Positions 1 through 64,000 are shown, counted from the first letter of the stretch. The stretch is 64,000 nt of DNA from a virus (IMGVR_UViG_3300032138_000647:1-64000), one strand, 5' to 3'. The notes: a model not told the origin generated them from the sequence alone. Numbers and translations are program-made.

Positions 1-1
1 A

Positions 2-1192
2 GGTAATCTAGATCACAAGATTCTGCCAAACAAAGCTGCAATTAATAAGCTTCGAGACATTCTAACTAATAATGTTGGTGGAGGAACAATGGAGCTAGTG
101 TGGGGGCCAGAGCTTAGCTTTACTGAATCCAACAGTGAAGTATATAAGTTTCTAGGTTCTGAAAAATATTCAGCCGTGCTTAACAGTATCTACGCAGGAC
201 TTGGTGTTCCACCCACACTTACGGGAATGGCTGGACAGAGCGGAGGCTTTACCAATAACTTCATTTCACTCAAAACTCTAGTGGAGAGATTGCAGTATGG
301 ACGAGATATGCTTGTCAAGTTTTGGCAGCATGAAATTGAACTTGTCAGAAGAGCTATGGGATTCAGATATCCAGCGCAGATTCATTTTGATCAAATGAGC
401 CTAGCCGATGAGGCAGCAGAAAAGAACCTATTACTTCAGTTGGCTGATAGAGATATTATCAGTCACGAGACAGTGCTAGAACGATTCAAAGAGAAACCAT
501 CTATTGAAAAGATTAGACTAAAGAGAGAAATGCAAGATAGAAATGTTGACGCCACACCCAATAAGGCTGGCCCTTACCATAATCCGCAACACGACCATGA
601 CTTAGAAAAGATCGCCCTACAGCAAGGCGTGGTTACTCCAGAGGACGTAGGGGTGGATAGTAGTCTGGACCCAAAAGAGATGATGGACAGAAAGTTCCCC
701 AAGCCTCAGCCGGGTGGTCCTTCTGGAGGTAAACCCCCCTCGAAAAAGAAGTCTGGCAAACCTGATGGAGGTAGGCCCAAGTTCTCTAACGATAAAGACC
801 CTCGCAAAAAGAGAGTTGATAAACCCAAGTCAAAGCCGGGACTGGCAGATCTGATCTCTTGGAGCCAATCTTCCTTTGTACAGATTTCTGATATAGTTAA
901 TTCTGCATTTCTTAGTGTCAAGAAGAAACGTAATTTGAGACAGCTAACTAAGGCTGATGTCGCAGATCTAGAAAGTCTAAAAGTTGATATTCTCACTAAT
1001 CTAACTCCACTCTCTGAGGTGACGGCAGAGGTAGTGCATGCCCACCTTGTTTCTGGTTCTAGATCCCCACGAGACTTTCGGGATTCGCTCTTGGAAAGGG
1101 GGGTAAACACGAACAGTATGAATATAGAGACCTATAGACAGCACGTGATAGGCTCATACGTGGACTACTTTTCTAGTCACCAAGACACATAA
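2..1192 (+). CDS. Portal protein, C-terminal part (5'-truncated)
   Basis: The frame is open from position 2 (GNLDHKILPNKAAINKLRDIL...) into the 89..1192 ORF. It has portal-like motifs (IYAGLGVPPTLTG, QLADRDIISHET) and a P/K-rich GGRP tail, and lies directly upstream of protease and capsid genes. Confidence 0.7.
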   Translation, partial: GNLDHKILPNKAAINKLRDILTNNVGGGTMELVWGPELSFTESNSEVYKFLGSEKYSAVLNSIYAGLGVPPTLTGMAGQSGGFTNNFISLKTLVERLQYGRDMLVKFWQHEIELVRRAMGFRYPAQIHFDQMSLADEAAEKNLLLQLADRDIISHETVLERFKEKPSIEKIRLKREMQDRNVDATPNKAGPYHNPQHDHDLEKIALQQGVVTPEDVGVDSSLDPKEMMDRKFPKPQPGGPSGGKPPSKKKSGKPDGGRPKFSNDKDPRKKRVDKPKSKPGLADLISWSQSSFVQISDIVNSAFLSVKKKRNLRQLTKADVADLESLKVDILTNLTPLSEVTAEVVHAHLVSGSRSPRDFRDSLLERGVNTNSMNIETYRQHVIGSYVDYFSSHQDT

Positions 1193-1214
1193 TTCGCACT
1201 ATTTTAAATAAGTT

Positions 1215-1232
1215 GTGTATATATTTCTTAGA
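1215..1232 (+). promoter_or_regulatory. Putative late promoter GTGTATA-N7-TAGA
   Basis: GTGTATATATTTCTTAGA; the same motif recurs in four other intergenic gaps upstream of structural genes. Confidence 0.65.
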
Positions 1233-1241
1233 GGTTTTCTC

Positions 1242-2747
1242 ATGAGCAAAATACAAATTTACGAGCAGGAGATTGCTGATGGATTGGCTGATAATATCAA
1301 CAGCCAAGCATTAGTTGCCTACTGCTCCCAAGCCAATTTAGTGCTGAAGGACTCACCTCCCTCGACACCTATAAACATCCCAGACTCTTTGCGTAAATTG
1401 CTTGCCAAGAGTAATCCAGACCAACTAGACCTGTACTACCTAGAGTCTGTACTGGTTTCTACTGGTTGGAATAAGAATGATGATGTTTTTCAGCCAGATG
1501 TAACTTGGGCTGCTAGATCTACTCCAGAAGATAAGCAGTTCAACTTTATGCACGATGAGAACGATATTATCGGGCATATTACAAGCAGCTATGTATTGGA
1601 CAAGCTGGGCAACAAGGTGTCAGCCGACGCAGAGCGCCCAGAAGAATTCGATATTATAACTGAAGCTGTTTTATATAACAGTTGGATGAATCCAGAAAAC
1701 CGAGAGAGGATGCAGCAAATTATTGCTGAAATTGAAGAAGGAAAATGGTTCGTTTCCATGGAGTGCCTTTTCTCAGGTTTTGATTACGCCCTAACAGATC
1801 CCGAGGGACAGTCAAAACTTTTGGAAAGAAATGAGTCATCAGCATTTCTGACCAAGCACTTAAGGTCTTATGGAGGAACCGGAGAGTACGAAGGATATAA
1901 GATAGGAAGAGCATTGCGCAATATTTCTTTTTCTGGTAAGGGGCTTGTTTCACAGCCCGCAAATCCACGGAGTATTATTTTTAACTCTAGCAAGGCTTTT
2001 CAAGTACACGAAGAAGACAAACTTACTAAGTTTTCAATAGGAGATTATCAAATGTCAGACAACTCAACTCTTTTAGAAAAGCAGGTTGCAGAGCTTCAAG
2101 CTGAACTTGCCAATGCTAAAGCAGAGAATGAAGTCATGAAGCAGAATATCGAGGATGCAAAAGACAAAGAGTTTGCAGCCACGATTGAGGCTTTTGAGGC
2201 CGATTCTCAGCAGCGCGCTGAAGAGGTTAGTAACCTAGAGGAGACCATCAAGGCTCAGATGACTAATGTCGCTGAACTTGAAGATTCCTTGGCCCAAAAA
2301 GCAGAAGAGCTTGCTGAAGCTATTAACGCTTTAACAGAGCAACAGCAACGAGAGAGGCAGCAGAAGCGACTCGCAAGCCTGATTAACGCAGGCTTTGGCG
2401 AAGCAGAAGCTGAAGAGTCCCTTTCCCTTTACGAAGCACTGAATGACGAAGCGTTTGACGCCATCGTTGCCAAGTGGTTTGATAAGAAGGAAAAGGACGA
2501 CAAGAAGAAGAAGAAAGAAGACGACAAAGACGCCGAAGCTCAAGTTGAACCCGACGCTGTTGAAGCAACTGGAGAACCAGAAGCAGAAGTAGCAGAAGAA
2601 GCAGAAGCAACGGAAGAAATGTTTGATGAAGTAGAGTCCTCTGAAGCAGCGCTTGTAGATGCTGTCACTGAGGAAGACTCGTTGCAGAGCACCAGAGCCA
2701 ACTTGGCCGAGTGGCTTTCAGAAAACGTTTTACAAAATAATAAGTAA
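1242..2747 (+). CDS. Prohead maturation protease fused to C-terminal scaffolding domain
   Basis: ATG 1242 follows GAGG; the ORF-track GTG start lies inside the promoter motif. Protease-like motifs NKNDDVF, FNFMHD..IIGHI, FVSMEC, FSGKGLVSQPANP, then an acidic coiled-coil C-half. Lies between portal and capsid genes. Confidence 0.8.
   Translation: MSKIQIYEQEIADGLADNINSQALVAYCSQANLVLKDSPPSTPINIPDSLRKLLAKSNPDQLDLYYLESVLVSTGWNKNDDVFQPDVTWAARSTPEDKQFNFMHDENDIIGHITSSYVLDKLGNKVSADAERPEEFDIITEAVLYNSWMNPENRERMQQIIAEIEEGKWFVSMECLFSGFDYALTDPEGQSKLLERNESSAFLTKHLRSYGGTGEYEGYKIGRALRNISFSGKGLVSQPANPRSIIFNSSKAFQVHEEDKLTKFSIGDYQMSDNSTLLEKQVAELQAELANAKAENEVMKQNIEDAKDKEFAATIEAFEADSQQRAEEVSNLEETIKAQMTNVAELEDSLAQKAEELAEAINALTEQQQRERQQKRLASLINAGFGEAEAEESLSLYEALNDEAFDAIVAKWFDKKEKDDKKKKKEDDKDAEAQVEPDAVEATGEPEAEVAEEAEATEEMFDEVESSEAALVDAVTEEDSLQSTRANLAEWLSENVLQNNK
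2052..2747 (+). CDS. Scaffolding protein from an internal in-frame start
   Basis: AGGAG at 2039-2043, 8 nt before in-frame ATG 2052 (MSDNSTLLEKQVAEL), exactly where the coiled-coil region begins. Confidence 0.6.
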   Translation: MSDNSTLLEKQVAELQAELANAKAENEVMKQNIEDAKDKEFAATIEAFEADSQQRAEEVSNLEETIKAQMTNVAELEDSLAQKAEELAEAINALTEQQQRERQQKRLASLINAGFGEAEAEESLSLYEALNDEAFDAIVAKWFDKKEKDDKKKKKEDDKDAEAQVEPDAVEATGEPEAEVAEEAEATEEMFDEVESSEAALVDAVTEEDSLQSTRANLAEWLSENVLQNNK

Positions 2748-2766
2748 TCTATAGAGGAGATTAAAC

Positions 2767-3264
2767 ATGGCTCTCAAAGCAGACAGACATGAACTTCAGA
2801 CTGACATCAGCTTCTTCTGCGACGACTCTACGACGACGACTCGCGGCGGTGTTGTATGTCATGATGGCACTACGGCATCTGGTGCAGCGATGGACCAAGG
2901 TGTTGCAAAAGTTCGCTATCAAGCGACTGTTACTACATCCCACGTTCCTGTTGGCATTTTGCTAAACGACGTGGTAAACAAGGACTTAACTCGAACCCAT
3001 CTTAATCATTTTAAAGATGAAGTACAGTTGGGCGGTAAGGTTACCGTTCTCCGTAAGGGTTGGGTTGTAACCAATTCGATTCCGACTGGCGACTCTCCAG
3101 TGGCAGGCTCACGAGCTTTTGTCAATGATGCTGGAGAAATCGGCGTGGCGTCAAATATTGGTGCTTCCGGTAGCCTTTGTATTGGCCGTTTCTTGACCGG
3201 TAAGGACGAAGATGGCTACGCCAAGGTTGAAGTTAACCTTCCTAACTTTGGACAAGATACATAA
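2767..3264 (+). CDS. Capsid decoration/cement protein
   Basis: 165 aa, small-residue beta-rich (PVGILLNDV, VTVLRKG, IGRFLT), strong SD GAGGAG, between scaffold and major capsid genes. Confidence 0.65.
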   Translation: MALKADRHELQTDISFFCDDSTTTTRGGVVCHDGTTASGAAMDQGVAKVRYQATVTTSHVPVGILLNDVVNKDLTRTHLNHFKDEVQLGGKVTVLRKGWVVTNSIPTGDSPVAGSRAFVNDAGEIGVASNIGASGSLCIGRFLTGKDEDGYAKVEVNLPNFGQDT

Positions 3265-3290
3265 TCTAACCAACTCAAAAGGAGAATATA

Positions 3291-4298
3291 ATGCCTACTA
3301 ACAACAGACCTAGCGAAGAACATCTTGCCCTGCTTCGCCAATCAGGGGACAGCGACATTAATGTCGCAACTGCCGCTCAGCGAGAATTCGCAAAAGCGTT
3401 AGAGCTACCCCTAAGAAAGGGCGTCTTAATGGGTAATGTTCTGGGCGACATTTTTGAAACTATCAATGTCGAACCGGGCAGTACCACAGAATTCCCACTG
3501 GATCTTATCTCTCCGGGTATGGAAGGCGAACATGTTGCCTACACCAACCCCGGCCACGGTAGAATCCCAGAACGAGCAGTCGAAAGCGACTACGTTACTA
3601 TTCCTACCTATAGTATCACGTCTTCAATCGACTACCTCTTGCGTTATGCTAGAGAAGCTCGCTGGGATATCGTATCACGCGCTATGCAGGTAATGGAAGC
3701 TGGATTCGTCAAGAAAATGAACGATGATGGCTGGCATACCCTACTTGCCGCTGGTGTAGACCGAAATATCTTGGTCTATGACGGCGATGCCACCGCAGGT
3801 ATGTTTACTAAGAGACTCGTTTCTCTTATGCAGACCGTGATGCGTCGTAACTCCGGGGGCAACAGTGCTTCAGTAGGGCGTGGACGCCTCACTGACCTGT
3901 ATGTCAGCCCGGAAGCTCTAGAAGATGTTCGCAACTGGGGACTTGATCAGATCGATGAAGTGACCCGGCGTGAGATCTACACCGCTGATAGTGAGGGCGC
4001 GCCCATCACACGTATCTTTGGTGTCAATCTCCATGCGATGGACGAGCTTGGCGAAAGTCAAGAGTACCAAGACTTCTTCATCAATGAGCTTGGTGGTGCG
4101 GTGCAAGGCTCTGACGCTGAGCTTATAGTTGGTCTTGATCAGTCCAGCAGCGACAGCTTCGTCATGCCGGTTAAGCAGCAGCTAGAGATCTTTGAAGACC
4201 CTGCTCTTCATCGTCAACAGCGCGCTGGCTTCTACGGCTGGGCAGAGCTTGGATTTGGTGTTCTGGACAATAGACGAGTCATTTTAGGCTCCTTCTAG
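3291..4298 (+). CDS. Major capsid protein (HK97 fold)
   Basis: 335 aa, strong SD AAGGAG, followed by a terminator. HK97-like motifs (DLYVSPEALEDVRNW, IFGVNL, GFYGWAELGFGVLD) and synteny. Confidence 0.85.
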   Translation: MPTNNRPSEEHLALLRQSGDSDINVATAAQREFAKALELPLRKGVLMGNVLGDIFETINVEPGSTTEFPLDLISPGMEGEHVAYTNPGHGRIPERAVESDYVTIPTYSITSSIDYLLRYAREARWDIVSRAMQVMEAGFVKKMNDDGWHTLLAAGVDRNILVYDGDATAGMFTKRLVSLMQTVMRRNSGGNSASVGRGRLTDLYVSPEALEDVRNWGLDQIDEVTRREIYTADSEGAPITRIFGVNLHAMDELGESQEYQDFFINELGGAVQGSDAELIVGLDQSSSDSFVMPVKQQLEIFEDPALHRQQRAGFYGWAELGFGVLDNRRVILGSF

Positions 4299-4320
4299 GC
4301 GCTATTTTCAACCCCACCTA

Positions 4321-4360
4321 AGAAAGGCCACCTCCACATAACTGGGGGTGGCTTTTTCTT
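4321..4360 (+). terminator. Intrinsic terminator after major capsid gene
   Basis: Stem GCCACCTCCA (4327-4336) / TGGGGGTGGC (4343-4352), 6-nt loop, then TTTTTCTTT; A-rich on the 5' side. Confidence 0.9.
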
Positions 4361-4363
4361 TAT

Positions 4364-4380
4364 GTGTATATAATAATAGA
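4364..4380 (+). promoter_or_regulatory. Putative late promoter GTGTATA-N6-TAGA
   Basis: GTGTATATAATAATAGA immediately after the terminator, where transcription must restart. Confidence 0.75.
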
Positions 4381-4418
4381 ACATGTGTTTTTAAGGACTT
4401 AAATATAGGAGATGACCT

Positions 4419-4931
4419 ATGGCTGCGTTGTCCGATTATCTGGAATCTGGCCTGCTTAATCACGTTTTTAGGGGTGGCAGTTTTCCAAAGCCCACAGGTG
4501 TTGCTATAGCGCTTACTACTAGTGCTCCCAAAGATAGCAATACGGGGCAAGGTGTATTATATGGGGGAACGTTCCCCGAATTATCAAGTGGGATTGACTA
4601 TGATGGTGCTCCCACTCTAGGCGCTCAGTCGTCAGGAACCAACTATAGTAGAGTTTTACTAGGAGATCCTAGCGTAGTTGGTGATACAGTTTGGTCTCAC
4701 GTATCTGATGATTTGGACGCTGGAAGCGGTATCATTAGAAACAGTGGGCAGATCGTGTTTAATACCGCCCTTACAGATTGGGGCTGGGTATCTGGAGTAG
4801 CAATTCTAGACAGTCACGAGCTTGGAACTGGCAATCTGCTTATGCATGCAACACTAGAAAATCCACGCTTAATCTATACAGGAGATAATGTTAAGTTTGA
4901 TGTTGCAACCTTAGAAATCAGCTTTAAGTAG
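4419..4931 (+). CDS. Conserved phage virion structural protein
   Basis: Widespread phage motif set SDYLE..LLNHVF / Y.RV / N...IVF..A..DWG.V / GNLL / I..GD.VKF; SD AGGAG. Confidence 0.7.
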   Translation: MAALSDYLESGLLNHVFRGGSFPKPTGVAIALTTSAPKDSNTGQGVLYGGTFPELSSGIDYDGAPTLGAQSSGTNYSRVLLGDPSVVGDTVWSHVSDDLDAGSGIIRNSGQIVFNTALTDWGWVSGVAILDSHELGTGNLLMHATLENPRLIYTGDNVKFDVATLEISFK

Positions 4932-4951
4932 AATAAGCAGGGTCACTTCTG

Positions 4952-7900
4952 ATGATTTTAAACAAACTAAAACTTGTAGATAATATAGTCCGCGACCTCG
5001 CTGACAACTCTACGGGTAAGATTTCTCCCCATGATGTCAGGCAAAATATGCTTGATGTCATTGATTCTATACATCTCCTCACAGCAGACCAAAATTTATA
5101 CTCTAAGAATTTTGGAACAGTAGACACTCGGACAACGAGGGCTGGCGATCTAGCTATAGGTAAGCTGCACCTTGATGGCTATGTGAGCGTAGACAATTCC
5201 GCATTTGGCTACTCCTCTCTATCTGAAAACTATAACGGCGCAAGAAATACCGCGATTGGCTCCCACGCACTATCCTGCAACCTTTACGGAAGCGGTAATA
5301 CGGCTGTTGGCGTAAGTGCTATTGCCGGAAACGTATTTGGTTCTGGCAATGTTGCTCTAGGTAACCTCGCCCTGCAAAGGAACAAGTGGGGGAATTACAA
5401 TATAGCCATTGGCCATGGTGCTGGCTATTATATAGGTCAAAACGAAAGTCACCGCTTCTATCTGGGAAGTCACATAGTTGATGACAACGCAGTTTGCTCC
5501 AACCCCCTTGGGTCTGGCCTTACTCCCCTTATGCTTGGAGACCTTAAGGATCTCAAGCTAGGTATTGCCGTTAGCGGTCTTCATGAATATGGCACGCTTC
5601 AAGTTGGCGGTGATATTGTTCCATCAGAGAACCCCGGAAAATACAACCTAGGTCATCAAGAAAAGCGCTGGAAGAATATCTTTGCTTCAGAGGCGCTTGA
5701 CTACCCCGATAGTAGTCACTTCTCTATAAGAAGAACCGTGACGACAACCCCCGCAGGGGTAGTTACCTACACTCCCTCTGAGGTTATCTATCTCGAAAGC
5801 GGAGGCATGATCGGGCTGGGAACCAATGCTCCATCTGGAACACAGGGTTTGGTTACATCTAAGGGTAATATCGTACCGAAGTATGATAACTCCTACTCCA
5901 TCGGCCATCCAGATCTAATGTGGAGCGGCGGTTACTTCAAAAACATCAGTGTTAGTGGTACTGCCGATATAACCACGTTCAACTATAAAGAGATCAATAG
6001 CTGCACCTATGAGTGTAAAACTCTCTATCTAGCTTCAAGTGGAGACCCCTGCTATTCTGGCGGTCCGCCGTGTGGCTATCTTACTGACCAAGAACTAGAA
6101 GGCGGCGGCCTCGTTCTTCAGTCAAGTGGAGCGGCTGGTTCTGCCGAGGGATTCTTCAGGCGTAACTATGAGTGGACTTACAGAGCGCCTGACTCCACTC
6201 TAACATGCCTAGAAATTGACAGCCCTTACTCTCGATCTACTTGGAATAGTAATATCAGTATTCATGTGGCCTCTGGTAGTCACTTGAAAACTGATAGAGT
6301 CATTGGGAGAGATAGCGTTGCACTATTAAACGAGAATGGCTGCTACGGCTGGTTCATCCAAAGAGATGATGATATCATTAGAACTGGTGATCTTGGCCAG
6401 AATGAAATACAGAAGATTACGGTCAATGCTACGGCTGGCACATTTACGTTAACATATAGCGGGCAAACCACATCCGCAATTGCCTTCGATGCTTCTTCAG
6501 CCGACATACAGTCCGCACTAGAAGCCCTATCAAATATCGAAGTGGGCGATATTGTCGTTACTGGAAATGATGGCGGGGTTTGGACTGTCACATTTACTGG
6601 CTCGTTAGCGAAAACTAACGTTGCTCAGATTACATGTACTAATGTAGACTTAACTTTGGGCGGTACGGCAAACGAAAGCTCCAGAACATTCTTTGCACAC
6701 CGCTTCCAGTCTCGCGTCGTGTCAAATCACTCACATAATGGTGTCTTACGCGATTTCTGGGCGTATCAGCCTCCCTATATACGGATACGGTCCAATCAGG
6801 TTGCGACTCAAGGAAGCTTCAAGCTTCGTATGAGACGGGAAGACACCAATGTCCTCTTTGATACTGAATTAATTCCATTTGACGCCACAAGAACAGAGAT
6901 TTGTGATGCTGTCAATGCTGCTGTACTAGCACAGGGAATCACAGGGGTGACGCTGCATGCGTGGGCCTATGAGTACCGTCAAGATAGAGTACCGGTTGGC
7001 CATACCATTTCATCGATTGTTGCCACTTACAACCTTCACAACCCAACTTATAAAGCGTTGAGTACAGGTAATAACCATTATTCATATTTATTCTGGGTGG
7101 ATGGGCGTTCAGACCGAGCCGGAACATTCGAGATACCAAACCCAAAAATCAGCTTCTACACTACCGAGGCGAGGAGTAGCCATATTTCTCAGCCGTTTCA
7201 TGACTATGGTATGGACGGGGTGCTTTCGCTTTACGCATCCGAACCCCACGCCGGAACTTATAACAATGAGAATAACACACACACCGATTTTATTCACTGG
7301 GCCGACAATAGCGAATATGACACCGATGCTGAACCGTCTGATGTAGGATTTAAGGTTGTGTGGCGGCAGGAGAGAACCGGCATGCCGGACAACCCTCTAG
7401 TCAACCAAGAGGTTGAGTTCAACACAAGCGACACGGTAGCGATGGCTCAGCCTAAATTTGATGCCGTATTTGGGGCTGGAGCAGTTGAGATATCATCCAA
7501 CGGAACAGGAATGACCAATCATACAGTTGGCTTGTGGCCTGAAGGATCTGCTGGGGATGACTTCGCTCAAGCAGGTTGGTATATTAAGTATAAAAGCGCT
7601 GAACTTTTAGCAGAAGATAAGGTGCCGTACATTATTTATGAGGGTGCGGACCCTTACCACAACGTCGGCCAGCGTTTTCGAACCCTTACAGGTCTAACTG
7701 GTGATACAACATATATCTTTTACACCGAGATGCCAAGGCTTGGTGTTGCCCTGTATAGACACGAAGGCGAAGGGCCTACTGTTGATCCGGGTTCATGCAG
7801 CACTGCAACAACGCAAGACGGTTCGGCTGATATTACAGCAATCACCAAGGTCGATAATGTTGTCTATCTAACTAAAGAAGATCACATTAAGCCTAACCCA

Positions 7901-10432
7901 ATTAGCCCAGAAGGCAAGATTGGTAACGTAACAGACGTAAACTTTATTGCTTCTGGCGTTGATAGAGATTATCATATCAGCTATTCCCACCTGAACGAGG
8001 GGGTTACAGTCGGCCAACGTCTCGTTACCAGAACCATGGAAAAACGGACAGATACAGCCATTCCTCCAAGGGAGAAGGTTACTGGTTTTAGTATTGACTA
8101 TATAGATGAAGCAGACGCTGTTGGATATACCGGCCAACGCAAAGACCGCTTGGTCATTGCTGCATACGATGACACCGTAGCCCCACTTAATGCTCTGACA
8201 ATTATGAGGTCCGATGATCCGGGCTTAGTTGGCATTAGTGATATCGAAAATGCCGCCCACGTTATCCTTCCCGAAACCATCTTTAATATTCAGAGCACGG
8301 GTGAAACCATAGCTCGCAATACCACTTGGGGAGCAGTAGATAAAACTTCTCTCCAGCTTCTGGGGGCACAAAATAATCCGCTGGATGAGATGTCGGAAGG
8401 TGTTGAACTTGAATACACCGTAACAAAGAGAAGAGCCGACATGTCCCTGTGGGACGATGGCGGAAACAAGATTGTTATAACCCTTGATAATGACAATAAA
8501 TTCATTGGTATCCATAAGCTAGATCCTAATGAAATGCTAACTCTTGGAAGTGGTTTGGACGGATCTGATCCTGCCATTAGTATGCATGAACGGGCTGCTG
8601 CCCCAACGCAGACTCCCGATTACGGTAAGATTTACATTAAGCCTAAAACGGTTGCGAACCAAACCCAATCTGCGTACTTGCTAGATGATGCTGGCAATGA
8701 GTTTGATCTGACGCTGAACAAGTATGACATGAATGACGCTAGGGCGCTTTATACTGATGAGTGGGGCAACACTCTTGGTGGCCTTCTGTCTAACAAAGAT
8801 CGATCAACAATTGATTCTTCAGAGACTTGTAATACTGCCTATGGACATAAAGCTCTTTATGATATCAACGGCGGCGATGTCAATACGGCTATTGGGTGTG
8901 AAGCTCTACAGGGAGTTACCACTGGTTCTAACAACATTGTACTGGGTGGCCAGTCTGCTGATCAAATCACTACGGGTTCCAACAACATTATCATCGGAAC
9001 CAACGCATTAGCTACTTCTGAGTCAGATATATCTGACAACTTGATTATTGGCGGTGACGGTATCGGAAACGGACTCGGCAGCGATTACAATTCTTCCACC
9101 AACCCACACGCCAAAAAATACAACTTCATTCTTGGCACAAGCTACAACGAAACCTTGATGACCGGAAAGACCGGTCCTACCGCTGCCGATAGGGAGCTAA
9201 CACTTCCTCTTGGAAAACTTAGAATTACCGCTTCCAATGATGAACTTTTGTTCAGTCACAAGGTGGGAATATTTGGCTCTGATCCAGCTTCAGTCATAGA
9301 AGTTATTGATAATAACCATGACCGACCAGAGGGCGGCTTGGCATTTCTGTTTACGGGTATGGACGAGGGTGTGGTTCAAAACCAAGACACCCTGTTTAAG
9401 CTGCGTAGCCACGCTGCCATGGATACTACGTGTAATGAATGGCCCGGAGACATATCTAGAACAAGACCATATGCTGAACTGCAAGGCGATCTTTTCCTTG
9501 CCGGTTCTATCCAGTTCTGTGATGGAACTAGCATGGATAGCACTAGCGGTATTGTTATTATTGCCGGAACTGGAATTAGCGAGCAACTAAGCAGCGTTTA
9601 TAATAACATGGAGTTCCACCTCAATATTGAGGAGATGAACAAGGCTAACGCTTCTCCAAATAACTTATCGGCTATACCAAGCAATGATAAGTCATATGTA
9701 GCCCTTAGTACTAGTGGTGTAGTTGGCAAGATGTCACTACTAGATCTGAGCACCTACCTAGATCACGGCAAGCCGTTTATATCTGGATGCTACAATCACA
9801 TATTTAGTAACACAAGTACAATTAATACTACGGTAAATTGCCGAAACTTCTATGCGGGCTACAGGGCTGGACATGGAGCAACCGGTTGGACAGACTCAAA
9901 CTTTATCGGAACTGAGGCTGGCGCTGGAGCAACCATTGCCTACAACGAGGCAACTAACTGGTCATCAACCTTTATTGGATACCGGGCTGGATACAACGCA
10001 GCTAATGTTGATCACGCAGTCTTTATTGGCGCTCAGGCTGGTAACGATGCAGACAACGCGAAATATTCTGTATTCATAGGAGACTCCGCAGGAGACCGTT
10101 CAGGATCAAGTAGATCTATTGGCATTGGAGATAACGCACTAGCCGGAACCGCCGGTACTAATAATATTGAAATTACTGCTGGTATTGGTGGATCAAATAG
10201 AATTATGTCTGATGTAGCAACCCATGACAATAGGCTTGCTATTGGCACATGTATTGCTGGCATTTCATCGTTGACTGACCGTAGAATATCTATTGGTTCT
10301 CCTAACTTTAATCCAGACGCGGTGTTACAGGTTCAAGCACATGGATCTGAAGCTCGATTACAGGAATGGAAAAACAACGCTGGCACGGTTGTGGCCTATG
10401 TAGACAATGCTGGCAACTATGTCAAGGTGTAA
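4952..10432 (+). CDS. Large fibre protein (1826 aa) with N-x-A-I-G beta-roll repeats
   Basis: Three blocks of ~14-aa N.AIG..A repeats and fibre motifs (GDIVP, YSIGHPDLMW); N-terminus paralogous to 13782..14750. Confidence 0.75.
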   Translation: MILNKLKLVDNIVRDLADNSTGKISPHDVRQNMLDVIDSIHLLTADQNLYSKNFGTVDTRTTRAGDLAIGKLHLDGYVSVDNSAFGYSSLSENYNGARNTAIGSHALSCNLYGSGNTAVGVSAIAGNVFGSGNVALGNLALQRNKWGNYNIAIGHGAGYYIGQNESHRFYLGSHIVDDNAVCSNPLGSGLTPLMLGDLKDLKLGIAVSGLHEYGTLQVGGDIVPSENPGKYNLGHQEKRWKNIFASEALDYPDSSHFSIRRTVTTTPAGVVTYTPSEVIYLESGGMIGLGTNAPSGTQGLVTSKGNIVPKYDNSYSIGHPDLMWSGGYFKNISVSGTADITTFNYKEINSCTYECKTLYLASSGDPCYSGGPPCGYLTDQELEGGGLVLQSSGAAGSAEGFFRRNYEWTYRAPDSTLTCLEIDSPYSRSTWNSNISIHVASGSHLKTDRVIGRDSVALLNENGCYGWFIQRDDDIIRTGDLGQNEIQKITVNATAGTFTLTYSGQTTSAIAFDASSADIQSALEALSNIEVGDIVVTGNDGGVWTVTFTGSLAKTNVAQITCTNVDLTLGGTANESSRTFFAHRFQSRVVSNHSHNGVLRDFWAYQPPYIRIRSNQVATQGSFKLRMRREDTNVLFDTELIPFDATRTEICDAVNAAVLAQGITGVTLHAWAYEYRQDRVPVGHTISSIVATYNLHNPTYKALSTGNNHYSYLFWVDGRSDRAGTFEIPNPKISFYTTEARSSHISQPFHDYGMDGVLSLYASEPHAGTYNNENNTHTDFIHWADNSEYDTDAEPSDVGFKVVWRQERTGMPDNPLVNQEVEFNTSDTVAMAQPKFDAVFGAGAVEISSNGTGMTNHTVGLWPEGSAGDDFAQAGWYIKYKSAELLAEDKVPYIIYEGADPYHNVGQRFRTLTGLTGDTTYIFYTEMPRLGVALYRHEGEGPTVDPGSCSTATTQDGSADITAITKVDNVVYLTKEDHIKPNPISPEGKIGNVTDVNFIASGVDRDYHISYSHLNEGVTVGQRLVTRTMEKRTDTAIPPREKVTGFSIDYIDEADAVGYTGQRKDRLVIAAYDDTVAPLNALTIMRSDDPGLVGISDIENAAHVILPETIFNIQSTGETIARNTTWGAVDKTSLQLLGAQNNPLDEMSEGVELEYTVTKRRADMSLWDDGGNKIVITLDNDNKFIGIHKLDPNEMLTLGSGLDGSDPAISMHERAAAPTQTPDYGKIYIKPKTVANQTQSAYLLDDAGNEFDLTLNKYDMNDARALYTDEWGNTLGGLLSNKDRSTIDSSETCNTAYGHKALYDINGGDVNTAIGCEALQGVTTGSNNIVLGGQSADQITTGSNNIIIGTNALATSESDISDNLIIGGDGIGNGLGSDYNSSTNPHAKKYNFILGTSYNETLMTGKTGPTAADRELTLPLGKLRITASNDELLFSHKVGIFGSDPASVIEVIDNNHDRPEGGLAFLFTGMDEGVVQNQDTLFKLRSHAAMDTTCNEWPGDISRTRPYAELQGDLFLAGSIQFCDGTSMDSTSGIVIIAGTGISEQLSSVYNNMEFHLNIEEMNKANASPNNLSAIPSNDKSYVALSTSGVVGKMSLLDLSTYLDHGKPFISGCYNHIFSNTSTINTTVNCRNFYAGYRAGHGATGWTDSNFIGTEAGAGATIAYNEATNWSSTFIGYRAGYNAANVDHAVFIGAQAGNDADNAKYSVFIGDSAGDRSGSSRSIGIGDNALAGTAGTNNIEITAGIGGSNRIMSDVATHDNRLAIGTCIAGISSLTDRRISIGSPNFNPDAVLQVQAHGSEARLQEWKNNAGTVVAYVDNAGNYVKV

Positions 10433-10436
10433 TTAA

Positions 10437-11399
10437 ATGGCGTTTGTTGTAGCAGACAGAGTAAAAGAAACAACATCTACCACAGGTGCAGGCGACCTTC
10501 TGTTGGGCGCTGGTAACTTTGGTGGATTTCAAACCTTCTCCCAAGGAGTTGGAGGGGGAAATAGCACATATTACGCGATTGAAAACTACAAGAGTTGGGA
10601 AGTAGGCATAGGAACATACAATGATGGCCCTAACACACTTTCCCGCGACACAGTATTATCCAGTAGCAACAGCGACAGCAGGGTAGACCTCAGTGGAGTG
10701 TCGATAGTATTTGTAAGCTATCCAGCGAGCAAGGCTTCCATAATAGATGAAGACGGTTATATTACAGGGATCACAACTTCATACAAAGGAGTTTCTTTTC
10801 CAGATGGAACTAGGCAAACAACCATACCTTCCCCAAGTGGACACTTAGAAGACTTACCTGACGGCAGGGTTCCTCTAACACTATTAAGACACACAGCGGG
10901 AAACGTATTTCATGCCTATGTTGATAATGCATACGACAAGACTGTGGGACTGCACATTGGTACAAGCCCAGCTACCAGTCCAGCTTGGAAGTTAGGGTTA
11001 AAAGCATCTCCATCTTCCCCCACGGAAGAGCCAAGCCTTGGATATGCTTACGGTAAAGACGGTTCCGCTGGAATGTATGCTACAACAAGCACTGGTTTTG
11101 TAATTCATGATGCAAATGGTTTTTGGGTGAGGCACAATGCGACAGACGTGTTTAATGCAGTTAGTTCAACCACGTCTCCTACCGTGTCCGTGAAGGGTAC
11201 AATTGGACAATCCTCCAGCCTGCAAGAATGGAACAACCATCTCGGATCTAAGCTCATATCAGTTAGCAGGGAGGGAGCGGTAGTGTTCAACCAGAAAATA
11301 TCGGACACAGATGCTCCAAAATCCTCTCTGTATTATAGTTCCACGCAAAATAAGCTGGTATTCAAGGATGCGGCAGGCTCGATTAAACAATTATATTAA
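10437..11399 (+). CDS. Fibre/appendage protein
   Basis: N-terminal domain DRVKETT.TTG...TYYAI...WEVG.G..VFV.YPA is common in phage fibres and paralogous to the N-terminus of 14769..20264; FPDGTRQTT motif. Confidence 0.7.
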   Translation: MAFVVADRVKETTSTTGAGDLLLGAGNFGGFQTFSQGVGGGNSTYYAIENYKSWEVGIGTYNDGPNTLSRDTVLSSSNSDSRVDLSGVSIVFVSYPASKASIIDEDGYITGITTSYKGVSFPDGTRQTTIPSPSGHLEDLPDGRVPLTLLRHTAGNVFHAYVDNAYDKTVGLHIGTSPATSPAWKLGLKASPSSPTEEPSLGYAYGKDGSAGMYATTSTGFVIHDANGFWVRHNATDVFNAVSSTTSPTVSVKGTIGQSSSLQEWNNHLGSKLISVSREGAVVFNQKISDTDAPKSSLYYSSTQNKLVFKDAAGSIKQLY

Positions 11400-11451
11400 C
11401 ATCACTTCGATCTTACGCGGAAAATCTAGAAAGATAACTATCGTCAAAAAC

Positions 11452-11469
11452 GTGTATAGATAAGTAAGA
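11452..11469 (+). promoter_or_regulatory. Putative late promoter GTGTATA-N6-TAAGA
   Basis: GTGTATAGATAAGTAAGA in a 100-bp intergenic gap. Confidence 0.65.
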
Positions 11470-11499
11470 AAGACCTTTATATAACAGGAGAGATAATTC

Positions 11500-11877
11500 A
11501 TGGCTATTTTTTCACTAGAGATAGCTGACGTAGACGTGGAAAGGGTGCTAACAGCCGTGGCAATGAACTATGGCTGGCCAACCCTAATTGCCAACCCCGC
11601 CTACGTAGTTACCACTACAGAAGAACCAAATCCCAATTATGACCCGGAAGATCCAGAGTCTGGTTCTCCCACCATAGAAGTTACCGTATTACCCGTTGAC
11701 GGGGAAGGTAACCCAATTCCAAAAGAAATTGACAACACAGAAACCAGTGGAGACTTTACCCACCGCATGGTGCGTAATTTTTTGTCGGAACATGTCGCCT
11801 CTTATGAAAGGCGATTGGCCACACAAAGCGCTCTAGATGGGTTAGACACAAATGTAGATATTGGAGATCCGGGTTAA
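11500..11877 (+). CDS. Hypothetical phage protein (acidic, Pro-rich loop)
   Basis: 125-aa ORF, SD AGGAG, own promoter motif. Confidence 0.7.
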   Translation: MAIFSLEIADVDVERVLTAVAMNYGWPTLIANPAYVVTTTEEPNPNYDPEDPESGSPTIEVTVLPVDGEGNPIPKEIDNTETSGDFTHRMVRNFLSEHVASYERRLATQSALDGLDTNVDIGDPG

Positions 11878-11879
11878 GC

Positions 11880-12851
11880 ATGTTTGGACACACAGGGTTT
11901 TCTGAGTCGAAGACACCCACAAGCAACGGCATAATGTTTGGATTAGCTTTAAGTATAAAAGATAAGGTTTCAAAAGCTGTCAAGTCTTGTACGAGCATAG
12001 CCAAAGCTATGACTATAGATACTCAACACGATAAAGTTATGGCTATAAATACTCAACACGATAGAGTTATGACTATAGATACTCAACACGATATAGAATT
12101 ATTAGGAACAGACAGAGAGGCTGATCTGGATTATGATCAAGAAATAGCCTACTTAAGTCCATGGTATCGTTGGACCTTCAACAACACATTGGATGATGAT
12201 GGATACGGAACAAGCAGCAGTCCTAGAAATGGAACAGGTTCTGGAAGCATAGCTTACACCTCTGATGGCGGGATTATTCCTTCTCTGTCTTGGGAATCTA
12301 TCGACCTTAATCCAAACGATGAAGTAAGAATATCAGACTCTCCAAAGATAAATAGCGGAAGCGGATACACATTTGAAAAACGTTCAATATCTGTTTGGGC
12401 AGAATTTGATTCTGTTTCTGGAACTGATGGAAATGGACGAGTTATTTGGGAACAGGGCGGAGGGACTCAATGGTGGTCTATTTATATCTATGATTCAAAC
12501 TTATATACGTGCATTGGGGAATCGAGCAAGGAGAAAGGATATTGCTTATCACCAGTTTCCACTTCAACTTTATACCTAATCACTGCAACTATTGATTTAT
12601 CACTATCATCAAATCAAATGAAATTGTATATTAATGGCTCTCTTGCAAGTCAAGCCACTACATCAGCAGGCTCAAGCCTTTCTGACCACGGCGGCAACAT
12701 CGCATGGGGAGGGCCAAACTCAAGCCCTAGAAACCATTTAAACCAAAGTATCACAGCTAATGTTGACGCAAGATTGGCAGATGGGTGTTATTGGTATGAA
12801 CAGGTGTTGACGCCTACAGAAATTTCAAACATTTGGTCAGCAGGTAATTAA
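11880..12851 (+). CDS. Virion protein with LamG/concanavalin-A-like domain
   Basis: LamG-type motifs (WYRWTFN, SISVWAEF, MKLYINGSL, VLTPTEISNIW); MFG..GFSE N-terminus and a 10-aa repeat. Confidence 0.75.
   Translation: MFGHTGFSESKTPTSNGIMFGLALSIKDKVSKAVKSCTSIAKAMTIDTQHDKVMAINTQHDRVMTIDTQHDIELLGTDREADLDYDQEIAYLSPWYRWTFNNTLDDDGYGTSSSPRNGTGSGSIAYTSDGGIIPSLSWESIDLNPNDEVRISDSPKINSGSGYTFEKRSISVWAEFDSVSGTDGNGRVIWEQGGGTQWWSIYIYDSNLYTCIGESSKEKGYCLSPVSTSTLYLITATIDLSLSSNQMKLYINGSLASQATTSAGSSLSDHGGNIAWGGPNSSPRNHLNQSITANVDARLADGCYWYEQVLTPTEISNIWSAGN
12009..12093 (+). repeat. 30-bp tandem repeat, ~2.8 copies (coding)
   Basis: ATGACTATAGATACTCAACACGATAAAGTT / ATGGCTATAAATACTCAACACGATAGAGTT / ATGACTATAGATACTCAACACGATA, encoding MTIDTQHDKV-like units. 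Confidence 0.95.
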
Positions 12852-12867
12852 CGAACAGGAGTATGAC

Positions 12868-12927
12868 ATGGTTGCCACATTTACTTTGTCTATTACAACC
12901 CAACAGGCAATACCATTCAGTTTATAG
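12868..12927 (+). CDS. Putative 19-aa peptide MVATFTLSITTQQAIPFSL (or remnant gene end)
   Basis: AGGAG at 12857-12861, ATG 12868, TAG 12925-12927. Fills the intergenic gap and resembles the repeat unit of the upstream gene. Confidence 0.4.
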   Translation: MVATFTLSITTQQAIPFSL

Positions 12928-12936
12928 GTTTTAATC

Positions 12937-13245
12937 ATGGCCAGTGAAATACATGTAGATGATGTTGGCACACGGTTTTTGATGACCGTACAAGATGGTA
13001 GCAGTGGAGTAGATTTGTCTGCTGCCACCATTTTGCAGGTAAAATTCAAAAAGCCAAGTGACTTGGTAGTGAGCAGAACCGCCTCCTTGCTATCCGATGG
13101 CAGTGCTACATCTGGAGTAATGTATTACGACATCGTTGATGAACTAGATGAGGCAGGAAACTACAAACTCCAAGGAAAAGTCTCGGTTACCGCAGGAACC
13201 TTTTACACGGATATTCACACATTTAAAGTAAACTGCAACCTATAG
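12937..13245 (+). CDS. BppU-N-terminal-like Ig-fold virion protein
   Basis: DVGTRF...VDLS.A...KFKKPS...GVMYY...LDEAGNYKLQ.KV pattern. Confidence 0.6.
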   Translation: MASEIHVDDVGTRFLMTVQDGSSGVDLSAATILQVKFKKPSDLVVSRTASLLSDGSATSGVMYYDIVDELDEAGNYKLQGKVSVTAGTFYTDIHTFKVNCNL

Positions 13246-13256
13246 GGGTATAAGCA

Positions 13257-13763
13257 ATGTCGTGGCAAGGTCAAATGTCAACTATGGTTAGGTATTTAAT
13301 TGATGATACCGATTCGTCTAGCTATAAGTATAGCGACAAACGCATTGAGACCACCCTGTTAGTAGCCGCACAATTTGTCACACTATCGACAGATCTAAAC
13401 AACGAATATACGATTAATGTAGAGCAATGCGCTCTTTCTCCAGACCCAACAGACACCGGTACTAAAGATAATGCCTTTATCAATTTAACCTGCATGAAGG
13501 CTGCCTGTATTATGGTGGGCAGCGAAGTCCGCAGTGAGTCGAGTAATGCTATTTCAATTAAAGACGGCCCGTCTGCCATTGACTTAAGGGGTGTTGCTTC
13601 TACATTGGTCGTTTTATATCAAGATTTATGCAAGAAGTATGACCAGATGCAAATGGATTACCGCGCTGGACATAGCACGGTTGGTCAAGCAATACTCGGA
13701 CCCTATAGTCCGGGATCAAGAATGGTGTCAAGGAACTCGGACAACCGAAACGGATACTTATAA
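13257..13763 (+). CDS. Head-tail adaptor (connector) protein
   Basis: VRYLIDDTD...YSD.RI N-terminal motif, helical, SIKDG hairpin; 168 aa. Confidence 0.6.
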   Translation: MSWQGQMSTMVRYLIDDTDSSSYKYSDKRIETTLLVAAQFVTLSTDLNNEYTINVEQCALSPDPTDTGTKDNAFINLTCMKAACIMVGSEVRSESSNAISIKDGPSAIDLRGVASTLVVLYQDLCKKYDQMQMDYRAGHSTVGQAILGPYSPGSRMVSRNSDNRNGYL

Positions 13764-13781
13764 ACCTAAAGGAGCAGATCA

Positions 13782-14750
13782 ATGGCGACTAGAGATAAAG
13801 ATACTATTAAAGCAAATATTATTGCAGACGTTCCAGATAATAACGCTGGACTAGTTTCTGCTAAGGATATTAGAGACAATATGGTTGACACCGTAGAGTC
13901 GATCAATCAAATTGTAGCTAGCGGAGATGTCGATAGCGCCTTTCCGTTTACCGGAAGCTCTGTCAGAGCAGCCATGAAAGACGACGCGCATGGAACTTTT
14001 ATTGCTGAATCTGGGGTTACTTTCAACAACGCCGTGGGCGGCAACAAAACACAGATATTTGCATACGAAGGCCCGCAGGGCATTGACCACACCCAACTTG
14101 GCAATCTTGGTATTGACTCCCATCCTCAGTATCTTAACGTAACTGGCATTGCGGCAGGAGACTATATGGAAGGTGGGCTTGGAATGGACACCCACTGGAT
14201 TGGTGTTTCTGGGTATGACAATAGAGGTCTAAGATTTAAGAAAGTTAACGATAACAGAGACGACATCCACATTGGAGACTCTGGCCATATTATGTTTGAG
14301 GACGGGTCGAGACTTGACACTGTCAAAGGCGTAGCCAAGGCTTGGATTAACTTTAAGGGTAGTGGCACGGAGCTTGAAACTGCCGCTGCGGCGACACCCG
14401 GATACCAGACGCCTGTAGTTAATTCATCCTATAACGTATCAGGGATAAGTTATATCGATAGAGGTAAATACAAAATCACTTTCGTGTCGGGAGTGCTGAA
14501 AGACAACAACTATGTAGCGATTGGTAACAGCAACTGTATCACAGAAGCAACTGAAGCAACAGAATTTGATGTTAACACGGTTGGCATGGTGATGAGAGAG
14601 GGTGATGATCTTAGTACGCTAAGAACTTTAACCTTTTATGTGAGGAGTGATGACAACGAGTATGTTGATGCTGCGCTGAATGATTTGATTGTTTACGGCC
14701 TAGGGTCGGGAACAACGGCAGATACTGCACCAACTATTAACCCATCTTAG
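13782..14750 (+). CDS. Short fibre protein
   Basis: N-terminus paralogous to 4952..10432; H..L..L..D.HPQY motif; C-terminal AKAWINF.G...SYNVS.I....G.Y.ITF fibre domain. Confidence 0.7.
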   Translation: MATRDKDTIKANIIADVPDNNAGLVSAKDIRDNMVDTVESINQIVASGDVDSAFPFTGSSVRAAMKDDAHGTFIAESGVTFNNAVGGNKTQIFAYEGPQGIDHTQLGNLGIDSHPQYLNVTGIAAGDYMEGGLGMDTHWIGVSGYDNRGLRFKKVNDNRDDIHIGDSGHIMFEDGSRLDTVKGVAKAWINFKGSGTELETAAAATPGYQTPVVNSSYNVSGISYIDRGKYKITFVSGVLKDNNYVAIGNSNCITEATEATEFDVNTVGMVMREGDDLSTLRTLTFYVRSDDNEYVDAALNDLIVYGLGSGTTADTAPTINPS

Positions 14751-14768
14751 CATGTAGGGGATAGATAA

Positions 14769-17700
14769 ATGCCTGACAAGATAGTAGTCCTATCCGATAG
14801 GATAAAAGAGCTAAGCGAAACAACTGGTACTACCAATATGCACCTACAGGGTGCAGCTACTGGTTTTAGCCCCTTCTCGGACTTCTATAGCAATAGTGAC
14901 TTGGTGTACTATGCCATCACAGATGGTCAGTACTATGAGGTTGGCTCGGGGCAATTCCTCCTGAAGGCCGGTGATGACGAGCTTATAAGATTTCCCTTTA
15001 AAAGCAGTGGTCCGGGAGCAACGCTTGACACAGATAAAGTCTCATGGCCTATAGGCGTCAAGGAGATTTATGTAACATACCCAGCGCCGCAGTCTGTTTA
15101 TACTGCATTTGGATTATCTCCTGACTATAACAAGCCCAAAGAAAGCGGGTTTGCTTTCTGGTCCTCAGCTAATATTCTCAACTATGACTCTAACTTAGTT
15201 TGGAATTCTGGTCAAGGCAGAATGGGAATTGGCGTAACCCCAGACCACGCCCTGCATATTGGTGGAAACACAGCCTACTCTTTAGTTAAAGCTTCTGGGT
15301 TTATAGCTAGTGAATCTGGCCTGTTCTTCCCAGAAGGTAATGGCGGAACTGCCACCTATAGTGGTGGACGCCAACTAGAACACTTTGTTAGAAACAAACT
15401 TGACGACACTGCTGTGTCTGAAGGCAAACTTGGCGGATCTACCGGAAGCTCCTCGGTTATCGAGTTGAGCGGAGTAGTAGATCAATATATCCTACTTAAA
15501 CAACAAATCAAAGGATCGGTATTTGCTGGTCCCCCAAGCGGCTGTGGTGTTAGCTGTTCACCAGCCTATCCTAACTTCCGCTACCTCACGCTAGACGATC
15601 TTCCAGATCTGTCGAGCCTATATGTTACTAGAACTGGCACCACAAGTGCTGGCAACGTTGCTTTCTGGCAGGAAGATAACGTACTAACCGATGATGATTA
15701 CCTAACTTGGGATGATGCATCTAACAAGCTCGGCGTGGGTAATAACGATCCTCAGTATCAGATTCATGTCGGAGGCACTGCTGGAATTACGGGAGATACC
15801 CACATTGGCGGCGATACAATTGCTAGCGGCCACATGTTTATCGGCGGAAATCTCGATGTTGCGGGCAACACGTCCTATATAGACAGTAACGTAGTGACGA
15901 TTTGGGATCAGCACCTAGAACTAGCTTCTATGAGTGGCGCAGCTATAGTTGGAGATACGGTTATAGACGGAGTGGGCGGGGCAGGCGTTATAATCAAATC
16001 AACTGATGGAGACAAAAGCATTCTGTGGAGAAGCTCCTGTGATGCTTGGCAGGTAAAGGGTAAAGACGGTTACAACTTAATAGACGTAAGCGGTATTATA
16101 TTTAACGGCGACTGCGACCACCTGATCAGCGGAGCTTACAAAGCTGGTAGCGGCCTATCTCTCCATGGTGGGCTAGAGTTTAATGTGGGAGACATGTTTA
16201 GTCTTGGAGCTAGCCCCCCGCAAACTATTCATCAGGGTGACACCATCTTAGTTAGTGGAGTCTCTGGTGTAGCAACCACGATGAGCAAAGTGGGGAACAA
16301 CCATATTCTATGGGTAGACCCAACAGAACTCTCTGGAATACTGAGTGGAGGCTCTACAGCAAGTTTGACGGAAGTTTCCGGCATCCTAGATAATTACATA
16401 GACTTTGTTTCTGGTGAATTTGTATCGGGATCAGGTGCTCTCAACAACAAATTTGGGGACTACACCCTTCTGACAGATTTTACTTCTGGCTCAGGCGCTC
16501 TAGACAACGACATTACTTCTGTGTCAGGAATGTTTGTTTCAGGCTCTGGCGCGTTAAATAGTAAGATCGACAATCTCAATATTGACCATGAGATTAAGGT
16601 GTCTGAGGAAAGCGGAGATAATTTAGAAACCGTTTCAGGTATTCACTTCCCAGCCGGTTCAATCGTATCTGCACACGGTGGCAAGGTAGCTGTAGTAGAC
16701 TTCACTGCCGGAACTGCCGGAACTTTGGCAGCGCTGTCTGACGTAACGCTTACTAGTTCAACAAATAAAGATCATCTCCAATTCAATGGTGCAGCATGGG
16801 TAAATGTTACATCTCCGTCAGGTGCTTTAAACAGCCAGTTCGTGTCTGGCTCTGGAGCGCTTGATAACTATATTGATTTCGTATCGGGAGAACTAAACTC
16901 AGCCTCCGGTTCTTTACAAAATGCCACTGATACCAATTCTTCAAACTGGATCTCTGGATCAGGGGCGCTGAATAGCCAGTTTGTTTCTGGTTCTGGAGCA
17001 CTCGATAACTACATCGACTTTGTTTCTGGAGAACTGAACTCAGCTTCAGGTTCTCTGCAAAACGCCATCGACTTATCTGCAACATCCCTCAAGGTTACTG
17101 AGAACGACGGCTCCCCTGAGCTACTCAGCGTATCTGGTTTACAATTCACTAATGCTTCTGTTACGTCTGCCCATGCTGGAAAAATTGCTGTTATTGATCT
17201 TACAGCCGGTGCGGCTGGAGATCTTGCTGGCCTGACAGATGTTACCTTGGCCGGTTTAGCTAATGGTCACCACCTACAATACAACGGAGCTAACTGGGAG
17301 AATGCAGTTACAGCTTCGGGAGCACTGAACAACCAGTTCGTCTCCGGGTCTGGAGCACTAAACAGCCAGTTCGTCTCCGGGTCTGGAGCACTAAACAGCC
17401 AGTTCGTCTCCGGGTCTGGAGCACTGAACAACCAGTTTGTCTCTGGATCTGGAGCACTTGATAACTATATAGACTTTGTTTCAGGTGAATTTGTATCTAG
17501 CTCTGGAGCGCTAAACAATAAGATTGATAACCTGCCCGGCGCAACAGCGATTACTGCCGACTCTGGTGTAATTAGAGTGGGTGATGAACTAAGACTAGAT
17601 CCTAGACTATTAAGTTCTGGTGTTACTGGTAGCACGACAAATCTTATTGCCCTTGGCACTCACGATGCAGGTAGCTGGAATAATCCCCACTTTAGTCTTG

Positions 17701-20264
17701 GCGACGGCTCGCATACTATACTCATTGGGAATACGGCAGGCAAGGATGCCCAAGTCACCAACCCCGGCAATGAGTTCTTAGCAATTGGACCGCAGGCTGG
17801 AGAGCTTTACGGCGCGACTAGCTATGTTGGTGTGCCCTCCTCCTCCTTAGAGAAAATGCAAGACGGGAGTATTTGCATTGGTTTCAGAGCAGGCTGGAAG
17901 CATTATCTGAGCAAACAGCTTGAGGCCGGTAAGCCAGATTTTATTGCTGGCTATAATACACTGATTGGTTCCAGTGCTGGTTCCACCAGCTATAACATGT
18001 ATTCGACTGTTGCTATAGGTAACAGTGCAGGCGAAGGTCAAGGCGCTACCGCTGCTTATGGGTCGCAGTTTGGTGTGCATATAGGAACTTTCGCTGGGCA
18101 GAATTTAAGCTCTGGGAACTATTGTGTGGATATTGGTGCGTTGGCCGGTTATTCAACGAAAATGAATTCCTACGTCCACACGATGGGCCGCCATGCTGGA
18201 AGCCAGTCATTTCATAACAGACACGTTAACATGTTTGGGACGGATGCTGGTAATGACGCAAGAGAATTAACATGCTCCAACCTGATGGGGTCAGGGGCTG
18301 GCTATTATGCAAGCGGCTGCGACCACATAAACCTAATTGGTACTTTTACCGGATCAGGAGCCAAGGATTGTAGTCATTCAAATATAATAGGCAATGAAGC
18401 TGGCTATCTAGCAACGGGCTGCACCAATATTAATATGCTTGGCTATAGGGCTGGTTATAATACGGAAAGCAACAGCAAGTCAAACCTCATAGGATTCCAA
18501 GCGGGGGAATGGAGTAACGACGTTACTTACTCCGAAGCTATAGGTATGAATGCTGGACGTTTTGCTTCAGGGGTTACAAATAGTGTATTCTTGGGGATAA
18601 GCGCTGGTCTTGCTACAGCAGAGCTTGTGAACAATACCAGTATTGGACATGCTGCCGGAGCATACGCTAACGGAGATGAGTGGACTACCAACATTGGTTT
18701 TTCAGCCGGTTGGGAAGGCTCAGGTTCTACGAATGGTATTTCCATTGGCGATTATGCAGGGCGTACATCGACCAAATCTTTGCAAAGAGTTGCTCTGGGC
18801 TATAAGACTCAGGAATATGCTAGTGGTGTTAGATCATTCATAGCTATAGGTGCCAACGCTGGCTCTGCTGCATCTGGTTGGAAAGAGGTTGCTAGAACCA
18901 ACCCCTATATTCCGGGCCATGCAACAAACAATACAAGTCTGCATCAGTACAGTATTGCTATTGGTCAAAATGCGGCACAGAGGACTGAGAACACCAACCA
19001 ACTTATTGCAATGGGACGTAGGGCTGGAGCGTGGACTCATGATTCAGAGCACGTAATAGCTATGGGCTACCGTGCCGGAATTCAAAGAAAAGAAAACGAT
19101 ACTTCTATCTACATCGGTAGAGATGCAGGTGCTTATTCTGAAGGTGACGGAAGCACTCCCATAGTTGCTGGCGGAAACCATCAGCTTTTCATTGGCCATA
19201 AGGCTGGTAGATTTAACACCGGCGACCAGAATATGTCTATCTTGGCCAACGGTTCGACGGCTGGCGATGCGATTAACGCGGGTTCGCTTGCTTCCCCCAA
19301 AGTACACAATAACCGTTTGAATATTGCAAACCTCATATATGGTCATACCGGTAGCACGGCGGGTCTCAACAGAAAGCTTATGATTGGTCATATTGCTGGT
19401 TGGAATGGGTCGTCATTTGACGCTCCTCACGATCATCTCGCAACACTGCACGTTGTTCCAGCAGACGCAGGCCATACTGAAGTATGTTTGCATCTTGCGG
19501 CTGCCCATAACGGCGCACCAGCTACTGATAGGCTAAATAGCACCGGATACACAGGTCATGGCAGCACATTATCGTTGCCGAGTGCAGCCTCGAATGCTCG
19601 AATGACCACGAGAACGAGTAGGCAAGATACGAATTATACCTCCTCCAGCAATCAGTACACTCAAGATATGAATACCAGTTGGGGGTCAGCGGCCAATGAT
19701 GGGGCTTACGGCTACTTCTTTAATGTCGATGCAGAAGGTAACATGGCGACTATTGGCCAACGAGGATTTCCTATCGTTCCTAGTTTTAAGAGAACGATGA
19801 CTGATGGAGGCAATCCATGGGCAAACTCGAATCAGGGCGATCCCGGATACCTCATGAATAGCTCTAGTAGGGGGGAAGGGCATGCTATAAATAGACAATC
19901 CTGCCTGCGATGGTTTAACAAGAAATATGACCCCTATGACTACGAAGTGGGAACTATGATATTCGCACAGTTTCATCACGGACCCACAGAGGCGATGTGG
20001 CCATACTTGATGATTCTTGGTACAGATAATGGTAGTAGCGGAAACAGAAAGTGGAGATACATTCCAATGCCAAGTTATGATATTGTTGAGGGGAACGGGT
20101 GGGATAACTGCGGCTTGAACCAGCCCTTAAATAGATTCTTCTACGGTCTTCCCATGGGCTACGGCACTTATACTAATCCTACACTTACTTCCAGCAATAA
20201 CGTGGCGAAAGCTACTGTGAGGCGGAGATGGACAGGTGGAACCCCGCATTTAGGATTATTATAA
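14769..20264 (+). CDS. Large fibre protein (1831 aa) with 11-residue stalk repeats and beta-roll repeats
   Basis: Anchor domain, SGALNSQFVSG repeats, duplicated L..L.DV...LQ.NG..W.N modules, long IG..AG repeat block. Confidence 0.8.
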   Translation: MPDKIVVLSDRIKELSETTGTTNMHLQGAATGFSPFSDFYSNSDLVYYAITDGQYYEVGSGQFLLKAGDDELIRFPFKSSGPGATLDTDKVSWPIGVKEIYVTYPAPQSVYTAFGLSPDYNKPKESGFAFWSSANILNYDSNLVWNSGQGRMGIGVTPDHALHIGGNTAYSLVKASGFIASESGLFFPEGNGGTATYSGGRQLEHFVRNKLDDTAVSEGKLGGSTGSSSVIELSGVVDQYILLKQQIKGSVFAGPPSGCGVSCSPAYPNFRYLTLDDLPDLSSLYVTRTGTTSAGNVAFWQEDNVLTDDDYLTWDDASNKLGVGNNDPQYQIHVGGTAGITGDTHIGGDTIASGHMFIGGNLDVAGNTSYIDSNVVTIWDQHLELASMSGAAIVGDTVIDGVGGAGVIIKSTDGDKSILWRSSCDAWQVKGKDGYNLIDVSGIIFNGDCDHLISGAYKAGSGLSLHGGLEFNVGDMFSLGASPPQTIHQGDTILVSGVSGVATTMSKVGNNHILWVDPTELSGILSGGSTASLTEVSGILDNYIDFVSGEFVSGSGALNNKFGDYTLLTDFTSGSGALDNDITSVSGMFVSGSGALNSKIDNLNIDHEIKVSEESGDNLETVSGIHFPAGSIVSAHGGKVAVVDFTAGTAGTLAALSDVTLTSSTNKDHLQFNGAAWVNVTSPSGALNSQFVSGSGALDNYIDFVSGELNSASGSLQNATDTNSSNWISGSGALNSQFVSGSGALDNYIDFVSGELNSASGSLQNAIDLSATSLKVTENDGSPELLSVSGLQFTNASVTSAHAGKIAVIDLTAGAAGDLAGLTDVTLAGLANGHHLQYNGANWENAVTASGALNNQFVSGSGALNSQFVSGSGALNSQFVSGSGALNNQFVSGSGALDNYIDFVSGEFVSSSGALNNKIDNLPGATAITADSGVIRVGDELRLDPRLLSSGVTGSTTNLIALGTHDAGSWNNPHFSLGDGSHTILIGNTAGKDAQVTNPGNEFLAIGPQAGELYGATSYVGVPSSSLEKMQDGSICIGFRAGWKHYLSKQLEAGKPDFIAGYNTLIGSSAGSTSYNMYSTVAIGNSAGEGQGATAAYGSQFGVHIGTFAGQNLSSGNYCVDIGALAGYSTKMNSYVHTMGRHAGSQSFHNRHVNMFGTDAGNDARELTCSNLMGSGAGYYASGCDHINLIGTFTGSGAKDCSHSNIIGNEAGYLATGCTNINMLGYRAGYNTESNSKSNLIGFQAGEWSNDVTYSEAIGMNAGRFASGVTNSVFLGISAGLATAELVNNTSIGHAAGAYANGDEWTTNIGFSAGWEGSGSTNGISIGDYAGRTSTKSLQRVALGYKTQEYASGVRSFIAIGANAGSAASGWKEVARTNPYIPGHATNNTSLHQYSIAIGQNAAQRTENTNQLIAMGRRAGAWTHDSEHVIAMGYRAGIQRKENDTSIYIGRDAGAYSEGDGSTPIVAGGNHQLFIGHKAGRFNTGDQNMSILANGSTAGDAINAGSLASPKVHNNRLNIANLIYGHTGSTAGLNRKLMIGHIAGWNGSSFDAPHDHLATLHVVPADAGHTEVCLHLAAAHNGAPATDRLNSTGYTGHGSTLSLPSAASNARMTTRTSRQDTNYTSSSNQYTQDMNTSWGSAANDGAYGYFFNVDAEGNMATIGQRGFPIVPSFKRTMTDGGNPWANSNQGDPGYLMNSSSRGEGHAINRQSCLRWFNKKYDPYDYEVGTMIFAQFHHGPTEAMWPYLMILGTDNGSSGNRKWRYIPMPSYDIVEGNGWDNCGLNQPLNRFFYGLPMGYGTYTNPTLTSSNNVAKATVRRRWTGGTPHLGLL
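17319..17458 (+). repeat. 33-bp tandem repeat x4 (coding GALN[NS]QFVSGS)
   Basis: GGAGCACT[GA]AACA[AG]CCAGTTCGTCTCCGGGTCT repeated four times; degenerate copies from ~16380 to ~17520. Confidence 0.95.
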
Positions 20265-20319
20265 GAACACAAATACAGGATAGTTTTTTTAAGCTCTTTA
20301 ATATTTTTGGAGAAATACA

Positions 20320-20523
20320 ATGCCAATCGACGTAGCTTATAGCGCATCTGGTACTTCCAGCGTGCAGCATAATGGTTATGTTATAGTGTCAGTCCAAAAA
20401 ACTGGCAGCTATAAAGCCTTAGCTCCGCAGGTAAATGCTTACCTACCTTCGGGTACGTTGCATGCTAAGTATACCAACAGATTTGACGATCCTCGTTACT
20501 ATAGCGGTGATAGCAACTCCTAG
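20320..20523 (+). CDS. Small hypothetical virion protein (67 aa)
   Basis: SD GGAGA; fills the gap between fibre and neck genes. Confidence 0.65.
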   Translation: MPIDVAYSASGTSSVQHNGYVIVSVQKTGSYKALAPQVNAYLPSGTLHAKYTNRFDDPRYYSGDSNS

Positions 20524-20531
20524 GTGGTACT

Positions 20532-21008
20532 ATGCCAGTAAATATACCTCAAAGTGTTTTCGACAAGTACTTTGACGTGATTGACTCCACGTTTACTATT
20601 TTTGGAGTTACATGTCAACTGGCTACCGTTACGCTTGAGGAAATACCTTACGATCCTAACAATAACATACCAGATCACAACGATATAAATATTCACCGCA
20701 GACATGATGATGAGTTTGACCGTGGAGAAAAAACTTATAGAGAAGTGGAGACGGTAGAGGATATTAAACTTAAGGTTTACTGGGATAATAAGAGCTTCGT
20801 AAAAGTGGGAGGCGTAGCAGTACCAGAGAACGCAATCCAAACCATCGCAATGATGACAGATTTACCAAAGATACTAAGAGCCAAGTATTTGATAGTCCAC
20901 AAAGATATTAAAGAGTACAAGGTGATGAAGTTTGAGAGATCGGGAGAGCACTTCCCGATGGGTCTAAAACAGAACAGATATTTTGGCTGCTTTTGGAACA
21001 GAGTGTAA
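20532..21008 (+). CDS. Head closure/stopper-like protein
   Basis: 158-aa beta-rich protein ending P.GL....YF...W.RV; first gene of the neck cluster. Confidence 0.55.
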   Translation: MPVNIPQSVFDKYFDVIDSTFTIFGVTCQLATVTLEEIPYDPNNNIPDHNDINIHRRHDDEFDRGEKTYREVETVEDIKLKVYWDNKSFVKVGGVAVPENAIQTIAMMTDLPKILRAKYLIVHKDIKEYKVMKFERSGEHFPMGLKQNRYFGCFWNRV

Positions 21009-21637
21009 TGAGCGATATATCACTAAGGCTTATTGATAGCATTGACGTAATTGAGGGAAGGGCCAGCGCAGCAATTGCCCAACACATGAACAGGGTATTA
21101 TCCACAAAGAAGGGATTTCTGAAAGATGAAATAAAGAAGATGTCCCGACTGTGGATAGTTAGTCAGCCAGAAATTATATCACTAAGAAATAACAATTTAG
21201 CTGCCGAGCTTGGACTGCCAGCCGGTTCTGCGAATAGCGTAGTAGAGTCCATTGTAATATCTATACAAAACGCAACAAGCGTATTGTTTGAAAGATTTAA
21301 CGTAAAGCTTAAAGGGGGCGTGTCGCTTAGGTTTCAGCCAAGTCACTTTGCCAACTTGCTGGCACTGGCACAGGGGCACGTTAAGCTGCCTGAAAGTGGA
21401 GATTTGCACTGGCTGCAATGGTTGCTTGAACGGGGAAACGATATGATTGTAACTAACTACCATTTTGTTCCTGATTCCGGTAGGGGTCGGTCTCGCGGAG
21501 GTGTCATGGGAAAAGGCGGTGCTTGGCGAGTTCCTCCGCAATTTGCTGGAACAAAAGAAGACAACTTTATAACGAGAGCCTTTTCTGACAGAGAAAAAGA
21601 TATTGAGGAATTATTTACTAGAACCATTGGGCGGTAA
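21008..21637 (+). CDS. Neck/tail-completion protein
   Basis: TAATG overlap gives start 21008 (MSDISL); WL.WLLERG...GT..DNFITRA pattern like HK97 gp10-type proteins; synteny. Confidence 0.55.
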   Translation: MSDISLRLIDSIDVIEGRASAAIAQHMNRVLSTKKGFLKDEIKKMSRLWIVSQPEIISLRNNNLAAELGLPAGSANSVVESIVISIQNATSVLFERFNVKLKGGVSLRFQPSHFANLLALAQGHVKLPESGDLHWLQWLLERGNDMIVTNYHFVPDSGRGRSRGGVMGKGGAWRVPPQFAGTKEDNFITRAFSDREKDIEELFTRTIGR

Positions 21638-21646
21638 GGTGTTAAC

Positions 21647-22621
21647 ATGGCCGATGCTTTCAACCTGAAAGGGTTCAAAAATGTTTTTGATTCACAACTC
21701 AATAACGAGTTGCAAGACAATATGCTAGAGTGGCTTGACTGGGCGCTGCTACAGAAGGGCAATTACTTTAGCGTAAGCTTAGGAGAAACTAACTACAAGG
21801 GATACGATTACAGCCAGCTTAGGCTGTCATCTGACAATCGCCATACTGCTGGTACGGCTTGGGAGGGATTCAAGGGGAACTGGGTTTGGCAAAGCGGGGT
21901 CAGCTATAGCCCAGCACCAAGTGTTGGAAGTAACAATGTGCATCCGGGAATATCCGGCGTATATGTTAATTCAACATTTCATCCTAGTGATACTACAGGT
22001 ACTTATTCGCACTATGTAGATTACTATGATGGTAAGGTGGTGTTTAACAGTCCTATACCAACAGGAAGTAAGGTTCAGGCTGAGTATAGTTATAAGTGGA
22101 TAAACGTTATCTATGCTAATGAGGTTCCTTGGATTAGGGATGTCCAATACAGGTCGTATGACTTAAACGGAGAATTCTTAAAGACTGGAAAAGGGGAAGA
22201 AGAGACACCCCCTGATGGAAGGCTTCAGTTACCGGCTATTGCCGTTGAGATTGTGCCCAGAAGAACACTTCGCGGGTATCAGCTTGGGGGCGGTCAGTGG
22301 GTTAGTACGGATATACTATTTCACTGTATAGCTGAAGATGACAGGACTAGGAATAAACTGGTGGACATAGTTTCACTGCAAAATGACAAAACTATATATT
22401 TGTTTGAAAGCAACAATTTAGCTGCCAGTGGCAAAATGCCGTTAGACTATAGGGGAACACCTGTATCTGGAGCCTTGCGGTATCCAGACTGTGTTAACGA
22501 TTACTTTGGCGGTACTGTAAGACTGACTAATTCATCAGTTCAGGGAATGGAGACGGTTAACAGCAATTTATACGCTGGAATCGTCAAATTGACCACTGAG
22601 GTTATTCATGCAGATATTTAG
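21647..22621 (+). CDS. Tail terminator-like protein
   Basis: LQLPAIAVE...YQLGGG...DILFHC.AE....RNKLVD pattern; directly upstream of the major tail gene. Confidence 0.55.
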   Translation: MADAFNLKGFKNVFDSQLNNELQDNMLEWLDWALLQKGNYFSVSLGETNYKGYDYSQLRLSSDNRHTAGTAWEGFKGNWVWQSGVSYSPAPSVGSNNVHPGISGVYVNSTFHPSDTTGTYSHYVDYYDGKVVFNSPIPTGSKVQAEYSYKWINVIYANEVPWIRDVQYRSYDLNGEFLKTGKGEEETPPDGRLQLPAIAVEIVPRRTLRGYQLGGGQWVSTDILFHCIAEDDRTRNKLVDIVSLQNDKTIYLFESNNLAASGKMPLDYRGTPVSGALRYPDCVNDYFGGTVRLTNSSVQGMETVNSNLYAGIVKLTTEVIHADI

Positions 22622-22626
22622 GTTTT

Positions 22627-22643
22627 GTGTATAATAAAATAGA
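22627..22643 (+). promoter_or_regulatory. Putative late promoter GTGTATA-N6-TAGA
   Basis: GTGTATAATAAAATAGA upstream of the major tail gene. Confidence 0.75.
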
Positions 22644-22674
22644 GATTTTCTAACTTTCTACAGGAGAGATAATA

Positions 22675-23940
22675 ATGGCTGCTAACAATAGAATTTTCTA
22701 TGCCTGCCAAATGGTTGGACTAGCCAAATCGGGCCACGTCGCCACCCATAGTACTGTCATCGACGTTGATGGTAATCCGGGTACGGACAAGATGTATGTC
22801 GCCCATGGTGTCCAAAGCGTAGGCATTACAACCAATTTTAACTTGGAACAAGCTTTCGAGCTTGGTCAAATTCACATTTATGAGAACATCGAAGGTCTAC
22901 CCGATGTCGAGGTAACCATGGAAAAGGTTCTCGATGGATATGAGCTTCTTTATCACCTCGCTGCTCCGGCCCCAGAATCTGTTGGTCTGGTGGGTCGCAG
23001 TAAAGAGCGATGCGACTTGTCTCTTGGTATCTACAGCGATGCTTTTGACTCCGTAACAGATAGTGGTCAGAGCGCTGTAGCTACTGGTGACGCTGCATAC
23101 GGTAAGCCCCCCGTTGAGGTTTGGTGCTCAGGTATGTATATCGGCTCAATTAGCTATACAGTTCCCGTTGATGGAAACTGTACAGAATCTATTACCCTAC
23201 AGGGTAACAACAAAGAGTGGATTATTGACAAGACTAAAATGCACATTAGTACGGATAGTGAAAAGTTTGGTAAGCAAGAAAACTACTCAAACACCACGGT
23301 TCCAGATGCTCCTAGAGCGCTGACACAAGCTAGTGGTGGTATTCAGAGACGTGAAAATGTACGAATGCAAAAGTGTATTTTCCCGCAGGGGATTTACGGT
23401 ATTGCTCAGAATACTACTGCCGGTAATAACGTCAGTGATGATGGAAGTCCTAGCGTTCACATGCAGAACGTTTCCATCAGTACTGACTTCTCCAGAGAAG
23501 ACATCTTGGAACTTGGGGCGAAAACTCCTTACTTCCGTGCTCCGGGCTTCCCGATTGAAGTTACCTGTGACATTGAAGCAATCGCCATTTCCGGTGACTT
23601 CATTGGTGCATACGAAGCTGGAGATCCTAGGTTCTTTGGCGCTGGAGCAACACCCGGAGGCGCAGTTGACTTCTCTGCCTCTGGTGACAACACCAGTGAA
23701 GAGACTATCAAGATTGTCCTCATGGATGGTACTTGTTTTGATCTTGGCGCAAGTAACCGCTTGTCATCTGTAAGTTATGGTGGAGGCGATGCCACTGGTG
23801 GTAACGTCAGCATCTCTTACAGTTATACGAACTTCAACGAATTGGACGTGCTACATTTCCACGATCCGGCTCGGGATCTTAAGTATACCACCAACCAGAA
23901 AACGGATACTGATCCATGGTTATCCGCGTACCCAACTTAA
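22675..23940 (+). CDS. Major tail (tube) protein
   Basis: Own promoter, strong SD AGGAG. Two internally similar halves (VQSVGITTNFNLEQAFELG / MQNVSISTDFSREDILELG). Lies before chaperones and TMP. Confidence 0.75.
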   Translation: MAANNRIFYACQMVGLAKSGHVATHSTVIDVDGNPGTDKMYVAHGVQSVGITTNFNLEQAFELGQIHIYENIEGLPDVEVTMEKVLDGYELLYHLAAPAPESVGLVGRSKERCDLSLGIYSDAFDSVTDSGQSAVATGDAAYGKPPVEVWCSGMYIGSISYTVPVDGNCTESITLQGNNKEWIIDKTKMHISTDSEKFGKQENYSNTTVPDAPRALTQASGGIQRRENVRMQKCIFPQGIYGIAQNTTAGNNVSDDGSPSVHMQNVSISTDFSREDILELGAKTPYFRAPGFPIEVTCDIEAIAISGDFIGAYEAGDPRFFGAGATPGGAVDFSASGDNTSEETIKIVLMDGTCFDLGASNRLSSVSYGGGDATGGNVSISYSYTNFNELDVLHFHDPARDLKYTTNQKTDTDPWLSAYPT

Positions 23941-23949
23941 TTTAAGCTG

Positions 23950-24097
23950 GGCGAGTTTTTGTCGCCAAGGATTCAGTTGTGTGGCTTGCGATAGCAAACC
24001 AAGGATAGCGAGTGTGCCGCACAGCTAGGAAGGATTATTATGATACATTATGCTCCCGTCATGAGGTTCACTGATGAAACAGCATGAGCGGGAGTAT
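23950..24097 (+). promoter_or_regulatory. Structured intercistronic RNA: three hairpins, three AAGGAT motifs, start-codon-sequestering stem
   Basis: Stems 23950-54/23962-66, 23975-85/24016-26 and 24050-63/24083-97; AAGGAT at 23967, 24001 and 24030. Confidence 0.6.
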
Positions 24098-25117
24098 TTT
24101 ATATCGTCTATTAGATCTGGAGTTTGCATTATTAAATATAAGGGTATCACTCTCAAGGTTCACAATCCCACTATTGAACAAGAGATTGAATCCTGCTTGG
24201 TTTATAACAACGCTTATGACTTAGCATATTCTGATGATGTGATGGATGAGGAAGAGGTGCTAGACTGGATGAGGGCCAAGGGGTTGTGGTCTTATGAAGA
24301 TGAGCAGAGAGTAGAAGGGTTAGAAAAAGATATAGAAAATCTAAAAGTTGGTATCTATCAGGCTAGGAATAACGAAAATAGGAGGGAACATATTCGACTG
24401 GGTATTCGTTCTGGTGAGGAGCAGATGGCGCAGATGCTTCTCAAAAAAAACCAGTATCGAGAAAACACCTGCGAAGGAATAGCAGAAAACGCTAAGTGGG
24501 ATTGGATTGTCAAAAACTGCACAACTCTAAATGAAAAGAAGTTTGATTTTGAGTCGGCGTCAGTTGAATATGTACTGTCCTGTTTTAGAGAATCTATGCT
24601 CCCCGAAAGCAAGATACGAGAACTAGCGCAGAATGAACCTTGGAGATGCCTATGGGTAGTTAAAGAAAACTCGGGGACTTCATTGTTTTATAACCACGGG
24701 GAATTGACTTTAAACCAGAAGAATATGATCATCTGGTCAAAAATGTATGACAACATACAAGAGTCTATGGATTGTCCAAATGACGATGTGATTCAAGACC
24801 ATGATATGTTAGACGGGTGGTTTGTTTTGCAGAGAAAGAAACGAGAGAAGGAGCGTGCTGAGTCAGAATTTGAAGGCTCGACCTCCAGCGAGAAGATTAA
24901 GAATTCCAGTGAGATCTTTGTCATGGCGGAGACTGGAGGAGATAAGGATAGGGTTGAGCTTATGAACGACATTGGTGGTCAAATGACTATCAGGCAAAGA
25001 GAGTCTGTCATGAAGCGTAACCAAGGAAAGAGTACTGAGCAGAATGAGTTCCTTGATGAAAAACTCAAGGTTACAAGGCAGAGTAACACAATGTACAAAG
25101 GAAAATTTGGAGGGTAA
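24074..25117 (+). CDS. Tail assembly chaperone-like protein (long paralog)
   Basis: Between tube and TMP genes; N-terminal half aligns by eye with 25495..26382. Confidence 0.55.
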   Translation: MKQHEREYFISSIRSGVCIIKYKGITLKVHNPTIEQEIESCLVYNNAYDLAYSDDVMDEEEVLDWMRAKGLWSYEDEQRVEGLEKDIENLKVGIYQARNNENRREHIRLGIRSGEEQMAQMLLKKNQYRENTCEGIAENAKWDWIVKNCTTLNEKKFDFESASVEYVLSCFRESMLPESKIRELAQNEPWRCLWVVKENSGTSLFYNHGELTLNQKNMIIWSKMYDNIQESMDCPNDDVIQDHDMLDGWFVLQRKKREKERAESEFEGSTSSEKIKNSSEIFVMAETGGDKDRVELMNDIGGQMTIRQRESVMKRNQGKSTEQNEFLDEKLKVTRQSNTMYKGKFGG

Positions 25118-25120
25118 CCT

Positions 25121-25492
25121 ATGGATAGTAACTATGCTGACCTAATCAGAAGCAAGTCTGACTATAAACAAACAAGAGAGGATAAATACAAAGTAGACTC
25201 TAAAGACCGTCTGTCCAAGATAATGAGGAAAAAGATAGAGACGACTATGATTGGTGCGTTAAGCACTATAGAAGAACACTTCGGGTTTTTGTGGAACAAC
25301 GAAGACGGAACTCCGTTGACAGCAGAACAAACTACCATGAAGGATCTTTATCAGCAAGTCAGATCGGAGATATTAGACAAGGGGAACAATCAGGCCAGAA
25401 ACACTGATGCTGAGCTATCTCAGTACGAAGTGGAATGGTTGAAGTATAGTATGGAACTACCTGTTATAAAAAGAAACTTAGAGGAGGGATAA
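25121..25492 (+). CDS. Hypothetical helical protein (123 aa)
   Basis: SD GGAGG; tightly packed in the chaperone cluster. Confidence 0.7.
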   Translation: MDSNYADLIRSKSDYKQTREDKYKVDSKDRLSKIMRKKIETTMIGALSTIEEHFGFLWNNEDGTPLTAEQTTMKDLYQQVRSEILDKGNNQARNTDAELSQYEVEWLKYSMELPVIKRNLEEG

Positions 25493-25494
25493 TC

Positions 25495-26382
25495 ATGCCT
25501 AAAGAAAAACAAAGAGTAGTAGACGTTGTGCTTGACGAGGACAAGCCAGATGAGAAGATTAAGATCGTTGTCAAGAAGCCATCGAATAGAGTGCAGACTG
25601 AAGCGGCACGTATTGGTGCCTTAGTATGGACTAAATGCATTAAAGATGGTGTCATGACAAAGCAGGAGCTTGAAAAGTTCATGACCGACAAGGGGATATG
25701 GGGCAAAAATAAAGAGCAGGAAAAGGAAGACCTCTCAAAAGAGATTAGTGTCCTTGAAAAAAAGCTGTATCTTGGTGGAGAAAGTCCCACAAAAAAGGGT
25801 GCTCGCCGCAAAAAGATTAAGCTTTCAGAAGCCAAAGATCTAGCGATTGAGATGCGACGTAAGCGAGGAGCGCTAAGGGACTTGCTAGCAGAGAAGATTG
25901 TTTTGGAAACCAACACTGCCGAAAGTCTTTCTGAAAACGCTAAGTTTGATTATATTGTTGCTAAATGTACATTCCGAGAAGACGGAACTACACCAGTCTA
26001 TTCTAGTCCAGAAGATTATGGGCAGAGGGCCGAAGATGCCATTGCTTTTAATGCTGCTGGGACACTGGCTGAAATGATGTATTCTATTAATAAGGATTTT
26101 GAGGCCAAGCTTCCCGAGAATAGGTTCCTGTCTCGATTTGGTATGATCAACGAGGAAATGCACCTAGTAAATAAGGACGGCACTACGGTAGACACTAAGG
26201 GCAACCGGATCAATGACGATGGGCACTATCTTGACGCAAAAGGAAATAGGATTGACCTTAAGGGTAATGCTTTGGATCAAGATGGTAACTATGAATACGC
26301 TATCGATTTTGAAGACGATATCGGACTCAGCACAAAAGAAGAATCAGAACCAAAAACTGAAGAAGACAACACGGAAAGTTAG
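25495..26382 (+). CDS. Tail assembly chaperone-like protein (short paralog)
   Basis: Strong SD GAGGAGGG; immediately upstream of TMP; KIVVKKPS motif; C-terminal 7-aa repeats. Confidence 0.6.
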   Translation: MPKEKQRVVDVVLDEDKPDEKIKIVVKKPSNRVQTEAARIGALVWTKCIKDGVMTKQELEKFMTDKGIWGKNKEQEKEDLSKEISVLEKKLYLGGESPTKKGARRKKIKLSEAKDLAIEMRRKRGALRDLLAEKIVLETNTAESLSENAKFDYIVAKCTFREDGTTPVYSSPEDYGQRAEDAIAFNAAGTLAEMMYSINKDFEAKLPENRFLSRFGMINEEMHLVNKDGTTVDTKGNRINDDGHYLDAKGNRIDLKGNALDQDGNYEYAIDFEDDIGLSTKEESEPKTEEDNTES

Positions 26383-26418
26383 TGGATAGTGTAGTCGCAA
26401 CCTAGAAACGGGCTACCT

Positions 26419-29400
26419 ATGGCTAAATTTGTACTTACTGCACAACTGCAACTGCAAGCACCGCGTAACGTACAGCAAGTAGTTAGACAAATCCAAAATC
26501 AACTTAATAACGTAAAAGTTAAAGTTGATATAGAGGGTGCGTCTAAGGCACAGACTGATCTGAAAAAGCTGGATAAAGGTGTCAAGCAAGTCACCGATTC
26601 AGCACACAAGATGGGCCAAGCTTTTGCTGTATCCGTTAAGAGGTTTGCTGCATTCTCTATCGCTACTAGAGCTATTGGTTTATTAACCCGTGGTCTAGGT
26701 GGCGCTGTGGCAGAAGCTATAGATTTTGAGCGCCAGCTAACCAAGGTAGCTCAGGTTACCGGCAAAAGCATAGGCCAGCTTAAAGATCTTACCAGAGAGA
26801 TTACTCGACTTTCTACAAGGCTCGGAGTTAGTTCTAAGTCTCTAATTGAGGTTTCAAGAACTCTATCTCAAGCGGGTTTAGATGCTCAAGAAACCAAGGT
26901 TGCTCTTGAGGCACTAGCTAAAACGTCGCTTGCTGCTACGTTTACTGATATCCACCAAACTGCCGAAGGCGCAGTTGCCATATTCAACCAGTTTGGAAAG
27001 GGCGCGGCAGCTTTAGAGAAACAGCTTGGTTCCATCAACGCTGTGGCTGGTCAATTCGCTGTTGAGGCTGGCGATATCATCGCAGCCATCCGGCGTACTG
27101 GTGGTGTGTTCAAGGCCGCTGGTGGTGACCTCAATGAACTCATAGCCCTGTTCACCTCTGTGCGGGCTACCACGCGAGAATCTGCGGAATCTATCGCTAC
27201 CGGTCTGCGAACTATCTTCACTCGTATACAGCGCCCCTCTACAATGAAGTTCCTTAAGGAGCTAGGGGTTGAGCTTAAAAATGCAGAGGGTAAGTTTGTT
27301 GGTCCGTTTGAGGCGGTTAAACGTCTGTCTGAAGCTCTCTCTGATCTGCAACCCGGAGACTTGAGATTTGTTCAGATAGCTGAACAGCTTGGTGGTTTCA
27401 GGCAAATCGGTAAAGTTATTCCATTGCTGCAACAGTTTGCCGTTGCTCAGGACGCTCTTAATGTAGCGATGGAAGGTACGGATTCACTTACTAAAGACGC
27501 CATGACTGCCCAACAGGCCCTTGCTGTAAGAATCACAAAGGTTAAAGAAGAGTTCCTTGCCCTAATCAGGTCTGTCACAGAAAGCAAGACTTTCCAAGTT
27601 ATGGCTAATACAGCCATTTCCCTAGCTTCGGCTTTAATCAAAATAGCCGACGCCCTCAAGCCCTTACTTCCTATGCTCGCCACTATGGCAGCTATGAAAA
27701 TCTTTGGTGGTATTAAGTCCTTCTCAGGCGGCTTGCTCGGTAGAGGAGCAGCAGGCGGGGGGGCTAGAGGGTTTGCTAGTGGAGGGTTAGTTCCCGGTCA
27801 AGGTAGCAGGGATACCGTTCCAGCCATGCTCACTCCGGGTGAGTTTGTTATTAAAAAGTCTAGCGTTAAGAGTATTGGGTCTGATCGTTTAGCAGGAATG
27901 AATAAGTATGCGGCTGGTGGTACAGTCAGAAGAGGGCGAAATGCTTATGGCACCGGCGCTGGGGGAATGTCTACAGATGATATTCTTGCCGCAGCCCGAA
28001 CAGGACCATCCGTTCCTAGTGGTCCCAAACGAGCAAAGTCAAAGATTCGTGGGCAGGGATCTTCTGCGAAACCACTAAACTTCACGGTGCTGCCCGGAAG
28101 GATTGGGGCTTTCTTTTTAGATCCAGCAAACCGCCCACAAGGTGAAGATGTAAGCACTGCTGCTAACGATCAATTTGGGCTTAATAAAACCTCGTTTACC
28201 ATTAAACCCGGCGACAAAGCTTTTGGAAAACTAATTAGGGCTGGTGTCACTACGGGTTCAGGTCTTACCACGCCGGGGGCTTTGCCTTTAGATGTGTTAC
28301 ACAGAGGTAAAGGGGTCAGAGGGAAGCCGGGAGCGGCAGATAAAAAGTCGGGTGTTGAGGGAGTCCTTCACGCTATGTTAAAAGGAAACCGTAGTAGCTT
28401 CTCTGGATTTTTTCCAGCTACGGGGAACTTGAAAAACAATAAAAAAATAAACGATAAGGTCATGGAGGCAACCAGTTCAGCCTTAGCCGATGCGGTTGGT
28501 GCTGTTGGAAGTCAGGTGGCTCCATTCTTAAAGGCCGGTAGTATTTCTGCGGGATTTTCAGATGCCGCAAAAAAAGCTATCAGAAATGACGATAATGCGG
28601 TAAAGAGTTCTGCCGGATTTGTTTTTGAAGGTCTTATCCATTCTCTAACTGGAGCCTCTCCCGGTGGTGGAACTAGCGGTTTTGATTTTCCATTCAAAAG
28701 CATTAAGTCTGCTCGACCTAAACTAGAAGGTTTGTTTGGTAGCGGCGCTGGCCGTATGATCAAAGCTGACGCAAAAAGAGATTGGAACAAGAGGGGCGAG
28801 ATTAAGAACAAGCTGCTGAATGATATTAAAGCTGGCGACTGGATGGGTGTTGCATTAGGAAAAGTTGGCTTGGATACTCCTCAAGTTGGTGCAGGTTTGG
28901 GATCAAGGAACAAGGGGCAACACGGTGTTCTTCCTCCTGTGACAAAAGATACAACTTTTATTAAAAGGGCCAGTGGAGGCTCCGTTACAGACACTGTTCC
29001 CTCTCTCCTCACACCCGGCGAGTTCGTTGTTAATAAGAAATCCGCCCAAGGTATTGGGTATGGCAACCTCTACCGCATGAACCAGCGCGGCGCGGAAGGC
29101 TTTGCTTCTGGTGGTGTAGTCGGTGGCCCACGCAAATTCCAGATGGGTGGAATGATGGGTGGTATGGGTATGAGTGGCGGAAATGTGGGCTTCGCCCTTG
29201 CTGCTGGTTCCGCCATGGCCGGAGAAGGTTTGATTAGTCTCAGGAAAGCCACCGATGAAGAAGCAGAAGGAATCAGAAGAATAAGCGGCATGTTTACACA
29301 GTTTGGTGCTCAGTTTGGAACAATGAGCATGTTGATAGATAACTGGAAAGGCAAGAAAGAGGAAGAGAGTAAAGCCTTAGAGGATAGCGCTAAGGCATAT

Positions 29401-32400
29401 CAGGAAGCTACAGGCTTGAAGGAAGAGGAGGCTCAGGCTCAGCAAGAGTGGATTAAGCTGCACACGGATGAAGGTAAGTCGATGGAGGAGATCGGCAAAA
29501 TCCTTGAGGACATGAACAAGAAAAAAGCTGAGTCAAAGGCAACCTCTGGGATGTCAGATAATCCAGAACTAATCAAATCTCTAGAGGATTTAGATCGGGG
29601 ATTTGACAAGGAGACCGGCGGTGCCGGAGAATTGGGACAGATGGCCCAAGCTGAGATGTCGGGTGTTGCAGACAGGGCTAGGACTTTGAGAAATGAGCGT
29701 AATGAGCAGTCGTTTATTGCTAAGGGTAAAAAGAAAGAGTTAAAGGAGAACAAGAAAAATCAGCGTGGCGTTAAGGTAGAACACGACAAGGTTACAGAAG
29801 AGATGGATCTCCGCCGAACAGCACAGGCGGAATTTCAGGGAAGGGAACGGCGAGGGCAAGACAAGCGAGAAGAGATTCTTGCAACTAATGAGCAGGATAA
29901 GCAAGACGTTGAAACAATTGGGAGAAGGCAGAGTGGATTAAAGGGTGCTGCAACAAGGATGCAGAATCGCAAGGATGAGATTCATCGTGCTCCAAAGTTT
30001 GGCGAGGAGAGTGTTGATCTCCCGAGTGGCGTAGTTGGTATGGGTGGCAGGGCAACCTCTGCTGACAGCGAGTTGGGTCAGGTGTGGGGGCGGGGTCAAG
30101 AGTTATCCGAAACCGTAGGTCCAGCAGCACAGGAGCGAGTCGCAGCCGCCGACAAACAGGTGGGGCAAGATCAGGCAGCGCTTGCTACCGCCGAAAGTAG
30201 GAACAGGAATCTTCAAGTAGGGGCTGCGAATTGGAAAGCGGCTGATGATGTGACTGCGGCTGAACAGGAGTTAAGTGACGCAAGAGGCCAGCGATTCCGA
30301 CAGCGGGATGATCCCGGAGCCGCTGGTCGCACTCAAGCAGAAGCAGTCGCTGCTGGCGATTTAACCATGACGCCGGGCTTGGAGGCAGAGAATGCCAACA
30401 GGGTTAAGCAGGCTCAAGCGAAATTGGATCAAGCAAAACAGCAGGCTCTTGGTGGTGGTGGCACCATGGATACTGGCGGTGGTGGCGGGGGAGGGGCAGC
30501 CCAGCTACAACAGTTGCAAGTTCAAGCTCAGCAAGTAAATATACAAGCCCAAAACGTTAGCACTTCAGAGGGGGGTGGTGGCGCAGAGCCTCTGTTTAAG
30601 ACTACGGAAATGGCTGCTGCCGAAGCGGAACTTGCTAGAGCACAAGACCCCACAATGGACATGGGAAGTGTCGGCTCTCGGTATGCTGCTGGTGCTGACA
30701 CAACGGCGGAGGAAGCTAGTCTTGCAGGCGCACAGCAACGTCAACAGGAGGCCGCTTTGCTTAAGCCGGGAGACATGACGGCTGATCTCCCAGAAGGCCA
30801 TCCCGCTAACGCAGATCTTGCCCAGAGCACGGCAGAGCAGGTGGCAGCGCAACAACAACTTAATGATCTTCTGGATGAACACAACGATTTGGCCAACGAA
30901 GCCAATGCTCTTTCAGAGGAATACGGCCAACTCCAAGAGAGCCTAGCTGCAAATGGCGACAAGCAAGCGGAGAATCAAAGATACTTGAATGAAGCCATAT
31001 TGCAAGAACAGGAATCTGCTGCTGAACTGTTGGCGATTGACCAAGCTTTGGCAGAGAATGCTGAAGCAAGAAGAACAAACGGTGAAGAGCTTGCAATGCT
31101 TGGGCGGGCAGATGGAGAACTGCACAGACAAAATAACGAGCTACTGGCCGAGGCTGCTAGACTGGAAGCAGAACGCAAGGAAGCTGCTGAAGCTGCCAGC
31201 GCGGCTAACAAAGAATTGGGGCGGCTGGATGAAACAATAGCGGCTGGGCCGGAAGCTCTTGCGGTTAAGATGGGTGCCTCTAAGCTAACAAGTGCTGTGG
31301 GCGGTAAAGACTCAGAAGCTGGTAAGAATATTGGCGTGGGAATGGAAGCAATTACAATGAAGGCAAAGGATGCGGCTGAGGCACTGAAAGGTCATAAGAA
31401 ATTCCTTGTTGCCTACTCCAAAGAGCTTGCTCGTGGAGTTGATCCCGCTAAGGCTATGGCTCGCGCTATGGCACAGGCCGCTCCTGCTACCAGTAAGATG
31501 CGACGAGGACTTGCCCAAGCTGCTGCTGGACTGCGAAATTTTGGATCAAAAGCTAAGAAAATGGGGGGTGCGATTAAAGAGAAGTTTGCAGCAGCCAACA
31601 AAAAGATGGAAGGCTTTTCTAAAGCTCTGGGCGCGGGCATTTCAGCCGCCACATCTATGGTTTCATTTGTTCAGGGGCTACAACAAGAGCAATTTGACAA
31701 AGCTCTTGAAAGCGGTGATGCTGATACGGCTATGGGGATGACGGAAAGTATGGGCACGGTGGATAAGATTGGCGGTGCTGTGCAAGGTGCCGCTATGGGT
31801 GCTGCTATGGGTGCTATGTTTGGACCTCTAGGTATGGCTATCGGTGCTTTGATTGGTGCTATTGGCGGTCTGGTCATGGCCTTCTTGGGCGCTGATAAGA
31901 AACAAATTGAAAGAGAGAAGAAGATACATGCGGTGCGGGTCAAGTCTGCTCAAGAGAGTACCGGCAAGGCTATGGAAAACATTTCCGAGAAGGGTTTGCA
32001 GGAAGGCAACCTGAAGGATATGAATGCTGGATTTAAGCAGCAAGAAGCTTTGATGAACAAGAGGAACACGGTAAATAACCAGCTACTCCTGACAGAAGAA
32101 GAGCGGGAGAAGATGGAGAAGCGGCTCGCGGGAGAACAATTAAAAGCTGCTACTCTGATCGGCAAGTCTGTAAAGACCGAGGCAGAACTTGAAGCTGCCA
32201 TGAGTTCATTGGCAAACGATACCATTGGTAGCTCAGAAGCTGAAATGGATGCTGCTAGGTCGGCGTTCTTTGTAGCTCAGGCTAACAGGGAATTAGCAAA
32301 GTCAAACGCAGACCTGATCAAGATTACTTCCGCATTTCAGCGTGCTACCAGCGCTGTCGATAACTTTGTCAACGGCTTGGAGACTGGAACCAATAGGTTC

Positions 32401-34323
32401 GACTCTATTGTTAGCGATCTAGAAATGTCTCAACAGAATATCGCCCTTGGTCAGGGTGGGGTTGCCTCTGTGGACGCTGCCAGAGATGCCACAATGAAGG
32501 GATTAGAAAGGGCTGGTGTTCGTGGTGACTCTGATGTTGGACAAGCTGTAGATAGGTCGTTTAAAACTATGGAGAATACAGCTTCATTCATGTCCAACCT
32601 GCCGGGCAAACTAGAAAATCTAAACTTTGGAGAAGATAAGTCGGCAGCAGGAGCAAGGGATACAATACGATCACAGCTTATGACTGCCGACATGGACCCG
32701 AAGCTCAAGGGCGCTATTGAAAAAGCCATGGCGGGAATGAGCGATCAGCAGCTAGAAGCCATAGCTAAGGGCGAGGGAGACATATCTCAACTGCTTAAGG
32801 GTGTTGGCACACAAATGAACAAGCTGGGACAAGCTGGCTTGGAAGCGGCCAAAGCTCTACAAAAACATGAAGCCACTATCATTAAGCTGACTCAGAAGAG
32901 AATTCAAGCTGAGGCGAATTATATAGTAGCTCAGAAGAAGTCTATTGACATAATGATGGAAGCCAATGAAATCATTGCTAAAGTCGGTGGGCCAGCAGTA
33001 ACTCCAGAGATGAAAACTCAGGCTACTCTAGCCAAGGCTAATCTCGGCAGTGATAAACTTGGGTTAACACAACTTAAGACGGGGAGTGCAGATGAACTAA
33101 GGCAGCGGACAAATGAGATTATGCAAAAGTTTGGTCAGCAAGAAATAGCTGGCAGAACTCCAGATACGTTTAGTGGATCGCAGGGATTAGACGACGATAA
33201 ACGAGCAGATCTACAAAAGGCAATGCAGGATCAGATTTCCCTACACAAAGAGCTAATCAAGGGTAAGATGGAAGAACTGAAGATCCTTGATAAGAAGAAT
33301 GCCTTAGAAAAATCATCACTGGAAGATGCCCTCAAGGGAGACATGCAGTCATTCCTTAAGAAGCAGGCTGCTGTAGGAGCTACGGCTGCTGCTGCGTCAG
33401 GCGACCAGAGAATGATGAGAATGTTTGGAGTAGATGCTATTGCTGAAGCCTTTAGCAATGTAGAAAAGATGAAGCAAGAGGGAGTTCAGGACGTACACGG
33501 GGTTAATATACAGGACGTTTCTCGAAGCTTAGCCTCCACCGGCTTGGCCATGAGAGGTCTTGGCAGCGATCCTCGGATGACTGATATGCTTGCCGGGCAG
33601 ATGCCAGAACAGGAAGCTTTGAAGAATGAGATCAAGGACTTAGCTGTAGGTCTTTCAGAAACCGGTCAGGGTGCGGCGCAGCTTGCAGAGATGCAAGTTC
33701 AGACAGCAAATATTACAATTGCCACTGCCAACTTCAAGTTTAATCAGCAACTCAATCAGGCGGCTGGATTGTTTGGTGGTGGAGCCGGTGTTGACGCGAG
33801 GCGATGGGGCGGAATGATACATGCAAGCAAAGGTATGTTCATTCCTAGGGGAACCGACACTGTACCCGCCATGTTGACTCCCGGCGAGTTTGTAGTTAGA
33901 AAAGAAAGCGTTAACAGAGGAAATAATCTACAGCTTCTGAGAGGCATGAATAGCGGCTCTGTAGTTTCCGATGGGTCTATAGGGTTCTCTCGCGGTGGAC
34001 AGGTTGGATACTACCAGCGTGGTGGCACAGTAGATGGTGGCGCGGGCATAGGATTAGATCCTACCGTAGCAAATAACTTATCTGCTAGTTTAATTGCCTT
34101 CAATAAAGACTTGGCGGCAAATATTTCTTCACTAGAAAATATGAAATTCCAGATACGTCTGGATACAACTAATATCAATGTAAACCTAAACGGTACTAGC
34201 TTCTTGGCACAACTTAAGGATAGCTTGAAAGAAGAGCTACTGGCCGAGGTTGGATCACGCATCAAGGAATTGAAATTCAATGACGCTGGAGAACCACAAT
34301 CTAGTTCTAGTGTATTAGGATAG
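26419..34323 (+). CDS. Tail tape measure protein (2634 aa)
   Basis: TP901-type N-terminal TMP core (FERQLTKVAQVTG, LSQAG, IATGLRTIFTRI), long Ala/Gln/Glu coiled coils, hydrophobic GAAMGAMFGPLG segment. Confidence 0.92.
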   Translation: MAKFVLTAQLQLQAPRNVQQVVRQIQNQLNNVKVKVDIEGASKAQTDLKKLDKGVKQVTDSAHKMGQAFAVSVKRFAAFSIATRAIGLLTRGLGGAVAEAIDFERQLTKVAQVTGKSIGQLKDLTREITRLSTRLGVSSKSLIEVSRTLSQAGLDAQETKVALEALAKTSLAATFTDIHQTAEGAVAIFNQFGKGAAALEKQLGSINAVAGQFAVEAGDIIAAIRRTGGVFKAAGGDLNELIALFTSVRATTRESAESIATGLRTIFTRIQRPSTMKFLKELGVELKNAEGKFVGPFEAVKRLSEALSDLQPGDLRFVQIAEQLGGFRQIGKVIPLLQQFAVAQDALNVAMEGTDSLTKDAMTAQQALAVRITKVKEEFLALIRSVTESKTFQVMANTAISLASALIKIADALKPLLPMLATMAAMKIFGGIKSFSGGLLGRGAAGGGARGFASGGLVPGQGSRDTVPAMLTPGEFVIKKSSVKSIGSDRLAGMNKYAAGGTVRRGRNAYGTGAGGMSTDDILAAARTGPSVPSGPKRAKSKIRGQGSSAKPLNFTVLPGRIGAFFLDPANRPQGEDVSTAANDQFGLNKTSFTIKPGDKAFGKLIRAGVTTGSGLTTPGALPLDVLHRGKGVRGKPGAADKKSGVEGVLHAMLKGNRSSFSGFFPATGNLKNNKKINDKVMEATSSALADAVGAVGSQVAPFLKAGSISAGFSDAAKKAIRNDDNAVKSSAGFVFEGLIHSLTGASPGGGTSGFDFPFKSIKSARPKLEGLFGSGAGRMIKADAKRDWNKRGEIKNKLLNDIKAGDWMGVALGKVGLDTPQVGAGLGSRNKGQHGVLPPVTKDTTFIKRASGGSVTDTVPSLLTPGEFVVNKKSAQGIGYGNLYRMNQRGAEGFASGGVVGGPRKFQMGGMMGGMGMSGGNVGFALAAGSAMAGEGLISLRKATDEEAEGIRRISGMFTQFGAQFGTMSMLIDNWKGKKEEESKALEDSAKAYQEATGLKEEEAQAQQEWIKLHTDEGKSMEEIGKILEDMNKKKAESKATSGMSDNPELIKSLEDLDRGFDKETGGAGELGQMAQAEMSGVADRARTLRNERNEQSFIAKGKKKELKENKKNQRGVKVEHDKVTEEMDLRRTAQAEFQGRERRGQDKREEILATNEQDKQDVETIGRRQSGLKGAATRMQNRKDEIHRAPKFGEESVDLPSGVVGMGGRATSADSELGQVWGRGQELSETVGPAAQERVAAADKQVGQDQAALATAESRNRNLQVGAANWKAADDVTAAEQELSDARGQRFRQRDDPGAAGRTQAEAVAAGDLTMTPGLEAENANRVKQAQAKLDQAKQQALGGGGTMDTGGGGGGGAAQLQQLQVQAQQVNIQAQNVSTSEGGGGAEPLFKTTEMAAAEAELARAQDPTMDMGSVGSRYAAGADTTAEEASLAGAQQRQQEAALLKPGDMTADLPEGHPANADLAQSTAEQVAAQQQLNDLLDEHNDLANEANALSEEYGQLQESLAANGDKQAENQRYLNEAILQEQESAAELLAIDQALAENAEARRTNGEELAMLGRADGELHRQNNELLAEAARLEAERKEAAEAASAANKELGRLDETIAAGPEALAVKMGASKLTSAVGGKDSEAGKNIGVGMEAITMKAKDAAEALKGHKKFLVAYSKELARGVDPAKAMARAMAQAAPATSKMRRGLAQAAAGLRNFGSKAKKMGGAIKEKFAAANKKMEGFSKALGAGISAATSMVSFVQGLQQEQFDKALESGDADTAMGMTESMGTVDKIGGAVQGAAMGAAMGAMFGPLGMAIGALIGAIGGLVMAFLGADKKQIEREKKIHAVRVKSAQESTGKAMENISEKGLQEGNLKDMNAGFKQQEALMNKRNTVNNQLLLTEEEREKMEKRLAGEQLKAATLIGKSVKTEAELEAAMSSLANDTIGSSEAEMDAARSAFFVAQANRELAKSNADLIKITSAFQRATSAVDNFVNGLETGTNRFDSIVSDLEMSQQNIALGQGGVASVDAARDATMKGLERAGVRGDSDVGQAVDRSFKTMENTASFMSNLPGKLENLNFGEDKSAAGARDTIRSQLMTADMDPKLKGAIEKAMAGMSDQQLEAIAKGEGDISQLLKGVGTQMNKLGQAGLEAAKALQKHEATIIKLTQKRIQAEANYIVAQKKSIDIMMEANEIIAKVGGPAVTPEMKTQATLAKANLGSDKLGLTQLKTGSADELRQRTNEIMQKFGQQEIAGRTPDTFSGSQGLDDDKRADLQKAMQDQISLHKELIKGKMEELKILDKKNALEKSSLEDALKGDMQSFLKKQAAVGATAAAASGDQRMMRMFGVDAIAEAFSNVEKMKQEGVQDVHGVNIQDVSRSLASTGLAMRGLGSDPRMTDMLAGQMPEQEALKNEIKDLAVGLSETGQGAAQLAEMQVQTANITIATANFKFNQQLNQAAGLFGGGAGVDARRWGGMIHASKGMFIPRGTDTVPAMLTPGEFVVRKESVNRGNNLQLLRGMNSGSVVSDGSIGFSRGGQVGYYQRGGTVDGGAGIGLDPTVANNLSASLIAFNKDLAANISSLENMKFQIRLDTTNINVNLNGTSFLAQLKDSLKEELLAEVGSRIKELKFNDAGEPQSSSSVLG

Positions 34324-34335
34324 AGGAGTAGGGCG

Positions 34336-37300
34336 ATGTCTCTAGAATGTCTATGTGTTAGACATGGAAGCGGAAAGGCGCAAGCTTCTGGCGGCGTACT
34401 TAGGGCTAAGCTTAGCTGTGCTCCAGCCTGCGTTATCGCCAAGCCTACCGGTAGAGGGTCTATTAAGGCTCTCATGCGGCGAGAAAGAGGCGGTAGCGCC
34501 AAGCTCACGGCTACCGGCCACATAACTGGTGGCGAAGTTGTGGATGTCGCATTTGAGAACTCAACCGTTAGAGCCTTAAAGCCCCGCCTAGCAGTAGACT
34601 TTTATCTTGGAGGGGCATGGGAGGATAGGAGTGTAGGGGAGGGAGATGACGACAGTTGGATTCCGCCTCAATTTCATGGTCATGGACACACCCATTATGG
34701 TAAGAAGGTAAACCCTGTTGGGGTATTTAGCATAACTCCCGGACTAACTCAGGTTCATAATCCAAGCAAAAGATTTAAAGCTACGGGTAGTCTACGAGCT
34801 AAATACGCAGACAAGTTTGCTGGTAGCTTTAATGACTTTGGCTGCTTCCATAAGCTGTATCCCATAAAAGATATAGACGTATTATATGATGGCGGGTACT
34901 TTGTTAACGAGTCTAACAACAGCGGCAATCTCTATGACAGCGTGGACGAGGGTGTATTTACAGGCTCTTATCATACCCAGTCTGGTATTAGTTATCGCAT
35001 ATCTGACGATCTCAATACTTTTATTCAACCTTCTGCTGTCTATACTACCGGCAGATTCAGATATAAATGTGAAGTTACTAATCCAGCCGTAACCGCCAAG
35101 GATAGTAGATTTTATTTTAGAGCATCTGCTCCTAGGGAAAACTATTCCTCGAAGGTGCCACCAGTATATAAAGTCCAAAATATCAGGCTGGAAGATCCCT
35201 CTGGAAATCTCATTATTAAATATGAGAATATTAGTCTTAGGGGTGACGCAGATTATGATAGCTATCAGTATGTCAACTTTGGAACCTACGGAAGTAAGCC
35301 AGAAACAAACAATCTATTGCTCCATACTTGGCATGCCGACTATCCATTTATGGAAGAAGGTGCGGGGTACACCCTCAGCTTTGAGGTTGATGTCGAGTGC
35401 CTAGACGACCCGTTTGATCGAGGATTTGATCCGGGTTATGAAGACACCTGCGCTCTGTTGGACCCACAAGTTCCACACTCTGGAAATGATTACCTAGCCT
35501 TGGATGGCGCTCCGCTAGCCACTCAGACTCAGCGGCTATCATTCCTAAATCCCACTAATACGATTAGAATATCTGCCATTGAGATATGTAATAGTGGAGG
35601 GTTTGATACTCTGAGAGAGCAGTACATGCCTATTCACTTCGGCGTGCAGGAAACCGGCAGAAGAATGGAGAGGTGTATACTTCCATCATTAATTCCTACG
35701 TATGAGTTTGATGCTGGAGTATACCCCACGTCTAGCAGTGTGTGGTCAGACTCTATTACCGGACTTACGAACCAAAGCGGAGTGGGTGCTGGACATCTAA
35801 CATCACTCATTAGAAACCCATGTAAGAGTAGTGCAATTACTCTTAGTTCTGCTAATCAAGTCGCTGACTCAGGTAAGCTGCTCCTTGAGTTTAGACATCA
35901 GGCCCCCAAGACTGTTAGCGATTTTGCAGGAGGGGCCTTTGATGGCAGCTATCTTCTGAGAGAGTTCAGTGTATCCCATAGGTCAACATATACACCAGAT
36001 GATCATCCGTTTATTGTAGACTCCGTATATCTTAAGGTGTTAGCCAAAAAAGAAGTCGGAAGCAGGGACTATGCTTTAGATATTGTTGGGTGGAGTGACG
36101 ACAGGCTGCTCAATGTTACTTCGGCTGTGGGAGGATTTTTGCAAAATCCGTCTGGAAGCGAAAATAACTTCGCACCTATAAGTAGTGGCTTCAACCCCAC
36201 TAATGAGCTAGCCTTGGGCGGAGAGTCTTTATCTGATAAGAGCCAGTATTATGACGCTAGCGGAACCTGCAATGCTGGCGGCGATCACTACATCCTTTCT
36301 AATACCCCCATGGTCACAGGGACGAGTTTTGGCTGGTACGAAGTACCCCTTACTATATATGATGACTGTGTAACGCTTGGGAAATCTCCAGATTTTTCAC
36401 AAAGCTCCTTCTTTGAAAGGTTGTTCTTAGATATATTCCCGCTGCCTAGCGGGGCTTCTATAGCTGCGGCTGAATTGTGTGTTAAGTACAAGCCAGCTAA
36501 TGGTTTAAACCTAAATACTATTGGCTATGAGAGAATAAGCCGTATTGGAAAGACCAGAGAAGAAGGGAAGATCACTCCAATTGGCAGGCAGACCGCTGAT
36601 GATATCATAAATGCTGGTTCTGGCTTGTCATCTCTATCTGCTATATCAAATATACCACATGGCTTTACGACCCCAGACGACATTAAGTCTAACTACTCCA
36701 GAAGGTGGAGAGGCTTGGAAGGTATTGTTCAAGGCCCCTTCGATCCCGACATGTTTGGCTTTGGCTTTAAAAATCCAACACTAGACTTCCCGCTGCTTTC
36801 TGGTTTCTATGATTTTGATTATGATAACAACCTTATCATCAAGTCTAGACCGCTGGGTAGCGGGTTTGGTTCTGCCACGGGAACCATGACTACTAGCTAT
36901 AGCGAGCACCACTTTAAGAACCTTGGTTGGAGATTTAATAGTAGTGGACTGTTTAATCAGTCTTTGCCAGATCTGACTGGCCCGTATAGAACAACTGACT
37001 GGACTTCACTATCTAAGACTGGATTCAATTTTGAAAGTCATGAGCTACATGGGCAGATTGCTGACGCGTTTAATAATGTAGTTAGGCTATCAGGAGTTAA
37101 TTCTTATATTAACTTTGGTCATATAGATACAGTTAGCGGATTTTCTATCTACACACGATTTACACCGGATGCCAATGTTAGCGGTGTAGGATTTAACTTG
37201 TTTGAGTCTGGAGCACTTGTGTCCAAATGGGACGCCGGAAAGGATCTGGAGTTTGCTCTGGGTTATGAAAACGGATACCTATGTGGTTACGCAACAGACA

Positions 37301-40300
37301 AGGATGACAACCTTGTAAAGGTAAAGGACACAATTACCTATGACAAATATCAATACCCTCTTTCTGCGCTCTTAACATACAATGACAACAACTCTAGCGG
37401 ACTTAAGCTATACACAGATAATGAATTGCATTCTGGTGTGTTCAATACCCTAAGAGCTTCTTCAAGCGAGTTCTATAAAAAGACCGGCGACAGCAATATA
37501 GTTCTAGGATATTCACCCGGCTCAGGTGTCGGGATGAACATGTTTGTAAGCGAATTCGGTATTGGTACATATCACGAGTCAGGCTGTCATATTGTAGAAG
37601 CAGATCCCGATCTGACATTTAAAGAGATACTGGCAGAAAACTTCCTAGCTGGAAATAGAGTTAAATTCTGGGCCTCGGGTGAGCCTAGCAGTAACGATAG
37701 ATATAAGCTATGGAGTTATGTGGATGAAGATACCCTGAAGTGGGACTTGGGAGCATTTAAGGTTTGTGAGTTCAGTCCAGACTTTGACTTCTTTACTGAC
37801 AGGGAAGGTAGGGACTTAATCTCTATCAATATTAAGCATGACGGCTCTGGCTATTTGCAGAGAGTTGACATGCCAATGCCTGAGTCTATTAGTTATAGTG
37901 GTCTTGCCTATCATACCCAAATTGAAAACGACTTCTTAAGATTCAATCTATCAGATGCGTCAGATAACTTCTATACTGCCAACCACCCCAGAATTACTAA
38001 GAGTCTTCCTCAAGGCTATGCATTTGCAGACAGAGCCTTTGTCGTAGAGACAGTTCTTGAACATGAAACCCTGAATAGCATTGCGTGGCCAGACGGCAAG
38101 CTTGGTCCTAAGCTAATTGTTAGTTTGTACACAAAGAATCAGGAGCCAAGCTCTTTCTCCACAACCAATTATGGGCTAATCAATAGAGACATCCATTACC
38201 TCAAGCCGTCTGGTTGCTGGAGAAGAATTGATAGCACGTTTAATTACAACAGTTTCTTTGATGAGTCTGAAGAGTGGGCATTGTTCCCACCAACTAGGCG
38301 TCTGACGGAATTCAATAAGAAGTATTATTCGCAGGACGTGAATGATATGTTCTTGCAGTATGACTTGGTTTATCCTTCTGGTCCAGCATTTGAGTCCAGA
38401 GTAAATGTTCACAGTGCCCACGTAAGACTAGAAGACGCATTTATTGTTCCCACGGAAGTGTCGGGTAATGTAAATCTTACCACTAGTGGTGAGCAGAGAC
38501 CTAGGGAAACTCTTCCTCTGCACTCTATGACTATATGTCATCTGGACAACTTGTCTTCTGGACACAGATTCTGTTCGGGAATCTTGGAAGGTATTTATCC
38601 ATCTGGCCTTACCCTGTACACTCAGGGGCCAACTAGAATAGACTCGCTGTTTGATGGTTCTGGAATGACGCTCTTTACGTCTGGAGCTATTCACCTTCTA
38701 GGTAGCGGTTTCTTCAATCTACTTGCGTCAGGCGGAAGCCTTGGTTCTGCTGGATCATCTGGAACAGGCGGCGTCGGCGGAGAAGACTTCCTAGGAATGA
38801 ACCTTTATGTTTCTGGGCAATATGCACTATCTGCCAGAATGCCGCTGTTTGCATTTAATAACCAGATATCTTTCCGACACGGCTTTGGACCCTTCTATGT
38901 TTATGGTACTGAAAATGGAAACCATTCTGGAGTGAATGGACATTTCTATCCGCTATACACAAACAGGTCCGCAGCGGAATCTGATAGCAGCGATGGTTTG
39001 GCTCACGCGCATACGTTTACGGAATATCCGGGAATAACTTTCTATATGCCCCACAGTGACCAGAACCATGGCATTGATAAGGCCCCATCTTATCTAATAA
39101 ATTATGATGTCTTCCCGAAATATCCAGCACTTAATCTGAACACCCACGCCTCTACCCACACTGGACATTTCAGTCATATTCCGATCTATCTGCATCAGTA
39201 TGCAGAGTCTGTTAGAAGCGATGAAACTAGCAGTCTTAACATGTACACTAAAGCTTTGGGGGCCTTGGCGAGTCGGTATACTGACGGATTCTTCAACTTG
39301 TATACAGGTTCGCCAGCCACGCCATCTGCCAAGATGCCGCTGGTTATCTGGAACGATATAAGTCTTATTCCTAGCCTTGCAAGCGGCAGCTTCAATCTCC
39401 ATACCGCTACATTTGGAGCCGGTCTTGGGGCGGATTATATGACTTGGAATGAGTATAATTATGGACACGATATAACTATTGATGATAATAGCTTTGCCAC
39501 CCTAGAAGCAGATGATGAGATTCGAGGGGTGGACATGGTCTGCTACGGAGCTTGTGACGCTGACGGAAACGAAAAGTGCAATGATCCTCCAGTATTCACC
39601 CACGACGTTGTGTGGCGTCCCGAGTCGTGTGTAACCGGAGGTATCTTCAGACCCTTTGCTACCTATACTAACTTAGATACCAGAGGCTTTAATACCGATG
39701 TTGGGTATAGTGGTCACTTCTACGGAATGAGGAAGTATACAGACCTGAAACCCAACGCTCCATACGCTCTAACTTTGCGTGGATCTACTGGCACAACACG
39801 GAGCATTCCTCTACCAAGAGATTGGGAAGAGTGGGAATATGGATCAGTAGATGATGTAAAGTTCTCTGGCATTAAATTTATTGGTGACTATCCGTATCTT
39901 AGCGGACAAAAACCGATAACACCGCCTTCTGGCAGGATGGAAGGAGATAGGTACGGAAAGGCTATTTCTGTCACTGACGAACTGATGGTAGTTGGCGCAC
40001 CCCTGCATGAGTTTGATGAGCAAGGAGGAAATACATATTTCGACTCGGGAAACAGTCGGCTAGCTTGGGTTGGTGGCAGTGGGCTTACGGAAGCTGGTGC
40101 TGTTTATCTATACCGAAGAGGCCCTCAGCCCCAGTCTCCAAACATGCACCCAAGTGGACACAAAGCTTATTGGAATCTAGAGTCCAAGATTGTTTTGCCG
40201 TCTGCCTATAGAGGCGACTGGTTCCATTGGCTGCCGGGAACTATGTCGTTTGGCGGATTGCCCAAGCTTCCGGTTAGACAATGGGAGATAGGACAAGAGG

Positions 40301-43300
40301 GGAGAAGGCTTGGCCACTCCTTGGATGTCGCGTCTACAATCAAGACACCATCTCTCTATGAAACTAAAAGAGAGATCATAGTTGCTGGAGCACCACGAGG
40401 CTCGTGGTCAAGAGAGTTTGACGACGTTGTTACATCGCCAATTAAGGTGGCCGTCATGGTCTTTAGTGACGAATTTGTTTACAACGAAAGAAAAGCCTCA
40501 ATTATCAAAGCCAAGGTAGACGCCGTAAACATGCTCTACAGATACTACTCCTGTCCGCCAAGGGAGTTGGATTTGCAAGTTTTGGTATATGAACCAACTG
40601 GAGTGGGAGCACCCGGAGGGGGACTAATACAAGGTACACTAGACTGGATACACCACTCTAGAATACCTCGCAATACATATACTCATGGACAGGTGGACAA
40701 CACAGACGAAATAACCAGTGGGATCAAATCGCTATTTCACGAGGCTTTCCCTTATGACGTAACAAAGCCACACAATAACATTCCTCCGATTGTTGGCTTT
40801 TACATTGATGATAGTCGGTCACTTGGTAGAGAGGAGCTTACTCCCGCCATAGATCAATTTGTGGGTCATTACAATCAGTACAGTTTCTTAAGCGGCGTTC
40901 AAGACGTTTATGACGTTCAGGATAGCGGGCATATATATGAGTATATTCCCGCTGTCGATGCTGGAGAAGACTGGGTTAGGATGACCAACACTCTTACTGA
41001 CAGTCTGCTGGATAGCGGTAGGCTTATTAGAGATGATGGTCTTCGATTCATATGTAGTGAACTCGGTCTTGAATGTCAAAACCCAAACCTCAAGGAGTTT
41101 AACTTGCCACCAGCTAGTGGTGGTCGGGTATATATTTTCGAGAAAGAAAGCGGCGTATGGAATCTTATTCAAGAAATCAAGAGACCGGCCCTAGAGTTTT
41201 CAGAAAACGATCCAGATACCGATGCGGCGGCTGGTCTTGACGAAGGTGAAGGTGAATTCCTAAAGCCGGTACTTACCTTTGATGGCTTTGGACATGCCGT
41301 AGCAATTAGCAAAAACACGGAAGTTGTTTCTATTGGCTCTCCTTATGTGGAAGAAGCATGCTTGATTTATCAATACGATCCGGCAGAAAAGAATCGCTTA
41401 TACAGTCACGTTAAGTCTTGGTTAACATTCAAGAATGAAGACAAGCAGTACGATGACGTGCTAGCTAGATGGGAAGAATACGAAAGAACATTTGGAGACA
41501 TGGTTGCCTCTCAAATGATATATACTGAGCTTAGCCCTAGTGAAAAGTTTACTCTTAGGTCTGACCCTGAATATTGGCAAAATGATGTCAACGGATCAAT
41601 TCAGGAGTACAGAAAAATATTCCAGTATGGGTATTCAAACATCCACCATCGTGGCACTTGGCAGTTTATTCCTTCTAATTTTGCTCCTACCTCTAGATTG
41701 GGATGGAGCACGGCTGTTAGTGAGGACGGTGACACCGCCGTGTTTGGAGCACCAACCGACAGCTTCAACGAGTTTGACGACACCAACGTATACTATAAGT
41801 CCCATAACACTTGGTCGTCCTATGTAAACGCAGGCGCTGTTCGTGTGTTTGAGTCAAGAAAATATAATCCCCACTCTGGCGTAGTGGAATTCTATAAGTT
41901 TGGAAACTTGGATGAAAGCACTAGGCCGGTAAGCGCGAGAGCAGAAGACTATAACGACCTCCAGCATACTTTTGGAACAGAGAATATTCCGTTCCATAGA
42001 ACCAAGTTCACTGATGTGGAAATACCAAGAACTGCCGGGTTGGCATTTATCATTTCTCCAGAAATTGATGCGGCTAGTGACGAGGTTATAGAGAACATTA
42101 AGGATTGGCTTGCTCTTGGGGACAGAACTCTTGTTATTGCTGGAAATGATCCTGTCTGGGAGGGCAATGGAAAATACGAGACATCCAACAAGATTATCAA
42201 TAAGATTCTATCCAAGCTAGACTCTAGAATGAGACTACATCCTGCGCGGAACGAATATGAATCACTTCCGTCTTGTATGCCTTCCGGTAGGGCTAACGTT
42301 CTCCCATCCTTCTTCCCCGCAGGCGGTAGAAGTACAGAGGTTACCCCTCAAACTATGTTTGCGAAGGGTGTGGCAGATATTAGGATAGAGCTACCCACTT
42401 GGGGTACAGGATACTCTCCTTGTGATACCCTAAATACTAAGTGTGAACTTCCGTCTATGCATCAGGGAGATCTACGATTTCAGTGGGGAGCCGCTTGTAG
42501 AGTTGGTGGTAAATGTGACAAGATAAGAAGATACCCGGTCAACTGGCCATTCTTCTTTGGGACCATCCCGTGGCCATGCCCAACATGCGACCCCGACCCA
42601 CGCAAACCTCCTATTGGTCCCAATGAAGAACCTAAGCCGTTACTCGTTGCCGCAGAATACATACCGTCTATTACGATTACGTATCCAGCGTGGGACTCAA
42701 CACACACTGAGCCAATCATGTGTCGTCGCTGGATTGATAGGCCAGACATGGTTAGGTATGAGTATAACCCGGATTGCTTTGAGTCTGCTGAATTCACTTG
42801 GTCTGAAAATAGTGATGACTATACATCCGAAGACAGGGCTAGATATATTGACCCAGAAGAGTATGAAGGACGAGACGCCCTGATATATGCTAAGGGTAAA
42901 TCAAAAGATACCGATCCTCCGGTAAGGTCGTATGAAAACGTTTTGCCTGAGACTACACTGGTTAGTTCTGAGGCTTGGTCTGGCAATGCGACATCTAAGG
43001 TTGTTATGATTGCTGCTGTAACACCCGAAGGACATGCAGGCCCCGGAAGGTATAACCTCACCTATAAGGGGGACGACAACACGTCATTCTATCTCAATTT
43101 AACTACTAAGAAATGTGTAGGAAAAATACCAGAAGGCGGAGTAATTGCTCAGCTTGGTGGGTGGACAAAGCGTACAAGCTTCCAAGATGCGTTTATAGGT
43201 TCCCACCTTGGTGAGTGGGAAGGGAATGACTTCTATGGAAACAAGGGCGATGGCGGGCTTGGTCTGTTTAATACTAAGGGGTGGACATTAACAGAGAACT

Positions 43301-46300
43301 ATGTTGTTGAAGAAACTGATCATAACGGCATACATGAGAGCTATAATGTGTGCTGGGTTGCTAATCCTGACGGTTTGCCTAAAGAACAAGACGTGGAAGA
43401 TATCAAGGAGTGGCTAGACAAGGGAGACAAGACTCTAGTTATCACCTATGCTAATGAGCTTTATTGTCAAGAGTCAGACGAAACTGGGTACAAGCCTTGT
43501 AATGAGGGTGAGGGTCAGTACTCTGGAGAAGACACGGGACGTTGGCCCCCTAGTCAGAAATATGCTAGAATAGTAGAAAATCTCTGTGACACATTTGGAA
43601 TAAAGATGAGGCCAGCATATTTGCCCGGAGAGGGGCAGTATGCAGAATACCGTCTTCATACTAACGGGGTGGGGCCAGAACAGGAAAGAGACTCAAACGA
43701 TTTAGCTATTAAGGGTTGCGGCAAGCCTGCCCATAAGGTTAAAAGGCTTTACGTTGATGAGTGGGGTGAACATATTTTGGGTCCAAACTTCATTCCAATT
43801 GACAGAAGTTGTACCAAAACTGGTGAGAACGAGTGGTCAGACTGCGCTGCTAACCGAATGGTTTGGTATCCTTATATGGTCAGAGATATAAGGTGGACGC
43901 CAGCATCTCCATTCTGGCAGATCAAGCCCGGCTTGGCAAGGCTAGAGGTTCCTGCCTTGGCCAACTCTGGCTATCGCTTGTTCTATACCTATGTAACGGA
44001 GCTTCCAGATGAAAAGAATTATCTGAGGGCTTGGACACATCATGTCAGGAGAAGTCCTCATCCAGACCATAAATCAGGAGCCTCTATAAAGCTTTATGAC
44101 TATGATGATAATGACAAGCCAGTGTTAGCTGGCTCTGGTCATCTAACAAAGGATTTGATTAAAACACCAGTAGGTACTCCTGTTACTGTATCTATGAATG
44201 TTAGGGCTGGACACGAAGTAGACAATCTAGAGTTCTATATTGAGGGCACAAACCTGCGTGCTGGAAAGACATCTGAAGTTCCTAATATCCCGAAAACCGT
44301 TAGATTGCTAGCCGTATCAGGAGCGTTGCTACCTGTAAACAAGTTTATACAAAAGCAGGGTTATTGGGAAGATTATGTCTGTGGAGAAAGAGAAGTAACG
44401 GTGCATCATCCTGCGGAAACGTACACAATCCCCGAGAGGATGAGACCTATAATGACAGACAATACTAAATATTGTCGTCCAGTGGGTGGAGCTTGTGCTG
44501 ATTTCGATAAAAAACTTATTGCTGATGGACCAGTTATAGCAGCAGAAGAGCCAGAGCATTTCTCAGTATTTCCGGCAGGACATAAACGATCTAATATTGT
44601 TCTGTTATCCGACACTAGTATGATTCAGGGAGACTGTGGATGGTACAGAGAAACTCCCAGTGACGCTTTTCCCAAGCAACCCAACAGAGACTTTATACTA
44701 AGCCTGTATCCACAAGTTTTCCATAGGGGCTGGATAGGCAATGCTGGAGAAGGGGTTACGGCTGCCGGTGCTGACCTGCGACAAAACTTAGAGGGCGGTA
44801 GAGAGTTCCGCCATATTAAGAAGCTGCTCGCCCCAGACCGAGGAAGTCCGCATAAGTATTGGGCTGCTAGTGGGCTAACGGGGCTGATAGAAAACTTTGA
44901 CAGTTCTCCGGGATTTGGTGGCTCACCAACTCGCGCCCCCTTGTCCTACTTCACTGATGACTTTAATTTAGACCCCAAGGATGTGGATAGACCGCCAGAT
45001 CCCAAAACAGGCGAACAGATTAAAAAGGAGATTGAGAGATTTAGAAATGTTATAATTCCTGCCCACGGCCCGTATAGCAAGTTTAGTGGAGAGATTGACG
45101 GAATACCATTCATAGATCCCGGCCCCGGAGGTGGAGTTGCTCCTAACATGGTTGCGGAAACAACGTATGATATACTGGACTTTGATCGTTTCCCGTCTGG
45201 ATATCCCGGAGATCTGTTCGGTTATGCGGTTAGCCTGTATAGCGGAAAACTAGTTATTGGTGCACCCTACAATGGATTTATTAATGTCTCTGGCGAAAGG
45301 ACCACCTTGTGGGATGATGTTATAAACTCTAACGCTATAAACTCTCCGTCTGGGCTTCGGCTTAGCAATTACGGGGGGGCTGGAGCAGCCTATTACTTCG
45401 AGAGAACTGGCAAGGGTAGTGGAGTTATGGGTGGATATCAGCCATGGGAGTTCTTACAAAAAATCAAGCCAAGCGGTGTTAATGTTGGTCAGGACGCTAC
45501 GGATACCCTAAGCGTAGATGACGGACATGTGCTGGGACACAACTCATATAGCTCAGAAGACGTGACCCATAAGACAAACATCACTGACAGATTTGGTCAA
45601 GCTGTCAGTATTGATTCTGATTTTGTAGCGATTGGGGCACCCGGACATGACTTCGCTACCTACCACGATCATATTTATGATGGTGTTCATCCGCAGAGTG
45701 GAGCATTCTTAAGAAAAGAATTCAATGTCGAATTTGACATTCCTTTACATAAGATTTATGATCTTGGAGAATCTGGACTAAGAAACGATTTCAAGGAGAG
45801 CGGAATCAAATCTGTTCTAAACAACGGAGCGGTATTTACATTTGATCATAGGATTGTGGATTGGCCTAGAAGAATTAAGGAGTGGACATTTGCTGAGAAA
45901 ATTACAGCACAAGGGTATAACTCTAGAAAACAGAAATCCTACGAAGGAGCCGAGCTAACTCCAGTATCTGGAGCAGAAGATGATCACTTTGGAGAGTCTG
46001 TTGCAATACATAGATCCAAGAGGACTGATAGCGATTATACAATGGCTGTTGGTGCTCCCCATCACATGTTTGCGGCGAGTGGTAATCATACAACTTCTCA
46101 GCCTCTCTTGAATGCTGGTGCGGCTTATACATATGACGCAATGCTTAGGAGGCAGTTGCCGTCTAACGCTAGTCCAGATAACTGGATTATGGCAGATCTG
46201 TTTGGAGAAATTAGTAGCATTTCAAAAGATCTAAACCATCTCAAACTACACATTGAGCAAAACGCAACCGGAAGCCCCATAAAGTATGAAACAAGCGGTG

Positions 46301-46824
46301 TGGTTTGGACTAATGTAGATGGAGAAATCTTCCTAGAAGCATCGGGACAAGACCCGGCAACAAAGAGTTTTATTGAACATAGAAGCTATATAGAAGTAGT
46401 GTTTGGAAATCTGCACCATGGAACCCCCGTAAATGACGCTGTAAACCTGTTTACATCTGGTATTGCTGGTCCGTCTAGTGGCAATATGAACCTTGTTATC
46501 ATGGGTCCAGATAGTTCTATAGTGTATAATAGTATGGGGTTATACAGTCCTGCTGTTCTGGGATACGCATCTGGCGTGGAACCGTGGCATTCAGGTCTGT
46601 TCATGTATATGGACTGTCCAGTTCCGATAGGCGTTTCTGGTATACATACTGGCCCTACAGATTCTGGATTGTGCATTTGGACTAGCGGTATAGGTGTAAT
46701 AAATCCATCTGGTTATGCAAACGGAGTAAGGGGCGCATATTACCATATTAGTGACAGCGGGGTCTTTGGGAGCGACGGAAGTATATTCCACAAACCATTC
46801 CCCTTGAGCATAAGAGGAAAATAA
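34336..46824 (+). CDS. Giant tail-associated protein (4162 aa) with LamG and seven FG-GAP repeats
   Basis: LamG-like segment (FSIYTRF, LVSKW, LKLYTD) and seven [FYL]G..[VIL]...G[AS]P repeats; follows TMP. Confidence 0.75.
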   Translation: MSLECLCVRHGSGKAQASGGVLRAKLSCAPACVIAKPTGRGSIKALMRRERGGSAKLTATGHITGGEVVDVAFENSTVRALKPRLAVDFYLGGAWEDRSVGEGDDDSWIPPQFHGHGHTHYGKKVNPVGVFSITPGLTQVHNPSKRFKATGSLRAKYADKFAGSFNDFGCFHKLYPIKDIDVLYDGGYFVNESNNSGNLYDSVDEGVFTGSYHTQSGISYRISDDLNTFIQPSAVYTTGRFRYKCEVTNPAVTAKDSRFYFRASAPRENYSSKVPPVYKVQNIRLEDPSGNLIIKYENISLRGDADYDSYQYVNFGTYGSKPETNNLLLHTWHADYPFMEEGAGYTLSFEVDVECLDDPFDRGFDPGYEDTCALLDPQVPHSGNDYLALDGAPLATQTQRLSFLNPTNTIRISAIEICNSGGFDTLREQYMPIHFGVQETGRRMERCILPSLIPTYEFDAGVYPTSSSVWSDSITGLTNQSGVGAGHLTSLIRNPCKSSAITLSSANQVADSGKLLLEFRHQAPKTVSDFAGGAFDGSYLLREFSVSHRSTYTPDDHPFIVDSVYLKVLAKKEVGSRDYALDIVGWSDDRLLNVTSAVGGFLQNPSGSENNFAPISSGFNPTNELALGGESLSDKSQYYDASGTCNAGGDHYILSNTPMVTGTSFGWYEVPLTIYDDCVTLGKSPDFSQSSFFERLFLDIFPLPSGASIAAAELCVKYKPANGLNLNTIGYERISRIGKTREEGKITPIGRQTADDIINAGSGLSSLSAISNIPHGFTTPDDIKSNYSRRWRGLEGIVQGPFDPDMFGFGFKNPTLDFPLLSGFYDFDYDNNLIIKSRPLGSGFGSATGTMTTSYSEHHFKNLGWRFNSSGLFNQSLPDLTGPYRTTDWTSLSKTGFNFESHELHGQIADAFNNVVRLSGVNSYINFGHIDTVSGFSIYTRFTPDANVSGVGFNLFESGALVSKWDAGKDLEFALGYENGYLCGYATDKDDNLVKVKDTITYDKYQYPLSALLTYNDNNSSGLKLYTDNELHSGVFNTLRASSSEFYKKTGDSNIVLGYSPGSGVGMNMFVSEFGIGTYHESGCHIVEADPDLTFKEILAENFLAGNRVKFWASGEPSSNDRYKLWSYVDEDTLKWDLGAFKVCEFSPDFDFFTDREGRDLISINIKHDGSGYLQRVDMPMPESISYSGLAYHTQIENDFLRFNLSDASDNFYTANHPRITKSLPQGYAFADRAFVVETVLEHETLNSIAWPDGKLGPKLIVSLYTKNQEPSSFSTTNYGLINRDIHYLKPSGCWRRIDSTFNYNSFFDESEEWALFPPTRRLTEFNKKYYSQDVNDMFLQYDLVYPSGPAFESRVNVHSAHVRLEDAFIVPTEVSGNVNLTTSGEQRPRETLPLHSMTICHLDNLSSGHRFCSGILEGIYPSGLTLYTQGPTRIDSLFDGSGMTLFTSGAIHLLGSGFFNLLASGGSLGSAGSSGTGGVGGEDFLGMNLYVSGQYALSARMPLFAFNNQISFRHGFGPFYVYGTENGNHSGVNGHFYPLYTNRSAAESDSSDGLAHAHTFTEYPGITFYMPHSDQNHGIDKAPSYLINYDVFPKYPALNLNTHASTHTGHFSHIPIYLHQYAESVRSDETSSLNMYTKALGALASRYTDGFFNLYTGSPATPSAKMPLVIWNDISLIPSLASGSFNLHTATFGAGLGADYMTWNEYNYGHDITIDDNSFATLEADDEIRGVDMVCYGACDADGNEKCNDPPVFTHDVVWRPESCVTGGIFRPFATYTNLDTRGFNTDVGYSGHFYGMRKYTDLKPNAPYALTLRGSTGTTRSIPLPRDWEEWEYGSVDDVKFSGIKFIGDYPYLSGQKPITPPSGRMEGDRYGKAISVTDELMVVGAPLHEFDEQGGNTYFDSGNSRLAWVGGSGLTEAGAVYLYRRGPQPQSPNMHPSGHKAYWNLESKIVLPSAYRGDWFHWLPGTMSFGGLPKLPVRQWEIGQEGRRLGHSLDVASTIKTPSLYETKREIIVAGAPRGSWSREFDDVVTSPIKVAVMVFSDEFVYNERKASIIKAKVDAVNMLYRYYSCPPRELDLQVLVYEPTGVGAPGGGLIQGTLDWIHHSRIPRNTYTHGQVDNTDEITSGIKSLFHEAFPYDVTKPHNNIPPIVGFYIDDSRSLGREELTPAIDQFVGHYNQYSFLSGVQDVYDVQDSGHIYEYIPAVDAGEDWVRMTNTLTDSLLDSGRLIRDDGLRFICSELGLECQNPNLKEFNLPPASGGRVYIFEKESGVWNLIQEIKRPALEFSENDPDTDAAAGLDEGEGEFLKPVLTFDGFGHAVAISKNTEVVSIGSPYVEEACLIYQYDPAEKNRLYSHVKSWLTFKNEDKQYDDVLARWEEYERTFGDMVASQMIYTELSPSEKFTLRSDPEYWQNDVNGSIQEYRKIFQYGYSNIHHRGTWQFIPSNFAPTSRLGWSTAVSEDGDTAVFGAPTDSFNEFDDTNVYYKSHNTWSSYVNAGAVRVFESRKYNPHSGVVEFYKFGNLDESTRPVSARAEDYNDLQHTFGTENIPFHRTKFTDVEIPRTAGLAFIISPEIDAASDEVIENIKDWLALGDRTLVIAGNDPVWEGNGKYETSNKIINKILSKLDSRMRLHPARNEYESLPSCMPSGRANVLPSFFPAGGRSTEVTPQTMFAKGVADIRIELPTWGTGYSPCDTLNTKCELPSMHQGDLRFQWGAACRVGGKCDKIRRYPVNWPFFFGTIPWPCPTCDPDPRKPPIGPNEEPKPLLVAAEYIPSITITYPAWDSTHTEPIMCRRWIDRPDMVRYEYNPDCFESAEFTWSENSDDYTSEDRARYIDPEEYEGRDALIYAKGKSKDTDPPVRSYENVLPETTLVSSEAWSGNATSKVVMIAAVTPEGHAGPGRYNLTYKGDDNTSFYLNLTTKKCVGKIPEGGVIAQLGGWTKRTSFQDAFIGSHLGEWEGNDFYGNKGDGGLGLFNTKGWTLTENYVVEETDHNGIHESYNVCWVANPDGLPKEQDVEDIKEWLDKGDKTLVITYANELYCQESDETGYKPCNEGEGQYSGEDTGRWPPSQKYARIVENLCDTFGIKMRPAYLPGEGQYAEYRLHTNGVGPEQERDSNDLAIKGCGKPAHKVKRLYVDEWGEHILGPNFIPIDRSCTKTGENEWSDCAANRMVWYPYMVRDIRWTPASPFWQIKPGLARLEVPALANSGYRLFYTYVTELPDEKNYLRAWTHHVRRSPHPDHKSGASIKLYDYDDNDKPVLAGSGHLTKDLIKTPVGTPVTVSMNVRAGHEVDNLEFYIEGTNLRAGKTSEVPNIPKTVRLLAVSGALLPVNKFIQKQGYWEDYVCGEREVTVHHPAETYTIPERMRPIMTDNTKYCRPVGGACADFDKKLIADGPVIAAEEPEHFSVFPAGHKRSNIVLLSDTSMIQGDCGWYRETPSDAFPKQPNRDFILSLYPQVFHRGWIGNAGEGVTAAGADLRQNLEGGREFRHIKKLLAPDRGSPHKYWAASGLTGLIENFDSSPGFGGSPTRAPLSYFTDDFNLDPKDVDRPPDPKTGEQIKKEIERFRNVIIPAHGPYSKFSGEIDGIPFIDPGPGGGVAPNMVAETTYDILDFDRFPSGYPGDLFGYAVSLYSGKLVIGAPYNGFINVSGERTTLWDDVINSNAINSPSGLRLSNYGGAGAAYYFERTGKGSGVMGGYQPWEFLQKIKPSGVNVGQDATDTLSVDDGHVLGHNSYSSEDVTHKTNITDRFGQAVSIDSDFVAIGAPGHDFATYHDHIYDGVHPQSGAFLRKEFNVEFDIPLHKIYDLGESGLRNDFKESGIKSVLNNGAVFTFDHRIVDWPRRIKEWTFAEKITAQGYNSRKQKSYEGAELTPVSGAEDDHFGESVAIHRSKRTDSDYTMAVGAPHHMFAASGNHTTSQPLLNAGAAYTYDAMLRRQLPSNASPDNWIMADLFGEISSISKDLNHLKLHIEQNATGSPIKYETSGVVWTNVDGEIFLEASGQDPATKSFIEHRSYIEVVFGNLHHGTPVNDAVNLFTSGIAGPSSGNMNLVIMGPDSSIVYNSMGLYSPAVLGYASGVEPWHSGLFMYMDCPVPIGVSGIHTGPTDSGLCIWTSGIGVINPSGYANGVRGAYYHISDSGVFGSDGSIFHKPFPLSIRGK

Positions 46825-48668
46825 TGCCAATTTCAATTAGATATCTTAATGATACCGCACAAGAATGTGTGCTTAGACCCGCTCCGTTAATTTCTATATC
46901 TCACAGTATAGATAAGACTGGCGGTGGAGATGCCATAGGTAGTACGTATTCTATCACGCTTAACGGAAAAATATTAGAAGACCGTGGGTTTCCTCTTGCT
47001 AGAGACTCTGCCGGTAATCTTTTTGATCAGGTGACTGACTTGGGAGCAGCAATCCCTTGGCCGACTGGACCACTCAAGGGGCCGTATAATACATTTGATA
47101 CCTCTGTTAGCCACTATGACAAGCATAGACCTCTTACTCAGATGATTCCTCTTTATTATAAGCTGGACGCCGTGCTGTATAAGCAAAAGGTGCTGAGATC
47201 TTTGTTCGCCATAGATGGTCAGAGAATGGAAATAACCCCGGTACACGGCAATCAGCCTGAGTTTGTGTGCTATCCAAGAGTTATTTCTATTGATTTCACA
47301 GAGGGTGTGTATATAAACCAATGTGACTACACCATTAGCCTAGAAGCAGACACCCTGCTAGACTATCAGTACAAAGTGGATGACGACGGAAACCCTCGAT
47401 ATCTTGAGCACGACCCAGAACACCCTCACTACAATCCAGATGTTGTTGCTAGGCAGGGTGAAGAGGTAAATCCCGGAAAATACAAGAGACAAAAGACTGA
47501 ACAGATTCTGAATGCAGAAGGAGCTTTTGTTAATAACGTCTCTGAGTCTTGGTCCTTAGAAGCTGACGAGAGCTTGGGGGAAACCAGAGCCAACAACCTT
47601 GGCGGAGAAGTTATTCCTATGAGCTATAGGCTTACGCATAGCATGAGTGCCAATGGCAAGGCTCATTATTTTCCTAAAGACAGTGATCCAGATGACGTGG
47701 TAAAGGTTCCGGCTTGGAAGAACGCCCAATTATATGTACAAAAGAGGCTAATCAAACCCGAGAATAACCTTGGGGATCTTTATCCTAATATTAAAAATCA
47801 GATAGGAAGCGGAACTCTAGATTTAATTAAACAGTATCGTGGATTTAATCACTCAAGAACTGAAGAAGTTGATGTTGCTGGTGGAGGGTATACTGTAACT
47901 GACACTTGGCTTTTGGCTAGCGGGGTGGCTTATGAAAATTATAGCATGTCTATTTCCAGTGACGCCGCTTCACCTTTTGTTTCTGTTTCTATAGATGGTA
48001 GCATTAAGGGGCTGTCCGACACTCCTGCAAGTGGTTATATTTATGGATCAAAGCACCCCAAAAACCCAGCGAAGAAAACCTCTTATCAGAACGCTTTAGT
48101 TAAATACAAAGAGGTTTCAAAAGACGGCAAGTTTGGTGTGGGTTCAGATGTATACAAGAGGGCGAATAACGCCGTCGCGGTAGAGCTAAATTCTCAACCA
48201 AACTCTGTGTCGCTTGGAACCAATGAGTACGATGGAACAATTACCTATAACCTCTCCTTTGATAATAGACCCACCAATATCATTTCTGGAGTTGTATCGG
48301 AGAGTATATCTATTAACGACACCTATCCCGGAGATGTATTTGCTATGGTTCCAGTTATAGGAAGAAAGACTGGGCCTGTTCTACAGTATATTGGTGGTCG
48401 CACAGAATACAAGAGAGATGTTAACATAGAACTGGTTATGGACTATACTGATTTGCCATATGGAAATGACAGAAAATCTCTTATGTTACAAAAGCCCAGC
48501 CTAGTAGAACCAACTAGATCTCAGTTGAAGCTGTTAATCCAAGAGCTTAGTCCCGGCAAGGAGCCGGGTGTGAGGAAGTATTTTATTGCGCCTCCAACTG
48601 AGAGTTGGTCGCCCAAAGAGGGTAGGTATGGTTTTCAGTTGTCATGGACATATGAATTGGATAAGTAA
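46824..48668 (+). CDS. Tail-tip/distal-tail-like structural protein
   Basis: Repeated beta-strand pattern (YSITLNG, YTISLEA, ITYNLSF, FQLSWTYE); TAATG-coupled on both sides. Confidence 0.5.
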   Translation: MPISIRYLNDTAQECVLRPAPLISISHSIDKTGGGDAIGSTYSITLNGKILEDRGFPLARDSAGNLFDQVTDLGAAIPWPTGPLKGPYNTFDTSVSHYDKHRPLTQMIPLYYKLDAVLYKQKVLRSLFAIDGQRMEITPVHGNQPEFVCYPRVISIDFTEGVYINQCDYTISLEADTLLDYQYKVDDDGNPRYLEHDPEHPHYNPDVVARQGEEVNPGKYKRQKTEQILNAEGAFVNNVSESWSLEADESLGETRANNLGGEVIPMSYRLTHSMSANGKAHYFPKDSDPDDVVKVPAWKNAQLYVQKRLIKPENNLGDLYPNIKNQIGSGTLDLIKQYRGFNHSRTEEVDVAGGGYTVTDTWLLASGVAYENYSMSISSDAASPFVSVSIDGSIKGLSDTPASGYIYGSKHPKNPAKKTSYQNALVKYKEVSKDGKFGVGSDVYKRANNAVAVELNSQPNSVSLGTNEYDGTITYNLSFDNRPTNIISGVVSESISINDTYPGDVFAMVPVIGRKTGPVLQYIGGRTEYKRDVNIELVMDYTDLPYGNDRKSLMLQKPSLVEPTRSQLKLLIQELSPGKEPGVRKYFIAPPTESWSPKEGRYGFQLSWTYELDK

Positions 48669-49066
48669 TGGCACAGAAAGAAACTTGGAGATATCAAAAC
48701 GTACCGCTGTTGTCGGGGCAGCGGGTTCTGTACTCTAGCGGCATGATTGTGCCGTCTGGTGAAAGCCACTTCTTTGATTTTCGTCAACAAGGAAAAGATA
48801 TATCTAGCTTGAAAAATGGGGAACCGGCACCCAGTGGTAGTGATGGTTTTCCTTCGGCTAACGTTCCACTATATAGAGGCTGCACGCATCGAGAGCATGG
48901 TTTGATATTACATTTTGGGGAGTCGGGAACCTTTTATACAGAAATGTCACATCTTAAAAAGCCAGTAAGTTCAGGCATTCAGGATTCTCTGTTAGCACCA
49001 GACAAACTAGTTACCCCGTTTAGTGAACAGGGTTCAAGGACTACTCAAGGGATACCGTTGGAATAG
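48668..49066 (+). CDS. Small SG-rich hypothetical virion protein
   Basis: 132 aa, TAATG-coupled, six SG dipeptides. Confidence 0.65.
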   Translation: MAQKETWRYQNVPLLSGQRVLYSSGMIVPSGESHFFDFRQQGKDISSLKNGEPAPSGSDGFPSANVPLYRGCTHREHGLILHFGESGTFYTEMSHLKKPVSSGIQDSLLAPDKLVTPFSEQGSRTTQGIPLE

Positions 49067-49078
49067 AAGGAATAATAC

Positions 49079-51118
49079 ATGCCGTTTGATCCATACATAC
49101 ACTACAAGTACAACTTCAAGGTGGAAACTTTTCCGCCCTCTAGCGAGGACGGTCCAGACGTGTCTGAGAACCGATCTAAAGACGCCGCTTTCCATCTTGA
49201 CTACCCCCTCACGTTTGCTCAGGGGGAGAGTGTTGATAAATATACTAAGGCTGAAAGACCTAACTGTCAGATATATTGCAGGGCTGGCTATATTGCTTCA
49301 GGCTTCTTTTTTCCAGATGCGGGAAGTCACTGCGGCGGCGATTTGGACGCAGTTGAAGATCAGTTCCTTCCTAAACAATCGTGGTTTCGTAGTCGAAAGA
49401 GCACAATTCAAGTCGATGGTAATGTTTACGTCCTTCCGGGTGGAAATGAAGCCCATCGCACAAAGATTACCGCAGTGACCCATCCTCATTTTTTTAACAA
49501 ACCTATACACCCAGTAGCCTCTGGTGCTATAGCGAAAAACAACCGCTGGGTGATGGCTACAAATGAGTTGGGCTTCTTTGAAACCGGGGCTAGGGCGCGG
49601 CAACTGAATCAATATAAATTGCAGCACTACACACAAGTATTCCCCGGAATGCAGTTCTGGTGTTCGGGAGAACAAGACGCGGAAGGTAATGATACTACAG
49701 TAGTGCACTCAGAAAAATGTCCTGACGGATTTGGCAGGCCCGGCGCACCGCCGAAAAAAAAGAAAGGTGCTTTTTCATACGATTGGAATGGGGGAGAGGC
49801 TTGCCTTTCTTGTATAGACGCAGAAGTAAGTGATCCGCTGGGATTTGACAAACAACAACCAAATATTTGTAACTTCGTAAGATTTAGCGGAGTCGGGGTA
49901 ATGATGGACACAGAATACCCACAGGGATCAGGAGCAAAGTCGGCCACACCTCTTGAGATGGTACTGGGAGAGGAGAGAAACCTCCAGTATTCGACAAACG
50001 AACTAAATAGAGATTTGAGCAAGAGGTGCGGAGGAGTTCAGGACTTAAGGAACTGCAACATGGTTGCCTCGATATCTAATGGGGGTGATTATGAACACGA
50101 AAGAGTTGGGATGGGTCACGCTTGGGATGCCGGTAACAAGTATACTGCGAGTGGGCAAACTGATCAAAGGGCAGGAAGACAAGCAGCCCTGTCGTTGGCA
50201 AGTTTTGAGATCCTTAGTCCCGGTGGAACGGCGTATCATACTGGAGATGTTGGCAAGTATGATGGCAAAGCGCTTGTAAAAGTTAGGGCTGTAAAAGAAA
50301 AGCCTCCTTGTGATGATGAACACACCTTGGATAAGGAGCGTATTCATTTTCACATGGAAGATAATTGCGGTGCTAAGCACGTTTATAAGATAAAGCCAGA
50401 CATTGTCGACAACAAGGCTTTAATAGAAGTTCCCCCACAATTGGCTATTACATCTATCACAGATTTCTTCCCCGGAAATAAGCTTTATCCTCATCCTCAC
50501 TCCTCAGCAGGTGCAGGTATGATAGCGCCTAGCACGGGTCCGGTTGATCACGACTGGAGCTTTGTAGATGAAGGTGGAGAACCAAGAGATTTCGGGCCAT
50601 TTACGGACTACGTATATATTCATAATACACACCCAGTTATCCATTGGGATACTGCTATATACGCACCCGACAGGGTAATGATTTATCTTTGGGTGAGAAC
50701 AAGAAAGTCCAAGGGTCAGTACAATTTAGATCTTTCACGATATGGCAACCTATATCCCGACAGCGAGGGTGAGCCTCAGATGGCAGAGTTTGGTATTCCT
50801 GAATTGATATATGCCTCAGACATGTTAGGAGAGGATCGCTCTTACAGCGGTGACGACGATAGGCGGTGGAAGCCGGGCTTTGGTCATCAGGTTGGGAAGT
50901 ACACCGGGAAGAAGGTGCCTGATCCAGCCTACGATTTAGCTGACCCGAACCACTACAGTAGTTATCCCCCGCACACGCCGATGCCTAGGCGGGGAAGCGA
51001 TCATAGATATAAACTTCAAGTCATGGTTGTTGATGGTGCTGGAATACGCGGCTGTCTATCAACCGCTATTTACTTTTCTATTGAGCGCATGAAAGAAGAA
51101 GGGGTTTGGTGGGAGTAA
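49079..51118 (+). CDS. Hypothetical Cys-containing tail protein (679 aa)
   Basis: Long ORF in the tail operon, SD AAGGA; no family recognised. Confidence 0.7.
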   Translation: MPFDPYIHYKYNFKVETFPPSSEDGPDVSENRSKDAAFHLDYPLTFAQGESVDKYTKAERPNCQIYCRAGYIASGFFFPDAGSHCGGDLDAVEDQFLPKQSWFRSRKSTIQVDGNVYVLPGGNEAHRTKITAVTHPHFFNKPIHPVASGAIAKNNRWVMATNELGFFETGARARQLNQYKLQHYTQVFPGMQFWCSGEQDAEGNDTTVVHSEKCPDGFGRPGAPPKKKKGAFSYDWNGGEACLSCIDAEVSDPLGFDKQQPNICNFVRFSGVGVMMDTEYPQGSGAKSATPLEMVLGEERNLQYSTNELNRDLSKRCGGVQDLRNCNMVASISNGGDYEHERVGMGHAWDAGNKYTASGQTDQRAGRQAALSLASFEILSPGGTAYHTGDVGKYDGKALVKVRAVKEKPPCDDEHTLDKERIHFHMEDNCGAKHVYKIKPDIVDNKALIEVPPQLAITSITDFFPGNKLYPHPHSSAGAGMIAPSTGPVDHDWSFVDEGGEPRDFGPFTDYVYIHNTHPVIHWDTAIYAPDRVMIYLWVRTRKSKGQYNLDLSRYGNLYPDSEGEPQMAEFGIPELIYASDMLGEDRSYSGDDDRRWKPGFGHQVGKYTGKKVPDPAYDLADPNHYSSYPPHTPMPRRGSDHRYKLQVMVVDGAGIRGCLSTAIYFSIERMKEEGVWWE

Positions 51119-54100
51119 TGACACACGGAAAAGAACACGGATATCAAAATTACGCTATAGTGCCCGGCTCTGGGGTCAGTGAGCTTGATTGGCCTGCTAG
51201 CGGCGCTGTACCAGAATCCTATTCAGCAGGTGGTTGGACTTATGGTAATGAGGGGTTTGTGCAGCAAACCTTTCTCGGAGCTTCCATACGATCTTTCAAT
51301 GTCAATGGAGGCTTTGGTGATTCTAGCTCCTCTCTTAGTGTAGCATTGGTCAATGATGAATATAACGAATCGGACAAGACTGGAAAAGGCAAGGGCGACG
51401 ATGTCTATCATGACGGGAATGCTGATGATTTTTCACCGCCCCCCGTTGGTTCGCCTGCGTTTTTTAAGTTTGGGAAAAACCACGCTACAGTAGAGGACGC
51501 TTGGAGAAAAGTTTTTGATGATACATACTATTGGTATCCCGATTGGCCTGCTGCGGGCTGGGATACAGGAAAACTATACACTGGAAGCGTAAGGCAAACC
51601 ATACCACCCCTCAAAGAGTTTCCAGTAGATAAAGGGCCTAGCGGAGAAATACTTGAGATACCTGAACATAACTATTACTTTATGGGTTCTGATGATCCAA
51701 TAGACCTAGAAGCTCAAACCGGTAGCTTAACTACAACCGCAACAAACGAAAAAAATAGGTGGAGCGATCAACGTCTTAGGTTTGACCCTTCCTATATGGG
51801 CAGAGGAAAGGATCACTTTGCGTTTGGCGGGGTTATCCAAAGCTATACAGAAAATCGTGGAGGTGGAGGTAATCCCCTCTATGACGTAAAGATGGTTGAT
51901 CCTAGAGAGATACTTTCTAATGCTACGCTAATTCTAAATAACTATACTGGGACCACCTTTAACAATAAAAATCTATTCAATATTTATGGGTTCTTGGAAT
52001 ATGACCCAAGTGACGGTCTGAAAAACACCCTGCGCGCTGCTTATAATGTTAATGACTCAGAGCCAATTCCCGGTGTCAATCCCACCAATGGTCAACCCCC
52101 TATGCTTGCCAAGTATGTGCAGCCAAATGGTGGTATTTTATACTTTGGTGATGATATGTATAGGAATGTCCCCTCTATCCCCTTTAGCTTCTCTGTTGCT
52201 AAATTGCCAACAACGTTTCCAATCACAGGGCGTGGCTATTCAAGAAGAGGAGATAAGGGAATACCATACTACAGGGTAAGCCAAGCTATTACTGCGTTGT
52301 TTAATTATGACGGAGCATTGCCAGCAGAGTATGTGGCTAAAGGTTTTGGTGGCACTATTAATTTTAGAGGGTTTAATTATGTGGTTGACTTTGGTGGCAT
52401 TCCTCTTGATAAGATACCGAAGTTTTATTTTCTAGAGTTTGACCAGATTGACATGCTGGCTTTGGCTCAGGAGTTGTGTGATGTGATTAGCCACGATCTA
52501 TTCGTAAGCTTGCTTCCAGTCATAAATCATCCTGCCGTAGATTGGCTTTATGAATGGAATAAACATTGCATCTCTAGCAATAAGCCAGAACAAACAGTTC
52601 ATGGAATTATACGTGTAGATGCTATCAATAGATCAGATAAGCCAGACTACGGAAGTATAAAGAAATTCTTGGACAATCTTCATACGAAGGGTATTGAAGT
52701 AGAAAATAGGGATGTTGGTTTTGAGCTATCTAACGTCGTAACAGACAAGTTTATAGCTGGCGCTCAAGAAACAGAAATGTACTACTTCTCTAATAATAAA
52801 GATAGAGACTTTCTGGAGGTGCGTAAACACAAGGAGGGGGTAAGCAACGAATACGATAAGCTGCTGGGAGATCAGTGGTATCTTAGCACAGCTTTTGAAC
52901 AGCAAATACTTCCATTCTATGGGTTCCTTGGTAAGGATGCAGTTACTATACCTCGTGGGTTTGGTGCCTACAAGCAGATATTACTAGATTCCACATCGCT
53001 TAACGCGAAGGGTGTCGGTAATTATTATATAGCCACGGAGCTTGAGCTTAGGCATGCTGACATCTCATTTGAACAGTGGAGAAACTTTTTGCTGACCTAT
53101 AATGACGTATACATGGAGTCAATGGAAGCAAACGATGCGGTAGAAAAGACCCTACTGAATAGCATCCCTGCATCATCAGGGATACCCGCAGGTAAAAAGC
53201 TGAATCCCAATATATCTAATAACCACGGCGTGTCATCACCCCGCTGCGTGTTCAGGTCCGACAGAAACTATATGGGCGTAGATGGTCTGCCTGCCAGTCC
53301 TTGCAATCCACCATATGGATACCCACTGTATTTTAAGCGGGCTGAAAAAATCGGTATTCCCGAAGCGGGTCTAGCCAAAATAACCGCAGCAAAGACTCAG
53401 ATACAAATGAATCTAGCAAAGCTAAAGTTGCCGAAATCACAAGAAACGTTTACGGAACTTCGCGGTGCACAAATGGGCGAATACAAGGATAAGATTTTTA
53501 AGAATGTACATCAGTTCTTTAGCGATGGTACTGCTCTTTTTGAGGCCGCAAAGCCTCTTGGTCGCGCATTGATGGGCGTTTCTTTGCTGGGAAGTTGGCT
53601 GAAAAATGAAAAAAATGAGTCAATGCTTACGGCTGCTAGCGGAGCCATTGGGGATTGGTTTGATGACGCTATTGCAAATAGAGCCAACCGTGAATATGCC
53701 ACTCAGGTGGGTATGATTAAAACCTTTCTGGAAAAAAACGAAGACTTGCTCAAGCAAACGCAGAGACTACAGGAAGAGGGTATGGAGAATGCGCTTAAGG
53801 TATACAATTTTGTAAAGGAAATTGCTAGTAAGCATCTTGGTAAAACCTATCTTGTTAAACTTCCACAAAGGTGCAATTTATCATATGCCAAGAATATAGT
53901 CATGAATACAACGGGTGCATCACAGGGTGTACAGTTTCACCCAGATAATGCCAACGCCGCAGACGATGCGGCCCTAGGCGTCATGTCTGTTGGTGACCGT
54001 CAGGAAGCTGTTAAAGGGGCTGTTAGGATGGCCACGGCTAGATCAGAGAGGTTATCGGAGCCTGCTTATGGACCTTTTGGGTTCATGCCTAGGCCGATAT

Positions 54101-56556
54101 CTGCTGCACCTAGATATGCATTTGGGTCAGTGTTTGGTGGTGTATTCCAGCAGCAAATGCTTCAGAATCGAATGCAATACGAAGGGCTGCCGATATCTAA
54201 TGGGCTTACTGTGCTTAATCAAAGTGACAAGTCTGTAAATCAAACTTTGGGTATGCATGGAAACGCTAATCCTTTAGGAGCTTACACCTATGGAGCCTTG
54301 AAGTGTCACTACAATCCAATGGTAGATGCATATCAATACAATTACGAACCGGACAGTCAAGGGGGATTCTTCCCGTTTGATCTTTTTGAGAATATGCTTA
54401 CACCTTCAGACATGGGCAGCATACCCAATCAGTCCAAAATGCCACTAGGCACTAGGCAGGTTCTTTGTCCGAAAGATCTTACTAACTTTATTACAGACGG
54501 TGGGCGGATTGGGGCTTACATAAGATACGATAACAGTCAGTTTTTAAGCTTTAATGGAATTAGTAAGGAAGAGCTTACTCAGCAAACAGTTGATGCTAAT
54601 GGGTATATGATTCCAGATCTGTGTGAAGAGATGGATAACATGAAGCAGGATGAGTTCCACAGCTTCAATAGTAAGGAAAAGCTACAGTCTTTACCAAAAG
54701 CCGTCGCCTTTGTGAAGTGCGATATAGACAGCAAGCTTTATATGCCCCCCAAGTCAGTGGGAGTTGACCCCCTTAAAACAACAGCTTTGACTAAGCTGGG
54801 GAAAATGAGGACGGCTACAGGAACATCACACCATCCATCTCCTGTTTTTCAGGACGCTGTTTTTGGTAGAAACGTAGTAGATATTGGTCAGATTGCAGAA
54901 CCTAGGCGGCTGTGGAATGCTTCTGGGTGCTTCTGGGAAAATAGCTATGCATATTACGAGTCTCATTATGTTCCTGATCCAGAAACCGGTGGCGATGACG
55001 GAACACTGGTGCAGCAGGAAGATTTTTACAGAGAATACAACGCCGTGCTAGATGGTGATATTATACGAACAGATATTGCTGGTCTGGATTCAGATCATGT
55101 CTACGCCCTGATAACCGTTCCGGGCAAGGTTGTTCCCACCCATGATTCTCGACAGAAGGATGGCCCTTATTTTAGATACCAGCCTGCCCTACTCCATCAC
55201 TTGCTTACCATGGATACGGTGAAGGGTGTGATTGGATTTGAGAAGCCTAGCATGAGGGGGAAGCCTACCAATTTCCTAGTAGAGCAGTGTGCAAATGTCC
55301 AAATAGACACAATTGTCAACGCCCTTAACGCGCAGAAGAAAGCACTCGAAGAGATGACACTTGCAAACCCGGAGGCTCAGCTTTCGGCAGCATCACCGTC
55401 TCCGGTGTATCCAGACCTAGTTGTCCTCCCGCTAATGTCTACAGAAAGATGCTATGGACCATGGGTTTCTTCGCATATCGACGCGCAGGCGGCAAACCAC
55501 AAAGACATAGGAGGAAAAATAGAATACATCAAGGATGAAAACTTAGCTCCTTGGAACTTTGCGGGATACCAACTAATGAATGAGGCTGGAAAGCTTCAGG
55601 CGGTATTCTCCAATAGCCTTCTACTGTTTTCTGAAAGGGGGGGATTTGTTTATCCCGGAGCGCCGGAGGGAAATAGTCTAGCAAAATCTCTATCTGACGG
55701 AGGCCCGCTGGTAACAAGTATTTCAGTTGATGTCGGTGCGGGGGGAATAAAAACCACCTACAAAATGGATTTATACACGGCCAACTTTGGAAAAATAGCC
55801 AAACAAAAGGAGCAGCTTATTGCTAAGGTGGCCAGAGAAAGGCAAAAGCTGAGGGACGAAAGAAACTCTCTAATTAGAAAGGGGATTGGGAAGGGGCAAA
55901 GTTCTCAAAACCTTGGTCTTGTGAACAAGATGTTTGCCGGTGTGGAGGCCATGAAGTCGCAAACTGATAACTTGATGACCACTCTAGACAAGGGTGCTAC
56001 TTATAGTGACATGATTATTGGAAGCGTGGTATCCGCAGAACACAAGGGGCATGACGATGCCGGTGAGGGAAACACAACCAGAGAAGTTGGCTTCGAGGTT
56101 AGTTCACAACCAAATAAGATACTGAAACAAGCTATGGGAATTACACCATCCGAGGATATGGCTAGGAAGCAGGACTTAAATACGTTTGGTGGAAGCTGGA
56201 GCAATCTGTTGGCAGGAACTTCAAAAGATGTATACCATCCAGATGCTCCCTATTTTCAAGCCATTAATCCTACGGCCAATAGAGAGAGGTATTATCTGGA
56301 TGATGATGGTCTTCCAGCGCAAAACATAGATGGGATTACAGAGGCTAGCAGTGGCGGTAGCAGCGGTGCAGGTGGGAGCGGTGGAGGCGCAGGTGGCGGA
56401 ACAGGTGGTGGCACTGGCGGAGGAACCGGCGATGGTACTGGTGGTGGTCTCAACGACCCCGGCGGTGGCGCAGGAACAGGTGACGGTACTGGCGGTGGTA
56501 CTGACGGAGGAACCGGTGGTGGTACTGGTGGTGGAGATGGATATGAACCTTACTAA
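51118..56556 (+). CDS. Baseplate hub/Tal-like tail-tip protein with Gly-rich C-terminus
   Basis: TAATG overlap gives start 51118. Hub-like motifs (FLGASIRSF...SSLSVALV, YDVKMVDPREIL, PLVTSISVDVGAGGIKTTYKM). Confidence 0.55.
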   Translation: MTHGKEHGYQNYAIVPGSGVSELDWPASGAVPESYSAGGWTYGNEGFVQQTFLGASIRSFNVNGGFGDSSSSLSVALVNDEYNESDKTGKGKGDDVYHDGNADDFSPPPVGSPAFFKFGKNHATVEDAWRKVFDDTYYWYPDWPAAGWDTGKLYTGSVRQTIPPLKEFPVDKGPSGEILEIPEHNYYFMGSDDPIDLEAQTGSLTTTATNEKNRWSDQRLRFDPSYMGRGKDHFAFGGVIQSYTENRGGGGNPLYDVKMVDPREILSNATLILNNYTGTTFNNKNLFNIYGFLEYDPSDGLKNTLRAAYNVNDSEPIPGVNPTNGQPPMLAKYVQPNGGILYFGDDMYRNVPSIPFSFSVAKLPTTFPITGRGYSRRGDKGIPYYRVSQAITALFNYDGALPAEYVAKGFGGTINFRGFNYVVDFGGIPLDKIPKFYFLEFDQIDMLALAQELCDVISHDLFVSLLPVINHPAVDWLYEWNKHCISSNKPEQTVHGIIRVDAINRSDKPDYGSIKKFLDNLHTKGIEVENRDVGFELSNVVTDKFIAGAQETEMYYFSNNKDRDFLEVRKHKEGVSNEYDKLLGDQWYLSTAFEQQILPFYGFLGKDAVTIPRGFGAYKQILLDSTSLNAKGVGNYYIATELELRHADISFEQWRNFLLTYNDVYMESMEANDAVEKTLLNSIPASSGIPAGKKLNPNISNNHGVSSPRCVFRSDRNYMGVDGLPASPCNPPYGYPLYFKRAEKIGIPEAGLAKITAAKTQIQMNLAKLKLPKSQETFTELRGAQMGEYKDKIFKNVHQFFSDGTALFEAAKPLGRALMGVSLLGSWLKNEKNESMLTAASGAIGDWFDDAIANRANREYATQVGMIKTFLEKNEDLLKQTQRLQEEGMENALKVYNFVKEIASKHLGKTYLVKLPQRCNLSYAKNIVMNTTGASQGVQFHPDNANAADDAALGVMSVGDRQEAVKGAVRMATARSERLSEPAYGPFGFMPRPISAAPRYAFGSVFGGVFQQQMLQNRMQYEGLPISNGLTVLNQSDKSVNQTLGMHGNANPLGAYTYGALKCHYNPMVDAYQYNYEPDSQGGFFPFDLFENMLTPSDMGSIPNQSKMPLGTRQVLCPKDLTNFITDGGRIGAYIRYDNSQFLSFNGISKEELTQQTVDANGYMIPDLCEEMDNMKQDEFHSFNSKEKLQSLPKAVAFVKCDIDSKLYMPPKSVGVDPLKTTALTKLGKMRTATGTSHHPSPVFQDAVFGRNVVDIGQIAEPRRLWNASGCFWENSYAYYESHYVPDPETGGDDGTLVQQEDFYREYNAVLDGDIIRTDIAGLDSDHVYALITVPGKVVPTHDSRQKDGPYFRYQPALLHHLLTMDTVKGVIGFEKPSMRGKPTNFLVEQCANVQIDTIVNALNAQKKALEEMTLANPEAQLSAASPSPVYPDLVVLPLMSTERCYGPWVSSHIDAQAANHKDIGGKIEYIKDENLAPWNFAGYQLMNEAGKLQAVFSNSLLLFSERGGFVYPGAPEGNSLAKSLSDGGPLVTSISVDVGAGGIKTTYKMDLYTANFGKIAKQKEQLIAKVARERQKLRDERNSLIRKGIGKGQSSQNLGLVNKMFAGVEAMKSQTDNLMTTLDKGATYSDMIIGSVVSAEHKGHDDAGEGNTTREVGFEVSSQPNKILKQAMGITPSEDMARKQDLNTFGGSWSNLLAGTSKDVYHPDAPYFQAINPTANRERYYLDDDGLPAQNIDGITEASSGGSSGAGGSGGGAGGGTGGGTGGGTGDGTGGGLNDPGGGAGTGDGTGGGTDGGTGGGTGGGDGYEPY
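56347..56541 (+). repeat. Low-complexity GGGT/GDGT coding repeat
   Basis: ~65 codons of Gly-rich 4-residue units ending in YEPY. Confidence 0.9.
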
Positions 56557-56579
56557 CATAGGAAACTAGGAGAATTGTA

Positions 56580-59500
56580 ATGGCTAAGTTTAAAGGCATG
56601 ATGGGGCAAACCCACGAGGCGCTCCATGTAATCACGACTAAAGATCCATACTTTAGGTCAATAGGATTGGTGAACTTTACCAGTGGCCAGTTGTGGGAGG
56701 CTCTTAAAAACAATGTCGCATTAAATACAGACCCTAACGGAGCACCAACTGGCCGCAGTCAGCAGGCAGTCTGGAATCAGATCATGACTTCGGAAGATGC
56801 CAACTTTATGCACATGGATGACGCTTCCAAGGAGACCACTAGGCTTGAACTGACTAGCTATCTACCTTTGGCAAACTCTGGACCATTTGCTGTTGATGAT
56901 CTTATAGGGCTAAACAGAGACTGGGCTAGCGGGTTATACCAAACAGATACTCATCCTGAAGAGTGCAAGCTATTGAAGCACGTAAAAACCGGCAGAGGTG
57001 GCTATGTGCAATGGTCTGGTGGACCGCCAACTGCGGGAGGTGCCGCAGCGTCGGGTTCTTCGGCTAGCGGACAATTAACTGCTGGCCTATATATAGACTT
57101 TACTCCAGATGTAACCGCTACCCCATCCGGCTGGGCCAGCGGAGTTCCCCACTTCCCATCTGGCCAAAGCGGTATTATTCGTGCTGGACAAAATAAATGC
57201 GTCAAGGGGTTTCACCCTACGTTTCAGGTAAGGTTATTTGATGGAAGTAGGGCGCGTAATAGTGATCGATCCATGGTTGGAAATGGCCCGCCAACTTTCG
57301 TAGCTATGCCAAAAACAAACTTCGGCAAGCCCTATAACTGGAGGGGGACTGATAACGACGGGACGCCACCCGGACAGTTTGCAGATCTAGAAGAAGGCGG
57401 AGATTCAAACCCTAGCAACATGGTTGGCGGAGAGCTAGATGTTGCCTATAATAGGAATACGGGGAAGTTTGAAGCGGGAACTATACAGTGCATAGCAAGG
57501 CTGTTAGATGATATTGCTGCCGCTCCACTGCTACAGTTTCCAGAGGGAAATGTAGACCTTTTAACGCAAGACTGCTTCATGCCTAGCAGCGATCAATATA
57601 CCGGCTTCTTCGCTACTGGCAGGGCTACCCCAATGAGCGTTCATCATGGTAATCCTTATACGTTTGGTCCCACTTGGAAGGGAAAGAAGTGTAAAAAAGA
57701 TGAGAAGGAAATATTGATAGCTGTTAATAGAGCACAAAGAGACTATAAGGCTGGCGAAACCGTCATGCTTAATAAGATTGACGGCGAGTGGATTATCCTC
57801 CCCATGGGAGAGATTGATGTTGTGACACCCGGAATGTTTGGTATACAGCAATGGTCATTCAGTAGTTTTATAGCCAACTCTAATGGGTATTTTAGAGACA
57901 ACAGGTATGAAGAAAAGTTGTGGACAAAGGCTGGGGCATGGGGGCACTGGGGAGGGACGATAGTAAATGAAGACGTGCATTTTATGATTCCCGGTGGTTC
58001 CAACTCGCAGTCAGGTGGTTCTGTTAACTTGACTGCACAAGAGATGAAAGTTATTAAGACAGCCGACTATGAGGATGGGTTCAGGCGAGAGTTTTTCTAC
58101 TCTATGTTTTATGATGATGGTTCTATGATCTTTGCTACGCCGGGGTTTGCGATGTTTCCCAGTCGTAAGGCAAAGGATGCAGCACTTAACCTAGGGTACA
58201 ACGTGAATGGTCTTCTTACTGCTATCGCCAAAGGGAAGGCTGGTCTACCCGTTGCTTCGGGAGCATATATCCGCACTAACATGGTGGGTGCACTAAATGG
58301 ATATCACCAAACATCAAACTTCGATATGGTTAGTAAAGCGTTTGGCGGAGTAAACACAAGAACGATACTTGGTCAGCAAAACCATGATATGAAGTGTGGC
58401 GGACAAGAACAAGAGAAAGACGATGACGGAACAATTCCGGGGTGGCAAATGTATCCTTTCTGGGGGCCTATGTTCAAAGACGGATACAGAACTGTTCAAC
58501 TCGACAGCATTAGGAATAAGACAGTAGATATTGTACCTTGCGGACCCACAAACGCCTACTTCTTTAACGCCAACTTGCCATCGTTGGGCGCAGGAGATGG
58601 CAAGTCTATCATAAACATGGATACCGATGCCAATATGATGGGTGGGCCTTTTTCTTGGGTTGAATCTGACGCTAGTGGCGTTCCACTCACCCGAAAGCTT
58701 ACTACTAGCAACGAGGGACTTCAGTTGCCAGCAGATATAGCTTTAAATGCTTCACCTAGCGGGCTAAACGGTAGGCCGATGGAAGATCTTCTATACATTC
58801 AAGCGTGGTCTAACGTAGATACCAGAAGGAAAGACCTGTTTGAGAGGATGAAGTATATGTTTAAGAGAGTAGATCGGTTCGGTAACGTTATTACTGGCAG
58901 CGGATCGCAGGCAAGGTTTACATGGTTGGCAGACCCAAGTGGGTTTGATAGTGTTAACAATCACGATAATCCTTCGACATCGACATATGACCTCAGACCC
59001 CTTTCGCCAGAAAAGATTTCTTTTTATCCAGCCACTGTAGAGTGGGTTGCTTCTACCGACCCACACACTTTCTTCGGTCCTAGGTCTGATGAGCAACTGT
59101 ACGGTGGGCAGAAAAGGTTTCCGTGGGTTCCAGTCTCTTATCAACAACATTGGCAGAACGCAAGGAAGAATTGGCTTGGTGGCGGAGGGGCTGGGGAGGA
59201 GTTTAAGCTGAATGGATATACATCACCTTTACCCGGATTCACATTCCTTAACACCCCCGATGTAGGCATGGGAAATCTGTATGATATAATTCCGCAAAGG
59301 TTCTTTCAGAGAAACCAGAGGGCAAGGCTTCACGGCAATAAGCTATTGGCTCAAGACAGTACTGGTAAAAAGCTTTACCCCCTCAAGGGGCTAGCATGGC
59401 AAGGCGGTCACAGCATAGATGTCCTACCGTGGGATTATCGAGTTATGGGCAAGTCTCCTAATAAATATTACCCCGGTACAATGGATTATTACAAGGACAA

Positions 59501-61097
59501 CGCCAATGTAGTCAGCATTGTTGCCTCAAAGGTTCGGATACGAGCAAGGGCTAGTGAGCTTGTATTTATGACAGAGCAGTTTTTGGGGGTCAATGTACAT
59601 GCCACGGTTTCTGCTGGAGGAACGGTTGTTGGAACATTCATAGGGTTCTTGTTTGGTGGTCTAAGCGCAACCGGACCCGGACCACAGACTAATAGTCACC
59701 CACAGTGGGGCTATGTGCCAGATAATGTGGAAAGCTTTGGAACTACAGCTTTACACGGAAGGCTGTTCGATCAGTGGCCAGACGAACAAACTGTATACGA
59801 CCCAAGATACTTTGCCGTTCACCACTTTAATCCGGGAACAGCAGATGAGGTTATAAAAAGCTGGGCCATGACAAGTAGAACGGTATTCTGGGAGCCTGAC
59901 CCGGCAACGAATGGTAGCGGCAATTTGGCACCCGACGATTCGATTAACGTAAGATTTCGACATACGGATGGAAGTCTCGACACCACAAGCTTCGCGGTTC
60001 GTTCAAAACCGAAGGGAAAATGGATGCTGGGAGCACCCTATCCGCACTTTGAAGATGCTGTTATACACGGAGTTGACCACAGGGAGCCTACTTGGGGGCC
60101 GCTGCAAACTGGACCAAACGGAGGCTTTTCCATGGGGAGAGACGGACTGTATGGAATTCCCGGAGAGCACGTATTTGGCGTTCAGTGGGATGGTGGTAAT
60201 GGTATTTACTCTATGAGGCCAACTGGGGATTGGAACATATCTAATACCAGACGCGGAATGCTCCTGTCAAACGGCGGGTTTAAGCATCACAGGCGAACTA
60301 TAGGCGCTGGCGACTTAGAGTATATTGATGTGTCTAGTGGAGATCCTCTAACTACGCCACAAGAGGGCGGAGCTTGGGGGGCTGACCCCCACGATGGGAT
60401 TGATGCAGGATATGATTTTCAAGTAAACGATTTCCTAGAGTTTTATGGAGGCTCAGGAAAGGGCGCTAGACTTCAGGTCACAGCGGTAGAAAGAAACCGC
60501 AGAACAGGCAAAGGTAACAGTTCTAAGGGTGCCATTAAGTATGATGGTGGACAGCTTGCCTTAAAATATGTTCTTGCGGCAGGGGATATAGAGGAGAGAG
60601 GTGCAGACTATAAGGGAGAAGATTTCCCAGCGGTCAAAGGGAATCTCGTTCCCGAGAAGGGGGCTTCATATACAGTAAAGCTGCTACCCACAGATACTCA
60701 AAGTAATGGAAAATTTAGCGGTGGAAGAGAGCCTAGATTACGAGCAGGAAAGATAATAGAAAAGGTCTATACGGATCTTGGGCCATCAGAAAGGGGAAAT
60801 TTGGCGCAATTGTCGCTAGGAAGCAACAACGGAAACGGAAACACAATGGGGTGGAGCGGTCAACCTAACGGAAGAACAAAGGGAACTAGGCAGATATCAT
60901 ACAACATAGCTAGTGAGGGAGATCAAAAGTCTATATTTGACCAAGGAAATCAAGGAACTGTCAAGCACAAGACGCCTGTTGGATCATATGATGCATTCCT
61001 GTATTTTCATAGCGATGTAGGACATATAAGCAACCACGGGGGAGGACTCATGAATGCTCAACAAAACTATATTAACCTTCAAATAACCACACAATAA
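56580..61097 (+). CDS. Large tail spike/central-fibre-like protein (1505 aa)
   Basis: SD AGGAG; follows the hub-like gene; G.D.QV.D.L...GGSG.GA.LQVTAV module near the C-terminus. Confidence 0.5.
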   Translation: MAKFKGMMGQTHEALHVITTKDPYFRSIGLVNFTSGQLWEALKNNVALNTDPNGAPTGRSQQAVWNQIMTSEDANFMHMDDASKETTRLELTSYLPLANSGPFAVDDLIGLNRDWASGLYQTDTHPEECKLLKHVKTGRGGYVQWSGGPPTAGGAAASGSSASGQLTAGLYIDFTPDVTATPSGWASGVPHFPSGQSGIIRAGQNKCVKGFHPTFQVRLFDGSRARNSDRSMVGNGPPTFVAMPKTNFGKPYNWRGTDNDGTPPGQFADLEEGGDSNPSNMVGGELDVAYNRNTGKFEAGTIQCIARLLDDIAAAPLLQFPEGNVDLLTQDCFMPSSDQYTGFFATGRATPMSVHHGNPYTFGPTWKGKKCKKDEKEILIAVNRAQRDYKAGETVMLNKIDGEWIILPMGEIDVVTPGMFGIQQWSFSSFIANSNGYFRDNRYEEKLWTKAGAWGHWGGTIVNEDVHFMIPGGSNSQSGGSVNLTAQEMKVIKTADYEDGFRREFFYSMFYDDGSMIFATPGFAMFPSRKAKDAALNLGYNVNGLLTAIAKGKAGLPVASGAYIRTNMVGALNGYHQTSNFDMVSKAFGGVNTRTILGQQNHDMKCGGQEQEKDDDGTIPGWQMYPFWGPMFKDGYRTVQLDSIRNKTVDIVPCGPTNAYFFNANLPSLGAGDGKSIINMDTDANMMGGPFSWVESDASGVPLTRKLTTSNEGLQLPADIALNASPSGLNGRPMEDLLYIQAWSNVDTRRKDLFERMKYMFKRVDRFGNVITGSGSQARFTWLADPSGFDSVNNHDNPSTSTYDLRPLSPEKISFYPATVEWVASTDPHTFFGPRSDEQLYGGQKRFPWVPVSYQQHWQNARKNWLGGGGAGEEFKLNGYTSPLPGFTFLNTPDVGMGNLYDIIPQRFFQRNQRARLHGNKLLAQDSTGKKLYPLKGLAWQGGHSIDVLPWDYRVMGKSPNKYYPGTMDYYKDNANVVSIVASKVRIRARASELVFMTEQFLGVNVHATVSAGGTVVGTFIGFLFGGLSATGPGPQTNSHPQWGYVPDNVESFGTTALHGRLFDQWPDEQTVYDPRYFAVHHFNPGTADEVIKSWAMTSRTVFWEPDPATNGSGNLAPDDSINVRFRHTDGSLDTTSFAVRSKPKGKWMLGAPYPHFEDAVIHGVDHREPTWGPLQTGPNGGFSMGRDGLYGIPGEHVFGVQWDGGNGIYSMRPTGDWNISNTRRGMLLSNGGFKHHRRTIGAGDLEYIDVSSGDPLTTPQEGGAWGADPHDGIDAGYDFQVNDFLEFYGGSGKGARLQVTAVERNRRTGKGNSSKGAIKYDGGQLALKYVLAAGDIEERGADYKGEDFPAVKGNLVPEKGASYTVKLLPTDTQSNGKFSGGREPRLRAGKIIEKVYTDLGPSERGNLAQLSLGSNNGNGNTMGWSGQPNGRTKGTRQISYNIASEGDQKSIFDQGNQGTVKHKTPVGSYDAFLYFHSDVGHISNHGGGLMNAQQNYINLQITTQ

Positions 61098-61122
61098 TAT
61101 CTCACGGGGAGTCGGATTTTTC

Positions 61123-61139
61123 GTGTATATTATAGTAGA
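61123..61139 (+). promoter_or_regulatory. Putative late promoter GTGTATA-N6-TAGA
   Basis: GTGTATATTATAGTAGA upstream of 61161. Confidence 0.75.
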
Positions 61140-61160
61140 AACTTACAAGGAGAACTTATA

Positions 61161-61925
61161 ATGGCTGCAATTACATTTCTTTCGCAGGTAAATGCGGGTG
61201 AAACCCAAAATACTATAAACCATACCGCAGGCTCTGGGTTGGGCTTTTACGGCGCTGGATACGGCGTGTCTGTACCTGTTGGTCAGACTCAAGACAGTAC
61301 TTGGGTCACGAACTCAAACGGAACTGAAAGCTCACTTCAATACGAACTGTGGAACACCAAAAACGGAGACCCTTCCACTGATACTGGAAGTTCAGTAACT
61401 AATGGTAAGGTTCAAAGCGGAGGCTCTACCAGCAAGATCGAGCTAGACCACCTTGCTAACTACAAAGCTCCTCTCAATATACGATTTAGTCACACTGAGG
61501 CCGTGAGGGTTCAGAACTGCAAGCTACGTATTTTCGATAGAAATAATATCGACAAGCACGCAAGCGGAGTAGTGACATATGTATTCGAGTCACGGCATCC
61601 TGCAAAAGAAGTTAGCGCTGAGGGGCTGACGCATCGCGGAACAGCCGGTCACTATTGGTCAGAGTTTGATTCAGCCGATTCAGCCAAGCCAGCAGACATG
61701 GCGTTTACTAGTTCTCCGGGTGTAAGCGGCTTGAATTCTACTACCGCCGATCAGTCCACGATGTCTAAGTTCCCCGACGCTGGTGCCACCTTGCCAGCAC
61801 CAACCTTCTTGGGAACTCTGCATCAAAGTGATCAGCACGACTGGTACGTGGGACTCAGCGCGCAGCCTACAGAGATTGGAAGCAAAACCCATTACGGTTT
61901 GTACTTTACTCTAGAATATCTGTAA
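61161..61925 (+). CDS. Probable abundant virion structural protein (254 aa)
   Basis: Own late promoter motif, strong SD AAGGAG, S/T/G-rich beta composition. Confidence 0.6.
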   Translation: MAAITFLSQVNAGETQNTINHTAGSGLGFYGAGYGVSVPVGQTQDSTWVTNSNGTESSLQYELWNTKNGDPSTDTGSSVTNGKVQSGGSTSKIELDHLANYKAPLNIRFSHTEAVRVQNCKLRIFDRNNIDKHASGVVTYVFESRHPAKEVSAEGLTHRGTAGHYWSEFDSADSAKPADMAFTSSPGVSGLNSTTADQSTMSKFPDAGATLPAPTFLGTLHQSDQHDWYVGLSAQPTEIGSKTHYGLYFTLEYL

Positions 61926-61926
61926 G

Positions 61927-62556
61927 ATGCTATGGTGCAAGGGGCTTTGGTGTAAGCTTGTTTTCCGAGTAATGGAAAGCAAAGCTTATTCTTGGATCAT
62001 GGACAAGATACCTTTTATAAGGTTTTGTCTGTATTATACCTCTACGCATGGTCAAGAATACAAAAGGGGTTATTCTATACTCCGCGCTGGAGACATTATA
62101 CTAACCAGAGACAACTGGAAGCTGACCACCTTTCTAATTCCCGGAGAATTTCCGCATGCCGCCCTCTGCGTGTCCAAGGGTGGCGACTTTGAAGTGGCGG
62201 AAATGACAAGGGTGGGGTTTAGGAAAAGCGAATTCTACGACATATGCCACGAGTCTGACAGGGTGGTCATAATACGTTGCAAGGATTGGGATAAAGATTA
62301 TATAGAGAAGGTGGTGGAGAAATGCCTGTCGTTTGATGGGGCAAACTACGACATTAAGTTTGAGTTGGGGGTTAAGGCTCTATACTGCTCAGAATTAGTA
62401 GTAGCCAGCGATCCAGAAAAAAGACTTATAGTTTCTTATGGAGACTTAATCGGCCTAGGCCGCCCCTATATATCACCTATGGGAATTTACGCTGCTAAAA
62501 ACATAGAGGTGGTGTGGGATTCTAAAGAGTATAAATGTAGTTTAACAGGGAGATAG
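61927..62556 (+). CDS. Permuted papain-like NlpC/P60 enzyme (YiiX/YebB-like)
   Basis: LRAGDIILTR, PHAAL (His), VAEM, YD..F, LYCSELV (Cys), ISP in the permuted His-before-Cys order. Confidence 0.85.
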   Translation: MLWCKGLWCKLVFRVMESKAYSWIMDKIPFIRFCLYYTSTHGQEYKRGYSILRAGDIILTRDNWKLTTFLIPGEFPHAALCVSKGGDFEVAEMTRVGFRKSEFYDICHESDRVVIIRCKDWDKDYIEKVVEKCLSFDGANYDIKFELGVKALYCSELVVASDPEKRLIVSYGDLIGLGRPYISPMGIYAAKNIEVVWDSKEYKCSLTGR

Positions 62557-62558
62557 CG

Positions 62559-62777
62559 ATGCTCAATATTCTAAAGCGGTTTAAGGTTCAGGCGGCTCTG
62601 GTTGCACTGTGTGGGTTAACTTGGGGGTTCTGTCCGTGGTTTGCTCAGCTAAGGTCAGCTAATGCCAAAGATTGCGCTTGCGAGACGTGTGTAGCTTCTT
62701 GTGAGCATATGAGTGGTGACGCATGTGACTGTCACGACAACGGGTGTGGATGCCCAATGTGCGTACCGGCAGAGTAG
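62559..62777 (+). CDS. Signal-peptide-bearing Cys-rich (metallothionein-like) peptide
   Basis: SD GGGAG; basic then hydrophobic N-terminus ending A-N-A; 9 Cys and 2 His in the last 36 aa. Confidence 0.6.
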   Translation: MLNILKRFKVQAALVALCGLTWGFCPWFAQLRSANAKDCACETCVASCEHMSGDACDCHDNGCGCPMCVPAE

Positions 62778-62835
62778 AACTTACTATAACTTCACAGCTA
62801 ATGACCCCTAGCTGGGGTAAAGCGAGGTGAAAAGC

Positions 62836-62865
62836 AGAAAGCCCCCTTTCGGGGGCTTTCTTTTT
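62836..62865. terminator. Bidirectional intrinsic terminator
   Basis: AGAAAGCCCCC-TTTC-GGGGGCTTTCT then TTTT, between convergent transcription units. Confidence 0.92.
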
Positions 62866-62884
62866 AGGCTTGCTCGTGTAGCTT

Positions 62885-63220
62885 TTACTCGTTCTTCTCA
62901 GTCTTTGGGTTCCACTTAACCCAGCCACCGTCAGGCAACCAGTTGCCTTCACTATCCTTGCGTTTAGGAAAGAGACCACCGCCCTTCTTGTTAGAGCCAA
63001 ACGAGAGCCTAGCCCCGCAGCTTGAACATCTTAACTCGTGGTACTGATTGTCATCCACAGTTCTGACAACGAACTTCACATCGTCACATTTGCATTTGGC
63101 GCAGCAGTCCTGCTCAAACACCTCTTGAAACCTGCCTATCTGTGCGAACAGATCTCTGTGAGAATCACCCTCGATTTCTACGCTAATTCTTTTATTGTTT
63201 GTAGTGTAGGTTAATTTCAT
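62885..63220 (-). CDS. Zinc-ribbon hypothetical protein
   Basis: Start MKLTYTT overlaps the upstream stop (TAATG on the minus strand); CAKC...CSSC pairs. Confidence 0.7.
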   Translation of the reverse strand: MKLTYTTNNKRISVEIEGDSHRDLFAQIGRFQEVFEQDCCAKCKCDDVKFVVRTVDDNQYHELRCSSCGARLSFGSNKKGGGLFPKRKDSEGNWLPDGGWVKWNPKTEKNE

Positions 63221-63993
63221 TAGCTTCTCCACTCCTCTTTGTAGCCTGTAATTGACTCTGGAATACTAGTTTTATCTCTTTGATACTCGTTAAGCTGATC
63301 TATGATATCGCTAGCTACTTTTTTGGACACCTTACGATTGCTGTCCACACTAAATATTTGTTTGAACAAGGTCTCGCCATTCACGTCAAGCTGTCTGCAC
63401 TTGACATCAATGAAGTTGTATTGAGCATCGCTCATACGCGCCTCTTCATTAAAATCACCATCTTGAGAGGCTCCAGAAGCGGCCCTAGATGCCTTGCGAA
63501 CAAGCTCAGCAGTGTTCTTGCTGGTGATTTCCTCTGCTGCAACGCCTTTAATTTTGAGAGCCTTTCTCAGTGCTCTGCCCTCTGCTCTGGTGCTTGCTGT
63601 TGCGACGGCATAGGCACAAAACATGTCATCTGTGTTGCCTTCCCAAACGTCAGCGACCTCTGAATACCTCATTCCGCTTTGGAATTCTACAGTGAATACG
63701 ACAGTGGCTCTACCGTGATGATCGTCGCGCTGAACTGGGAACACCTGCGTAGGCCCACTGAAGACAATAGGCCCCAGCACAAGCTCAGACACCCGCCTTA
63801 AGCCAGCTACCAGCGGATTACCATCAATAAGCTCTGACTCATCAAACAGAGACAGAACATGTTCGTTCCACTCAGGTGACAGCATGGACGGGGCTTCTTC
63901 CACAAGCACGTTCTTGACAGAGGTGTCTACATCTTCCGACATTTGCAATTCCATAGTTTCAAACATATCTTCTTCCTCTTTCTTTTGGTTCAT
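63220..63993 (-). CDS. Probable single-strand DNA annealing protein (Rad52/Sak-like)
   Basis: Beta-hairpin followed by ATASTRAEGRALRKAL helix; C-terminal S.AQ...I / SK..ASDIIDQL helical module. Start uncertain at the window edge. Confidence 0.55.
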   Translation of the reverse strand: MNQKKEEEDMFETMELQMSEDVDTSVKNVLVEEAPSMLSPEWNEHVLSLFDESELIDGNPLVAGLRRVSELVLGPIVFSGPTQVFPVQRDDHHGRATVVFTVEFQSGMRYSEVADVWEGNTDDMFCAYAVATASTRAEGRALRKALKIKGVAAEEITSKNTAELVRKASRAASGASQDGDFNEEARMSDAQYNFIDVKCRQLDVNGETLFKQIFSVDSNRKVSKKVASDIIDQLNEYQRDKTSIPESITGYKEEWRS

Positions 63994-64000
63994 AATTCGA

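Follow-up and report, generated by a model that had tools for sequence, protein, structure and literature searches.

We found that the tape measure protein (TMP) of a large uncultured marine tailed phage contains two internal copies of a glycine-rich junction unit, and that the conserved domain between them carries the active-site motif of PD-(D/E)xK nucleases. In our reading, to which we assign a probability of roughly one half, the TMP has a cargo compartment between units 1 and 2 with a constant nuclease-like enzyme, which would be delivered before the DNA. The window, i.e., the whole stretch of DNA that was analyzed (64,000 nucleotides), comes from an IMG/VR viral contig of 121.8 kb with a completeness estimate of 73% and covers its first 64 kb.

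Tape measure protein and its surroundings

TMPs measure the length of the tail, form a channel across the host envelope, and sometimes carry a cell-wall hydrolase. The following features of the protein were mapped in the window.

26419..34323, plus strand: TMP open reading frame (ORF), 2634 aa, a single open frame (PF10145 and six PHROG TMP families)
26797..27354, plus strand: PhageMin_Tail domain (PF10145), aa 127-312 (Pfam, above the cut-off)
29267..33738, plus strand: A/E/Q-rich ruler region, aa about 950-2440 (composition and PHROG TMP matches)
31798..31896, plus strand: glycine-zipper hydrophobic segment, aa 1794-1826 (Kyte-Doolittle scan)

The PF10145 domain was detected with an E value of 7e-27 and 95-102 bits against a Pfam cut-off of 33.2. 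The ORF also matched PHROGs 4211, 1533, 167, 28, 1272, and 24, each of which is labelled 'tail length tape measure protein'. On the basis of the domain and the six families, its sequence identifies the ORF as the TMP of a large uncultured marine tailed phage, as the original prediction had proposed. The hallmarks of such proteins are present: a long ruler part spanning ~1500 aa (A 16%, E 9%, Q 7.5%), a glycine-zipper segment that is the sole strongly hydrophobic stretch of the protein (Kyte-Doolittle maximum 2.15), and a C-terminal junction unit (unit 3) resembling the C-terminal region of phage lambda gpH. From the N-terminus, the order is PF10145, unit 1, a conserved domain of ~270 aa, unit 2, the ruler, unit 3, and a short C-terminal tail.

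The genes that flank the TMP gene gave no PHROG or Pfam matches, except for FG-GAP repeats in the downstream ORF of 4162 aa. The same neighbors, a gene of 296 aa upstream and a giant FG-GAP protein downstream, were found in the relative P0026. A megablast search of 12 kb against the phage collection returned no matches, and the metagenomic relatives of the TMP came largely from TARA Oceans samples.

Junction units

Three junction units were located in the translated TMP.

27772..27927, plus strand: junction unit 1, FASGG - DTVPAMLTPGEFV - YAAGG, aa 452-503 (translation and unit profile)
28966..29121, plus strand: junction unit 2, RASGG - DTVPSLLTPGEFV - FASGG, aa 850-901 (translation)
33799..34032, plus strand: junction unit 3, containing DTVPAMLTPGEFV, aa 2461-2538 (translation), at the position typical of TMPs, about 150 aa from the C-terminus

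The original prediction had described the first two at exactly these positions and missed the third. All three share one layout, which consists of [FYR]xxGG, the core DTVP(A/S)(M/L)LTPGEFV, a short helical stretch to MN, and a second xxGG. Over ~55 aa, 21 positions are invariant across the three units, an agreement at the protein sequence level that is far beyond chance. At the DNA level, the mean column identity of the copies is 68%, there is no long identical run, and synonymous sites differ throughout. The synonymous divergence indicates that the duplication is old and was kept by protein-level selection. Recent intragenic recombination between the units was rejected on the same divergence. 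The proposal that the units serve as recombination boundaries thus finds no support in the DNA identity, and in this genome the copies would be poor substrates for homologous recombination.

A profile built from the three units was searched against the PDB with hmmsearch, and the one meaningful target was phage lambda gpH (8iyk_H), in which residues 735-784 were aligned over 48 columns with an E value of 0.0046. In the PHROG collection, the unit alone was matched, to the C-termini of TMPs, and other TMP families have a single copy near the C-terminus. Judged by the profile match to gpH, the junction units are homologs of a widespread TMP segment whose function is unexplained. In lambda, gpH is cut within a glycine-rich stretch close to the C-terminus to yield gpH* and gpHC (about residues 690-853), and the unit sits just past this region (PMC12617516). 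Both the site and the catalyst of this cleavage are still unexplained, and residues about 690-817 are invisible in the tail tip (PMC12617516). Residues 735-784 therefore fall within gpHC, the fragment that is removed at gpH maturation (position according to PMC12617516).

The TMP and gpH share the GG - PxxhxxGEFV - YAxGG unit, and unit 3, which is 154 aa away from the C-terminus, lies at a similar distance from it as in gpH. Unlike gpH, which has one unit and no enzyme, the TMP has three units, and an enzyme-like domain is enclosed by the two internal ones. By analogy with lambda, the glycine-rich junctions may be cleavage sites at which enzymes are released from the ruler. A reading of the unit as a self-cleaving element of the Thr/Lys or S24-like type was dropped, as the Thr is absent from lambda gpH.

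Conserved domain with a PD-(D/E)xK motif

The stretch of ~345 aa between units 1 and 2 is rich in glycine and basic residues (G 15%, K 10%, R 5%) and contains 1.7% each of E and Q, in contrast to 9% E and 7.5% Q in the ruler. Its earlier description as K/R/G-rich and not coiled-coil agrees with this composition. The following features were assigned within it.

28054..28866, plus strand: conserved alpha/beta domain, PD-(D/E)xK-like, aa 546-816 (confident model; 49 clusters and 18 viral loci)
28627..28629, plus strand: invariant E737 on a helix, in GFVFEGLI, which begins at nt 28615 (alignments A1 and A3; model helix 274-293)
28684..28686, plus strand: invariant D756, in GFDFP (alignments; beta-bridge to the (D/E)xK strand in the model)
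28768..28776, plus strand: D784-A-K786, the (D/E)xK motif, in KADAKR (alignments; model strand 331-337)

A HMMER search with aa 505-850 against 1.84 billion representative proteins gave 49 hits, the best of which had an E value of 7e-20. Nearly all of them are 1000-3200 aa long and were matched at residues about 600-830. The relatives follow a common plan: one unit lies at about aa 470 and precedes the domain, a second follows the domain at about 780-990, and a further unit lies about 150 aa short of the end. Eighteen viral contigs from IMG/VR, 27-137 kb in size, likewise encode the arrangement of unit, domain, and unit, with ORF lengths of 1945-3591 aa. Two alignments were analyzed, A1 with 50 sequences and A3 with 23, at an overall identity of 30-45%. 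In the former, the invariant columns are G733, E737, A746, D756, and K786 (TMP numbering), and E737, D756, and K786 are invariant in A3 as well. Every sequence of both alignments has D or E at position 784, followed by A, V, L, I, or G ahead of K786; several relatives have EVK. The three motifs quoted in the original prediction are all present and correspond to E737, D756, and D784/K786. The order of a helix-borne E, D, and (D/E)xK, i.e., the PD-(D/E)xK active-site motif, is thus conserved in the aligned homologs and is not a coincidence of a single sequence.

Sequence searches did not connect the domain with a described family. Neither the scan of 1.84 billion representatives nor a profile search of shorter proteins revealed a stand-alone homolog with a known function. 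Pfam was scanned with the complete TMP, with the region of 462 aa, with the domain of 291 aa, and with the 23 core sequences; PF10145 was the only match, and the insert had none. PDB sequence searches with the single sequence and with the core profile gave no match for the domain, and the best score in the ESM Atlas (0.78) was uninformative. A tblastn search against phages yielded no more than the unit and a weak similarity at the N-terminus in Synechococcus phages Bellamy and S-SM2. Gene 12 of Bellamy has no nuclease-like core, and the Bellamy gene at the gp29 position has the unit and lacks the core.

An AlphaFold2 model computed with the homolog alignment was confident for aa about 551-816 (pLDDT 82-95). 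In this model, the domain consists of five N-terminal strands and three long helices, the last of which bears E737, followed by a short strand or bridge at D756-F757, a helical insertion, the D784-A-K786 strand, a helix, and a final strand. The best model of the core alone (126 aa) had a pLDDT of 77, and the other four of the five had 55-62, the core-only modelling being of moderate reliability. In the core-only model, F757 is paired with A783, and D756 would therefore sit beside D784 and K786. The PD-(D/E)xK core is an alpha-beta-beta-beta-alpha-beta fold, with the D at the start of beta2 and the (D/E)xK on beta3. In the predicted topology, the canonical beta1, which should link the E helix to the D strand, is either absent or very short, and about 26 residues, partly helical, separate the D from the (D/E)xK.

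When the core model was searched with VIA, 71 of 48,161 chains were recovered at Z>=2. The best of them (Z 3.8) has a histone fold. About 20 among the best 50 of the 71 are PD-(D/E)xK enzymes, with Z from 3.6 to 2.2, and the top nuclease is VRR_NUC 4qbo (Z 3.6, rmsd 4.9, 65 aligned residues). The nucleases among the matches listed include three VRR_NUC proteins, 3ijm, four cap-snatching endonucleases, LHK-Exo, a phage exonuclease, PspGI, Bse634I, SgrAI, NgoMIV, NhoI, McrC, the CdiA-CT DNase, Can1, DUF820, and AF1548. Histone-fold rows account for about 15 of the same best 50 and have a higher rmsd of 6-7 A. As the PD-(D/E)xK superfamily makes up a small fraction of the PDB, such an enrichment of nucleases is hard to obtain by chance. 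No individual structural match of the domain was significant (VIA, all Z <4). Foldseek gave no E value below 1 for either model against the PDB or for the core against BFVD, and VIA with the 462-aa model returned long-helix and helix-hairpin matches only.

The modelling proposed for the insert thus yielded a confident structure, to which Foldseek brought no match. The assignment to PD-(D/E)xK nucleases is favored by the invariant motif, the position of E on a helix, the pairing of the (D/E)xK strand with the D strand, and the enrichment in the core search; against it stand the lack of any single significant fold match and the empty Foldseek, Pfam, and PDB profile searches. On balance, the models lean towards a PD-(D/E)xK fold for the conserved domain. 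If the predicted fold is real, the domain is a new family of this superfamily. With known members of the VRR-NUC, Hjc/Mrr, and cap-snatching types it shares the invariant helix E, the hDh pattern, and (D/E)-hydrophobic-K on a strand. It differs from them in that no curated-family profile matches it, in the helical insertion between D and (D/E)xK, in having no evident beta1, in the addition of five strands at the N-terminus together with three long helices, and in its location inside a TMP.

The domain could instead be a non-catalytic structural or assembly module, in which E, D, and K serve folding or oligomer contacts. Such a module might fix the register of the chains, close off the lumen of the tube, or bind the tail terminator. 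Its presence at a fixed position in every family member would fit such a role, as would fold matches that are weak and mixed with histone-fold rows and the lack of a matching enzyme family. We nevertheless consider this unlikely, because four charged residues with PD-(D/E)xK spacing are kept at 30-45% identity, including a D/E exchange. The contents of the same slot in relatives, described below, also argue against it.

Additional modules and the proposed cargo compartment

The nuclease-like domain is present in every relative and is never replaced, and in most of them 92-125 aa separate it from unit 2. Additional segments, 130-550 aa long and flanked in each case by [FYL]AxGG motifs, were found before or after the domain in about 15 of about 55 relatives. 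An all-against-all BLAST comparison distinguished at least seven kinds of extra segment, the order of which varies. Module A, for example, occurs in eight proteins and precedes the domain in L014 and L018, and follows it in L009 and others. The original prediction of a swappable cassette therefore holds in part: the slot gains modules in about a quarter of the relatives and is not invariant among homologs, but the nuclease-like domain itself is constant and is never swapped.

One kind of module could be assigned above the Pfam threshold. When scanned alone, the module of L013 (L013:9111-9761) matched PF03496, ADPrib_exo_Tox, with an E value of 5e-6 and 26.4 bits against a cut-off of 23.4. This ADP-ribosyltransferase (ART) module, shared by L013 and P0034, shows the R, STS, and ExE motifs. 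It was missed in full-length Pfam scans of the relatives and found by the scan of the isolated segment, which speaks for dividing long TMPs into their modules before scanning. Other assignments are tentative. A HAD-like module with FDFDDTL matched DUF2608 (E 0.0017, below the Pfam cut-off), a possible GNAT module had an E value of 0.058 (also below the cut-off), and the P-loop assignment of the module in P0026 rests only on its visible GPAGSGKT motif. Two more kinds remain without assignment. L019 has a second module with an E..D..EIK-like pattern; as a relative of the core it was rejected, the hhalign probability to the core profile being 14%, which is not significant.

The profile search of shorter proteins gave 235 hits. 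In the 117 new hits examined, the unit was found in 114 and the nuclease core in three. In the TMP-like proteins P0122, P0143, and P0144, the unit is followed directly by a GH24 phage lysozyme (PF00959), and LysM is also found after the unit among the TMP-like unit carriers. Taken with the extra modules at GG linkers, these arrangements indicate that, as read from their sequences, TMPs of several lineages bear enzymes at a site marked by the unit and its GG linkers. The adjoining enzyme modules (ART) and the lysozyme held in this slot by other TMP-like proteins are the further points against a purely structural role of the domain.

The same lysozyme and LysM neighbors would fit a different enzyme at this place, i.e., a cell-wall or membrane-active hydrolase whose acidic residues mimic the nuclease motif, and the TMP enzymes described so far are muralytic (PMC12617516). 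Such a hydrolase appears very unlikely, as no lysozyme, transglycosylase, or peptidase was obtained for the domain in any sequence or fold search. An invariant Lys also lies two residues past an acidic residue on a strand. This spacing is typical of PD-(D/E)xK nucleases.

T5 pb2 and mycobacteriophage TMPs are known examples with embedded muralytic domains. The TMP described here is like them, and like P0122, P0143, and P0144, in having an enzyme domain within a TMP. Unlike in muralytic TMPs, the putative target would be nucleic acid, or, with protein ADP-ribosylation in relatives, protein, and not peptidoglycan. ARTs that are carried in the virion as fusions to MuF head proteins have been described, e.g., the MuF-VIP2 ART in Microbacterium phages (PMC7302621). 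Like MuF-toxin fusions and polymorphic toxins, the TMP family combines a constant virion part with variable enzyme modules, including an ART of the ADPrib_exo_Tox type. Here, however, the carrier is the TMP of the tail and not a head protein, and one module, the nuclease-like one, is constant. In polymorphic toxins the toxin is C-terminal and is replaced, whereas the modules of the TMP are internal and additive. Sle1 of contractile injection systems (CIS) belongs to TMP-related modular effectors with diverse functional domains (PMC13277306). By its description, it shares with the TMP a modular TMP-like scaffold with diverse domains that is ejected from a tail-like tube; Sle1-type proteins differ as CIS cargo of Actinobacteria with C-terminal functional domains (PMC13277306).

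The TMP exits the tail ahead of the DNA and is involved in forming the channel across the envelope (PMC12617516), and cargo carried in it would therefore reach the host envelope or cytoplasm first. With a nuclease-signature domain between the junctions and enzyme modules added there in relatives, the TMP probably injects enzymes ahead of the DNA. The domain is probably a new cargo enzyme of the PD-(D/E)xK-like kind, carried by the TMP in a slot that is modular. The proposed compartment would always hold the nuclease-like enzyme and, in some relatives, additional enzymes bounded by [FYL]AxGG. The constant enzyme, in this reading a basic nuclease that depends on metal, would cleave DNA of the host or of competitors, and the ART and other enzymes would be optional additions to the cargo. 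Three to six folded domains of 30 kDa would not fit side by side in the lumen of the tail tube, and the cargo would have to be stored unfolded or staggered. A more far-reaching version seems doubtful and is put forward tentatively: a family of giant TMPs of marine phages would be a multi-enzyme injection platform, in which maturation cleavage at [FYL]AxGG / DTVP frees the PD-(D/E)xK nuclease, and in some phages the ART, the P-loop enzyme, and the HAD-type phosphatase, into the host cell at the very start of infection, before phage genes are expressed.

The same motif and fold evidence, together with the basic composition, could also point to a PD-(D/E)xK-type protein acting on the phage's own DNA, which would bind or trim the leading end and pilot it through the TMP channel. 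The leading genome end enters the tail tube and adjoins the TMP (PMC12617516; title of bioRxiv 2024.12.10.627806). We find a role of this kind quite unlikely: the modules that accompany the domain in relatives resemble effectors aimed at the host (ART), and the domain lies 550 aa from the N-terminus, away from the end that would be expected to face the DNA.

Delivery of a cargo enzyme by the TMP remains the reading that we prefer. TMPs that bear enzymes are already known; within the literature searched, which is not proof of absence, neither a nuclease-type nor an ART module has turned up as part of a phage TMP, and such content appears to be new. The conserved E, D, and (D/E)xK residues make the nuclease hypothesis open to mutagenesis. 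If the cargo reading is true, it would give a role to the widespread and unexplained GG/PGEFV motif near the C-termini of TMPs, including the lambda gpH region (PMC12617516). It would also widen the concept of 'pilot' enzymes that arrive with the virion to take in the tail lumen of phages with long tails, particularly given the ART and other enzymes that relatives have at the same junctions. T4 Alt and MuF-toxin fusions are earlier examples of enzymes delivered with the virion.

Enzyme modules in homologous tape measure proteins

In the homologous tape measure protein (TMP) of the viral contig IMGVR_UViG_3300044675_006066 (L013), an ADP-ribosyltransferase (ART) module was found at L013:9111-9761, with a match to PF03496 above the gathering cut-off. 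It lies immediately behind the nuclease-like domain. Next in order come a HAD-like module (FDFDDTL) and one more module of unassigned kind, each of the three being bounded by [FL]AxGG. An ART module is also present in the related protein P0034. The ART domain was missed when full-length TMPs (2000-3500 aa) were analyzed by hmmscan, as for L013:6624-15740; the match exceeded the gathering cut-off when the isolated 217-aa segment of this TMP was searched. Automatic annotation probably under-reports enzyme modules in giant TMPs.

Additional modules also precede the conserved domain. In the relative at locus L019, such a module (L019:8109-8684) separates unit 1 from the conserved domain and carries the compact, canonical-looking motif AFEKIV..(17 aa)..DFLDLPFGEIKSD. 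The module may represent a second nuclease-like paralog; the hhalign probability against the core was only 14%. In P0026, a relative of 3209 aa encoded on an ENA contig of 98 kb, the extra module contains the Walker A motif GPAGSGKT. P0026 is flanked by the same genes as the TMP of the window: a gene of 296 aa on its upstream side, and one for a giant FG-GAP protein on its downstream side.

Genes around the TMP and other large ORFs

The following features were recorded in the window:

4952-10432 and 14769-20264, a pair of ORFs, each about 1830 aa long, with mutual similarity confined to short stretches
24074-25117 and 25495-26382, paralogous genes directly preceding the TMP (E 9e-11; 28% identity across 138 aa)
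34336-46824, ORF of 4162 aa that follows directly on the TMP and has FG-GAP_2 repeats close to the C-terminal end (PF14312, E 7.5e-25)

The 4162-aa ORF probably encodes a giant protein of the distal tail or of a fibre, and its place beside the TMP is kept in one relative. The upstream paralogs are separated by a 123-aa ORF, and none of these three gave a PHROG or Pfam match; together they may form the tail tube and chaperone region. The ORF at 4952-10432 contains Ig-like segments with matches to virion structural, tail spike and sheath PHROGs.

The junction unit in other TMP lineages

Gene 12 of Synechococcus phage Bellamy (L021:5056-7455; 800 aa), labelled 'hypothetical protein', is located directly behind the baseplate hub genes of this T4-like cyanophage. 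Because it has membrane segments and the TMP junction unit, this currently unannotated product is likely a gp29-type tape measure. In shorter TMP-like proteins (P0122, P0143, P0144; P0092, P0111), a single DTVPAMLTPGEFV unit leads into a glycine-rich linker, behind which lies LysM or a GH24 phage lysozyme (PF00959). In other lineages, the unit is therefore a marker of the place where enzymes are attached.
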